Shown here piece by piece: positions 1 through 24,000 of a stretch of 24,000 nt of DNA. The translations under genes were made by a program, and so were the position numbers. Within the stretch, counting starts at the first letter, position 1. The number at the start of each line of letters is the position of its first letter. This stretch comes from Exilibacterium sp. (GTDB taxonomy: Bacteria > Pseudomonadota > Gammaproteobacteria > Pseudomonadales > Cellvibrionaceae), in assembly GCA_028280195.1 (NCBI GenBank), contig JANQMH010000079.1, positions 50,452 through 74,451 on the forward strand. Direction: 5' to 3'. The notes under the pieces were generated by a model. The model saw nothing but the letters and a program-made list of their open reading frames with translations, did no database searches and was not told the origin of the DNA.

Positions 1-1747
1 CTGTCTGCGGCTCGAGTATGTCGTTGCAGCGGTCGATCTGGCGGCGAAAAACCCCGCCGCGGCGGTACAGCGCCGCCGCCATATCCAGGTGCTGCAAACC
101 AGCCTCGGGAAAAACAAAAACCACCGCCGGCGGCGTGCCCGCAGTAACCGGCGCCGACGGGATCGATTGCGGCGACGACAGTATCGCCGCCGCCTGTTGC
201 CTATCGCCGGCAACAATGGCGGCGCGGTGGCAAAAAGCCCGCCGTCCGGACTGCAGCGTATGCGCCACATCCACCAGCCGCTGCCGCGGCTGGGTACGCA
301 GATGCTCGGCGAGCTGCAGGCAGGACTGCCGCAGCGCCTTGCCGTCGCGCGCCGACAGGGGCAGGACCTGGACACCGGGCTCGCCGTTGCCGCCATCCCC
401 GTCATCGCCAGTACTCTCGCCACCGCCAATATCCGGGGCGGGCCCCTCCTCGACGATGATATGTACATTGGTCCCGCCGATACCAAAGGCACTCACGCCC
501 GCCCGCCGCGGGTGGCCGGCGCCCGGCCACGGTTTGGTTTGCGTATTGACGTAAAACGGACTGTTGGCAAAATCGATCTCGGGGTTGGGCCGCTGGAAGT
601 TGAGGCTGGCGGGCAACACCTGATGTTTCAGTGCCATCACCGTTTTGATCAACCCGGCCACGCCGGCCGCCGCATCCAGGTGGCCGATATTGGTTTTCAC
701 CGATCCCAGTGCACAGTACTGGCGGCGCTGGGTGGTCGCGCCAAATGCTTCTGTCAGGGCCGCAACCTCAATCGGGTCACCGAGCGCTGAGCCCATGCCC
801 TGCGCTTCGATATAGCCGATGGTGCCGGCATCAACGGCCGCCACCAGCTGCGCCGCGCGAATCACCCGCGCCTGGCCCGCCACACTCGGTGCGGTAAACC
901 CGACTTTATCGGTGCCGTCGTTGTTGGCAGCGCTGCCCTTGATCAGCGCGTGTACGCTGTCGCCGTCGCGCAGCGCATCGGCCAGCCGTTTCAGCACGAC
1001 AATGCCTGCACCGCTGCCGAGCGGGGTGCCGGCGGCATCGGCATCGAAGGCGCGGCAGTGCCCGTCGGCCGACAAAACCGCCCCCGGCTGGTAGCGATAG
1101 CCGCCGTTCTGCAACAGGTTCAGCGACACCCCGCCGGCCAGCGCGGTATCGCATTCATAACCGAGCAGCGCCTGGCAGGCCATATGCACCGCCATCAGTG
1201 AGGTAGAGCAGGCAGTCTGCACCGTCACCGCCGGCCCGCGCAGATTCATTTTGTAGGCGACCCGGGTACAGAGGGCGTCGGCCAGGTTGGCGCTCATCAG
1301 CCCCAGCAAATCGGCGATATTGGCGCCGTTCTCCAGGCCGTAGCGCGGCAGTACATGTCTGATCAGATACAGGTTGGCGCCGCTGCCGGCGTAGACACCG
1401 ACGCTGCCGCTGCAGTTACAGGGGTCGTAGCCGGCATGCTCCAGCGCGGTCCAGGCGCACTCGAGAAAAATCCGCTGCTGCGGGTCCAGGTGCTCGGCAT
1501 CGCGCGGCGTATAGCCGAAAAATTCGGCATCGAAGCGGTCCGCACCGTCGAACACGATGCCCGCCTTGACATAGTCGGGGTCAGCCAGCAGCTCGGCGGG
1601 CACACCGCGCTGCCGCAGCTGCTCGTCACTGAAGGCAGTGACCGACTCCACCCCGGCGCAGATATTGTGCCAGAAGGCGTCGACATCTGCGGCACCGGGA
1701 AAGCGCCCCGCCATGCCCACAATGGCAATAGCTATATCATCCGTCAT
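1..1747 (-). CDS. Type I polyketide synthase, N-terminal part: KS domain, KS-AT linker and start of an AT-like domain. The 3' end runs off the left edge.
   Basis: Absent from the ORF track because there is no stop in the window. Manual minus-strand translation from ATG at 1747 (GAGGA 7 nt upstream; an in-frame alternative ATG is at 1771) gives MTDDIAIAIVGMAGRFPGAADVDAFWHNI...DPQQRIFLECAW. It continues VTVQTACSTSLMAVHMA (active-site Cys, codon 180, nt 1208-1210), GSVKTNIGHLDAAAG (His, nt 680-682) and FGIGGTNVHIIVEE. The linker is LPLSARDGKALRQ...VDVAHTLQSGRRAF, followed by VVFVFPEAGLQHLDM at the position of the AT N-terminal motif (nt ~100-125). The frame stays open to nt 1. Confidence 0.9.
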   Translation of the reverse strand, partial: MTDDIAIAIVGMAGRFPGAADVDAFWHNICAGVESVTAFSDEQLRQRGVPAELLADPDYVKAGIVFDGADRFDAEFFGYTPRDAEHLDPQQRIFLECAWTALEHAGYDPCNCSGSVGVYAGSGANLYLIRHVLPRYGLENGANIADLLGLMSANLADALCTRVAYKMNLRGPAVTVQTACSTSLMAVHMACQALLGYECDTALAGGVSLNLLQNGGYRYQPGAVLSADGHCRAFDADAAGTPLGSGAGIVVLKRLADALRDGDSVHALIKGSAANNDGTDKVGFTAPSVAGQARVIRAAQLVAAVDAGTIGYIEAQGMGSALGDPIEVAALTEAFGATTQRRQYCALGSVKTNIGHLDAAAGVAGLIKTVMALKHQVLPASLNFQRPNPEIDFANSPFYVNTQTKPWPGAGHPRRAGVSAFGIGGTNVHIIVEEGPAPDIGGGESTGDDGDGGNGEPGVQVLPLSARDGKALRQSCLQLAEHLRTQPRQRLVDVAHTLQSGRRAFCHRAAIVAGDRQQAAAILSSPQSIPSAPVTAGTPPAVVFVFPEAGLQHLDMAAALYRRGGVFRRQIDRCNDILEPQT

Positions 1748-1963
1748 GGATTCCTCGCCATGGGTATACATCAGCCGGCTGTCTCCGTCTTCTGAGGACA
1801 ACGCTGCAACGCGGCCGGCGCCGCCAAACCCACTGGCCGGCGGCAACGGTTGCAGCGAAGACACCGCCAGACCTGGCGGCAGTGGGGCGGTGCGACAGCG
1901 GGCGCCGATTTCCGCGGTGACCGTGTGCAAGCACCGGCGCCCTGCCGGCTTCTCACACAGATG

Positions 1964-1987
1964 ACGAGCGGGATGGAAAAGAATTTA
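1964..1987 (-). promoter_or_regulatory. PvdS-type iron-starvation (IS) box promoter, TAAAT-N16-CGT, upstream of the PKS gene
   Basis: The minus strand reads TAAAT TCTTTTCCATCCCGCT CGT, with TAAAT at 1987-1983 and CGT at 1966-1964. Spacing is exactly 16. The flanks are paralogous to the box at 21982-22005: TAAATTCTT...CTCGTCAT...AGAAGCCG. The -35 TAAAT contains the TAA stop of the upstream mini-FecR ORF. It lies about 217 nt upstream of the PKS ATG. Confidence 0.55.
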
Positions 1988-2227
1988 GGGGCAAGGCCGG
2001 AAACTGCTGCCGGACGGCGGCCTGCCCTGCTCATCGCGGGTAGGTATCAGCCCGGTTATCAACCACAGGCCGCGCACCTGCCGGTATACCTGCCGGTGTG
2101 CCGGCGCTTCAGCCAGCCAGTGCTGCAGCGCCTCGCGCGCCGCACCATCGCGGGGCTCCCGATACTCTTGCAGCGTCCAATTTACGGCCCATGCCCATGC
2201 CGCATCACCGCGCTCAGTCTCTGTCAT
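1985..2227 (-). CDS. Stand-alone FecR N-terminal domain (DUF4880-like) mini-protein, copy B (80 aa from ATG 2227; the track ORF extends to a TTG at 2314)
   Basis: MTETERGDAAWAWAVNWTLQEYREPRDGAAREALQHWLAEAPAHRQVYRQVRGLWLITGLIPTRDEQGRPPSGSSFRPCP. It has the A-x2-W...WL-x5-H-R-Q-x-Y...W pattern of the cytoplasmic sigma-binding domain of FecR/FpvR. There is no TM segment. It is a paralogue of 22176-22403, with about 42 of 73 aligned residues identical by eye. The start is uncertain because WPDSE upstream of the ATG is also conserved in frame in both copies. Confidence 0.6.
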   Translation of the reverse strand: MTETERGDAAWAWAVNWTLQEYREPRDGAAREALQHWLAEAPAHRQVYRQVRGLWLITGLIPTRDEQGRPPSGSSFRPCP

Positions 2228-2604
2228 TGCACGCTCACTATCCGGCCAATCAGACTTCCTAGTAGACGATTGACACCAGTATCTGTTAAGCCTGGCGCCG
2301 GCGTGATCTGACAAACCGCTGCGCCTATCGGCGCAGGTGTCCGGCAGTATTCGAAGCAGTAGACAATGCCCGGCTTTGGTCGGCGCTCAGCACCTGCCTG
2401 CCCGTGTCTGTTTTAGCGCCGCCCGGATATGGAAATGTTGAAAAATAACATTGCTATTTTTTCCGCTTCATTCGTTATTGGACATAGCAGGGCCGAAAAC
2501 GGGCAGCTGAGACGGCAGCAAGCCATTGATGCCGCAGTATGTCAGCTGTGCATAGGCATATGGGCATGTGGGTAACAGTTATTGGCGTTTTAGGCTGAAA
2601 TCAT

Positions 2605-2669
2605 AGTTGGTGGAAAAACAGTTGGTGGAAGAGCAGTTGCGAGTAGTACGGAATCAAGTAGTGCGGAAT
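2605..2669 (+). repeat. 15-bp-period tandem repeat tract directly upstream of the DUF3649-like/PepSY/TonB operon
   Basis: AGTTGGTGGAAaaac (2605), AGTTGGTGGAAgagc (2620) and AGTTGcGaGtAgtac (2635). These are followed by AGTAGTACGGAAT (2642-2654) and AGTAGTGCGGAAT (2657-2669), again 15 bp apart. The tract ends 8 nt before the ATG at 2678. Confidence 0.7.
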
Positions 2670-2677
2670 ATTAACTG

Positions 2678-2956
2678 ATGGGACTCAGCGGATGGCGATT
2701 GTGTTCGGTGGCGTTGGCAGCACTGTTAGCAGGTTACTGCCTGGCAACAGCCGCCGGTGTATTCATTGGCAGCCTCTTACCGGTGCCCCGGGGTGAGGCG
2801 GTGTTAATCGGCATGCTCTGCAGTTTTGTGGTCTATGCAGGTGCGGTAATCTGGGCATTTGCGGTGCGCCGCCCCGCGCAGGTCTGGTTGGGCCTGATGA
2901 TACCCGCCTGCGCGCTGGCGGCAGCGGGCGCTGTTCTCGCTGGTTCCCCGCTATAA
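2678..2956 (+). CDS. Small inner-membrane protein, DUF3649-like (commonly found upstream of PepSY-TM iron-uptake proteins)
   Basis: 92 aa with three hydrophobic segments: RLCSVALAALLAGYCLATAAGVFIGSLLPVPRGEAVLIGMLCSFVVYAGAVIWAFAVRRPAQVWLGL. This matches my recollection of the DUF3649 pattern and of its conserved position before a PepSY-TM gene. The Shine-Dalgarno is weak, so the exact start is uncertain. Confidence 0.55.
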   Translation: MGLSGWRLCSVALAALLAGYCLATAAGVFIGSLLPVPRGEAVLIGMLCSFVVYAGAVIWAFAVRRPAQVWLGLMIPACALAAAGAVLAGSPL

Positions 2957-2985
2957 TCAGGTTCCCCGCCACAATCAATAGACCG

Positions 2986-4611
2986 GTGCAGAAGATTACT
3001 CGAGAAGACCCCAGCGAGGGCGGCTTTCGCCAGGCCATGGCCTGGTTGCACACCTGGTCGGGATTGATTCTCGGCTGGCTGTTATTCTTTATTTTCCTCA
3101 CCGGTACGGCGGGCTATTTCGATACCGAAATCGATCGCTGGATGCAGCCGGAGCTGCCCCGGGCACAGCCCCGCGCGGACACCGCCGCCACTGCCGCCGT
3201 GCTGCTGCAGCGCCTGCGCAGCGAGGCACCGGCGGCTGAGCGCTGGTTGCTGCTACTGCCGGTTGACCGCAACCAGCCCTACCCCGGTATCGCCTGGCGC
3301 GGCGCCGCTGCGGCTACCGGCGCCAGTGCCGCCAGCGGCAGTGCGAGGGTGGACGGCAGCAGCGGCAAAACACTGGCGGCACGGGATACCGGGGGCGGAC
3401 AGGCGCTCTACCGGATGCACTGGCGGCTGCACTATCTCTCCCGCGCCCAGGCGGATGTGATCGTCGGCGTCGCCACACTGTTTATGCTGGTGGCGCTGAT
3501 CACCGGCGTCATTATCCACAAGAAGATCTTTAAGGATTTCTTCACTTTCAGGCCCGGCAAGGGGCAGCGCTCCTGGCTGGATGCACACAATGTGCTGGGT
3601 GTGGCGGCCCTGCCCTTTCATCTGATGATCACCTATTCGGGCCTGGTTTTTATGGCCTTTTCCTATATGCCTTTAATCCTGACGGCTCACTACGGTGCCG
3701 GTGGCAGCGCGCAACAGCAGTTCAGAGCCGAAGTCTCCGATCCTCCCGGGCTTGTCGAAGCAGCGGGTGAACCGGCTGCCCTGGTAGCGCTGGGCGGCCT
3801 GATCGCGAAGGCGGAAGACCGCTGGGGACAGGGCCGGATTCGCAGTATCGATATCCGCCACCCGCAGCACAGCAACGCCCGCGTGATCTTCCATGAAAAT
3901 ATTGAAAAAGCGGCGGGCAATGCCGGCGAACGGCTGGTTTTCGATGGCGTTGACGGCACCCTGCTGCACACCCTGGCGCCGGCCACCTCCGCCGCACAGG
4001 GGTTCCGGGGCCTGCTTATCGGACTCCACGAAGGGCTGTTTGCGCCGCCGCTGCTGCGCTGGCTTTACTTCTGCTCGGGGCTGCTGGGCACCGGCATGAT
4101 CGCCACCGGTCTGGTATTGTGGACGGCCAAACGCCGGCGCCAGGCAGTGCGCGCCGCCGCTGCCACGCCGGCCGGCCTGCTGCTGGTGGAGAAGCTCAAT
4201 GTGGGTACGGTGGTGGGGCTGCCGCTGGGGATTGCCGCCTACTTTTGGGCCAACCGTTTGCTGGCCGTGGATATCGCCGGCCGCGCCGACTGGGAGATCC
4301 ACATCATGTTTCTCACCTGGTTGGCCATGCTGATCCACGCCGCTGTGCGACCGGCGCAGCGCGCCTGGGGGGAACAACTGCTGCTGGCCGCGTTCGCTTT
4401 CGGCGCGCTGCCCCTGCTCAACGCCATCACCACCGAGCGCCACTTAGGCCACAGCCTGGCTGCCGGCGACTGGGTGTTTGCGGGCTTTGACCTGAGCGTC
4501 CTGGCCATTGGCCTGGTATCGGGCTGGGCCGCCCGGCGGCTCTGGAAGCGGCCGCGCCAGGCGGCTTATCTGCCAGTGGCGCCGGCAGCACTGGACGGAA
4601 CCGGTTCGTGA
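2986..4611 (+). CDS. PepSY-associated TM-helix protein (PiuB/FoxB/FpvG-like putative inner-membrane ferric-siderophore reductase)
   Basis: 541 aa with a GTG start. The N-terminus GGFRQAMAWLHTWSGLILGWLLFFIFLTGTAGYFDTEIDRWM is the hallmark of this family. Other matches are YRMHWRLHY, HNVLGVAALPFHLMITYSGLVF, LHEGLFAPPLLRWLYFCSGLLGTGMIATGLVLW and several more TM helices. Confidence 0.85.
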   Translation: MQKITREDPSEGGFRQAMAWLHTWSGLILGWLLFFIFLTGTAGYFDTEIDRWMQPELPRAQPRADTAATAAVLLQRLRSEAPAAERWLLLLPVDRNQPYPGIAWRGAAAATGASAASGSARVDGSSGKTLAARDTGGGQALYRMHWRLHYLSRAQADVIVGVATLFMLVALITGVIIHKKIFKDFFTFRPGKGQRSWLDAHNVLGVAALPFHLMITYSGLVFMAFSYMPLILTAHYGAGGSAQQQFRAEVSDPPGLVEAAGEPAALVALGGLIAKAEDRWGQGRIRSIDIRHPQHSNARVIFHENIEKAAGNAGERLVFDGVDGTLLHTLAPATSAAQGFRGLLIGLHEGLFAPPLLRWLYFCSGLLGTGMIATGLVLWTAKRRRQAVRAAAATPAGLLLVEKLNVGTVVGLPLGIAAYFWANRLLAVDIAGRADWEIHIMFLTWLAMLIHAAVRPAQRAWGEQLLLAAFAFGALPLLNAITTERHLGHSLAAGDWVFAGFDLSVLAIGLVSGWAARRLWKRPRQAAYLPVAPAALDGTGS

Positions 4612-5519
4612 AAGATAATCTCGCGCGCCGGCCGCAGCTCGCCACCACCGGCAACAAGGGGCAAACGCGTTGCGGCCCGGCGTTGATCCTGCCCGGGGGG
4701 CGGGAAACACCGCCGGTGGACAGGTCAGCGCGCTTGCCGGCCGGCAAAACCACATCCCGCTGGCTGTCAGCTCTGCTGATCGCCGTACTGGTCCACAGCG
4801 CGCCGCTGGTCTGGTGGCTGCTGCCCGACAATGAGCCCGCCGCAGCCGGCACACTGCCCCCGGCCGCGATGGTGATCGAGCTGGCACCTGCAGCGGTGGC
4901 GCCGGCATCCCGGGCGGATAGGCCACCCGGCCCCGAGCGGGCCGCTGCCAGCGCCCGCCCCGAAGTACAGCGCGTTGCCGCGCCGCAGGCGGATATGCCA
5001 CCGGCTCCACCCGCCAGCAAACCCGAGGTGGCCGTCAATACGGAACCCAAAGCGGAACCCGAGCAACAACCGCGGCCGCTGCCGCCGCCCCTGTTGGAGC
5101 AAGCGCAAGACATACCACCGCGGCAACAGCCGCCCGGCCCCGCCAGCGCAGCAGCGGATGCGCCCCGGCAAGACGAACAGGCGGCGGCCCCCAAGCGGGG
5201 GGCAGCAGTACCCGCCGTTGACGCCAGCGTACTGCCCGACTGGCAAAGTGCGCTGATGTTCAAACTCAATGAGGCCAAGCGCTACCCGTCCCGCGCCCGC
5301 CGCTACCGCCAGCAAGGTGTCGCCTATCTGCGCTTTACCATGGATCGGCAGGGCAATGTGCTGGCGAAAAGCATCGAGCAAAGCTCGGGACACCGACTGC
5401 TGGATAAGGAGACACTGGCGCTGCTCGACCGGGTCCAGCCCCTGCCCGAGCCGCCGGCGGCGCTGGCGGGCAGGACACTGGAGTTTGTCATACCGGTGGA
5501 ATTCTTTTTAAGGCGTTGA
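4608..5519 (+). CDS. tonB: TonB-family energy transducer
   Basis: The GTG start overlaps the PepSY stop (GTGA), suggesting translational coupling. It has one TM helix (WLSALLIAVLVHSAPLVWWLL) and a long Pro/Ala/Glu-rich spacer (PPAPPASKPE...EPEQQPRPLPPP). The C-terminal TonB domain reads YPSRARRYRQQGVAYLRFTMDRQGNVLAKSIEQSSGHRLLDKETLALLDRVQPLPEPP. About 50 aa precede the TM, so an in-frame GTG at 4716 is a plausible alternative start. Confidence 0.8.
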   Translation: MKDNLARRPQLATTGNKGQTRCGPALILPGGRETPPVDRSARLPAGKTTSRWLSALLIAVLVHSAPLVWWLLPDNEPAAAGTLPPAAMVIELAPAAVAPASRADRPPGPERAAASARPEVQRVAAPQADMPPAPPASKPEVAVNTEPKAEPEQQPRPLPPPLLEQAQDIPPRQQPPGPASAAADAPRQDEQAAAPKRGAAVPAVDASVLPDWQSALMFKLNEAKRYPSRARRYRQQGVAYLRFTMDRQGNVLAKSIEQSSGHRLLDKETLALLDRVQPLPEPPAALAGRTLEFVIPVEFFLRR

Positions 5520-5534
5520 GTGATTGCAGTGTCT

Positions 5535-6044
5535 TCAGCCGGCTGGCTGCGGGTAACTGCGCTTTATTTCTCTAATATACTTGGCTGCGGAGCGATAATG
5601 GCTGGCACCGGAGGCCTCGATCCAGCGCCCCAATGGCCATTTACCCTGCCACTCGAACTTGATCGGGCCGTACAGGGCCTTATTGTTGTGCTCGGCCATA
5701 AAGTCCATCAGGCGTTTATGCGCCGCGGCAAGCCGGGACTTCGCCGTGGACCAGGCCATCCTCGCGTTCTTTTCCCGTACCCTGGCATTGTACTCTTTCA
5801 ATTGATTCCATTTATATCCTTTGGCGGGTACGTATACGGGCTTGCCGGCGACACCGTCCTCATACCAGTTAAAAAACAGATCGATCCAGTGGATGCGGTG
5901 GGCCAGCGTGTCTTTAATGGTGATACCGTCGTCCGGATGCGGTGCCACAGCCAGTTTTTTATCGACGCCGTCCAGTACCTTCTGCAGTTTTTCGAACTCT
6001 TTTTCAGTAATTGCGATCAGATCGGCTCTTGTCGCGGCTGCCAT
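5535..6044 (-). CDS. ClbS/DfsB-family (DUF1706) four-helix-bundle protein, last gene of the RND operon
   Basis: I place the start at ATG 6044, with GGAGGAGA 7-14 nt upstream. The track ORF starting at 6122 would overlap the RND gene. Sequence: MAAATRADLIAITEKEFEKLQKVLDGV...TIKDTLAHRIHWIDLFFNWYEDG...GYKWNQLKEYNARV...ALYGPIKFEWQGKWPLGRWIEASGASHYRSAAKYIREIKR. This matches the ClbS/DUF1706 pattern as I remember it: W-x-L-x2-W, F/YKWN-x-L, LYG, W-x2-GR-x-I...S-x-Y...IRK. Confidence 0.8.
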   Translation of the reverse strand: MAAATRADLIAITEKEFEKLQKVLDGVDKKLAVAPHPDDGITIKDTLAHRIHWIDLFFNWYEDGVAGKPVYVPAKGYKWNQLKEYNARVREKNARMAWSTAKSRLAAAHKRLMDFMAEHNNKALYGPIKFEWQGKWPLGRWIEASGASHYRSAAKYIREIKRSYPQPAG

Positions 6045-6060
6045 GGGTGTTCTCCTCCGA

Positions 6061-9000
6061 TTACGTCTGTTTGCTCTGCAAGCTGCCGGCGGCAGCGGCG
6101 GCGGGTTGCCCTTTATCGGCAAGCAGTTGGTCCAGTTCGCGGCTTACGTCGCCCACCGAGCCGGTGCCGCGGGCAATCAGATGGTAAAACACCGGCACGA
6201 CAAACAGCGTAAACAAGGTCGCCGAGGCCACCCCCGCCAGCACTACCACGCCGATGACCGTGCGCGTCTCGGCGCCGGCACCACTGGTGAGAATCAACGG
6301 CAGCGAACCGGCGGCGGTGGTGATGCCGGTCATGATAATCGGCCGCAGGCGCACTTGCGCCGCCTGCAGCAGTGCCTGGGAAAACGCCATGCCCTGATCG
6401 CGTAGCTGATTGACGAACTCGACAATCAGAATGCCGTTTTTCGCCGCCAGCCCCACCAGCATGATCAGGCCGATCTGCGAGTACAGATTCAGCGACCCGC
6501 CGGTAACATACAGTGCGGCGAGCCCGCCGCCGATGGCCAGCGGTACACTGGTCATAATCACAAAGGGATGCAGCCAGCTTTCGAACTGCGCCGCCAGCGC
6601 CAGATAGGTCACGAAGATGCCGAGCAGAAATACCCAGATAATCGATTGACCGGCGTATTTGAAATCCTGTGACTGGTCCTTGTAATCAATGATGACATCG
6701 CTGGGCAGGTGTTCGCGCACCAGGTTTTCGAGATGCTCCAGCGCCTCGCCCAGGGTATAACCCTCGGCCAGATTGGCTTCCAGTGTAATGGCGCGGATGC
6801 GGTTGTAGCGGTTGAGTTCATTGCTGCTGGCAAACTCCTCGACCCGCACCAGATTTGACAGCGGGATCAGCTGATCGCTTCTGTCCGAGCGCACATAGAT
6901 ATTTTCCAGGTTGGAAATGGTGCGCTGCTGATCGCGCTCGCCCTCGAGCATGACATCGTATTCCTCACCCTCATCGATATAGGTGGTCACTCGCCGCGAG
7001 CCGAGCATGGTCTCCAGGGTGCGGCCGATATCGCCGATGGTGACGCCGATTTCGGCGGCGCGGTCGTAGTCGATGGCCACCTCGAGTTGCGGTTTGGTTT
7101 CCTTGAAGTCCCAGTCGAGGCCGACGAAACCGGGATTGTCCGCGTCGATTTTATCCACCAGAATATCGCGCCACTCGGCCAGCTGTTCGTAAGTGCCGCC
7201 GCCGATGACAAAGCTGACCGGCTTTGCAGCCGCCGAGCCGAAACCCTGGCGCATGATCGGGAAGGCGCGCACACCCGGCAGATCGGCCAGCTTGTTGCGC
7301 ACTTCATCGACAATGGTAAAAGCATCGCGGCGCTCGTCCCAGTGCTCGAGTACGGAAATCACAATACCGGTGTTATAGTTCTCGGTGCGACCGAAGGCGC
7401 GCGGCGCCCTGATCAGCAGGCGGGTAATCTCGCCGCTTTCTACATAGGACATCAGCCGCCGCTCAATTTCATCCATATACTCTTTCATATAGCTGTAGGT
7501 GGCGCCCTCGGGCCCGTTGACGATAATGAAGAACGCGCCGCGGTCCTCCTTCGGCGCATATTCCTGGGGCAGCTGCTGAAAGACCCAGACCAGCACGGCG
7601 ACCAGCGCGGCAAAGGCCAGCAGCACCACTGAGGCATACTTTATACAGCGGCTCAGTGCGGCAACGTAGGCGCGCTGGCAGACTTTTACCGCGGCGTCGA
7701 TGCGCCTGACGATAACATTGCCCTGGGTTGAGGGCTTGAGGATTTTGGAGGCCAGCATCGCCGACAGCGTCAGGGCGACAAAAGAGGAGAACATCACCGC
7801 CGCCGACATGGTCAGGGCAAATTCGCTGAACAGCCGCCCCACATCGCCGCGCTGAAAGGCGATCGGTGTAAACACCGCCACCAGCACCAGGGTCGTGGCC
7901 ACCACCGCGAAGGCCACCTGGCGGGCGCCGCGAAACGCCGCCAGCAGCGGCGGCTCTTTGTACTCGTCGATGCGGCGCTTGATATTTTCCAGCACCACGA
8001 TCGAATCGTCGACGATCAGACCGATGGCCAGCACCATCGCCAGCAGGGTCAGCAGGTTGACGGAAAAGCCCATGGCATACAGCGCAATGGAGGTGGCGAT
8101 CACCGAGACCGGCACCGTCACCGCCGGCACCAGCATGGCCCTGACACTGCCGAGAAAGGCGTAAATCACCAGAATCACCAGGCAAATGGCGATCGCCAGG
8201 GTGCGATAGACCTCGCCGATGGCGCCCTCGATAAATACCGAGGTGTCGTAACTCTGCTCGAGAAGCATGTGCGCGGGCAGGTTTTCATTGATCTGGTTTC
8301 TGACATTTCTGGCTTCGCGCGCGACATCGATAATATTGGCGGTGGACTGCTTGATAATGCCGATGCCCACCTGCGGAATGGCATTGCCGCGGAAAAAGTT
8401 GCGCGCCTCTTCGGTGCCCTTTTCCACCCGCGCCACATCCCCGAGCCGCACCAGGTAATTGCCGGCGCCGGCATCGCCCCGGGAGATCACCAGGTTGGCA
8501 AAATCATCCGCGGAGCGGAATGCGCGCTTGGTGCGCACGGTAAACTGCCGCTCGTCGCTTTCGATACTGCCCGCCGGCAGTTCCACGTTCTCGGCGCGCA
8601 GTGCATCCTCGACATCGTTGACGGTCAGGTCCCGCGCCGCCAGTGCCCTGCGGTCCAGCCAGATGCGCATGGCAAAGCGCTGGCGGCCGCCGATACGCAC
8701 CCGCGAGACACCGTCGATCACGGAAAAGCGATCGACCAGGTAGCGCTCGGCGTAGTCGGTCAACTCCAGCACCGTCATACCATCGCCGGTCAGGTTGAAC
8801 CAGACGATGACATCGTCGTTGCTGTCCTCTTTCTGTATTTCCGGCGGGTCTGCCTCCACCGGCAGATTGTCCAGTACGCCGCTGACCCGGTCGCGGATAT
8901 CGTTGGCGGCGGCGTCGACATCGCGGCCGATATCGAACTCGACGGTGATGCGGCTGCGGCCGTCGCGCGATGAGGACTCGATAAAACGGATACCCTCGAC

Positions 9001-9219
9001 ACCGGCGATGCGCTCTTCCATGATCTCGGTAATACGCGACTCCACCACATTGGCGGCGGCCCCGGGGTAATTGGTTTCGACGCTGACAATCGGCGGGTCG
9101 ATATTGGGATACTGTCGCAGCGGCAGGCGGTCAAAGGCCAGCAGACCGAAGATGATCAACAGAACGGAAATAACCGCGGCAAATACCGGCCGTCGGATCG
9201 ACACATCGGAAAGTACCAC
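6061..9219 (-). CDS. RND (AcrB/HAE1-type) efflux transporter permease
   Basis: 1052 aa, GTG start with a G-rich SD. N-terminus: SIRRPVFAAVISVLLIIFGLLAFDRLPLRQYPNIDPPIVSVETNYPGAAANVVESRITEIMEE. It has the 12-TM, two-large-loop architecture, including VDDSIVVLENI and GLAAKNGILIVEF. There are 15 nt after the adaptor gene stop and 16 nt before the ClbS-like start. Confidence 0.95.
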   Translation of the reverse strand: MVLSDVSIRRPVFAAVISVLLIIFGLLAFDRLPLRQYPNIDPPIVSVETNYPGAAANVVESRITEIMEERIAGVEGIRFIESSSRDGRSRITVEFDIGRDVDAAANDIRDRVSGVLDNLPVEADPPEIQKEDSNDDVIVWFNLTGDGMTVLELTDYAERYLVDRFSVIDGVSRVRIGGRQRFAMRIWLDRRALAARDLTVNDVEDALRAENVELPAGSIESDERQFTVRTKRAFRSADDFANLVISRGDAGAGNYLVRLGDVARVEKGTEEARNFFRGNAIPQVGIGIIKQSTANIIDVAREARNVRNQINENLPAHMLLEQSYDTSVFIEGAIGEVYRTLAIAICLVILVIYAFLGSVRAMLVPAVTVPVSVIATSIALYAMGFSVNLLTLLAMVLAIGLIVDDSIVVLENIKRRIDEYKEPPLLAAFRGARQVAFAVVATTLVLVAVFTPIAFQRGDVGRLFSEFALTMSAAVMFSSFVALTLSAMLASKILKPSTQGNVIVRRIDAAVKVCQRAYVAALSRCIKYASVVLLAFAALVAVLVWVFQQLPQEYAPKEDRGAFFIIVNGPEGATYSYMKEYMDEIERRLMSYVESGEITRLLIRAPRAFGRTENYNTGIVISVLEHWDERRDAFTIVDEVRNKLADLPGVRAFPIMRQGFGSAAAKPVSFVIGGGTYEQLAEWRDILVDKIDADNPGFVGLDWDFKETKPQLEVAIDYDRAAEIGVTIGDIGRTLETMLGSRRVTTYIDEGEEYDVMLEGERDQQRTISNLENIYVRSDRSDQLIPLSNLVRVEEFASSNELNRYNRIRAITLEANLAEGYTLGEALEHLENLVREHLPSDVIIDYKDQSQDFKYAGQSIIWVFLLGIFVTYLALAAQFESWLHPFVIMTSVPLAIGGGLAALYVTGGSLNLYSQIGLIMLVGLAAKNGILIVEFVNQLRDQGMAFSQALLQAAQVRLRPIIMTGITTAAGSLPLILTSGAGAETRTVIGVVVLAGVASATLFTLFVVPVFYHLIARGTGSVGDVSRELDQLLADKGQPAAAAAGSLQSKQT

Positions 9220-9234
9220 ACTGCCCCCCGGCTG

Positions 9235-10347
9235 TTAGAGATTGGCTGATTTGAGGTTCGGGCCGACCGCGGCCGCCTCGCCACTGTCGGCGGGCAGCAG
9301 CACCTGGCCGCCGGATTTCACTTTGAAGGCGCCGTGGGTGATGACCTGCTCGCCGACCTCCAGCCCCTGGCTGATTTCAACCTCGCCGCGCCGCCGGCCG
9401 GCAACGGTGACCCGGCGCTTCTCCGCGATCACCTGATCCTGTTGCGGGTTCACCACCATCACGTAGTTGTCGCGCCCCTCGGGCAGCAGCGACTCCTCGG
9501 ATATCACCAGGGCCTGGCGCTCATTCATAAACAGAGAGATCTGCATCAACATGCCCTGCTTCAGCAGCTGCTCGTCGTTGGGCAGGATGGCGCGCACATT
9601 AATGGCGCGGGTGACGCGATCGACCTGGTTGTCGATACTCAGCACCTGGCCGCGAAACTCCCGCTCGCGGTAAGCGCGGGTGGTGGCCACAATCGGCAAT
9701 GCGGTCTGCAGAGAGGGAAGGAATACCGCCGGCACGGTAAAGTCCAGCTTCATACGCGTGTCGTCGGTGAGGGTGGTGATGAGATCGCCGGGGCGCACCA
9801 GTGCGCCGAGGCTGATATTGCGCAGCCCCACCTGGCCGGCGAAGGGCGCCTTGACAACCCGGTCTCTGAGCCGCGACTGCATGGCGATCAACCGCGCCTG
9901 CGCCGCATCGTAGTCGCGCTGGCGCTCGTCCAGCACCGATTCGGAGGCATTGCCCACCCGCACCAGCCTGGCAATGCGGTCGAGTTGGCGCTTGGCCTCG
10001 CGAGCGTTGGTCTGTGCCTCCACCAGCAGCGCCTTTTCCTCAGCGCTGGTCATTTCCACCAGCACCTGGTCCGCCGCCACCCGCTGGCCGTCCTCAAAGT
10101 GAATGGCGGTGATGGTCTCGGTGACATTGACCGTCAACTCCACCGATTCATTGGCCCGCAGCGTGCCCAGCGCCTCGGTCTGATCACGAAAAGTATCCTC
10201 GCGCACGGTTTCCACCTTGACCGCTACCGGTGCGCCCGGCTGGGCCGCACTCAAACCGGCGCCGGCCGCCAGTACGGCCGCCAGGCAACAGGGATTCAAA
10301 GCAAGCGTTTTTACCAAGGTATAGCAATAGCGGAGTGGCTTTATCAT
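9235..10347 (-). CDS. RND periplasmic adaptor (membrane fusion protein, HlyD/AcrA family)
   Basis: 370 aa with an N-terminal signal/anchor. A coiled-coil hairpin region (EAKRQLDRIARL...YDAAQARLIAMQSRL) is flanked by beta-rich lipoyl/barrel segments (VKAPFAGQVGLRNISLGALVRPGDLITTL). It sits immediately upstream of the RND permease. Confidence 0.9.
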   Translation of the reverse strand: MIKPLRYCYTLVKTLALNPCCLAAVLAAGAGLSAAQPGAPVAVKVETVREDTFRDQTEALGTLRANESVELTVNVTETITAIHFEDGQRVAADQVLVEMTSAEEKALLVEAQTNAREAKRQLDRIARLVRVGNASESVLDERQRDYDAAQARLIAMQSRLRDRVVKAPFAGQVGLRNISLGALVRPGDLITTLTDDTRMKLDFTVPAVFLPSLQTALPIVATTRAYREREFRGQVLSIDNQVDRVTRAINVRAILPNDEQLLKQGMLMQISLFMNERQALVISEESLLPEGRDNYVMVVNPQQDQVIAEKRRVTVAGRRRGEVEISQGLEVGEQVITHGAFKVKSGGQVLLPADSGEAAAVGPNLKSANL

Positions 10348-10515
10348 GCAGCAGTGGCCATTAAAGAAAGTGAGGGATTATCGTCTGTGCACCGGTGTTC
10401 AAAGTAGCGGATATGCGTATGAGGCGAGTTGGTCGAGAAAGTTCATCCGCTGTCGGCGCAAGTGCTGGCATGCTAGCAGACTCCGTATGCCGGCGCCAGT
10501 CGCCGCCGGGCCAAT

Positions 10516-10539
10516 ACGAATACATTTTATTTAGATTTA
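10516..10539 (-). promoter_or_regulatory. Candidate third IS-box-like element (TAAAT-N16-CGT) upstream of the RND adaptor/pump/ClbS-like operon
   Basis: The minus strand reads TAAAT CTAAATAAAATGTATT CGT, in the 249-nt gap between the TetR stop (10597) and the adaptor start (10347). Orientation is correct and spacing is exactly 16. It lacks the extended flank similarity shared by the other two boxes and sits in an AT-rich patch, so a chance match is possible. Confidence 0.3.
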
Positions 10540-10596
10540 TCAAACGGTTAAGACGCCTACTTAGAGCCTGACGCCACTTTCTGAAGCCGCCGGCCG

Positions 10597-11247
10597 TCAG
10601 TCTGGCAAGGCCCGCTGAATGCCGTCCAGCAGGGTTTCCACCATCAGCGTATAAACCCGCCCGGGCTGTTGCCGGGCAAAGACAGGTTGCAGCCGGGTGG
10701 TGACGGGAAACTGCTCCGGCGGCAGCTCCGCCACCTCCCGCAGGAACGCCGCCGGCGCCGGCTGCAGCAGGCCGCCGATCTCGGCGGCGGCCATGCCGAG
10801 CAGGCTCGCATACCAGCCAAAGCACATATCCACCACCTGCCGGTCGTCGAGACCGGCATCGCTGAGCGCCTGATAAATCGCCTCGGCCTGGCGGTAATCG
10901 GCCGGGCCCGTGACCCAGAAGTGCAGCAGCAGCGGAAAGGTATGCGGATACTGCAGCGCCAGATTGCGGTACTGATGGGCCAGATCGCGCAGCCTCTCGC
11001 GCCAGTGGGCGCCGCCATCGACCGGTTGCAGCAGCCCGTTCAGCGTATCGGCCATGGCCCGCTCCAGGCCGGCTTTGGATTGGAAATGGTAGAGCACTGC
11101 CATCGGGTCACAGCCCATTCTGGTAGCCAGCTTGCGGACACTGAAACCGGCCTCGCCGACGGCCTCCCGCAGTTGCACCGCGGCGGCGACAATTTCCTCC
11201 GGCGCCAGGCCTTTAGGGCCGGTGCGCAGGGCTTTTTTCGACACCAT
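10597..11247 (-). CDS. TetR/AcrR-family transcriptional regulator
   Basis: Start placed at ATG 11247 (AAGGAAAA upstream); the track ORF from 11307 would read through the operator region. The HTH is EEIVAAAVQLREAVGEAGFSVRKLATRMGCDPMAVLYHFQSKAGLERAM, followed by an all-helical ligand domain. It is divergent from the MFS gene and upstream of the RND operon. Confidence 0.85.
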   Translation of the reverse strand: MVSKKALRTGPKGLAPEEIVAAAVQLREAVGEAGFSVRKLATRMGCDPMAVLYHFQSKAGLERAMADTLNGLLQPVDGGAHWRERLRDLAHQYRNLALQYPHTFPLLLHFWVTGPADYRQAEAIYQALSDAGLDDRQVVDMCFGWYASLLGMAAAEIGGLLQPAPAAFLREVAELPPEQFPVTTRLQPVFARQQPGRVYTLMVETLLDGIQRALPD

Positions 11248-11325
11248 AGAAATTTTCCTTGCAATTTCTTTGCTGTAGAGATTAATATTCTGCGCCGTAG
11301 AAATCAATTTCTTCGCTGTAGAAAT
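11244..11325. promoter_or_regulatory. Phased operator-like repeats in the TetR/MFS divergent promoter region
   Basis: GCTGTAGAGAT (11272), GCCGTAGAAAT (11294) and GCTGTAGAAAT (11315) are spaced 22 and 21 bp apart. There are also dyads AGAAATT-N8-AATTTCT (11249-11270) and AGAAAT-CA-ATTTCT (11299-11312). Confidence 0.5.
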
Positions 11326-11363
11326 CCGTATCTGATTAACCGTGTTTTAAACAGGAGGCTGTA

Positions 11364-12587
11364 ATGACACAGCTCGGCACTCACACGCACGCGATGACAG
11401 CCCGCCAGCGCGGCTGGAGCCTGGCCGCAGTGATCGTTTCCACGGTAGGCCTCGGCCTGTCCTACGGTATCGGTTATCCGCTGACGGCACTGAAGTTTGA
11501 GCAGTGGGGCGCGCCCGGCTGGCTGATCGGCATCGCCGGCGGTATGCCGGCGCTGGCGGTATTCCTGCTGCTGCCGGTGCTGCCCCGGGTAATCGGCCGC
11601 ATCGGTGCGGTGCAGTCAATGCTTATCGGCTGCGCGCTGACCGGCCTGGGCTTTGGCCTGATGGGGCTGTTGCAGACCGTCGAGGCCTGGATTCTGTTGC
11701 GCTTTCTGGTCGGCGCCGGCATGACTTTTCCCTGGCTGGTGGGTGAAACCTGGATCAATACCGTGACCGGCGACAGTACCCGCGGCCGGGTCATGGCGCT
11801 GTACGTGATGGGGCTGTTTAGCGGCTATGCGGTGGGGCCCCTGGTGCTCAACGCCGTCGGTACCGACGGCACCCTGCCCTACGCCATCGGCATGGCCGCC
11901 ATGGTGGCCACCGCGGCGCCGTTACTGGCAGCCTGGAAACTGGCGCCGGCGCTGGAGGCACACCCGCAAAGCGGGCTCTGGGGTGCGGTGAAGCTGGCGC
12001 CCATCGCCATGGTCGGCGCCTTTGCCGGCGGGGTTACCGAGCTGGGTTATTTTTCCCTGCTGCCGGTTTATTCGCTGGCGGTCGGTTTGAGCAGCGCCGA
12101 GGGTCTGTTTTTACTCAGCACCCTGATGGTCGGCGGTATCGTGCTGCAGTTTGGCGTCGGCTGGCTCTGCGACCGCCTGTCGCGGGACACAGTGATGATC
12201 GCCATGGGCTTGGCGGCGGCGGCGCTGGCGCTGGCGGCGGCGCTGGTCGCCGATCAGCAGCTGCCGCGCATCGTGCTGACGTTTCTGCTCGGCGGTGCAG
12301 TGCTCGGCTTTTATTCGGTTGGTCTGATTGTACTGGGAACCCGGGTGCCGACTGCCGAGCTGGCGGTGGCCAACGCCGCCTTTCTAATGATCTACCAGGC
12401 CGGTTCCATCGTCGGTCCCGGCGTTGCCGGAGCGGCAATGGATATCTGGCGGCCGCACGGCTTTATCGCGGTTATGGCCGCCTTTGCTGTGGCCGCCTCG
12501 CTGTTGACTTGGTGGCTGGCGCGGCGGCGGCGCGATGCTCCCGTATCCGTGCAATGCCTCGGGCGCGGTGACGGCGTCCGGCCTTGA
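11364..12587 (+). CDS. MFS transporter (12-TM), substrate unknown
   Basis: 407 aa, with AGGAGG 7 nt upstream of the ATG. Hydrophobicity is continuous 12-helix-like. An MFS loop 2-3-like motif (GRIGAVQSM) is present. It is divergent from the TetR gene. Confidence 0.85.
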   Translation: MTQLGTHTHAMTARQRGWSLAAVIVSTVGLGLSYGIGYPLTALKFEQWGAPGWLIGIAGGMPALAVFLLLPVLPRVIGRIGAVQSMLIGCALTGLGFGLMGLLQTVEAWILLRFLVGAGMTFPWLVGETWINTVTGDSTRGRVMALYVMGLFSGYAVGPLVLNAVGTDGTLPYAIGMAAMVATAAPLLAAWKLAPALEAHPQSGLWGAVKLAPIAMVGAFAGGVTELGYFSLLPVYSLAVGLSSAEGLFLLSTLMVGGIVLQFGVGWLCDRLSRDTVMIAMGLAAAALALAAALVADQQLPRIVLTFLLGGAVLGFYSVGLIVLGTRVPTAELAVANAAFLMIYQAGSIVGPGVAGAAMDIWRPHGFIAVMAAFAVAASLLTWWLARRRRDAPVSVQCLGRGDGVRP

Positions 12588-12616
12588 GCAGCCTGTCGAT
12601 TTCCAGCGTGTATATC

Positions 12617-12643
12617 GGAAAGGTGGATCGATACGACCTTTCC
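12617..12643 (+). terminator. Weak candidate stem-loop after the MFS gene
   Basis: GGAAAGGT (12617-12624), an 11-nt loop, then ACCTTTCC (12636-12643), 30 nt after the MFS stop. No U-tract follows, so this is not a classical intrinsic terminator. Confidence 0.25.
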
Positions 12644-12720
12644 ATCCATAGGCCAATATTTCTGCAACCGCCGCAGCTAAAGATCGACGATATAATTATG
12701 GTTATAGCTAAGTAAATATT

Positions 12721-12820
12721 CTTGACATCAATATAAATTGATGCGTGAATATAAATTCATGGCGGGCCGGGATAATCAATCTTCATGTTATTACTTGATA
12801 TCAATATTCTATATACCAAT
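12721..12820 (+). promoter_or_regulatory. AT-rich control region upstream of the S9 peptidase gene, with dyads and promoter-like hexamers
   Basis: CTTGACATCAATAT (12721-12734) is repeated as CTTGATATCAATAT (12794-12807). Perfect dyads are CATCAAT-ATAA-ATTGATG (12726-12743), TGAAT-ATAA-ATTCA (12746-12759) and TTGATATCAA (12795-12804). TTGACA and TTGATA are -35-like, but I could not pair either with a convincing -10. Confidence 0.35.
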
Positions 12821-13037
12821 ACAGTAAGGTCACTTGCATCTGTCGCCCCGCAGAAACTGCAGACAGCTCACTGAGTTAAACAGCCCCGGCGAGCCGCTTG
12901 TTTCAGCTTGCTGCTGTCGCCCGAGTGCAAACTGTTATCCAGCAAACGGCTGGAGCCTGTTGACCCGTATCCCGCCCCGGCAAGTGCTCTAGTGTCACAA
13001 GTGGGGTGCGGTAGATTTTGCTTATTGAGGAACCAGC

Positions 13038-15206
13038 ATGGGCATGCAAAAGCCTGTTCTCCTGGCGCTTACCCAGGTACTTTTACTGCTGTTGACCAGC
13101 GTGACTTTACACCCGCTGCCGGCGCAGGCGGCAGATCAGCAGCGGCTCTCTGTCGAGGATCTGTTGTCGCTGCCGGCCATTAGCCAGTACCGGGTGAACG
13201 GCAACGATGTGGCCTGGGTGGAACGCGAGCGGCAGTCCTGGAACCTGTATGTCGCCCGCGCTCCCGAGTTCACTGCCAGGCGCCTGACCCATTTTCTGCA
13301 GGACGACGGCGCGGCGCTGAATATCGTCGGATTTGGGGCGCGGGGTGAAATCTTTTTCACCCGCGGGCGTGCGGGCTTCAATCCGAGCCACGATCCCGCG
13401 CCGGTCACCGTGGGTCTGTACTCCGCGACCGAGGGCCGCAACTCCGCGAAGTTATTACTGGCCGACATCTCCGAGGGTTTCCAGGCTGCGCTGGTCGCCG
13501 GCGACGGCAGATCGATCCTGTTTGCACGCCAAGGCGATGTTTACCGCTACACGCCGCAGCGATCGCGCAATACCCCCAGCCGCCTGTTTCAGGTGCGCGG
13601 GACCATCTCGGCCATGCTGCTCTCACCCGATGGACGGCGCCTGGCGTTCGTGTCGGACCGCTCGGTGTATCAACGCGGCAAATACAGCTTCGTCGGGGTT
13701 TACGATATGGATGCCGGCACCATCACCTATATGGCACCCGGCCTCGGCATGGATCAAAACCTCACCTGGTCACCTGACAGTAAACGACTCGCGTTTGTAC
13801 GCTTTGGCTACGAGCCACGCACCTGGCGCTTCTCCCACCACCGTGAAGGTGCGCCCTTTGATATCGTGGTGGCCGACGCCGCCACCGGTGAGGGCGGCGC
13901 GGTATTTACCTCGCAAGTCGGCTACGGGGCGCGTTTTCACGGTTTCGGTGCAAGCGGCTACTCCGGCCTGGGGGGCTCATACAGCTTAATCTGGCTGTCC
14001 AACGACGAGCTGTTGTTTCCCTATGAGAAGACCGGGTGGAAGCAGTTCTACGCCGTCCCGGCCGACGGCGGTTCGGTGCGGGCCGTCACCAGCGGCGCTT
14101 TCGAGATCAATGGCGCGCGCCCGTCAAGCGATCGAACACGGGTGTACTACTGGGCAAATTCGGAAGAAGATCTGGCGCGCCTGGGCCTTTATTACCTGGA
14201 CGTGTCCGCGGGGCTGCGGCCAGTCCCCGTGCCCACCGGCGGCCCGGGAGATATGCCCTTCAATGCACTGCCGCTGGCGGCGGGAGGCTTTGTCTATAAA
14301 ATGGCCGGGCCGCGGCAACCGACGCGGCTGCGGGTCCGCACTGCCGACGGCAGGGATAAGCCAATCAGCAGCCGGCACCAACTCTCAGCTGCCGCCATCG
14401 GGCAATTGCCGGCGCCGCAAGCCGTGTATTTTACCTCACGCGACGGCATGCGCATTCCGGCTGTGCTCTACCAGCCGGCCGGGCCCAAAGGCGAGCGATC
14501 GCACCCGGTCATCGTGCACTCGCACGGTGGACCGCGCTCCCAGGTCTACCCGGTATGGAATGCCGGCTTCGGTTACCGCACCGTGCTGCCCTATTTTGCC
14601 AGCAAGGGCTACTACGTCTTGTCGGTGAACTTCCGCAGCGGCACCGGTTACGGCCTCGATTTTCGCGAACCGGACAGTTACGGTGGGCGCGGCGCCGGCG
14701 ATGTGGAGGATTTTTTGGCCGCGGCAGACTATCTCGTCAATACCTACCCCGCCATCGATCCCGAGCGCCTGCTGATTTACGGCCATTCCTACGGCGGTCA
14801 TAACGTCACCAACGCCCTGGCGCGTTCCGACAAATATGCCGCGGGTATCAGTTCCGCCGGGGTCGGCGACTGGGTGGTGGAGATGGAGAAAGACTTTCGC
14901 GAGACACTGCAATTCAATATTCCCCAACGCCTGCTGCTGGAGCAACAGGCGCATCAGTCATCCGCCATTGCGAGCATTGACCAGTGGGGCGATGAACCCA
15001 TTTTATTTCTCCACGGCGACAATGACCGCTCGGCGGCCCTGCAGCAGAGCCTGGAGCTGTATCTGGCGTTAAGGCGCCGGGGCAAAACCGCCGAAGCCGT
15101 GATATTTCCCGGCGAGTCGCACGGCTTTCACACCTTCAAGGCCCGGCAACAATATATGCGGGCGGTTGAGACTTTCGCCGACAAGTACATCGGCGGCATA
15201 CGCTGA
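13038..15206 (+). CDS. Secreted/periplasmic S9-family serine peptidase (beta-propeller N-domain plus prolyl-oligopeptidase/acylaminoacyl-peptidase-type alpha/beta-hydrolase domain)
   Basis: 722 aa, GAGGAA SD. Signal peptide: MGMQKPVLLALTQVLLLLLTSVTLHPLPAQA/AD. TolB/DPP-like propeller repeats are present (LSPDGRRLAFVSDR, WSPDSKRLAFVRF). The catalytic domain has the GHSYGG nucleophile elbow, FLHGDNDRS (Asp) and FPGESHGF (His). It is convergent with the NRPS gene, 13 nt between the stops. Confidence 0.9.
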   Translation: MGMQKPVLLALTQVLLLLLTSVTLHPLPAQAADQQRLSVEDLLSLPAISQYRVNGNDVAWVERERQSWNLYVARAPEFTARRLTHFLQDDGAALNIVGFGARGEIFFTRGRAGFNPSHDPAPVTVGLYSATEGRNSAKLLLADISEGFQAALVAGDGRSILFARQGDVYRYTPQRSRNTPSRLFQVRGTISAMLLSPDGRRLAFVSDRSVYQRGKYSFVGVYDMDAGTITYMAPGLGMDQNLTWSPDSKRLAFVRFGYEPRTWRFSHHREGAPFDIVVADAATGEGGAVFTSQVGYGARFHGFGASGYSGLGGSYSLIWLSNDELLFPYEKTGWKQFYAVPADGGSVRAVTSGAFEINGARPSSDRTRVYYWANSEEDLARLGLYYLDVSAGLRPVPVPTGGPGDMPFNALPLAAGGFVYKMAGPRQPTRLRVRTADGRDKPISSRHQLSAAAIGQLPAPQAVYFTSRDGMRIPAVLYQPAGPKGERSHPVIVHSHGGPRSQVYPVWNAGFGYRTVLPYFASKGYYVLSVNFRSGTGYGLDFREPDSYGGRGAGDVEDFLAAADYLVNTYPAIDPERLLIYGHSYGGHNVTNALARSDKYAAGISSAGVGDWVVEMEKDFRETLQFNIPQRLLLEQQAHQSSAIASIDQWGDEPILFLHGDNDRSAALQQSLELYLALRRRGKTAEAVIFPGESHGFHTFKARQQYMRAVETFADKYIGGIR

Positions 15207-15219
15207 GCGGTAACGGGCC

Positions 15220-18200
15220 CTAGTCCACCCGCGCTGCCGCGCGCCGGCGCAGCGCGGCCCGCCGGCGCAGGGCCGCTGCTTCCACACCCTGCTCTGCCGG
15301 CCTCTCCGCTGTCGCCGCGCCAGCTCCGTTATCGATGCGCCCGGCCAGGGCGGCAATAGTCGGATAGCGGAACAGGTCGAGCACCGACAGCGAGGACTGC
15401 AGCCGCTGCTGCAGCAGGCGATGTACGCGAATCAGCTGCAGGGAATGTCCGCCGAGATCGAAAAAGTTGTCGCCGGCACCAACCTTGTCAGCCCCCAGCA
15501 CCTCCGCCCAGATAAGCGCCAGCGCCTCGGCGGTTTTACCGGCCGGCGCCTGATATCGGGGCCGGGCGGGCACGCCCGGTGCCGGCAGCGCCTGGCGGTC
15601 CACCTTGCCGTTGCTGTTCAGCGGCAGTCTGCCCAATACCACAATTGCCGCGGGCCGCATGTAATCCGGCAGGGCGCCGCCCAGCGCCGCCTGCAGTCGC
15701 GACACCGCCACTGCAGCGGTATCCGGCGCGCTCACATAGGCGACCAGCTGCGCATCCGCGCCGTCATTGACAGCGACGACCACAGCTTCGGCAACTTCGG
15801 GCTGGGCGCGCAGCAGCGCTTCGATTTCACCGAGTTCGATCCGAAAACCGCGGATCTTCACCTGCTGGTCAGTCCGCCCCAGGTACTCCAGCTGCCCCGC
15901 AGTATTCCAGCGCACCAGATCGCCGCTGCGATACAGGCGCTCGCCCGGCGCAGCGGTGCCCGACGCGACAAAGCGCTGCGCAGTCAACGCAGGACGCTGC
16001 CAGTAACCGCGCGCCAGCGCCATGCCCCCCAGGTACAGTTCGCCGGCCACACCGCGGGGCACCGGATTGAGTTCACTGTCCAACACCTGCATGTTTACGC
16101 CCGCTATCGGCCTGCCAATAGGCACGGTCAGTGCGTTGTGGTCGCGGCAGTCCCAGCAGCTGACCTCGATGGCCGCCTCGGTCGGACCGTACAGATTATG
16201 CAGAGTCGCCTGTGGAAACAGCTGCAACGCCCTCTGCTGCAGGCCGGCCGGCAGCGCCTCGCCGCTGCATATGACCCGCCTCACCTGCGGGCGGGCGTCG
16301 AGATCGCCGTGATTGACCAAGGCCTGCAGCATCGACGGCACGAAGTGAATGGTAGTGACCCGATGCTGTTCGACCAGGGCCTGCAAGCGGTCCGGGTCCC
16401 GGTGCTCCCCCGGGCCGGCCAGGGCGAGTACCGCACCGCTGCTGAGCGGCCAGAAAAATTCCCAAAACGAGATATCGAAACTGAACGGTGTTTTCTGCAG
16501 CACGACGTCGTCCCGCTGCAATGGCCAGTGGCGCTGGCCCCAGCACAGCCGATTGCACAGCGACCGGTGGCGATTGCCGGCACCTTTGGGCCGCCCGGTG
16601 GAGCCGGAGGTATAGATCAAATACACCAGGTTATCGCCGTGCAGCGGCGGCGCCGGATTGTGGTCGGGTGCCCGGGCCATTTCCAGTGTTTCCAGCGTTT
16701 CGACCGGCAATACCTGCGCCGCCGCGCCGGGCATGCGGCCGCGCAGCCGGTGCTGCGTCAACAGCAGCGCCGCGCCGCTGTCGCGCAGCATGTAAGTGAT
16801 ACGATCGGGCGGGTATTCGGGATCGATCGGCACATAGGCGCCCCCGGCCTTCATGATTGCCAGCAGGCTCACCACCAGTTCGACGCAACGCTCCATTATC
16901 ACCGCCACGCGGGACTCGGGCCCTATACCCATTTGCATCAGCTGATGGGCGAGGCGATTGGCCCGGGTATTCAATTCCCCGTAGCTGACGTTGACGGCGC
17001 CAAAACACAGTGCGATCGCATCGCAGTGCCGCAGCGCCTGCTGCTCGAACATTCGATGGACGATACCGTCAGTGACACAGGCCGGATGGTTGCGCCCCCA
17101 GGCTGCGATATCGGCATGCTCGCGGCGACTCAGTAAGTCGACGTCGGCTAAAGCGGTGTCGGGCCGGGTTGCCATGGCCTCTAATACCGCCCGGTAATGC
17201 TCGCCCAGGCGCGCCGCGGTCGCCGCCTCGAATAATTCCCTCGCATAGGTCAAACTGATGTCGGCAGTGCCGTCCGGCCGCTCGAAAACATCCACTGCCA
17301 GTTCAAACTGTACCGCCTCGGGCGCGATCGGTTCCGCCTGTACCGACAGCCCGGTCATAGTGTGCAGGGCGCGGTAGTCCAGCCGCAGGTGGTTGAACAG
17401 CACCTGAAACAGCGGACTGTGGCTGAGGCTGCGGTCGGGCTGCAGGGCTTCCACCAGTTGTTCGAAGGGCAGATCCTGGTTGGCCTGGGCACCGCGTAGA
17501 TCTTTGCCGGCAGCGGCCAGCACCTGGGCCAGGCTGCGGCGGCCGTCGATACGATTGCGCAGCACCAGGGTGTTGACAAAAAAACCTACCACACCCTGGG
17601 TTTCGGCACGGGTGCGATTGGCCACCGGTACTCCGATACGTACATCCTGCTGGCCGGTATAGCGATACAGCAGCGATTGAAAACCCGCCAGCAGTACCGT
17701 AAACAGCGTTGTCGCGCTGGCGTCGGCCAGGCGCTGCAGTGCCGACAACAGCTCGACCGGCAGCGCAAAAGTATGGCGGGCGGCCCGGTAGTGGGCGACG
17801 GCCTGGCGCGGGTGATCGCTGGCGAGGGACAACAGCGGGTGCTCGCCACCCAGCCGCTCGCGCCAATAGGCCAGCTGGCGGTTGCGCCCTCCCCGCTCGA
17901 GCCACTGCCGCTGCCATACGGCATAGTCGGCATACTGTATCGGCAACGCCGGTAAAGCCGGCTCTGTCGCGTTTACCACTGCCTGATATCGCAGCGCCAG
18001 CTCATCCAGCAGAATCTGCATCGATACACCATCGGCAATAATGTGGTGTACCACCATGGCCAGGATATGGATGTTGTGTGCCACTCGAATCAGGGCCGCC
18101 CGCGCCAGCGGACCCCGGGCCAGATCAAAAGGCTCGGCATTGAGCCGGCGCAGCGCGGCGGCCAGCTGTGGCTCGGCATCCGTCACAGCCTGCAAATCCG

Positions 18201-20517
18201 TAAACTGTAACGGCAAATGCCCCCGCGCTTGAATATGTTGTGTCACATCACCGCCCGCGCCGGTGATGAACAGCGTGCGCAGCGACTCATGCCGCTGGGC
18301 CAGGCCGTCGACCGCAGCGGCCAGCGCCGCCCGATCAAGGGTTCCGGTCAGGCGCAGCGCGCACTGAATATGATAGGCGGTACCGGCCGGATCGAGCTGC
18401 CAGAGAAACCACTGCCGCTGCTGGGCATGGGACAGCGGCAGCGGCTGGTCGCGCTGAGCCAGTGCCGGCATGGGGGCGGACAATTTGGGCTGGCGCGAAC
18501 TGTTCGCCAGGCGGCTGCGAATCTGAGCGGCACACTGTGACAGCCGCGGAAACTCAAACAGACTGGCAACGGGGAAGTCCACCTGCCAGTTTGCCTGGAT
18601 AGCAGCTGCAGCCTGAGTGGCGGCCAGCGAATTGCCACCGGCGGCAAAAAAATGTGTCTCCTCGCTGATGGCGCTGACTTCGCTCTGTTTCAGCGCAGCG
18701 GCCCAGATTAGTGCCAATGCCTGCTCCAGCGTATCGGGCCCGGCCGGCCCGGTGGTTTGCGCCGGCGCCGGCCCACCCTTGCTGTAGCGGCCAAATGCGT
18801 AGACAGCATAGGCATCGAGGGTATCGTCCTGCCATCCCTGGCGGCAGGCGCGGCGCTGCAGTTTGCCGCTGGAGGTCCTGGGCAGCGCGCCGGGATTGAG
18901 CAGCACCACCACCGCCGCCGATTCACTGCAGGCACTGGCAACCGCGCTGCAAAGCGCCTCCACCAGTTTGTCCACCGGCACCAGCTTCTGCAGGCCGCGG
19001 GAGACCTCTGCGGCTATGCCGATGCCTTCCCCGCCGGCAGCATTCACCGCGAAGGCGGCGACACGGCCTTTGCGCACCGCGTCTACCTCATTTTCAACCA
19101 GCCGTTCGATATCCTGCGGGTAGAGGTTCTGACCGCGCACGATAATCAGATCCTTCAGGCGGCCGGCGATATAGAGCTGCCCTTGATAGCAAAAACCCAG
19201 GTCTCCGGTTTTCAACCAGACCCTGTTGTGCCGCTCGACAAATGTCTCCGCAGTTGCGGTCGGCCGGTTCCAGTAGCCTCTGGCAACGCTGGGGCCATTG
19301 ACCCAGATTTCACCCACGCTGCCGTTATCGTCCATGGTGTCGCCCGGGCTATCGCCAATGCTTACCCGGTGATCCGCAACCACCTCTCCACAGGCCACCA
19401 GCACGCTGCCGCCCGGCTCGGGGACAATATCACCGCGCCGCAGGGCCTTTTCCGCAAAAGCCGTTGCGATCATACCTGCCCCCCGCTTGGCGGCGGTGAC
19501 CAGCAGGGTCGCCTCGGCCAGGCCGTAACATGGATACAGGGAAGTGGCTGCAAACCCCACACCGGCGAAACGCTCACGAAACGTTTGCAGGGTATCGCAG
19601 CGCACCGGTTCCGCGCCCGAAAAGGCGACGCGCCAACTGGCGAGATTCAACTCGGCGAGCTGAGCATCCCTGACACGATCAATGCACAGGCGGTAGGCAA
19701 AGTCCGGCCCGCCGCTAATACTGCCGCTGTGGCGCGAGATCGCCTGCAGCCAGCGCGCCGGCCGCTCGAGAAAAAACTGCGGTTTCATCAGCACCACCTT
19801 GGCGCCGCGATAAATGGGCTGCAGCAGGCCGCCTATCAGCCCCATATCGTGAAAAAGCGGTAACCAGGAAACAAAAACATCGTCCTTTGTAATGGAAAAA
19901 GCCCTTGCCATCGCTCTTTGATTGGCCATCAAATTAGCGTGCGAGACCATTACCCCTTTGGGTGCAGCGGTGGAACCGGAGGTATACTGCAGAAACGCCA
20001 GGGCATCACCGCCGGGCGACTGCGGCAGCCATTGTTCGGCCTCGATCGCATCGATGCTGTCGACGGCAATCCAGTCGATATCGCCAAGTCCCTGCAGCGC
20101 AGGGCCGGTTGATTGCGCCAGGTCGCCGCTGGTCAGAATACAACGGGTCCCGGCGTCTGCGACAATAGCGCTCAGGCGCGCGATATGTTGCCGCCGGGCG
20201 GACTCCGGCGGAAACACCGGCACTGCAATTATGCCGGCATAAAGGCAGGCAAAAAAAGCCACTACATAGTGGTCGTCGTTTTCCAGCAGCAGCAGTGCCC
20301 GCTCCCCGGCTTTGAACCGCTGCTGCAGCACCGCGGCCAGAGCGCGCACGCGCGTATCCAGTTGCCGGTAGGTAACTGCGGTGTCGACCGGCGTTCGGTC
20401 GCGCTCAACGACCACCACCAGAGCGGTATCCTGCGGCCTGACTGTCGCCAGCATGCGCAGATGGGTCACAAAATTGACAGGTAAATCTGTTTGCTCATCT
20501 GCTTTAGCGTTCATCAC
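15220..20517 (-). CDS. Non-ribosomal peptide synthetase initiation module: FAAL-T-C-A-T (1765 aa), with no E or TE domain
   Basis: FAAL-type ligase, aa ~20-575 (nt ~18793-20460): FLQYTSGSTAAPKGVMVSHANLMANQ, YGLAEATL, TGDLGF..GRLKDLIIVRGQNLYPQDIE. T1, aa ~595-668: FFAAGGNSL, Ser630 at nt 18628-18630. C domain, aa ~690-1125: HHIIADG at nt 18028-18048. A domain, aa ~1150-1645 (nt ~15583-17070): LIYTSGSTGRPKG, FSFDISFWE, NLYGPTE, GELYLGGMALARGY, YRSGDL, GRTDQQVKIRGFRIELGEIE, NSNGKVD. T2, aa ~1660-1728: FFDLGGHSL, Ser1692 at nt 15442-15444. The start is GTG 20517 or ATG 20514, overlapping the upstream TGA stop. Confidence 0.97.
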   Translation of the reverse strand: MMNAKADEQTDLPVNFVTHLRMLATVRPQDTALVVVVERDRTPVDTAVTYRQLDTRVRALAAVLQQRFKAGERALLLLENDDHYVVAFFACLYAGIIAVPVFPPESARRQHIARLSAIVADAGTRCILTSGDLAQSTGPALQGLGDIDWIAVDSIDAIEAEQWLPQSPGGDALAFLQYTSGSTAAPKGVMVSHANLMANQRAMARAFSITKDDVFVSWLPLFHDMGLIGGLLQPIYRGAKVVLMKPQFFLERPARWLQAISRHSGSISGGPDFAYRLCIDRVRDAQLAELNLASWRVAFSGAEPVRCDTLQTFRERFAGVGFAATSLYPCYGLAEATLLVTAAKRGAGMIATAFAEKALRRGDIVPEPGGSVLVACGEVVADHRVSIGDSPGDTMDDNGSVGEIWVNGPSVARGYWNRPTATAETFVERHNRVWLKTGDLGFCYQGQLYIAGRLKDLIIVRGQNLYPQDIERLVENEVDAVRKGRVAAFAVNAAGGEGIGIAAEVSRGLQKLVPVDKLVEALCSAVASACSESAAVVVLLNPGALPRTSSGKLQRRACRQGWQDDTLDAYAVYAFGRYSKGGPAPAQTTGPAGPDTLEQALALIWAAALKQSEVSAISEETHFFAAGGNSLAATQAAAAIQANWQVDFPVASLFEFPRLSQCAAQIRSRLANSSRQPKLSAPMPALAQRDQPLPLSHAQQRQWFLWQLDPAGTAYHIQCALRLTGTLDRAALAAAVDGLAQRHESLRTLFITGAGGDVTQHIQARGHLPLQFTDLQAVTDAEPQLAAALRRLNAEPFDLARGPLARAALIRVAHNIHILAMVVHHIIADGVSMQILLDELALRYQAVVNATEPALPALPIQYADYAVWQRQWLERGGRNRQLAYWRERLGGEHPLLSLASDHPRQAVAHYRAARHTFALPVELLSALQRLADASATTLFTVLLAGFQSLLYRYTGQQDVRIGVPVANRTRAETQGVVGFFVNTLVLRNRIDGRRSLAQVLAAAGKDLRGAQANQDLPFEQLVEALQPDRSLSHSPLFQVLFNHLRLDYRALHTMTGLSVQAEPIAPEAVQFELAVDVFERPDGTADISLTYARELFEAATAARLGEHYRAVLEAMATRPDTALADVDLLSRREHADIAAWGRNHPACVTDGIVHRMFEQQALRHCDAIALCFGAVNVSYGELNTRANRLAHQLMQMGIGPESRVAVIMERCVELVVSLLAIMKAGGAYVPIDPEYPPDRITYMLRDSGAALLLTQHRLRGRMPGAAAQVLPVETLETLEMARAPDHNPAPPLHGDNLVYLIYTSGSTGRPKGAGNRHRSLCNRLCWGQRHWPLQRDDVVLQKTPFSFDISFWEFFWPLSSGAVLALAGPGEHRDPDRLQALVEQHRVTTIHFVPSMLQALVNHGDLDARPQVRRVICSGEALPAGLQQRALQLFPQATLHNLYGPTEAAIEVSCWDCRDHNALTVPIGRPIAGVNMQVLDSELNPVPRGVAGELYLGGMALARGYWQRPALTAQRFVASGTAAPGERLYRSGDLVRWNTAGQLEYLGRTDQQVKIRGFRIELGEIEALLRAQPEVAEAVVVAVNDGADAQLVAYVSAPDTAAVAVSRLQAALGGALPDYMRPAAIVVLGRLPLNSNGKVDRQALPAPGVPARPRYQAPAGKTAEALALIWAEVLGADKVGAGDNFFDLGGHSLQLIRVHRLLQQRLQSSLSVLDLFRYPTIAALAGRIDNGAGAATAERPAEQGVEAAALRRRAALRRRAAARVD

Positions 20518-21548
20518 CCATCCTCACCCGCAAAGCCGCTGAAATTATCGTGGGGCCCGGCCATGGCAACCACCACTTTGCGCTCACCGGTAAAAGGCGT
20601 GCGCCCGTGAGCCACCAGCATATTGTCCAGCATCAGCACATCGCCCGCCCGCCAGGGGAAGGTAACCGTCTGTTGCGCCAGCACACAGCGGATGTCTTCG
20701 AACACACTGTCGGCAATGGCGCTGCCGTCGGCGTAGTAAACATTGCGGGGAACATTTTCAATACCGAGCAGTTCCTCCAGCATCTCCCGCACCTCCGTTT
20801 GCTGACTGGAAATATGGAAAAGGTGAGCCTGATTGAACCACACGGCCTCGCCGCTCGACGGGTGGCATTCGATTCCCTGGCACAGCTGCCGGGTGCGTAA
20901 ACCACCGTCGGTTTTCCATTGCCACTGGATACCGGTTCTGCGGCAATAAGCCTCCACTTCCGTCCTCGAGTCGGTGTTGAACACCTGCTGCCAGGGCACA
21001 TCGAAATCACCATAGTTGCGCACATAGAGCAGGCCGCGGCGAAAGCGTTCGCGAATGGCTGCCGGTATCTGCCGGTAGACAGCGCGACTGTCGGCAATCG
21101 GCGTTTCGCCGCCCGTTGCCGCCGGTCTCACACAGTGAAACCAGAGTTTCATCGCCCACTCCCGCGTATAGGCCTGCTCGTTATGCAGCGGGATATGCTG
21201 GTGGGCAGGGTATTCAGTAGAGGTATAAACACCGCCTGATACGCGGGTACGCGGAGTGGAACCAAAGTCATAGTTGAGCAGGGGGTGTCCGAAAGCAGCG
21301 GCAAAATTCTGGAAGTCTGTGACGGATGGCACAGCGAAGCCCCTGAGCAATGCCGCGCCCACACTGGCGATCGCCTTTTCGATATGCGGCTGCAGAGCGG
21401 CGAAAGCAGCGCTCAGAGGTTGACCTGCCTCTGAGGGTGTAATCAGCACCGGCAACTCAGATCCCGGCGGCGCGACAAGTCTGTAGTCGCCGCCCTGCGG
21501 TCGCAATGCCGGCTCGGGGACAGGCACATCCTGGGTTGTACTCATCAT
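20514..21548 (-). CDS. TauD/TfdA-family Fe(II)/2-oxoglutarate dioxygenase, SyrP-like (putative hydroxylase of a carrier-protein-bound amino acid)
   Basis: Start placed at ATGATG 21548/21545, just downstream of GGGGGAGAGAG; the track ORF from 21593 adds 15 aa. Sequence: GAALLRGFAV..VTDFQNFAAAFGHPLLNYDFGSTPRTRVSGGVYTSTEYPAHQHIPLHNEQAY (H-x-E facial-triad position)...GGETPIADSRAVY...DNMLVAHGRTPFTGERKVVVAMA (distal His and Arg). The stop overlaps the NRPS start. Confidence 0.85.
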   Translation of the reverse strand: MMSTTQDVPVPEPALRPQGGDYRLVAPPGSELPVLITPSEAGQPLSAAFAALQPHIEKAIASVGAALLRGFAVPSVTDFQNFAAAFGHPLLNYDFGSTPRTRVSGGVYTSTEYPAHQHIPLHNEQAYTREWAMKLWFHCVRPAATGGETPIADSRAVYRQIPAAIRERFRRGLLYVRNYGDFDVPWQQVFNTDSRTEVEAYCRRTGIQWQWKTDGGLRTRQLCQGIECHPSSGEAVWFNQAHLFHISSQQTEVREMLEELLGIENVPRNVYYADGSAIADSVFEDIRCVLAQQTVTFPWRAGDVLMLDNMLVAHGRTPFTGERKVVVAMAGPHDNFSGFAGEDG

Positions 21549-21634
21549 CTCTCTCCCCCTTGCCCGGAGATCGCGGCGCACCGGCTCTTGCACAGGGCAG
21601 GCAAAGCAGTTTTCTGGTAAAGACGACTGCGAGC

Positions 21635-21916
21635 TTATTGCCCAACCTCAGCGATTTCGCCGGCAGGGTTATGAGGGGATGTCGCGGATTTATTGGCGGC
21701 CTGCTCGTCCATCCATTTGCGCAGTGACAGTGGCCGCATATCTGTCCAGGCTTTCTCTACGTAATCCAGAACGGTTTTCTTGTCGCCCTTGACACCTTCG
21801 ACCACCGTCCATCCCCCCGGCACCGACTTCCAGTGAGGCCAGATAGAATATTGCTCTTCGTGGTTGATAAGAACGATGAAAGTCTCGTCTTCGCGGTCAA
21901 AACAACTGCTTGTCAT
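21635..21916 (-). CDS. mbtH: MbtH-like protein (NRPS adenylation-domain chaperone)
   Basis: FIVLINHEEQYSIWPHWKSVPGGWTVVEGVKGDKKTVLDYVEKAWTDMRPLSLRKWM contains the three invariant Trp residues and the N-x-E-x-QYS-x-WP and WTDMRP-x-SL signatures. At 93 aa it carries a ~20 aa C-terminal tail beyond the usual core. GCGAGG SD. Confidence 0.95.
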   Translation of the reverse strand: MTSSCFDREDETFIVLINHEEQYSIWPHWKSVPGGWTVVEGVKGDKKTVLDYVEKAWTDMRPLSLRKWMDEQAANKSATSPHNPAGEIAEVGQ

Positions 21917-21981
21917 GGGTATAACCTCGCTTTGATTAGATAAGCGCCCAAAGGGTGACTTATCGGCTTCTAAATGACATG

Positions 21982-22005
21982 ACGAACGAGGCTGCGAAGA
22001 ATTTA
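21982..22005 (-). promoter_or_regulatory. PvdS-type iron-starvation (IS) box promoter, TAAAT-N16-CGT, upstream of the mbtH-hydroxylase-NRPS operon
   Basis: The minus strand reads TAAAT TCTTCGCAGCCTCGTT CGT, with TAAAT at 22005-22001 and CGT at 21984-21982. It lies about 66 nt upstream of the mbtH ATG. The flanks are paralogous to the box at 1964-1987. Confidence 0.55.
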
Positions 22006-22175
22006 ACGGCGGTGATTGGAGGGCTTGACCTGTGGTAGCCTGCCGTTACGGGCTTTTACTGGATGAGTCTTTGCATGGGCTTGGTGCCGCCCGGGTCGGT
22101 TCACGACGGCATCGGAGCCGGCCGTAAAACCCGATCTTTGGATCAGCCGCACTGCGGCAGGACTTTCAGGGCATA

Positions 22176-22403
22176 TCAGTGGTCGCCGGGCGGCGGCTCA
22201 TCCTGCTCGTCAGCCGTTGGCACCATTCCGGTTAGCAGCCATAACCTGCGGGCCTCCTCATAGGCTTGCCGGTGCGCCGCCGCCTCGGCCAACCAGAGTA
22301 ACAGCGCCCTGCGCGCCGCGTCGTCGAAGGATTCGTCGTGTTCCCGCACAATCCAGTCTACGGCCTGCCGCCATGCCGCATTGCCACGCACATCGTCTGT
22401 CAT
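22176..22403 (-). CDS. Stand-alone FecR N-terminal domain (DUF4880-like) mini-protein, copy A (75 aa from ATG 22403; 83 aa from GTG 22427)
   Basis: MTDDVRGNAAWRQAVDWIVREHDESFDDAARRALLLWLAEAAAHRQAYEEARRLWLLTGMVPTADEQDEPPPGDH. It has the FecR/FpvR cytoplasmic-domain pattern, no TM helix and no periplasmic domain. It is a paralogue of 1985-2227. It sits 150 nt downstream of the PvdS-like sigma gene. Confidence 0.6.
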   Translation of the reverse strand: MTDDVRGNAAWRQAVDWIVREHDESFDDAARRALLLWLAEAAAHRQAYEEARRLWLLTGMVPTADEQDEPPPGDH

Positions 22404-22553
22404 CACACACTCACTGTCCGGCCACACAGGCTTTCACAATAGCCGATCCAGAACCACCCGTCTTTCCTTTAGGTCGACCTGATCCATGCAATGTGCGATA
22501 TCATAGCAATAGTAAGGCTAAAGCGCAGCTATGGCGTTATCGCGGCGCTTAAA

Positions 22554-23135
22554 TCATGCAGGGCCCAGGGCCAGTCGGCAGTGGTCCAGTGCATCCCGAA
22601 TCATGAAGTTTACCAGTGTCGGAGAAACATCCAGCATGCGGGCAATCTCTCGTTGAGTGTGGCCATCCATTCGATACAACTCAAAGGCGCGCCTGGTTCG
22701 CTCCGGCAGCTGGTCAAGGGCGCGGGCAACCGACCGCAACTGCTGGCTGCTGATGGAAATCGCTTCAGGTGTTCCCGTCGATGACGGCACACTCCGCCCC
22801 TCCTCTGCAACCGCAAAAACGCCGGACTCCAGCACACCGCGCCGGTAATGGTCTATCGCCAGATTGCGTACGATTCTGAAAATATAGGCTGTGGGCTGCC
22901 TGACAACGAAGACCTCCCCAGCCTCTATCACTTTGAGGTAGGCATCCTGCACTACATCTTCAGCCTTATCCCGACTTCCCAGTATCTTCATCGCTACCGT
23001 GCACAATTGGCTGCGATGTGCAACAAAGATATCTACGAGATCTCTGAGCTTCTCATCTGCGTGCACCCTTAGGTCCTCCAGCCTCATAGTCAACTGCACA
23101 AAGACGGCGCTACCTTGAATGACTGTCATTCGCAT
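22554..23135 (-). CDS. pvdS: ECF sigma-70 factor of the iron-starvation PvdS/FecI group
   Basis: Region 2: KAEDVVQDAYLKV...YIFRIVRNLAIDHYRR. Region 4: LPERTRRAFELYRMDGHTQREIARMLDVSPTLVNFMIRDALDHCR. From memory these closely resemble P. aeruginosa PvdS (FQIVRNLAIDHYRK; VSPTLVNFMIRDAL). This is consistent with the TAAAT-N16-CGT promoters in the window. An internal Met at 23087 (MRLEDL...) would give a PvdS-like length and may be the true start. Confidence 0.88.
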   Translation of the reverse strand: MRMTVIQGSAVFVQLTMRLEDLRVHADEKLRDLVDIFVAHRSQLCTVAMKILGSRDKAEDVVQDAYLKVIEAGEVFVVRQPTAYIFRIVRNLAIDHYRRGVLESGVFAVAEEGRSVPSSTGTPEAISISSQQLRSVARALDQLPERTRRAFELYRMDGHTQREIARMLDVSPTLVNFMIRDALDHCRLALGPA

Positions 23136-23156
23136 AAATGGTATTCAGCCTGTTTT

Positions 23157-23178
23157 TCTATATCAACTCTATATCAAC
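23157..23178. repeat. Perfect 11-bp tandem duplication TCTATATCAAC x2 just upstream of the sigma-factor gene
   Basis: TCTATATCAAC at 23157-23167 and again at 23168-23178. On the minus strand this reads GTTGATATAGA GTTGATATAGA, followed by AAAAACAGGCTGAATACCAT. That gives TTGATA-N17-TACCAT, a weak sigma70-like promoter overlapping the repeat. Confidence 0.8.
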
Positions 23179-23358
23179 AATTCAGTACCGCTTTTGTTTC
23201 ACCGGCATGTTCAGAAACGCAGCCAGGGCAGGTCTGGCGTGAACCCGGCAATAGCGGCCTTATCTCGTGCTTACAACAAGAAACGAACGGTAAGATTATT
23301 TTTCCAAATGAATAGGGAGAATATATTTTGAACCTGTGGGAGTACTTCCCAGCGGGGA

Positions 23359-24000
23359 TTATTGACTGAGCACCAGTAACCAGGGGCTGATCTGCAACGC
23401 TGTCGCACCGTGCGCTGCAGCCATCTCCTGCAGCGTTGCAACCGGATCATCCAGCCGGTAGAGACCTGTCACCTGTTGACTGGCAAGGGGCTCGGTAACC
23501 AGTATGACACCGTTGTAATAATGTCGAAAAACTTCCACCACCTCGGCTACTGGCAGGTTGCGGGCGATCAATTCGTTTTTGCGCCAGCGCGCAACGTCCT
23601 CCGGCTCGACACGGGTAAGGTTGACACCGCGCTCCGGGGATATGGACAACTGCTCACCGGCAACCAGCGTCTCTGCTACCCTTGGCGATATATGGTGGTC
23701 CTCGATACGCACATGGCCATGGGCAACCCCGACCACGACGCCATGGGCAGATTTGCTGATAGCAAAGGCGGTGCCCAGAACAGTCGTATGAGTGCCGCCC
23801 GCAGTGACACGGAAGGGACGGCCGGCATCCGCCTGCACCTCGAAATAAGCAGTGCCCTTTAACAGCCGGACAATGCGCTGCTCGCCGGTAAACGTAATGC
23901 TCAGGGCACTTTCCGGTGCCAGGATGAGTTTACTTCGATCCGGCAATACGTGAGTTTGTTGTTCACCGGTAGCGGACAGATAATCGGCCGAGAGCCACAG
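23359..24000 (-). CDS. fecR: FecR/FpvR-type transmembrane anti-sigma regulator, periplasmic C-terminal part (the N-terminus lies beyond the right edge)
   Basis: The frame is open from nt 24000: LWLSADYLSATGEQQTHVLPDRSKLILAPESALSITFTGEQRIVRLLKGTAYFEVQADAGRPFRVTAGGTHTTVLGTAFAI. This carries the FecR-domain signature (GE..v.L.DgS...L...S.l; G.A.F.V.....PF.V......v.VLGT.F). The C-terminal part is VEVFRHYYNGVILV...LASQQVTGLY. The TTG 'start' at 23946 in the track is internal. Confidence 0.85.
   Translation of the reverse strand: MWLSADYLSATGEQQTHVLPDRSKLILAPESALSITFTGEQRIVRLLKGTAYFEVQADAGRPFRVTAGGTHTTVLGTAFAISKSAHGVVVGVAHGHVRIEDHHISPRVAETLVAGEQLSISPERGVNLTRVEPEDVARWRKNELIARNLPVAEVVEVFRHYYNGVILVTEPLASQQVTGLYRLDDPVATLQEMAAAHGATALQISPWLLVLSQ

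Follow-up and report, generated by a model that had tools for sequence, protein, structure and literature searches.

The second mini-FecR gene (copy B) in the 24,000-nt stretch of Exilibacterium sp. DNA analysed here (the window) is best explained as an intact second member of its protein family that has lost the spacer behind the coding region and is welded to the promoter of a siderophore PKS operon, with its protein setting sigma-factor activity; we regard this joint explanation as about evenly poised between right and wrong. On the minus strand the gene ends TTC CGG CCT TGC CCC TAA ATT C, and its stop codon supplies the opening three bases of the TAAAT -35 element of an IS box, as an earlier sequence-only reading had claimed and as is read directly from the sequence; the box is where that reading put it, except that its span starts at 1963 and not at 1964. 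The last residues of the protein, SGSSFRPCP, are new sequence. The overlap of stop codon and -35 element is a minor evolutionary accident, and it illustrates a promoter module travelling with a small regulator gene and re-arming half of a split biosynthetic operon. The cluster is split here by 13 kb, with copy B heading the PKS half, while NRPS and PKS genes abut in the related loci L001 and L044. The PKS gene starts at ATG 1747 (GAGGA ahead) or ATG 1771, and its counterpart in L036 and L037 has a KS-AT-PP-C... architecture. The features are collected in Table 1.

Table 1. Coordinates of the features around mini-FecR copies A and B in the window
Feature	Position	Strand	Remarks
PKS gene, 5' part (KS domain)	1..1771	-	ketoacyl-synt 241 bits; continues beyond the window
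IS box, candidate promoter of the PKS operon	1963..1987	-	TAAAT 1983-1987, N16, CGTC 1963-1966
Mini-FecR copy B	1985..2227	-	80 aa; ATG 2227, stop TAA 1985-1987; public gene calls agree on the 80-aa product
Conserved 5' leader of copy B	2228..2264	-	contains the 15-mer
15-mer TGGCCGGAYAGTGAG, copy B leader	2234-2248	-	3' end AGTGAG at the Shine-Dalgarno position
Candidate ECF-type promoter of copy B, TTAAC-N16-CGTC	2265..2289	-	62 nt upstream of ATG; from motif conservation
MbtH-like gene	21635..21916	-	first gene past the copy A IS box; domain search
IS box, mbtH-TauD-NRPS operon	21981..22005	-	exact TAAAT-N16-CGTC match
Mini-FecR copy A	22176..22403	-	75 aa; canonical copy, immediately 3' of the sigma gene; DUF4880 37 bits
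15-mer TGGCCGGAYAGTGAG, copy A leader	22410..22424	-	exact match
Degenerate counterpart of the ECF-type promoter, copy A	22442..22466	-	GAAAG...CGGC
sigma2, PvdS/OrbS/PfrI-type iron-starvation ECF sigma factor	22554..23087	-	domain search, NF005448
Fur-box-like palindrome GAATGAC-A-GTCATTC	23115..23133	-	sigma2 promoter region
Full-length FecR gene, 3' part	23359..24000	-	FecR 67 bits; PF04773 match present

By profile search, mini-FecR is a true protein family, whose soluble members of 63-110 aa have the cytoplasmic FecR/PupR sigma-binding domain and no other part. The search returned 334 library matches, the top 62 all 49-130 aa long and full-length FecRs appearing only from E ~6e-9; the family numbers 148 clusters at E<=1e-8 and, in another search, 234 clusters at E<=1e-10. 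Its proteins stop 5-25 residues past LTGLVPP in variable tails that are acidic and Pro-rich, and the members examined have no transmembrane helix and no hydrophobic stretch after the cytoplasmic domain. Many are nevertheless named 'transmembrane sensor' in annotation, and descriptions of siderophore clusters list the gene uncommented or state that an anti-sigma factor is absent. Across 20 family pairs dN/dS is 0.11-0.43 (~0.3 for copy B against its relatives), values by which the domain is under purifying selection. W11, W17, W37 and W55 are invariant in the family, and we take them to match FecR L13, W19, W39 and W50. Mutation of these FecR residues abolishes induction (PMC9249621).

Copy B has the three-helix sigma-binding domain of this type and lacks both a transmembrane segment and a periplasmic domain; a Pfam search found no match to the periplasmic FecR domain PF04773 in either copy. 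That it is a paralogue of copy A on the FecR N-terminal domain, as first proposed, agrees with the DUF4880 scores (37 bits for copy A and 17.5 bits for copy B, with a cut-off of 25) and with the match of the family profile to full-length FecR (hhalign, 99.3% probability on residues 8-69). The AlphaFold model of copy B shows three helices (pLDDT 72), and its top six PDB matches in a fold search are the PupR cytoplasmic domain/ASD, entries 5COS and 5CAM (TM 0.81 and rmsd 1.6 A against 5cam_B). The Foldseek E-values are weak (1.2-2.3), as expected because the domain is helical and only 55 residues long. Sequence searches of the PDB with copy A and with the family profile gave no match even at E 1-10, and PupR was found by the fold search only.

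In Beta- and Gammaproteobacteria, a mini-FecR gene typically has a PvdS-like sigma gene on one side and the IS-box promoter of an mbtH-NRPS operon on the other. In a genome scan with a 12-sequence alignment, 24 of 26 loci have the sigma gene immediately upstream, and 15 of the 26 have mbtH downstream; the order sigma gene, mini-FecR, mbtH is likewise found in L001, L040, L042, L044 and L045. Two ORFs upstream in L045 were considered as a second sigma/mini pair, and their translations look spurious. Culturable genera with family members include Variovorax, Duganella, Achromobacter, Cupriavidus and Microbulbifer, and PvdY (PA2427) of P. aeruginosa may be a relative, while PvdYII is unrelated. 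Copy A occupies the default place of the family, right after a sigma gene of putative PvdS/OrbS/PfrI type and probably under Fur control, and right before a siderophore mbtH-NRPS IS box. The open frame of this sigma gene (sigma2) reaches 23135, with ATG 23087 the likely start (the L045 orthologue begins MRLEDL). It scores 220 bits against NCBIfam NF005448 (cut-off 190), which we take to be the PvdS model, and FecI models stay far under their own cut-offs. The 7-1-7 palindrome near it matches the Fur consensus at 12 of 19 positions, and such palindromes are kept upstream of sigma2 in many loci and of sigma1 in relatives. The neighbouring full-length FecR gene is part of an upstream sigma1-FecR pair, L003 having the order sigma1-FecR-sigma2-miniA. 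Copy B adjoins no sigma gene, and the best Fur-box match upstream of it (11/19) is unconvincing. Its neighbours are the 92-aa/PepSY_TM/TonB genes, the site of the single copy in L040 and L042.

The IS-box consensus, TAAAT-N16-CGT(C), is taken as in PMC6037834. In the form TAAAT-N16-CGTC it occurs exactly twice in the window, both times on the minus strand, ahead of the PKS gene and of mbtH; the chance expectation is 0.09, and none of 100 shuffles contained at least two matches. A T[ATG]AA[ACT]-N16-CGTC box lies 3' of the mini-FecR gene in 27 of 32 related loci, mostly just ahead of mbtH, with TAAAT, TAAAC, TGAAT and TGAAC as -35 variants, and the box before mbtH in Herbaspirillum seropedicae has been found by experiment to be PfrI-dependent (PMC6037834). 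These observations fit an IS box of the PvdS type. The distance from stop codon to box is 0 nt in copy B, 20-21 nt in five Duganella or Pseudoduganella loci, 24-53 nt in Aquabacterium and Acidovorax, and 98-915 nt in the remaining loci; in copy A, 173 nt separate the stop from the T of TAAAT, close to the ~170 nt first given. The alignment of copy B with L044, L040 and copy A holds to around codon 70 and resumes shortly before TAAAT, and the spacer, retained at 160-330 nt in its relatives, is missing in copy B alone, so that its frame continues through new sequence to the first stop, the TAA of the -35 element. From this alignment, the overlap looks like a deletion scar.

Upstream of copy B, a TTAAC-N16-CGTC motif has counterparts (T[TG]AAC-N16-CGTC) at -60 to -64 in L040, L042, L044 and L045; two Aquabacterium loci, L017 and L030, have one at -51 and -72. 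The form TGAAC-N16-CGTC also recurs 3' of the gene, as the box ahead of mbtH, in Aquabacterium and Acidovorax. The promoters are thus candidates assigned from motif conservation, TTAAC and TAAAT differing at two of five positions. There is no terminator-like site between copy B and the PKS start, which makes co-transcription plausible, in line with the read-through proposed from the sequence alone; nor is there a minus-strand terminator between the mini-FecR genes and the IS boxes in the window. In L001, a clear terminator is seen by eye between mini-FecR and the IS box.

Under the preferred explanation, copy B would have retained the ancestral ECF-type promoter (TTAAC-N16-CGTC) and the 5'UTR, with its 15-mer and Shine-Dalgarno sequence, and lost the 160-330-nt spacer between gene and IS box. 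The result would be two tandem promoters of the same sigma type, ~300 nt apart and both feeding the PKS operon, with mini-FecR B made from a transcript that runs on into the PKS gene. In the cytoplasm, the protein would bind the neighbouring sigma factor at region 4, without a link to a surface signal, and set sigma activity. Its sign we infer by analogy, leaning towards a pro-sigma or stabilising role; an anti-sigma effect by titration, as with FpvR 1-67, is nearly as likely. With a pro-sigma role, mini-FecR would be a natural counterpart of the FecR 1-59/1-85 fragments, which activate constitutively, and of the N-tails that RseP releases from FoxR and FiuR. FecI is constitutively activated by N-terminal fragments of FecR, and pro-sigma activity is described for the FoxR and FiuR N-tails, while FpvR 1-67, the only N-terminal FecR-type fragment tested on PvdS, inhibits it (PMC9249621).

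A bolder version of the pro-sigma role is possible but doubtful: mini-FecR may be a naturally 'pre-cleaved' pro-sigma factor, by which a FecI/FecR pair that signals from the cell surface was turned into a signal-independent two-component sigma system in many Beta- and Gammaproteobacteria. If so, the iron-starvation sigma factor would need, or be stabilised by, a 70-aa partner that it transcribes itself, giving positive feedback. The promoters would have subfunctionalised, copy A keeping a sigma70-type -10 and copy B the ECF-type promoter, welded to the PKS operon. Clusters such as pfrI-mbtH of H. seropedicae, in which no anti-sigma factor was found, would also be accounted for.

With the same tentative standing, mini-FecR could instead be a soluble anti-sigma that titrates the iron-starvation sigma factor and sets a threshold silencing leaky expression. 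It would exert negative feedback on siderophore synthesis, because a promoter of the same sigma type drives it and copy B is co-transcribed with the PKS gene. FpvR 1-67 does bind and inhibit PvdS and FpvI (PMC9249621, PMC4256889), 10 ECF groups are predicted to include soluble anti-sigma factors (PMC7826278), and an ECF-type promoter motif is conserved ahead of the mini-FecR gene. In addition, every sigma-to-mini spacer contains a -10-like element, suggesting Fur-independent expression. However, the proteins show neither a sensing domain nor a conserved degron, their C-terminal tails vary, and most FecR-type N-fragments that have been tested activate rather than inhibit. Lineages needing no anti-sigma regulation (e.g. 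OrbS) are without the gene (PMC9023288), and here the domain is under purifying selection.

It is unlikely that copy B is a non-working, decaying remnant, carried because its 3' end and flanks supply promoters to the PKS operon. Such decay would fit its position below the Pfam threshold and on the longest branch of the family tree, where non-synonymous change is 2-3 times that on the sister branch, and also the change to V of A51, nearly invariant in the family, and the replaced C-terminus. The single strain variant seen (99% identical) carries three non-synonymous and no synonymous changes in copy B, the coding region being conserved no better than the flanks. However, the reading frame is intact in all five strain contigs, the invariant Trp, Gly and Pro residues are all kept, dN/dS on the branch is about 0.35-0.4 and not 1, and the gene still has its start codon, Shine-Dalgarno context and promoter. 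The low Pfam score (17.5 against 25 bits) and the faster non-synonymous change nevertheless count against the preferred explanation, and copy B may be losing function.

The origin of copy B bears on a further claim of the sequence-only reading, that leader, mini-FecR, IS box and downstream motif were duplicated as one block from copy A in this genome and later remodelled. Local alignment pairs B 2257-2009 with A 22433-22185, that is, ~30 nt of leader upstream of the ATG and the coding core, at 66-77% identity; similarity returns at the IS box (38 of 60 positions identical), and TAAATTCTT...CGTCAT...AGAAGCCG follows both copies. Similarity thus extends outside the coding part, to leader and IS box, but the copy A spacer has no counterpart in B. 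Moreover, orthologues in other genomes are no more distant from copy B than copy A is, be it in protein (64% identity to P0182, 59% to P0175 and P0194, 56% to A), by blastn (72% over 254 nt in L044 and 71% over 268 nt in L042, against 68.5% to A and no match in the IS region) or at synonymous sites (dS about 1.2-1.3 between A and B, 0.64 between B and L044). The same holds for the leader and for the IS-box region, which is 85% identical over 54 nt to that ahead of mbtH in L042. Its site, too, is that of the single copy in L040 and L042. By these comparisons copy B is not a recent copy of A, and the likeness of the two boxes is one of common sigma specificity, since extended similarity spans genera: the Nitrosospira boxes and the copy A box have TAAATTCTTCG in common. 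Block duplication is therefore very improbable. A check of flanking-gene identities to L040, L042, L044 and L045 for a mosaic or horizontally transferred origin of the B side gave no clear split.

The leader of both copies contains the 15-mer noted at the outset, two positions below the coordinates first given (2236-2250 and 22412-22426) and ending 7 nt before the ATG in each; its counterparts in relatives are TGGCCAGACGGTGGG, TGACCAGACGGTGGG, TAGCCAAACGGTGAG and TGGCCAGGTGGTAAG. It lies in a conserved 5'UTR behind the conserved ECF-type promoter motif, which favours the regulatory or RBS-context option, one of the two originally put forward. Folding of four leaders gave z-scores of -0.2 to +0.9 and no stable structure. 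The other option, in which translation from a non-ATG start further upstream would make the 15-mer a conserved N-terminal extension of the protein, can be practically set aside. The frame is open and reads WPDSE in both copies, with ORF limits at GTG 22427 (A) and TTG 2314 (B) as claimed, but in an alignment read by eye L040 has the stop TGA and L044 the stop TAG in place of the Trp codon and L045 is frameshifted, so that the 15-mer is taken as non-coding. Moreover, TTG 2314 is the nearest such start in copy B, the family proteins all begin, with MT(D/E), ~8-10 residues ahead of the first conserved Trp, and the public gene calls choose the ATG.

FecR-type regulators are textbook cases of a cell-surface signal relayed to a sigma factor, and whether the N-terminal fragment activates or inhibits is debated by system. 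No characterised stand-alone FecR N-domain was found in the literature searched. The same gene pair has been listed, as an 'ECF sigma-DUF4880 module' upstream of receptors in Stutzerimonas (PMC13037486) and as a 'DUF4880 domain-containing protein' in a Halomonas NRPS cluster with MbtH, TE, PPTase and TauD (PMC10291192), in both cases without function, family analysis or promoter context. Herbaspirillum seropedicae (PfrI/CirA/mbtH) shares the order sigma gene, IS box, mbtH, and PfrI is required for the mbtH promoter; unlike here, its authors report no anti-sigma homologue in the region (PMC6037834), and no Herbaspirillum member occurs among the best 120 named matches to the mini-FecR family. 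OrbS of Burkholderia cenocepacia differs in having no partner protein and a C-terminal Cys cluster as an 'on-board anti-sigma' (PMC9023288); sigma2 has no such C-terminal extension, and has the mini-FecR instead.

The known systems closest in domain are PupR, FpvR and FecR. The three-helix anti-sigma domain of PupR (5COS, 5CAM), which acts with PupI, is the best structural match to the copy B model, although sequence identity is 22% and PupR goes on into a TM helix and periplasmic domains; for binding of this PupR domain to the C-terminal domain of its sigma factor, the Kd is 180 nM (PMC12809585). FpvR/PvdS/FpvI of Pseudomonas aeruginosa has the PvdS-type sigma factor, the TAAAT-N16-CGT IS box, Fur above the sigma gene and a FecR-type domain binding sigma region 4, and the sigma1-FecR pair of the window resembles fpvI-fpvR. 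However, FpvR is a full-length membrane anti-sigma controlled by FpvA and proteolysis, and we know of no stand-alone N-domain gene beside pvdS. The fragments FecR 1-59 to 1-85 of E. coli are the same domain at nearly the same length, with the FecI-binding aromatic and hydrophobic positions conserved in mini-FecR; both are soluble, cytoplasmic and encoded beside a sigma gene, and the engineered fragments act without the surface signal. The partner of mini-FecR, in contrast, is PvdS-like and not FecI-like, and controls biosynthesis and not a receptor. Finally, the FecR fragments derive from a 317-aa membrane protein, by truncation in the laboratory or by RseP cleavage, whereas the short form of mini-FecR is the gene itself, conserved in two proteobacterial classes. 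A conserved, naturally free-standing N-domain paired with a siderophore sigma factor offers a clean test bed, free of membrane, proteolysis and receptor.

The mini-FecR, represented in the window by copies A and B, is a FecR-type regulator naturally reduced to its sigma-binding domain. Of the 334 representatives returned by an exhaustive profile search, the 62 best are without exception 49-130 aa long, and full-length FecRs (~320 aa) enter the list only from E ~6e-9; family profiles used in word-indexed searches yielded 148 clusters at E<=1e-8 and 234 at E<=1e-10. Members share the pattern W..A..W(V/I).R.HE...(L/F)D......L..WL...P.HR.AY..A..LWLLTGLVPP, stop 5-25 residues after LTGLVPP in variable acidic, Pro-rich tails, and contain no hydrophobic segment. 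By hhalign, the family aligns to residues 8-69 of its nearest full-length FecR relatives (probability 99.3%). The AlphaFold model of copy B has three helices (pLDDT 72), and its six best PDB matches are the PupR cytoplasmic domain (5cam_B, TM 0.81, rmsd 1.6 A), with weak E-values (1.2-2.3). Together with dN/dS values of 0.11-0.43 across twenty orthologue pairs, the profile and fold evidence indicates that mini-FecRs are real genes under purifying selection. Database names are generic only ('DUF4880 domain-containing protein', 'FecR/PupR family sigma factor regulator', 'FerR', 'transmembrane sensor'). Many 65-90-aa members carry the label 'transmembrane sensor' or 'ferric-dicitrate binding protein FerR' yet have no membrane or periplasmic part; the names seem to have been carried over from the full-length protein. 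In the literature searched, the stand-alone gene is listed only, and no functional study or family description was found; for Herbaspirillum seropedicae, it is reported that pfrI has no anti-sigma homologue beside it (PMC6037834).

A genome scan (one genome per species) yielded 26 loci, mostly betaproteobacterial (Variovorax, Acidovorax, Aquabacterium, Methylibium, Duganella, Pseudoduganella, Herminiimonas, Nitrosospira, Nitrosovibrio, Rhodocyclaceae) and including one MAG labelled Gammaproteobacteria. In 24 of these, the gene immediately upstream of mini-FecR encodes a homologue of the window's sigma factor, and in 15 mbtH lies downstream. In the Rhodocyclaceae MAG locus L009, a full-length-FecR-like gene (3186-4220), not a sigma gene, is directly upstream, and no sigma homologue turned up within 4 kb. 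At 64-68% identity, the nearest relatives of A and B come from the gammaproteobacterium Microbulbifer taiwanensis (L040) and metagenome contigs L042, L044 and L045, in which sigma gene, mini-FecR and mbtH keep the common order. L040 and L042 read sigma1-FecR-sigma2-mini-MbtH-TE-PPTase-NRPS, with a 92-aa/PepSY_TM/.../TonB operon divergent from sigma1; in locus L003, a further sigma gene (sigma1) precedes the FecR gene. NRPS and PKS, adjacent in L001 and L044, are 13 kb apart in the window, and the TE and PPTase genes, which relatives carry between mbtH and NRPS, are missing from the intervening stretch. The window's organism is represented by metagenome contigs only (TARA, Logan assemblies). 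The 92-aa membrane ORF matches no Pfam family and is 58-61% identical to its counterparts in L040 and L042, which likewise lie just upstream of PepSY_TM.

Features of the window in minus-strand order, from the right end
Feature	Position	Strand	Remarks
Full-length FecR gene, 3' part		minus	
Sigma70-like promoter (promoter-like site)	23166-23138	minus	
Fur-box-like perfect 7-1-7 palindrome	23115-23133	minus	GAATGAC-A-GTCATTC; inside annotated 193-aa sigma ORF
sigma2, ECF sigma gene	22554-23087	minus	NF005448, 220 bits (cut-off 190)
-10-like element before copy A	22500-22508		TGCTATGAT
Degenerate counterpart, before copy A, of the candidate ECF-type promoter	22442-22466		GAAAG...CGGC
15-mer before copy A	22410-22424		
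mini-FecR copy A	22176-22403	minus	75 aa
IS (iron-starvation) box A	21981-22005	minus	TAAAT-N16-CGTC
MbtH, TauD-family hydroxylase, NRPS		minus	NRPS 1765 aa
Next 13 kb	2678-15206		peptidase S9, MFS transporter, TetR regulator, MFP-RND efflux pair, DinB-like gene, TonB, PepSY_TM, 92-aa membrane protein
Relaxed IS-like match	10361-10385	plus	TTAAAGAAAGTGAGGGATTATCGTC; MFP-TetR spacer, antisense to TetR
PepSY_TM gene	2986-4611		
92-aa membrane ORF	2678-2956	plus	just upstream of PepSY_TM
Candidate ECF-type promoter before copy B	2265-2289		T[TG]AAC-N16-CGTC
15-mer before copy B	2234-2248		
mini-FecR copy B	1985-2227	minus	80 aa
TAA stop of copy B	1985-1987	minus	first three bases of TAAAT in IS box B
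IS box B	1963-1987	minus	TAAAT-N16-CGTC
PKS gene		minus	begins with KS domain

Exact TAAAT-N16-CGTC occurs only twice in the 24 kb (chance expectation 0.09), and since copy B ends with TAA at one of these sites, its stop codon is the start of the -35-like TAAAT. The overlap described in the sequence-only reading is thus real (the minus strand reads ...FRPCP-TAA, followed immediately by ATTC), as are the limits proposed for both ORFs and the ~170 nt between copy A and its own box (measured, 173 nt). Copy B can be aligned with L044, L040 and copy A to about codon 70 (...DEQ..PP.), and the alignment resumes a few bases ahead of TAAAT; a spacer of 160-330 nt is absent from B alone, and nothing corresponds to its final nine codons (SGSSFRPCP). 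To judge from these alignments, the overlap is a deletion scar, the frame continuing to the first available stop, which the promoter happens to provide. As an accident confined to this locus, it is of modest interest. Of 32 loci, 27 have a T[ATG]AA[ACT]-N16-CGTC box downstream of the mini-FecR stop, at distances of 0 nt (copy B), 20-21 nt (five Duganella or Pseudoduganella loci), 24-53 nt (Aquabacterium, Acidovorax) or 98-915 nt (remaining loci), so that packing too tight for a terminator recurs, with B at the extreme. Lineages differ in the -35 element (TAAAT, TAAAC, TGAAT or TGAAC); CGTC(A/T)T does not vary. A TAAAT-N16-CGT box before mbtH in H. seropedicae requires the PvdS homologue PfrI (PMC6037834). 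The IS-like match in the MFP-TetR spacer is probably due to chance. In Duganella and Pseudoduganella, a Fur-like AATGA-N3-TCATT directly follows the IS box (L014, 4260-4272; same place in L015, L016 and L025), which suggests that this sigma-dependent promoter may also be under direct Fur control.

Duplication of leader, mini-FecR and IS box as a block, as had been proposed, is made unlikely by identity, blastn, dS and an NJ tree, all of which place B closer to orthologues in other genomes than to A. Amino-acid identity of B is 64% with P0182 and 59% with P0175 and P0194 (orthologues in other genomes), against 56% with A. In blastn comparisons the match of B to L044 is 72% over 254 nt and that to L042 is 71% over 268 nt, the latter reaching 63 nt upstream of the ATG; for the IS-box region of B, identity with L042 is 85% over 54 nt. 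B versus A (via L003) gives 68.5% over 251 nt, with no match in the IS region. The dS is 0.64 for B-L044 and ~1.2-1.3 for A-B, and in the tree B groups with L040/L042/L044 and A with L045. By these measures B did not arise by recent copying of A. B also adjoins the 92-aa/PepSY_TM/TonB genes, the site of the single copy (with sigma1-FecR-sigma2) in L040 and L042. On the simplest reading, B would mark an old or ancestral site that now lacks sigma, FecR and the segment from mbtH to NRPS, and A would be part of another regulatory block, itself complete; flanking-gene identities do not separate old duplication from recombination between clusters.

The frame, start context and all invariant residues of copy B are intact in five strain contigs. 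It scores below the Pfam threshold, and non-synonymous change on its branch is 2-3 times that on the sister branch. The one variant strain, TARA contig L035, 99% identical over 793 nt (window 1870-2662), shows three differences within B, none synonymous (E to D, S to P, C to F), versus eight in 550 nt of flanks. Copy B is probably under relaxed constraint or has taken on a different role, and it may have lost its function completely.

The 15-mer leader is present before both copies, 2 nt from where it had been placed, and reads WPDSE in frame in each. It belongs to a conserved leader, the corresponding sequence being TGGCCAGACGGTGGG in L042, TGACCAGACGGTGGG in L040, TAGCCAAACGGTGAG in L044 and TGGCCAGGTGGTAAG in L045. 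L001, which is more distant, and the Betaproteobacteria do not have it. A coding role, one of two offered for it, fails: the 'Trp' triplet is a stop in L040 (TGA) and L044 (TAG), the frame is shifted in L045, and all family proteins begin MT(D/E) at the ATG. Its 3' end, (A/G)GTGAG, occupies the Shine-Dalgarno position, and the leader contains no significant RNA structure. On this comparison the 15-mer is a non-coding part of the leader.

The candidate ECF-type promoter of copy B recurs in L040, L042, L044 and L045, in all five cases 60-64 nt before the ATG, and TGAAC-N16/17-CGTC is found at -51 and -72 in two Aquabacterium loci. TGAAC-N16-CGTC is also the box between mini-FecR and mbtH in those lineages, so the neighbouring sigma factor is the likely reader of the mini-FecR promoter. 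The counterpart before copy A is degenerate. Further upstream, every sigma-to-mini spacer holds a putative -10-like TAnnnT (TGCTATAAT in L040 and L042; TATACAAT, CTATACT, CTACACT or GATACGAT in Betaproteobacteria), an element that the region upstream of copy B does not contain. In Variovorax and Acidovorax it lies just 7-15 nt before the mini-FecR ATG, which hints at leaderless mRNAs. As a counterpart of the window's Fur-box-like palindrome, AATGA-N3-TCATT precedes sigma2 in L040, L042, L044 and several Oxalobacteraceae loci, and sigma1 in L040 and L042. The sigma2 start is probably ATG 23087 (MRLEDL..., as in L045).

The window holds a probable PvdS-type sigma factor, two IS boxes of the matching type preceding two biosynthetic operons, and a sigma-binding-domain gene behind each of two differing promoter arrangements. 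Under iron limitation, Fur would release sigma2, which would transcribe the mbtH-NRPS and PKS operons and also read the promoter before B; if so, B mRNA would continue into the PKS gene, no terminator being found between them. The mini-FecR would bind region 4 of sigma2. It may act there as a pro-sigma factor or stabiliser, a reading we favour tentatively: FecR 1-59 to 1-85 constitutively activate FecI, the FoxR and FiuR N-tails have pro-sigma activity, and binding shields sigma factors from turnover (PMC9249621). A sensorless, purely inhibitory domain would moreover be easier to lose, as in OrbS (PMC9023288), than to keep under selection. An anti-sigma role is only a little less probable. Autoregulated sigma/anti-sigma pairs are common, which speaks for it, as does FpvR, whose residues 1-67 inhibit PvdS (PMC9249621).

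Follow-up and report, generated by a model that had tools for sequence, protein, structure and literature searches.

A His-type DUF1706 protein encoded behind an RND efflux pump within a probable lipopeptide-siderophore cluster

The gene at 5535..6044 on the minus strand of the 24-kb window (the whole stretch of DNA analysed here) encodes a 169-aa protein that, judged by its sequence, is a member of an uncharacterised and separate His-type branch of the DUF1706 family, within the DinB/YfiT superfamily. The protein is predicted to be cytoplasmic and to adopt the four-helix-bundle fold of ClbS and DfsB, with the catalytic Tyr of ClbS and the Pro of the family exchanged for a strictly conserved His49...His149 pair. 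In the source lineage the gene has been added at the end of a TetR/MFP/RND efflux operon, as its final cistron, and this pump block is flanked by the NRPS and PKS genes of a probable lipopeptide-siderophore cluster of the iron-starvation type. Taken as a whole, the account that we favour, and hold to be reasonably probable, is that of a His-type enzyme distinct from ClbS, added on to a pump and carrying no signal of a genotoxin.

An earlier note on this DNA had taken the ClbS-like gene as a hint that the NRPS/PKS product or an intermediate may be reactive or genotoxic and not an innocuous siderophore. Self-protection of this kind is unsupported because the catalytic Tyr (Tyr55 of ClbS) is absent, the gene is missing from related clusters, no linkage to RND genes is seen elsewhere and the gene set is of siderophore type. 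The fallback offered in the same note, an unrelated role for DUF1706 at this locus, is the reading that the evidence favours, and the gene is probably not a marker of a genotoxic NRPS/PKS product. At the level of the locus, the most likely product of the cluster is an acyl-peptide siderophore, and the pump and DUF1706 gene would represent a recent, lineage-specific insertion. Resistance-gene-guided genome mining should take warning from this case, since the ClbS/DfsB-family label of a gene beside an NRPS/PKS is not, on its own, an indication of a genotoxin.

The DUF1706 gene and the pump operon

The open reading frame begins with an ATG at 6042-6044 and ends with a stop codon at 5535-5537. Translation confirms the 169-aa ORF described earlier with its strand unstated: all the motifs then quoted (HRIHWIDLFFNW, GYKWNQL, ALYG and GRWIEASGASHYRSAAKYIREIKR) are present in the minus-strand product, and the plus-strand reading of the same interval is meaningless. 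A longer version starting from a TTG at 6122 (195 aa) was rejected, as it would overlap the 3' end of the RND gene, has no Shine-Dalgarno sequence and begins ahead of the ATG-equivalent residue at which the homologues start.

The protein matches Pfam DUF1706 (PF08020) with E = 7.1e-43 and 146.9 bits (cutoff 24.2), the match extending over positions 4-166 of a profile of 166, and scores barely over the cutoff with DinB_2 (25.3 bits against 24.8); a search of NCBIfam returned no matching model. Its AF2 model (pLDDT 95.2) superimposes on ClbS, DfsB, IRC4 and 5cof in Foldseek with TM values of 0.84-0.90 (probability 1.00 to 6ANR, 5CIV, 5COG and 5COF), and the next tier, at TM ~0.6, is made up of metal-dependent DinB enzymes (MST 8f5v, YfiT 1rxq and MDMPI 2nsf). 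The full-length match above the gathering score and the helical-bundle fold place the protein in PF08020, and the ClbS/DfsB (DUF1706) family assignment made in the earlier note is correct.

Directly upstream lies the gene for an AcrB-type (HAE1) RND efflux permease of 1052 aa (6061..9219, minus strand; ACR_tran E 5e-287; 1076 bits with NCBIfam RND_permease_2, below the 1250 cutoff of that model). Adjacent to it is the gene for a periplasmic adaptor, or membrane-fusion protein (MFP), of 370 aa (9235..10347, minus strand; HlyD_D23, TIGR01730), and the two together constitute an RND operon. A TetR-family regulator is encoded upstream in the same orientation (10597..11307, minus strand; TetR_N, TetR_C_1); its start is uncertain, the gene caller giving 216 aa. 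In the TetR-MFP intergenic region a repeat search finds an imperfect palindrome, TGCTAGCATGCCAGCA (10463..10478), a candidate operator. No outer-membrane factor gene was found in the 24-kb window or beside the orthologous pumps, a frequent situation where a pump relies on a borrowed TolC-like channel.

The RND stop codon (6061-6063) and the DUF1706 start are separated by 16 nt (6045..6060) containing the strong Shine-Dalgarno sequence GGAGGAGA, just as had been claimed; the minus-strand junction reads TAA-T-CGGAGGAGAACACCC-ATG, and no promoter-like site was found in this gap. The same order of RND gene, 16-nt gap and DUF1706 gene, with a convergent TonB gene, is present on identical or 98%-identical contigs of five other metagenome assemblies; the window differs from its 98%-identical relative by only 6 nt, too few for selection analysis. 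Because the gap is this short, carries a Shine-Dalgarno sequence and shows no promoter-like site, and because the order is identical in six metagenome assemblies, the DUF1706 gene is probably expressed together with the pump, and its description as the last gene of an RND efflux operon stands.

Active-site types in the DUF1706 family

ClbS is the colibactin self-resistance cyclopropane hydrolase of the E. coli pks island (PDB 6ANR, 7MTL), and it also binds DNA (7MTL). Query and ClbS are similar in length, belong to the same family with the same four-helix-bundle fold (TM 0.88, rmsd 2.2 A), have W53, W60, the GYKWN motif, W136 and G139-R140 in common, and are alike in their cytoplasmic location, predicted for the query, and in being encoded inside an NRPS/PKS region. 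However, they are only 23% identical, and the differences fall at the active site. ClbS VSY55LIGW aligns to LAH49RIHW of the query, anchored on the invariant Trp, such that Tyr55 is replaced by His49; the Pro of ClbS SPY is replaced by His149, Gly58 by His52, and the Gln of QFNTAS (position 143) by Glu143. Tyr55 is required for the hydrolase activity of ClbS and for the protection it gives (bioRxiv 10.1101/431098). Conservation of the ClbS catalytic residue, which the earlier note had wanted checked, thus fails for the whole clade, with His at position 49 in 120/120 of the closest relatives, and the query does not have the active site of a ClbS-type hydrolase.

Across 110-120 closest relatives, H49, R50, E143, H149, R151 and S152 do not vary at all, and H52 hardly does. 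Relatives at 33% identity, from Acidimicrobiia and CPR bacteria, keep H49, R50, H149, R151 and S152, with Glu in place of H52. The solved DUF1706 proteins DfsB, IRC4, 5COF and 4N6C, which were reportedly described by Taylor and colleagues in 2016, resemble the query in fold (TM 0.84-0.90) and family HMM but are of the Tyr/Pro type at positions 49/149. In each of the five solved DUF1706 structures with an inspected alignment, these positions are occupied by Tyr and Pro, against His49 and His149 in the query, so the His-type clade has no solved representative. Among 98 representatives scored at both positions, the two residues co-vary (H/H in 70, V/Q in 8 and Y/P in 4), and at the sequence level the family has no fewer than three kinds of active site (Tyr/Pro, His/His and Val/Gln). 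Studies to date have dealt with the Tyr/Pro type alone; the His/His type is widespread in marine bacteria, and the clade comprises at least 70 clusters at 50% identity, from Alpha- and Gammaproteobacteria, Actinobacteria and CPR bacteria.

The likeness to DfsB raises the idea of a toxin precursor whose cleavage would free a cationic antibacterial C-terminal helix. The fold (TM 0.89 to DfsB) and the basic C-terminal helix (AAKYIREIKRS) are compatible with it, but the sequence has no signal peptide, RND pumps do not export folded proteins, and the strictly conserved His/Arg/Glu constellation is what would be expected of an enzyme site, not of the precursor of a peptide; we give this idea hardly any credence.

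That the query and its clade are related to the DinB/YfiT superfamily is indicated, in addition to the DinB_2 score and the second tier of structural matches, by profile comparisons. His-type members (n=64) match DinB_2 (47), MDMPI_N (27), MST (7) and DinB (5). A broad His-type profile searched against the PDB reaches YfiT (E 1.6e-4), whereas a narrow-clade profile finds DUF1706 structures only; coordinate arithmetic on the profile puts H49 at residue 68-69, and any equivalence with YfiT His67 would be tentative. YfiT 1RXQ, mycothiol S-transferase 8F5V, MDMPI 2NSF and BstA 5WK0 all have the superfamily bundle (TM ~0.6), although their identity to the query is only 9-16%. The zinc ligands of MDMPI are His52, Glu144 and His148 (PMC4351081); reminiscent of them, the query has a conserved His close to the beginning of helix 2 and a Glu and a His around the start of the last helix. 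The spacing differs (E144-x3-H148 in MDMPI, E143-x5-H149 in the query), and the metal site of the query is putative. ClbS and DfsB are reported to be devoid of the superfamily metal motif (PMC10693628).

We suggest that the conserved residues make up a metal or acid-base centre of DinB type, in which case the chemistry would differ from the Tyr-dependent cyclopropane hydrolysis of ClbS. The enzyme may be metal-dependent, and by analogy with the thiol transferases, isomerases and hydrolases of the DinB superfamily its substrate is probably a small molecule. Candidate ligands for a metal would be His49, His149 and Glu143, together with position 52 where it is His, Glu or Asp. Position 52 is Ala or Gly in 25/70 His-type representatives, which means that not every member could have a site of three ligands. 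Knowledge of the metal content and substrate of the His/His type would close a gap between the ClbS-like proteins and the thiol-transferase and hydrolase enzymes of the DinB group.

The biosynthetic cluster around the pump

The NRPS/PKS setting had been recognised correctly: the pump block has the NRPS gene (15220-20517) on one side and, on the other, a PKS gene with its start near 1771. The NRPS, with an acyl-AMP-ligase-type A domain followed by T, C, A and T, belongs to a minus-strand biosynthetic operon (15220..21916) that also encodes a TauD-type hydroxylase (20514-21593) and an MbtH-like protein (21635-21916). A cluster promoter box, TAAATTCTTCGCAGCCTCGTTCGT, lies upstream of the MbtH gene (21982..22005, minus strand) and occurs likewise upstream of the MbtH gene at 2 orthologous loci. 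Further along the same strand are an 83-aa DUF4880-only ORF (22176-22427), an ECF sigma factor (22554-23135) and a FecR-like protein (23359 to beyond 23946) whose frame remains open at the right end of the window. At the other end, the hybrid PKS (minus strand; KS, AT, PP and C domains) has its start at or before 1771 and runs off the window; it is 1808 aa long in the source contig, and together with its own promoter box, TAAATTCTTTTCCATCCCGCTCGT (1964-1987, minus strand), it spans 2..1987. A plus-strand siderophore-uptake operon (2678..5519), convergent on the DUF1706 gene, consists of genes for a 92-aa membrane protein (2678-2956), PepSY_TM (2986-4611) and TonB (4608-5519). Between the pump regulator and the NRPS, also on the plus strand, are an MFS transporter (11364-12587; MFS_1) and an S9-family serine peptidase (13038-15206; Peptidase_S9, DPPIV_N, PD40). 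A search with the Fur-box consensus gave no match within 3 mismatches.

The combination of ECF sigma, FecR, DUF4880, MbtH, TauD, NRPS, PKS, PepSY_TM and TonB genes is that of a siderophore cluster. The NRPS is 54-68% identical to enzymes of Variovorax, Azotobacter, Cupriavidus and Microbulbifer, and its orthologues are found in organisms making lipopeptide siderophores. The lipopeptide-siderophore clusters typified by variochelin, cupriachelin, serobactin and taiwachelin resemble the one described here in their succession of ECF sigma, DUF4880, MbtH, (TauD) and FAAL-type NRPS genes, then PKS/NRPS, and have the promoter box in common; FAAL-primed lipopeptide siderophores are listed in PMC11837247. 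The Microbulbifer taiwanensis cluster is flanked by the same 92-aa/PepSY_TM/.../TonB set (PepSY 64%, TonB C-terminus 73% identical). The window differs in having ~13 kb interposed between NRPS and PKS, with the S9 peptidase, MFS, TetR-MFP-RND-DUF1706, TonB and PepSY_TM genes, and in that the thioesterase and PPTase genes of the orthologous clusters are both missing from this stretch. Gene content and homologies point to an acyl-peptide (lipopeptide) siderophore, made under iron starvation, as the most likely product of the cluster.

Co-regulation of the pump with the cluster is unsupported: a minimal TAAAT-N16-CGT match exists 170 nt upstream of the MFP gene (10516..10539, minus strand), but this site does not fit the extended cluster promoter box within 3 mismatches, and the probability of such a match arising by chance is roughly 0.05-0.15 by our own estimate.

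The gene and the pump in other genomes

No RND, MFP or NRPS gene was found within 10 kb of the DUF1706 homologues at any of 43 loci, where the neighbours are heterogeneous and show no link to siderophore genes or to a biosynthetic cluster. At the orthologous MFP-RND pairs (77-84% identical), neither a DUF1706 gene (0/4) nor an NRPS/PKS nearby (0/4) was detected. The RND-DUF1706 operon that was to be sought in other genomes is thus seen at 0/43 homologue loci and 0/4 orthologous pumps. The orthologous clusters, which the earlier note had likewise proposed as a check, contain neither pump nor DUF1706 gene (0/3), the next megasynthase following directly after the NRPS. The conserved association with its own cluster that would characterise a ClbS-type gene is therefore lacking here (absent from 3/3 clusters; no NRPS at 43/43 homologue loci).

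The permease is 84% identical to that of Exilibacterium tricleocarpae and 77% to that of Agarilytica rhodophyticola (84% and 71%, respectively, for the MFP), and on these comparisons the pump belongs to the conserved housekeeping equipment of Cellvibrionaceae-like marine Gammaproteobacteria. The best homologues of the DUF1706 protein, by contrast, are 66% identical and alphaproteobacterial, the pump being 84% identical to a Cellvibrionaceae genome. A scan of metagenome contigs for close relatives found none, and among plasmids the pump region matched only short stretches of RND genes. The DUF1706 gene has a GC content of 54.5% and a third-position GC (GC3) of 0.66, against 0.78-0.81 in the pump genes; since the MbtH, ECF sigma and FecR genes also have lower GC3, this offset is weak evidence for recent acquisition. 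Given the 0/43 homologue loci, the 4/4 orthologous pumps without the gene, the alphaproteobacterial homologues and the GC3 offset, the likeliest account of the DUF1706 gene is that of a lineage-specific addition to a housekeeping pump.

These contexts bear on the proposal of a ClbS-like self-resistance enzyme that would act together with efflux, hydrolysing or sequestering an NRPS/PKS product or intermediate that is reactive and may damage DNA. Such a role would suit the fold and Pfam family common to the query and ClbS, and co-transcription with a pump sited between NRPS and PKS. Protection against colibactin is given by diverse ClbS-like proteins, some with as little as 27% identity to ClbS (PMC8907063); a low identity is thus in itself no bar to a related activity. 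We nevertheless judge the proposal distinctly unlikely, in view of the replacement by His, in the whole clade, of the Tyr55 needed in ClbS (bioRxiv 10.1101/431098), the 3/3 orthologous clusters without the gene, the occurrence of clade members in unrelated contexts with no biosynthetic cluster, the siderophore hallmarks of the locus (ECF sigma, FecR, TonB, PepSY_TM, TauD, MbtH and FAAL-type NRPS) and a pump operon without the cluster promoter box. The query also differs from ClbS in not being conserved with its cluster and in being coupled to an RND pump, ClbS being reported to function together with the MATE transporter ClbM (PMC9854587). An orphan immunity gene, directed against a genotoxin or other toxin of neighbouring bacteria and merely parked behind the pump, would agree with the widespread and protective orphan clbS-like genes (PMC8907063) and with the His-type members that stand alone in many marine bacteria; with the Tyr55 equivalent absent, we consider this very improbable.

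A role accessory to the siderophore is also unlikely, if somewhat less so than self-resistance. Here the pump would export or recycle the lipopeptide siderophore, and the DUF1706 protein would act on the siderophore, a mis-processed intermediate or the iron complex. The operon is embedded in the cluster and adjoins the uptake genes, the minimal match upstream of the MFP gene is of PvdS type, the conserved His/Glu residues could bind iron, and one relative is fused to an isochorismatase-family domain. RND pumps are, moreover, known siderophore exporters (enterobactin via AcrB/AcrD/MdtABC, vibriobactin via VexGH). Yet the orthologous clusters function without pump or gene, the orthologous pumps are located outside any cluster, the homologues have no link to siderophore genes, and the upstream site, apart from its chance probability, misfits the extended box of the two true cluster promoters and their orthologues. 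An accessory protein of this kind would act in the cytoplasm under iron starvation, for example in metal handling or hydrolysis.

For the favoured His-type add-on to the pump, the most economical role would be that of an enzymatic partner modifying or inactivating a compound handled by the pump. More tentatively, and as a possibility that we rate well below an even chance, the His-type clade could be an unrecognised enzyme family that has kept or regained a DinB-like metal centre, with chemistry distinct from that of ClbS, and that is here wired to an RND pump as a two-step, modify-then-export module. A module of this sort would serve either the embedded siderophore pathway or xenobiotic defence.

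Gene structure and fold of the DUF1706 protein

The interval 5535-6044 holds a genuine ORF on the minus strand, whose translation gives a 169-aa product containing all of the motifs quoted in the earlier note; a plus-strand reading was rejected, its translation being meaningless. Direct reading of the minus-strand junction between the RND efflux permease and DUF1706 (TAA-T-CGGAGGAGAACACCC-ATG) bore out both a start 16 nt past the permease stop and a strong Shine-Dalgarno sequence ahead of it. The AcrB-type permease (1052 aa; 6061-9219, minus strand) is preceded by a membrane-fusion protein (MFP; 9235-10347, minus strand) and, in the same orientation, a TetR regulator (10597-11307, minus strand). 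Because no promoter-like site was found in the 16-nt gap, the co-transcription with the pump that had been proposed would be the natural reading.

The query protein matches Pfam DUF1706 end to end (E 7.1e-43), and its DinB_2 score is barely over the cutoff. A PDB sequence search identified ClbS, the colibactin self-resistance cyclopropane hydrolase (6ANR, E 4e-14), together with DfsB, 5COF and IRC4. A confident AlphaFold2 model, with 111 sequences as input (pLDDT 95.2), superposes on ClbS, DfsB, IRC4 and 5COF with TM values of 0.84-0.90, while metal-dependent DinB enzymes rank after the DUF1706 structures, at about 0.6. Profile and modelled fold thus both support assignment to the DUF1706/ClbS family. 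In the predicted structure, His49 and His52 fall near the beginning of helix 2 (residues 43-65), and Glu143 and His149 sit on either side of the point where the last helix begins, in a region comprising residues 138-145 and 147-163.

A putative histidine-type active site

The earlier note read the gene as ClbS-like self-protection and pointed to the catalytic Tyr of ClbS, but this defining residue is not retained. ClbS is reported to depend on Tyr55 for its activity (bioRxiv 10.1101/431098). Pairwise and profile alignments, both anchored on an invariant Trp four residues downstream, agree in placing VSY55LIGW of ClbS opposite LAH49RIHW of the query, so that Tyr55 is replaced by His49, as it is in all 120 closest homologues. 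Tyr occupies position 49 in all five solved DUF1706 proteins with readable alignments (ClbS, DfsB, 5COF, IRC4 and 4N6C), and the same five carry Pro at the position of His149. Among the 120 homologues, His49, Arg50, Glu143, His149, Arg151 and Ser152 are invariant and His52 is present in 119; relatives from Acidimicrobiia and CPR bacteria, just 33% identical, keep His49, Arg50, His149, Arg151 and Ser152, with Glu in place of His52. HMMER, run exhaustively against 1.84 billion representatives, yielded 422 relatives. When 98 aligned representatives were scored at both positions 49 and 149, 70 were His/His, eight Val/Gln and four Tyr/Pro, so that both residues change together from one discrete state to another, the pattern that a single site made of two halves would show. 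The invariant residues and the 49/149 states together place the query, as judged from alignments, within a large His-type clade and apart from the Tyr-type clade of ClbS and DfsB; a DfsB-like toxin precursor seems to us extremely improbable. The His-type clade itself is uncharacterised in both structure and activity.

[quoted passage not shown] Pfam cross-matches of 64 His-type proteins include DinB_2 (47 of 64), MDMPI_N (27 of 64), MST (7) and DinB (5), and a His-type profile detects YfiT (1RXQ, E 1.6e-4). The ligands in DinB enzymes are carried by the same two helices (His67, His160 and His164 in YfiT). The zinc site of MDMPI, formed by His52, Glu144 and His148 (PMC4351081), is strikingly similar in position to His49/His52 and Glu143/His149 of the query. 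By analogy with these sites, we predict a metal or acid-base centre in the His-type clade, with the caveat that Ala or Gly takes position 52 in one third of its members; that the clade represents a hitherto unrecognised family of metalloenzymes coupled to efflux is a tentative and rather doubtful extension.

A third, uncharacterised active-site state (Val49, Trp52, Gln149) comprises about eight clusters at 50% identity. His-type DUF1706 is fused to an isochorismatase-family hydrolase in relative P0425 and to DUF3788 in P0489, and these fusions might hint at the substrate class. Tandemly duplicated forms, about 330-350 aa long, are represented by P0378, P0384 and P0400.

Linkage to the pump and to the probable siderophore cluster

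From right to left, the minus strand encodes FecR, an ECF sigma factor, a DUF4880-only ORF (83 aa), MbtH, a TauD-type hydroxylase and the NRPS (acyl-AMP-ligase-type A, T, C, A, T). There follow an S9 peptidase and MFS (plus strand), TetR, MFP, RND and DUF1706 (minus), TonB, PepSY_TM and a 92-aa membrane protein (plus), and a hybrid PKS (KS, AT and further domains; minus). NRPS orthologues of like size and domain order, 54-68% identical, are found in Variovorax, Azotobacter, Cupriavidus, Duganella, Janthinobacterium, Microbulbifer and Halomonas/Vreelandella, and FAAL-primed lipopeptide siderophores (variochelin, taiwachelin, serobactin) are known from genera with such orthologues (PMC11837247). 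Together with the iron-starvation sigma/anti-sigma pair, TonB, PepSY_TM, MbtH and the TauD hydroxylase, they give the cluster the sequence signature of an acyl-peptide siderophore cluster, not a genotoxin cluster. The NRPS/PKS setting described previously is real, but this siderophore-type gene set does not favour a reactive or genotoxic product.

We compared three orthologous siderophore clusters, from a metagenome contig (ECF sigma 75%, TauD 78%, NRPS 67% and PKS 52% identical to the window), Variovorax boronicumulans and Microbulbifer taiwanensis. Their order is ECF sigma, DUF4880, MbtH, thioesterase, (PPTase), (TauD) and NRPS, with the next megasynthase directly following. The pump and DUF1706 are absent from all three, and we regard a siderophore-pathway accessory as unlikely. 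Here about 13 kb (1772-15219) separates NRPS from PKS, a block made up of the S9 peptidase, MFS, TetR-MFP-RND-DUF1706, TonB, PepSY_TM and the 92-aa ORF. The orthologues carry thioesterase and PPTase genes between MbtH and NRPS, neither of which occurs in this stretch.

The permease is 84% identical to that of Exilibacterium tricleocarpae and 77% to that of Agarilytica rhodophyticola, which marks the source as a Cellvibrionaceae-like gammaproteobacterium. Four orthologous MFP-RND pairs (Exilibacterium, Agarilytica and two metagenome/MAG contigs), whose permeases share 77-84% identity with that of the window, have unrelated genes downstream (OsmC, a 98-aa ORF, an alpha/beta hydrolase and, further downstream, an S9 peptidase), with no NRPS/PKS genes nearby. 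Conversely, none of 43 homologue loci in reference genomes, mostly of marine Alphaproteobacteria with a few from Gammaproteobacteria, Acidimicrobiia and CPR bacteria, carries a further gene of the window, whether RND, MFP, NRPS or another, within 10 kb of DUF1706; 103 flanking genes from these loci fall into 110 Pfam families, none recurring more than four times. An orphan immunity gene is, in our judgement, very improbable. The RND-DUF1706 operon was thus met at neither the homologue loci nor the orthologous pumps, and is common only to identical or 98%-identical metagenome contigs.

The best DUF1706 homologues are alphaproteobacterial and 66% identical, against 84% for the neighbouring pump gene, and GC3 is 0.66 in DUF1706 compared with 0.78-0.81 in the pump genes, although MbtH, ECF sigma, FecR and TauD are similarly low (0.61-0.67) and the window is compositionally mosaic. 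These differences, with the unlinked homologues, pumps and clusters, mark the gene as a putative lineage-specific add-on to a conserved housekeeping pump.

Because the catalytic residue differs, the orthologous clusters lack the gene, the pump linkage is confined to one lineage and the cluster resembles a siderophore cluster, self-protection of the ClbS type against a reactive or genotoxic product is unsupported, and we consider it quite unlikely. The account we favour, and think probable, is that the gene, carried along on a housekeeping efflux operon, encodes a DinB-like enzyme from the uncharacterised His-type clade, located in the cytoplasm and perhaps dependent on a metal; most plausibly this enzyme would be a partner acting on a compound handled by the pump. 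It combines a known fold with a variant active site and is encoded at a place in the operon for which there is no precedent.

Regulatory sites and small ORFs

A box, TAAATTCT-N12-TCGT, lies 5' of MbtH (21982-22005, minus strand) and, separately, of the PKS (1964-1987, minus strand); the PKS, being set apart from the NRPS in the window, seems for that reason to carry a box of its own. The box recurs 5' of MbtH in two orthologous clusters, L052 (1470-1493) and that of M. taiwanensis, L054 (8129-8152). PvdS-type iron-starvation sigma factors have the consensus TAAAT-N16-CGT, with which the box agrees, and the cluster's ECF (PvdS/FecI-like) sigma factor probably recognises it. A third minimal match (10516-10539, minus strand) lies 170 nt 5' of the MFP gene. 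Since the extended box does not fit there within three mismatches, and we estimate the chance probability of the match at roughly 0.05-0.15, it may be a chance occurrence, and the pump operon may or may not be regulated together with the cluster. About 40 nt downstream, the palindrome TGCTAGCATGCCAGCA (10463-10478) could be a TetR operator. A search of the window for a Fur box found none within three mismatches of the consensus.

The DUF4880-only ORF (22176-22427, minus strand), between the ECF sigma and MbtH genes, consists of the N-terminal, anti-sigma domain of FecR and looks like a mini anti-sigma factor without a periplasmic sensor domain. This stand-alone ORF, 74-83 aa long across the four loci, is kept in all three orthologous clusters (L052, 1069-1311; L053, 8563-8811; L054, 7690-7914). 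Directly 5' of PepSY_TM, the hydrophobic 92-aa protein (2678-2956, plus strand) has no Pfam match and is clearly homologous to the correspondingly placed 92-aa ORF of M. taiwanensis (L054, 4502-4780; MGLSGWRL... versus MELTGWRL...). PepSY_TM, a putative ferric-siderophore reductase, has in this protein a conserved partner that lacks annotation.

Gene coordinates in L051, a 148-kb marine (TARA) metagenome scaffold carrying the window region, differ from the window's by 18 nt between PepSY_TM and the 92-aa ORF (around 2956-2986), and the PKS start called there is out of frame with the mapping onto the window, which points either to an error in the mapping or to small insertions or deletions that distinguish the two assemblies. 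Candidate PKS start codons in the window are at 1864 (GTG), 1771 and 1747 (both ATG).

Follow-up and report, generated by a model that had tools for sequence, protein, structure and literature searches.

PvdS-like iron-starvation sigma factors are usually described without a co-encoded regulator, OrbS of Burkholderia cenocepacia being a stated example (PMC9023288). Two modes of controlling such sigma factors are already described, that of FpvR, a membrane regulator in Pseudomonas, and that of OrbS, which has its sensor on board. In E. coli the soluble fragments FecR1-85 and FecR1-59, derived from a 317-aa membrane protein by proteolysis or by truncation in the laboratory, bind domain 4 of their partner ECF sigma and activate FecI. 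The fragments FpvR1-67, FpvR1-89 and FpvR12 of Pseudomonas aeruginosa are also soluble FecR-type heads (the N-terminal domain); they act on PvdS, are inhibitory at 1:1 and are removed by ClpP. Soluble FpvR1-89 co-expressed 1:1 with PvdS inhibits it strongly and FpvR1-67 co-purifies with it (PMC4256889), and a 12-kDa FpvR fragment that remains in a clpP mutant is also a PvdS inhibitor (PMC5733041). The sole relative with a solved structure is the anti-sigma domain of PupR (5CAM, 5COS), in which the three-helix core leads into a fourth helix (residues 67-79), protected when PupI is bound, with a membrane helix and the periplasmic domains beyond it. OrbS is Fur-controlled and heads an MbtH/TauD/NRPS siderophore cluster; its added post-translational layer is cytoplasmic and consists of Fe(II) sensing by the sigma's own cysteine cluster, with no partner protein. 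NepR, the partner of EcfG sigmas, is short, helical and cytoplasmic, is encoded beside an ECF sigma gene and binds that sigma, from which it is released through the PhyR partner switch.

The 24,000-nucleotide stretch of Exilibacterium DNA analysed here, the window, has a PvdS-type sigma heading a cluster of the OrbS kind, and directly after it a small gene, here called mini A. Mini A is a real gene, and its product is probably an overlooked cytoplasmic regulator of iron-scavenging genes, a functional, naturally truncated sigma regulator of FecR type. It shares with the E. coli FecR fragments the domain, a similar length, solubility and the three conserved tryptophans. However, it is a separate gene with its own clade, paired with a PvdS-type biosynthesis sigma. 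The FpvR fragments, which act on the closest studied relative of the window sigma, differ from it in that they appear only once signalling has occurred, or in mutants, from a full-length membrane regulator whose gene is beside fpvI and not pvdS. Unlike OrbS, the window sigma lacks an OrbS-like cysteine cluster. NepR belongs to an unrelated fold family, and no counterpart of PhyR is evident for the mini. No characterised example of such a mini was found in the literature searched.

Mini A and its fold

The initial annotation had proposed a FecR head standing alone in the ORF at 22176-22427 on the minus strand, with a DUF4880 domain, no FecR domain, no membrane helix and no downstream remnant of either, and on these points it is borne out. 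The maximal ORF encodes 83 aa from a GTG at 22427. Public gene calls and the starts of orthologues make the ATG at 22403 the likely start, giving a gene at 22176-22403 and a protein of 75 aa (public data contain a 75-aa gene call identical to it). DUF4880 (PF16220) is its only Pfam domain, matched over residues 12-54 at E 2e-9 and 37.6 bits (cut-off 25); Pfam gives no match to the FecR domain PF04773, and no NCBIfam model matches. No membrane helix is found, the best 19-residue Kyte-Doolittle window being 0.49. The same scan gives 2.18 for the neighbouring full-length FecR, 0.17 for the second copy (mini B) and at most 1.23 among 53 short members of the family. Set against the full-length FecR/PupR class, the mini has the adjacency to an ECF sigma of the FecI clade and lacks the membrane helix and PF04773. 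Searching with tblastn and five full-length FecR proteins as queries revealed no periplasmic FecR remnant at 21917-22175 or, beside mini B, at 1756-1984; at both loci only the N-terminal ~10-75 residues of these proteins are matched. Cysteines and known metal motifs are absent.

An AlphaFold model of mini A (pLDDT 78) is a three-helix bundle, with helices at 3-21, 28-40 and 42-58, after which a disordered, acidic and proline-rich tail is predicted and no fourth helix. The closest PDB structures found by Foldseek are the PupR cytoplasmic-domain chains 5CAM and 5COS (TM 0.90, target-normalised, with an rmsd of 0.7 Å over 51 columns), the cores superposing at 0.7-1.1 Å with about 16% sequence identity, but the Foldseek E values for these matches are 1.3-5.2 and none is at 0.001. 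PupR is also the only PDB entry matched at the sequence level, weakly (E 0.024). One claim does not hold, that the mini stops exactly where full-length relatives enter the membrane. Its C-terminus is ~15 residues past helix 3. In full-length relatives a linker, and in PupR the fourth helix too, comes before the membrane segment, which in the neighbouring FecR spans roughly residues 118-136.

Sigma gene, promoters and a second copy

The sigma gene before mini A, on the minus strand, is called from an ATG at 23135 (22554-23135). Orthologues begin at MRLEDL, which corresponds to 23090, and alignment with them leads to the inferred extent 22554-23090. The product has Pfam Sigma70_r2 and r4_2 domains and scores 220.8 bits against NCBIfam NF005448 (PRK07037; cut-off 190), so that its earlier naming as PvdS-like stands; it is 49-63% identical to PvdS-like sigmas, and its named closest relatives include Pseudomonas PvdS (49-52%). 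The full-length FecR noted as a neighbour is also there: its C-terminal two thirds, with the Pfam FecR domain, occupy 23359-24000 (minus strand), and the whole protein of 346 aa has both DUF4880 and FecR domains. A FecI-like sigma precedes it just beyond the window, the gene order on contig L001 being sigma176, FecR346, sigma193 and mini.

Just downstream of a sigma-70-like −35/−10 (23166-23138) before the sigma gene is a Fur-box-like palindrome, GAATGACAGTCATTC (23117-23131), which matches the Fur consensus at 12 of 19 positions. The same position reads GAATGATTATCATT in loci L088 and L090 and GAATAATTATTATT in locus L005. This palindrome is the probable iron switch of a transcript carrying sigma and mini. 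The two genes are 150 nt apart in the window (80-133 nt at other loci) and neither a terminator nor a promoter is predicted between them. Following mini A, between it and mbtH, is an IS-box promoter, TAAATTCTTCGCAGCCTCGTTCGT (21982-22005, minus strand), an exact match to TAAAT-N16-CGT, and a second exact match, TAAATTCTTTTCCATCCCGCTCGT (1964-1987, minus strand), directly follows mini B, as the initial annotation had claimed for both. Of 17 loci, 11 have an exact IS box between mini and MbtH and none has one between sigma and mini; where the box is found, it is always after the mini gene. With a conserved Fur-like box before the sigma gene and a sigma-dependent promoter after the mini, sigma and mini are probably made together under iron starvation.

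The box after mini A precedes a biosynthetic operon at 15220-21916, all on the minus strand, comprising MbtH (21635-21916) and a TauD-type hydroxylase (20514-21593), both with their Pfam domains, and an NRPS (15220-20517) recognised from the ORF list and from synteny with NRPS loci, on which the operon as a whole also rests. The box after mini B, which has 85% identity over 54 nt with the MbtH promoter region of locus L088, heads the start of a polyketide synthase gene (1-1756, minus strand), whose translation has a KS-type N-terminus (...IAIVGMAGRFPGA...). A third exact box (10516-10539, minus strand) has a membrane-fusion/RND efflux operon (10347-6061), with HlyD and AcrB Pfam matches, ~170 nt downstream of it; this box is in AT-rich DNA, and the regulon may include the efflux genes as its third operon. 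Three exact boxes compare with 0.23 expected in the window, and none of 100 shuffles has three or more. To judge from these motifs, the window appears to hold a PvdS-type iron-starvation regulon, with a sigma of the PvdS family, IS boxes and putative Fur control. A search of the window with Rfam gave no match.

Mini B (1985-2227, minus strand) is, as claimed, an intact second copy, an 80-aa divergent paralogue with no sigma gene adjoining. It is identical to mini A at 42 of 74 positions (57%, E 3e-29), and the DNA of the two loci is homologous from ~50 nt upstream of the ATG through the end of the ORF. On its own it scores only 19.2 bits against Pfam DUF4880, under the cut-off of 25, and its homology is established via mini A. 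It is without the clade motif R-E-H. It is retained in related strains and has a dN/dS of 0.24. At its stop codon the gene overlaps the IS box at the head of the PKS operon. A search for a promoter of mini B itself revealed neither an exact IS box nor a sigma-70-like site, and the Fur-like box seen at the sigma promoter does not recur there; mini B would be a diverged extra dose, controlled separately. It is specific to the lineage of the window, and what is conserved is the sigma gene with a mini after it.

A family of short FecR heads

By its sequence, the mini is a member of a widespread family of membrane-less proteins, about 65-90 aa long, that have the FecR head only. A word-indexed protein search gave 2 matches, and an exhaustive profile search was then used, in which the best 57 matches are all 52-130 aa; in a second protein search, 80 of 80 matches at E ≤ 1e-5 are short. 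The mini alignment, its search patterns being too narrow, retrieved no relative from genome contigs, and loci were gathered instead with a sigma alignment and then scanned with a mini HMM. (The mini alignment found no short form in metagenomes, only two full-length FecR loci.) As many as 50 of 53 short proteins form one pure clade, apart from 59 full-length FecR heads. W17, W37 and W55 are invariant in all 53; in FecR-like heads they are aligned with conserved tryptophans, in FecR itself probably W19, W39 and W50 (PMC9249621). The tails after helix 3 are of 5-25 residues and unconserved, and the end point is shared across bacterial orders. In five pairs of short genes dN/dS is 0.10-0.24 (0.10 for mini A and its orthologue), which points to purifying selection. 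Close relatives hold the same short form in the same position, and on both counts the possibility of decay fragments, left for checking by the initial annotation, does not fit.

Short versions were also looked for near biosynthetic operons, and they do recur there. In at least 20 siderophore clusters of beta- and gammaproteobacteria, some of NRPS and others of NIS type, a homologue follows the gene of a PvdS-like ECF sigma at a distance of 80-150 nt, which is nearly always where the short gene is encoded. The arrangement is seen in Halomonas, Vreelandella, Arhodomonas, Nitrosospira, Nitrosovibrio, Duganella, Herbaspirillum, Aquabacterium, Variovorax, Paracidovorax, Microbulbifer, Bordetella, Cupriavidus and Deefgea. 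Their sources give the gene generic names only, often 'DUF4880 protein', or overlook it. [The rsiA gene of C. metallidurans, which adjoins rpoI, was set aside as a named member, its product being described as membrane-bound (PMC11647595).] A full-length FecR after the sigma was seen only in distant alphaproteobacterial homologues (37-41% identity). The exceptions to sigma adjacency are mini B and a 69-aa gene of H. seropedicae Z67, of the AKN65909 family, that follows fecI-fecR; since neither has a PvdS-like sigma beside it, that sigma is not necessarily always the partner. There are also loci where the sigma lacks a mini. In Variovorax CF313 and Root411 no mini is beside the sigma, which is up to 89.6% (CF313) or 73-82% (Root411) identical to that of the mini-bearing J22G73, and none was found at Pseudomonas pvdS loci. 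No mini remnants were found at the mini-free loci of Noviherbaspirillum, Caldimonas, Variovorax CF313 and Root411, Pseudomonas and Pandoraea, and the Variovorax sigmas with and without a mini have no concentration of changes in domain 4. With the sigma nearly unchanged in mini-free Variovorax, the linked mini is dispensable for sigma function, though its loss there could be covered by an unlinked copy, like mini B or the H. seropedicae gene.

How the head may act on the sigma

By analogy with FecR, FpvR and PupR, whose three-helix head binds domain 4 of their ECF sigma partner, the mini would keep that head and nothing more. The reading favoured over the others, and held tentatively, is that it is a signal-independent, stoichiometric brake or holdase on the PvdS-like sigma. 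What favours it is the analogy with FpvR1-89 and FpvR12, inhibitors of PvdS, together with the dispensability of the linked mini in Variovorax. Iron starvation would bring Fur derepression and a single transcript with sigma and mini. The mini would then bind domain 4 of newly made sigma in the cytoplasm, without surface input, and keep it stable yet off RNA polymerase, so that output at the three TAAAT-N16-CGT promoters would be set by the sigma:mini ratio and by turnover of the mini, e.g. by ClpP as for the cytoplasmic fragment of FpvR. Other considerations go against a brake. The mini matches FecR 9-59, the segment that activates FecI (PMC9249621); its model is without the fourth helix, by which class I anti-sigma domains keep sigma domain 2 away from core polymerase (PMC7406223); and an inhibitor co-transcribed at 1:1 would seem to achieve little without a release signal, unless it is short-lived or inefficiently translated.

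The first two of these points also bear on a possible, if rather doubtful, alternative, in which the gene supplies a FecR N-tail already 'pre-cleaved', a constitutive subunit that binds sigma domain 4 and is a requirement for holoenzyme formation or sigma stability, or at least an aid to it. Siderophore synthesis would then depend on iron starvation alone. The mini is equivalent to the FecR 9-59 / 1-85 segment, a signal-free FecI activator (PMC9249621), its model has no fourth helix, the operon order suits a 1:1 dosage, the PupR head has been discussed as a stabiliser of PupI (PMC12809585) and FpvR bound to sigmas shields them from turnover (PMC9249621). However, PvdS, the closest studied sigma, is inhibited by soluble FpvR heads (PMC4256889, PMC5733041), OrbS is reported without a sigma regulator (PMC9023288), and Variovorax has cleanly lost its linked mini with the sigma almost unchanged, as Pseudomonas pvdS loci also do without one. 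Distinctly less probable is that the mini covers the FecR-binding face of the PvdS-like sigma and so bars its membrane sequestration by the full-length FecR of the gene just upstream or by other FecR paralogues, by which biosynthesis would be uncoupled from surface signalling. A four- or five-gene module of fecI, fecR, (transducer), PvdS-like sigma and mini does recur, in the organism of the window, Microbulbifer, Herbaspirillum and Cupriavidus; a single P. aeruginosa FpvR binds both FpvI and PvdS (PMC4256889), and in helix 3 there is a charge reversal, EE in the short clade against RR or RK in full-length heads. But a FecR within 5-6 kb is absent from most sigma-mini loci, and such a role presupposes that mini binding is compatible with transcription.

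The residues peculiar to the short clade allow a further role, as an intracellular iron or redox sensor. Sigma binding would then require the mini to carry Fe(II) or some other cytoplasmic cue, and the mini would do in trans what OrbS does with its on-board sensor. The Glu and His concerned are absent from full-length heads (E-H-E at 21-23, E-E at 49-50), the clade also has an acidic tail and the His44 that it shares with them, and OrbS shows that cytoplasmic Fe(II) can switch off this sigma lineage (PMC9023288). There is, however, no known metal motif and no cysteine, mini B has lost R-E-H, and the Glu and His could equally be sigma contacts. In this specific form sensing is very unlikely. 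A broader version, unlikely too but less so, makes the mini a third post-translational control of biosynthesis-type iron-starvation sigmas, a co-encoded, cue-responsive and soluble FecR head that the PvdS lineage would have had from its origin, the cue being Fe(II) on the clade-specific Glu and His or regulated proteolysis, and the mini no passive buffer. As part of that version, it could also be what was postulated as an 'unidentified anti-sigma factor' acting on PfrI of Herbaspirillum seropedicae. That the minis are non-functional fecR leftovers, bereft of their 3′ parts and kept by chance or as a spacer, is hardly credible. The full-length FecR after the more distant alphaproteobacterial sigmas and the score of mini B under the Pfam cut-off would suit a relic, but the dN/dS values, the identical end point across orders, the single clade of short forms, the failure to find downstream remnants and the fact that gene callers of several sources call the mini are all against it.

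PvdS-like sigmas drive siderophore synthesis in many beta- and gammaproteobacteria, and the conserved small gene adjoins them in at least 14 named genera, so the regulatory model of these clusters is incomplete. The mini is a candidate gene for deletion in the engineering of siderophore clusters or the waking of silent ones. It is also a candidate for the missing PfrI regulator of H. seropedicae, for which mutants and reporters are already available (PMC6037834). Beyond these clusters, the mini, a fragment that evolution has turned into an independent protein, offers a natural experiment on the old question whether the FecR head alone is an activator or an inhibitor.

Two genes for soluble FecR heads and their surroundings

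On the minus strand, the C-terminal part of a full-length FecR ends at 23359 and is followed, after 223 nt, by the PvdS-like iron-starvation ECF sigma gene (23135 or 23090 to 22554) and, after a further 150 nt, by the mini A ORF (22403 to 22176). Mini A is one of two genes here for short proteins, or minis, consisting of the FecR N-terminal sigma-binding domain (DUF4880). An exact PvdS-type promoter sequence (IS box, TAAAT-N16-CGT) at 22005–21982 (−) lies between it and mbtH, beyond which, on the same strand, are genes for a TauD-type hydroxylase and a 1765-aa NRPS. At the opposite end of the window, again on the minus strand, a second exact box (1987–1964) overlaps the stop codon of mini B (2227–1985) and precedes a polyketide synthase gene running past the window edge. 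In L001, a public contig of the same organism, the order is a FecI-like sigma of 176 aa, a FecR of 346 aa with DUF4880 and FecR domains, the PvdS-like sigma and the mini.

The initial annotation took mini A for a stand-alone FecR head, and its identification of the gene is upheld; the observation is real. The sole Pfam match of the protein is DUF4880 (E 2e-9, above the curated cut-off), with none to the FecR domain, and it has no membrane-spanning hydrophobic stretch, of which the neighbouring full-length FecR has a clear example. In tblastn with five full-length FecR proteins, both mini loci were matched solely by the first ~75 residues, and nothing of the periplasmic part was detected downstream of either, as had been claimed for A. 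The probable start of A is ATG 22403, used by public gene calls and orthologues, which gives 75 aa. The C-terminus is not, as had been thought, at the membrane boundary of full-length relatives; it is ~15 residues past the third helix of the domain. The second copy is borne out also, with 42 of 74 residues of B identical to A.

The boxes reported after A and B are both exact, and the window has three where 0.23 would be expected by chance. The third, TAAATCTAAATAAAATGTATTCGT at 10516–10539 (−), precedes a membrane-fusion/RND efflux operon (10347–6061) by ~170 nt; the operon may belong to the same regulon and serve siderophore export, or the match may be due to chance in AT-rich DNA. [Elsewhere, AT-rich intergenic DNA ahead of an S9 peptidase gene (12588–13037) contains many overlapping weak matches, 10–12/19, to the Fur-box consensus.]

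The mini family and its coupling to sigma genes

A profile made from A, B and one orthologue gave 190 matches among 1.84 billion representative proteins. The best 57 are all of 52–130 aa, and full-length FecR (~305–385 aa) appears only from E ~4e-8 onward. A 53-member profile then gave 80 matches at E ≤ 1e-5, every one of 54–119 aa. Architecture and end point are common across the alignment, the consensus being W..A..WV.REHE..LD...L..WL...P.HR.AYEEA..LWLLTGLVPP followed by a short acidic, proline-rich tail. Its three invariant tryptophans align with conserved tryptophans of full-length FecR-like heads and are probably the equivalents of E. coli FecR W19, W39 and W50, all within its FecI-inducing region 1–59 (PMC9249621).

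A neighbour-joining tree combined the 53 short proteins with 59 full-length heads; 50 of the short ones make up one clade without any full-length protein, which points to a single origin of the minis. The clade signature is E-H-E at 21–23 (V/L-Q-A in full-length heads), E-E at 49–50 (R-R/K in full-length heads), L56, L60 and the acidic tail. Values of dN/dS are 0.10 for A and its orthologue at locus L005, 0.11 for two Duganella, 0.13 for two Halomonas, 0.21 for two Nitrosospira and 0.24 for A against B; the minis are a gene family rather than debris. Databases label them only as 'DUF4880 domain-containing protein', 'FecR/PupR family sigma factor regulator', 'FerR' or 'transmembrane sensor', the last being wrong.

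The conserved unit is sigma then mini. Scanning of all ORFs in 80 loci fetched around sigma relatives with the mini HMM revealed a short DUF4880 ORF directly after the sigma gene in Halomonas and Vreelandella (3 loci), Arhodomonas, Nitrosospira (3), Nitrosovibrio, Duganella (2), Herbaspirillum, Aquabacterium, Variovorax (2) and Paracidovorax. MbtH and NRPS genes usually come next. Six further members picked for diversity all have the pair (Microbulbifer taiwanensis, metagenome contig L088/L089, Bordetella genomosp. 13, Cupriavidus, Deefgea rivuli and a metagenome contig with an IucA/IucC-type cluster). The sigma-to-mini gaps are 80–150 nt. [In the related contig L005 (2032–2256) the gap is 360 nt and contains a 74-aa ORF resembling part of a transposase, suggestive of an earlier insertion between the two genes.]

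Of 17 loci, 11 have an exact IS box separating mini from MbtH; none has one separating sigma from mini. Within the window, the sigma-to-mini gap has no predicted terminator or sigma-70-like promoter. Upstream of the sigma gene, four related loci have in common a −35 TTGAT and, at the same position, a Fur-box-like sequence (GAATGACAGTCATTC in the window, GAATGATTATCATT in L088 and a second locus, L090). The window sigma is called from ATG 23135 (193 aa), with orthologues beginning at MRLEDL (23090). Because the extra 45 nt carry a conserved Fur-box-like palindrome (23117–23131), just past a sigma-70-like promoter, the longer call is probably wrong. We infer a shared transcript for sigma and mini, driven by a Fur-controlled promoter; the mini would then be produced alongside the sigma and not as a member of its regulon.

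Origin of the pair and of copy B

Were the minis decay fragments, relatives might carry full-length fecR at this position; it was found there only in the alphaproteobacterial outgroup of the sigma tree (37–41% identity), and the other branches have a mini or nothing after the sigma. There is no mini after Pseudomonas PvdS or after the sigmas of Caldimonas, Pandoraea, Noviherbaspirillum and two Variovorax. In Variovorax CF313 and Root411 mbtH directly follows the sigma gene (loci L044 6066–6124 and L047 6453–6489; compare L048 5018–5375), with no mini remnant between the two. Their sigmas are, respectively, 89.6% and 73–82% (depending on BLAST direction) identical to that of mini-bearing Variovorax J22G73, and comparison of Variovorax sigmas with and without a mini revealed no special change in domain 4. 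On the simplest reading, a tentative one from a small neighbour-joining tree, the sigma/mini pair derives from a FecI/FecR pair, the change falling at the root of the PvdS-type lineage, with repeated loss afterwards.

The order fecI, fecR, pvdS-like sigma, mini is found in the window organism, L088 and Microbulbifer. A TonB-dependent transducer gene is between fecR and sigma in Cupriavidus and in a Herbaspirillum MAG (L017), where fecI-fecR-transducer-sigma-mini are in one row (1787–6826). The mini and the head of the neighbouring FecR are only remote relatives: in tblastn that head weakly matches the copy-B locus (31% over 39 residues, E 0.12) and does not match the copy-A locus, and against the mini HMM it does not reach E 0.01. 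In H. seropedicae a 69-aa mini follows fecI-fecR at a locus without a PvdS-like sigma (L095 6334–8210), the three products being 80% (fecI), 62% (fecR) and 64% (mini) identical to those of L017. A published study of this species reports that pfrI has no anti-sigma gene nearby and postulates an unidentified one, placed between CirA, the transducer, and PfrI (PMC6037834); an obvious candidate for it is the fecI-fecR-mini locus.

B-type sequences are limited, in profile searches, to this organism and close relatives. DNA homology of the A and B loci extends from ~50 nt upstream of the ATG through the ORF end, and a 54-nt stretch at the IS box after B is 85% identical to the promoter of MbtH in L088. 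A 92-aa membrane ORF, also conserved, and a PepSY_TM gene, both within 2678–6212 (+), are oriented divergently to B; in L088 and L090 the two flank the fecI-fecR-sigma-mini module. From this B appears to be an ancient copy of a mini with the promoter behind it, and it stands today at the head of the polyketide synthase operon. The invariant residues are retained in B, but it has QEYRE at 19–23 where the clade has REHE, so the R-E-H motif is lost; its partner may have changed or its function been partly lost. No promoter for it was found. [TonB comes directly after PepSY_TM in the window, where the DUF3325-ExbB-ExbD genes of L088 and L090 are absent. A 230-aa ORF (5520–6212 (+)) matches no Pfam or NCBIfam family.]

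Fold, possible action and novelty

AlphaFold2 with the family alignment gives mini A helices at 3–21, 28–40 and 42–58 and a low-confidence tail (mean pLDDT 78). In a Foldseek search of the PDB, PupR cytoplasmic-domain chains (5CAM, 5COS) take the first five places, with TM up to 0.90 on target and rmsd 0.7–1.1 Å; because their E-values are weak (1.3–5.2, no match reaching 0.001), structural weight is placed on TM-score and rmsd. PupR is also the sole, weak match (E 0.024) of the mini profile to PDB sequences. In PupR a fourth helix, residues 67–79, is protected in the PupI complex (PMC12809585), and in class I anti-sigma domains the fourth helix is the element that attaches to sigma domain 2 and prevents its association with core polymerase (PMC7406223). 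The minis have no room for such a helix.

Mini A is a soluble DUF4880 protein under selection, its gene coupled to that of the sigma. By extension from its family, the three-helix head would bind domain 4 of the sigma (PMC9249621, PMC12809585, PMC4256889). The mini could well act as an inhibitory brake or holdase, though we put this a little short of an even chance. It is favoured by the behavior of PvdS, the nearest studied sigma, which is strongly inhibited by soluble FpvR1–89 at 1:1, and also by a 12-kDa FpvR fragment that persists without ClpP (PMC4256889, PMC5733041), and by the loss of the linked mini in Variovorax with the sigma almost unchanged. Both count against an activating, pro-sigma role, which is rather unlikely. 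In favour of activation, the mini equals the FecI-activating segment 9–59 of FecR and is without the fourth helix, and a co-transcribed inhibitor without a release signal requires an extra assumption, such as instability. That it is an insulator against full-length FecR is improbable, that it is a cytoplasmic iron sensor slightly more so, and that it is a relic very improbable indeed.

DUF4880 has been named in passing, among the components of a siderophore cluster in Halomonas (PMC10291192) and, for Stutzerimonas, in an 'ECF sigma-DUF4880 module' ahead of receptors (PMC13037486), and OrbS was stated to be without an adjacent anti-sigma gene (PMC9023288). Free-standing FecR heads of natural origin are absent from the main texts of cell-surface-signalling reviews and of papers on ECF classification. 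No characterised mini was found in the literature searched, which leaves out most subscription journals, where one could exist. The kind of system is not new, the domain and its partner being already known. The minis are a conserved, uncharacterised variant of it, with the sigma-binding head as an independent cytoplasmic protein whose predicted partners are biosynthesis-type iron-starvation sigmas, and this is directly open to experimental testing.
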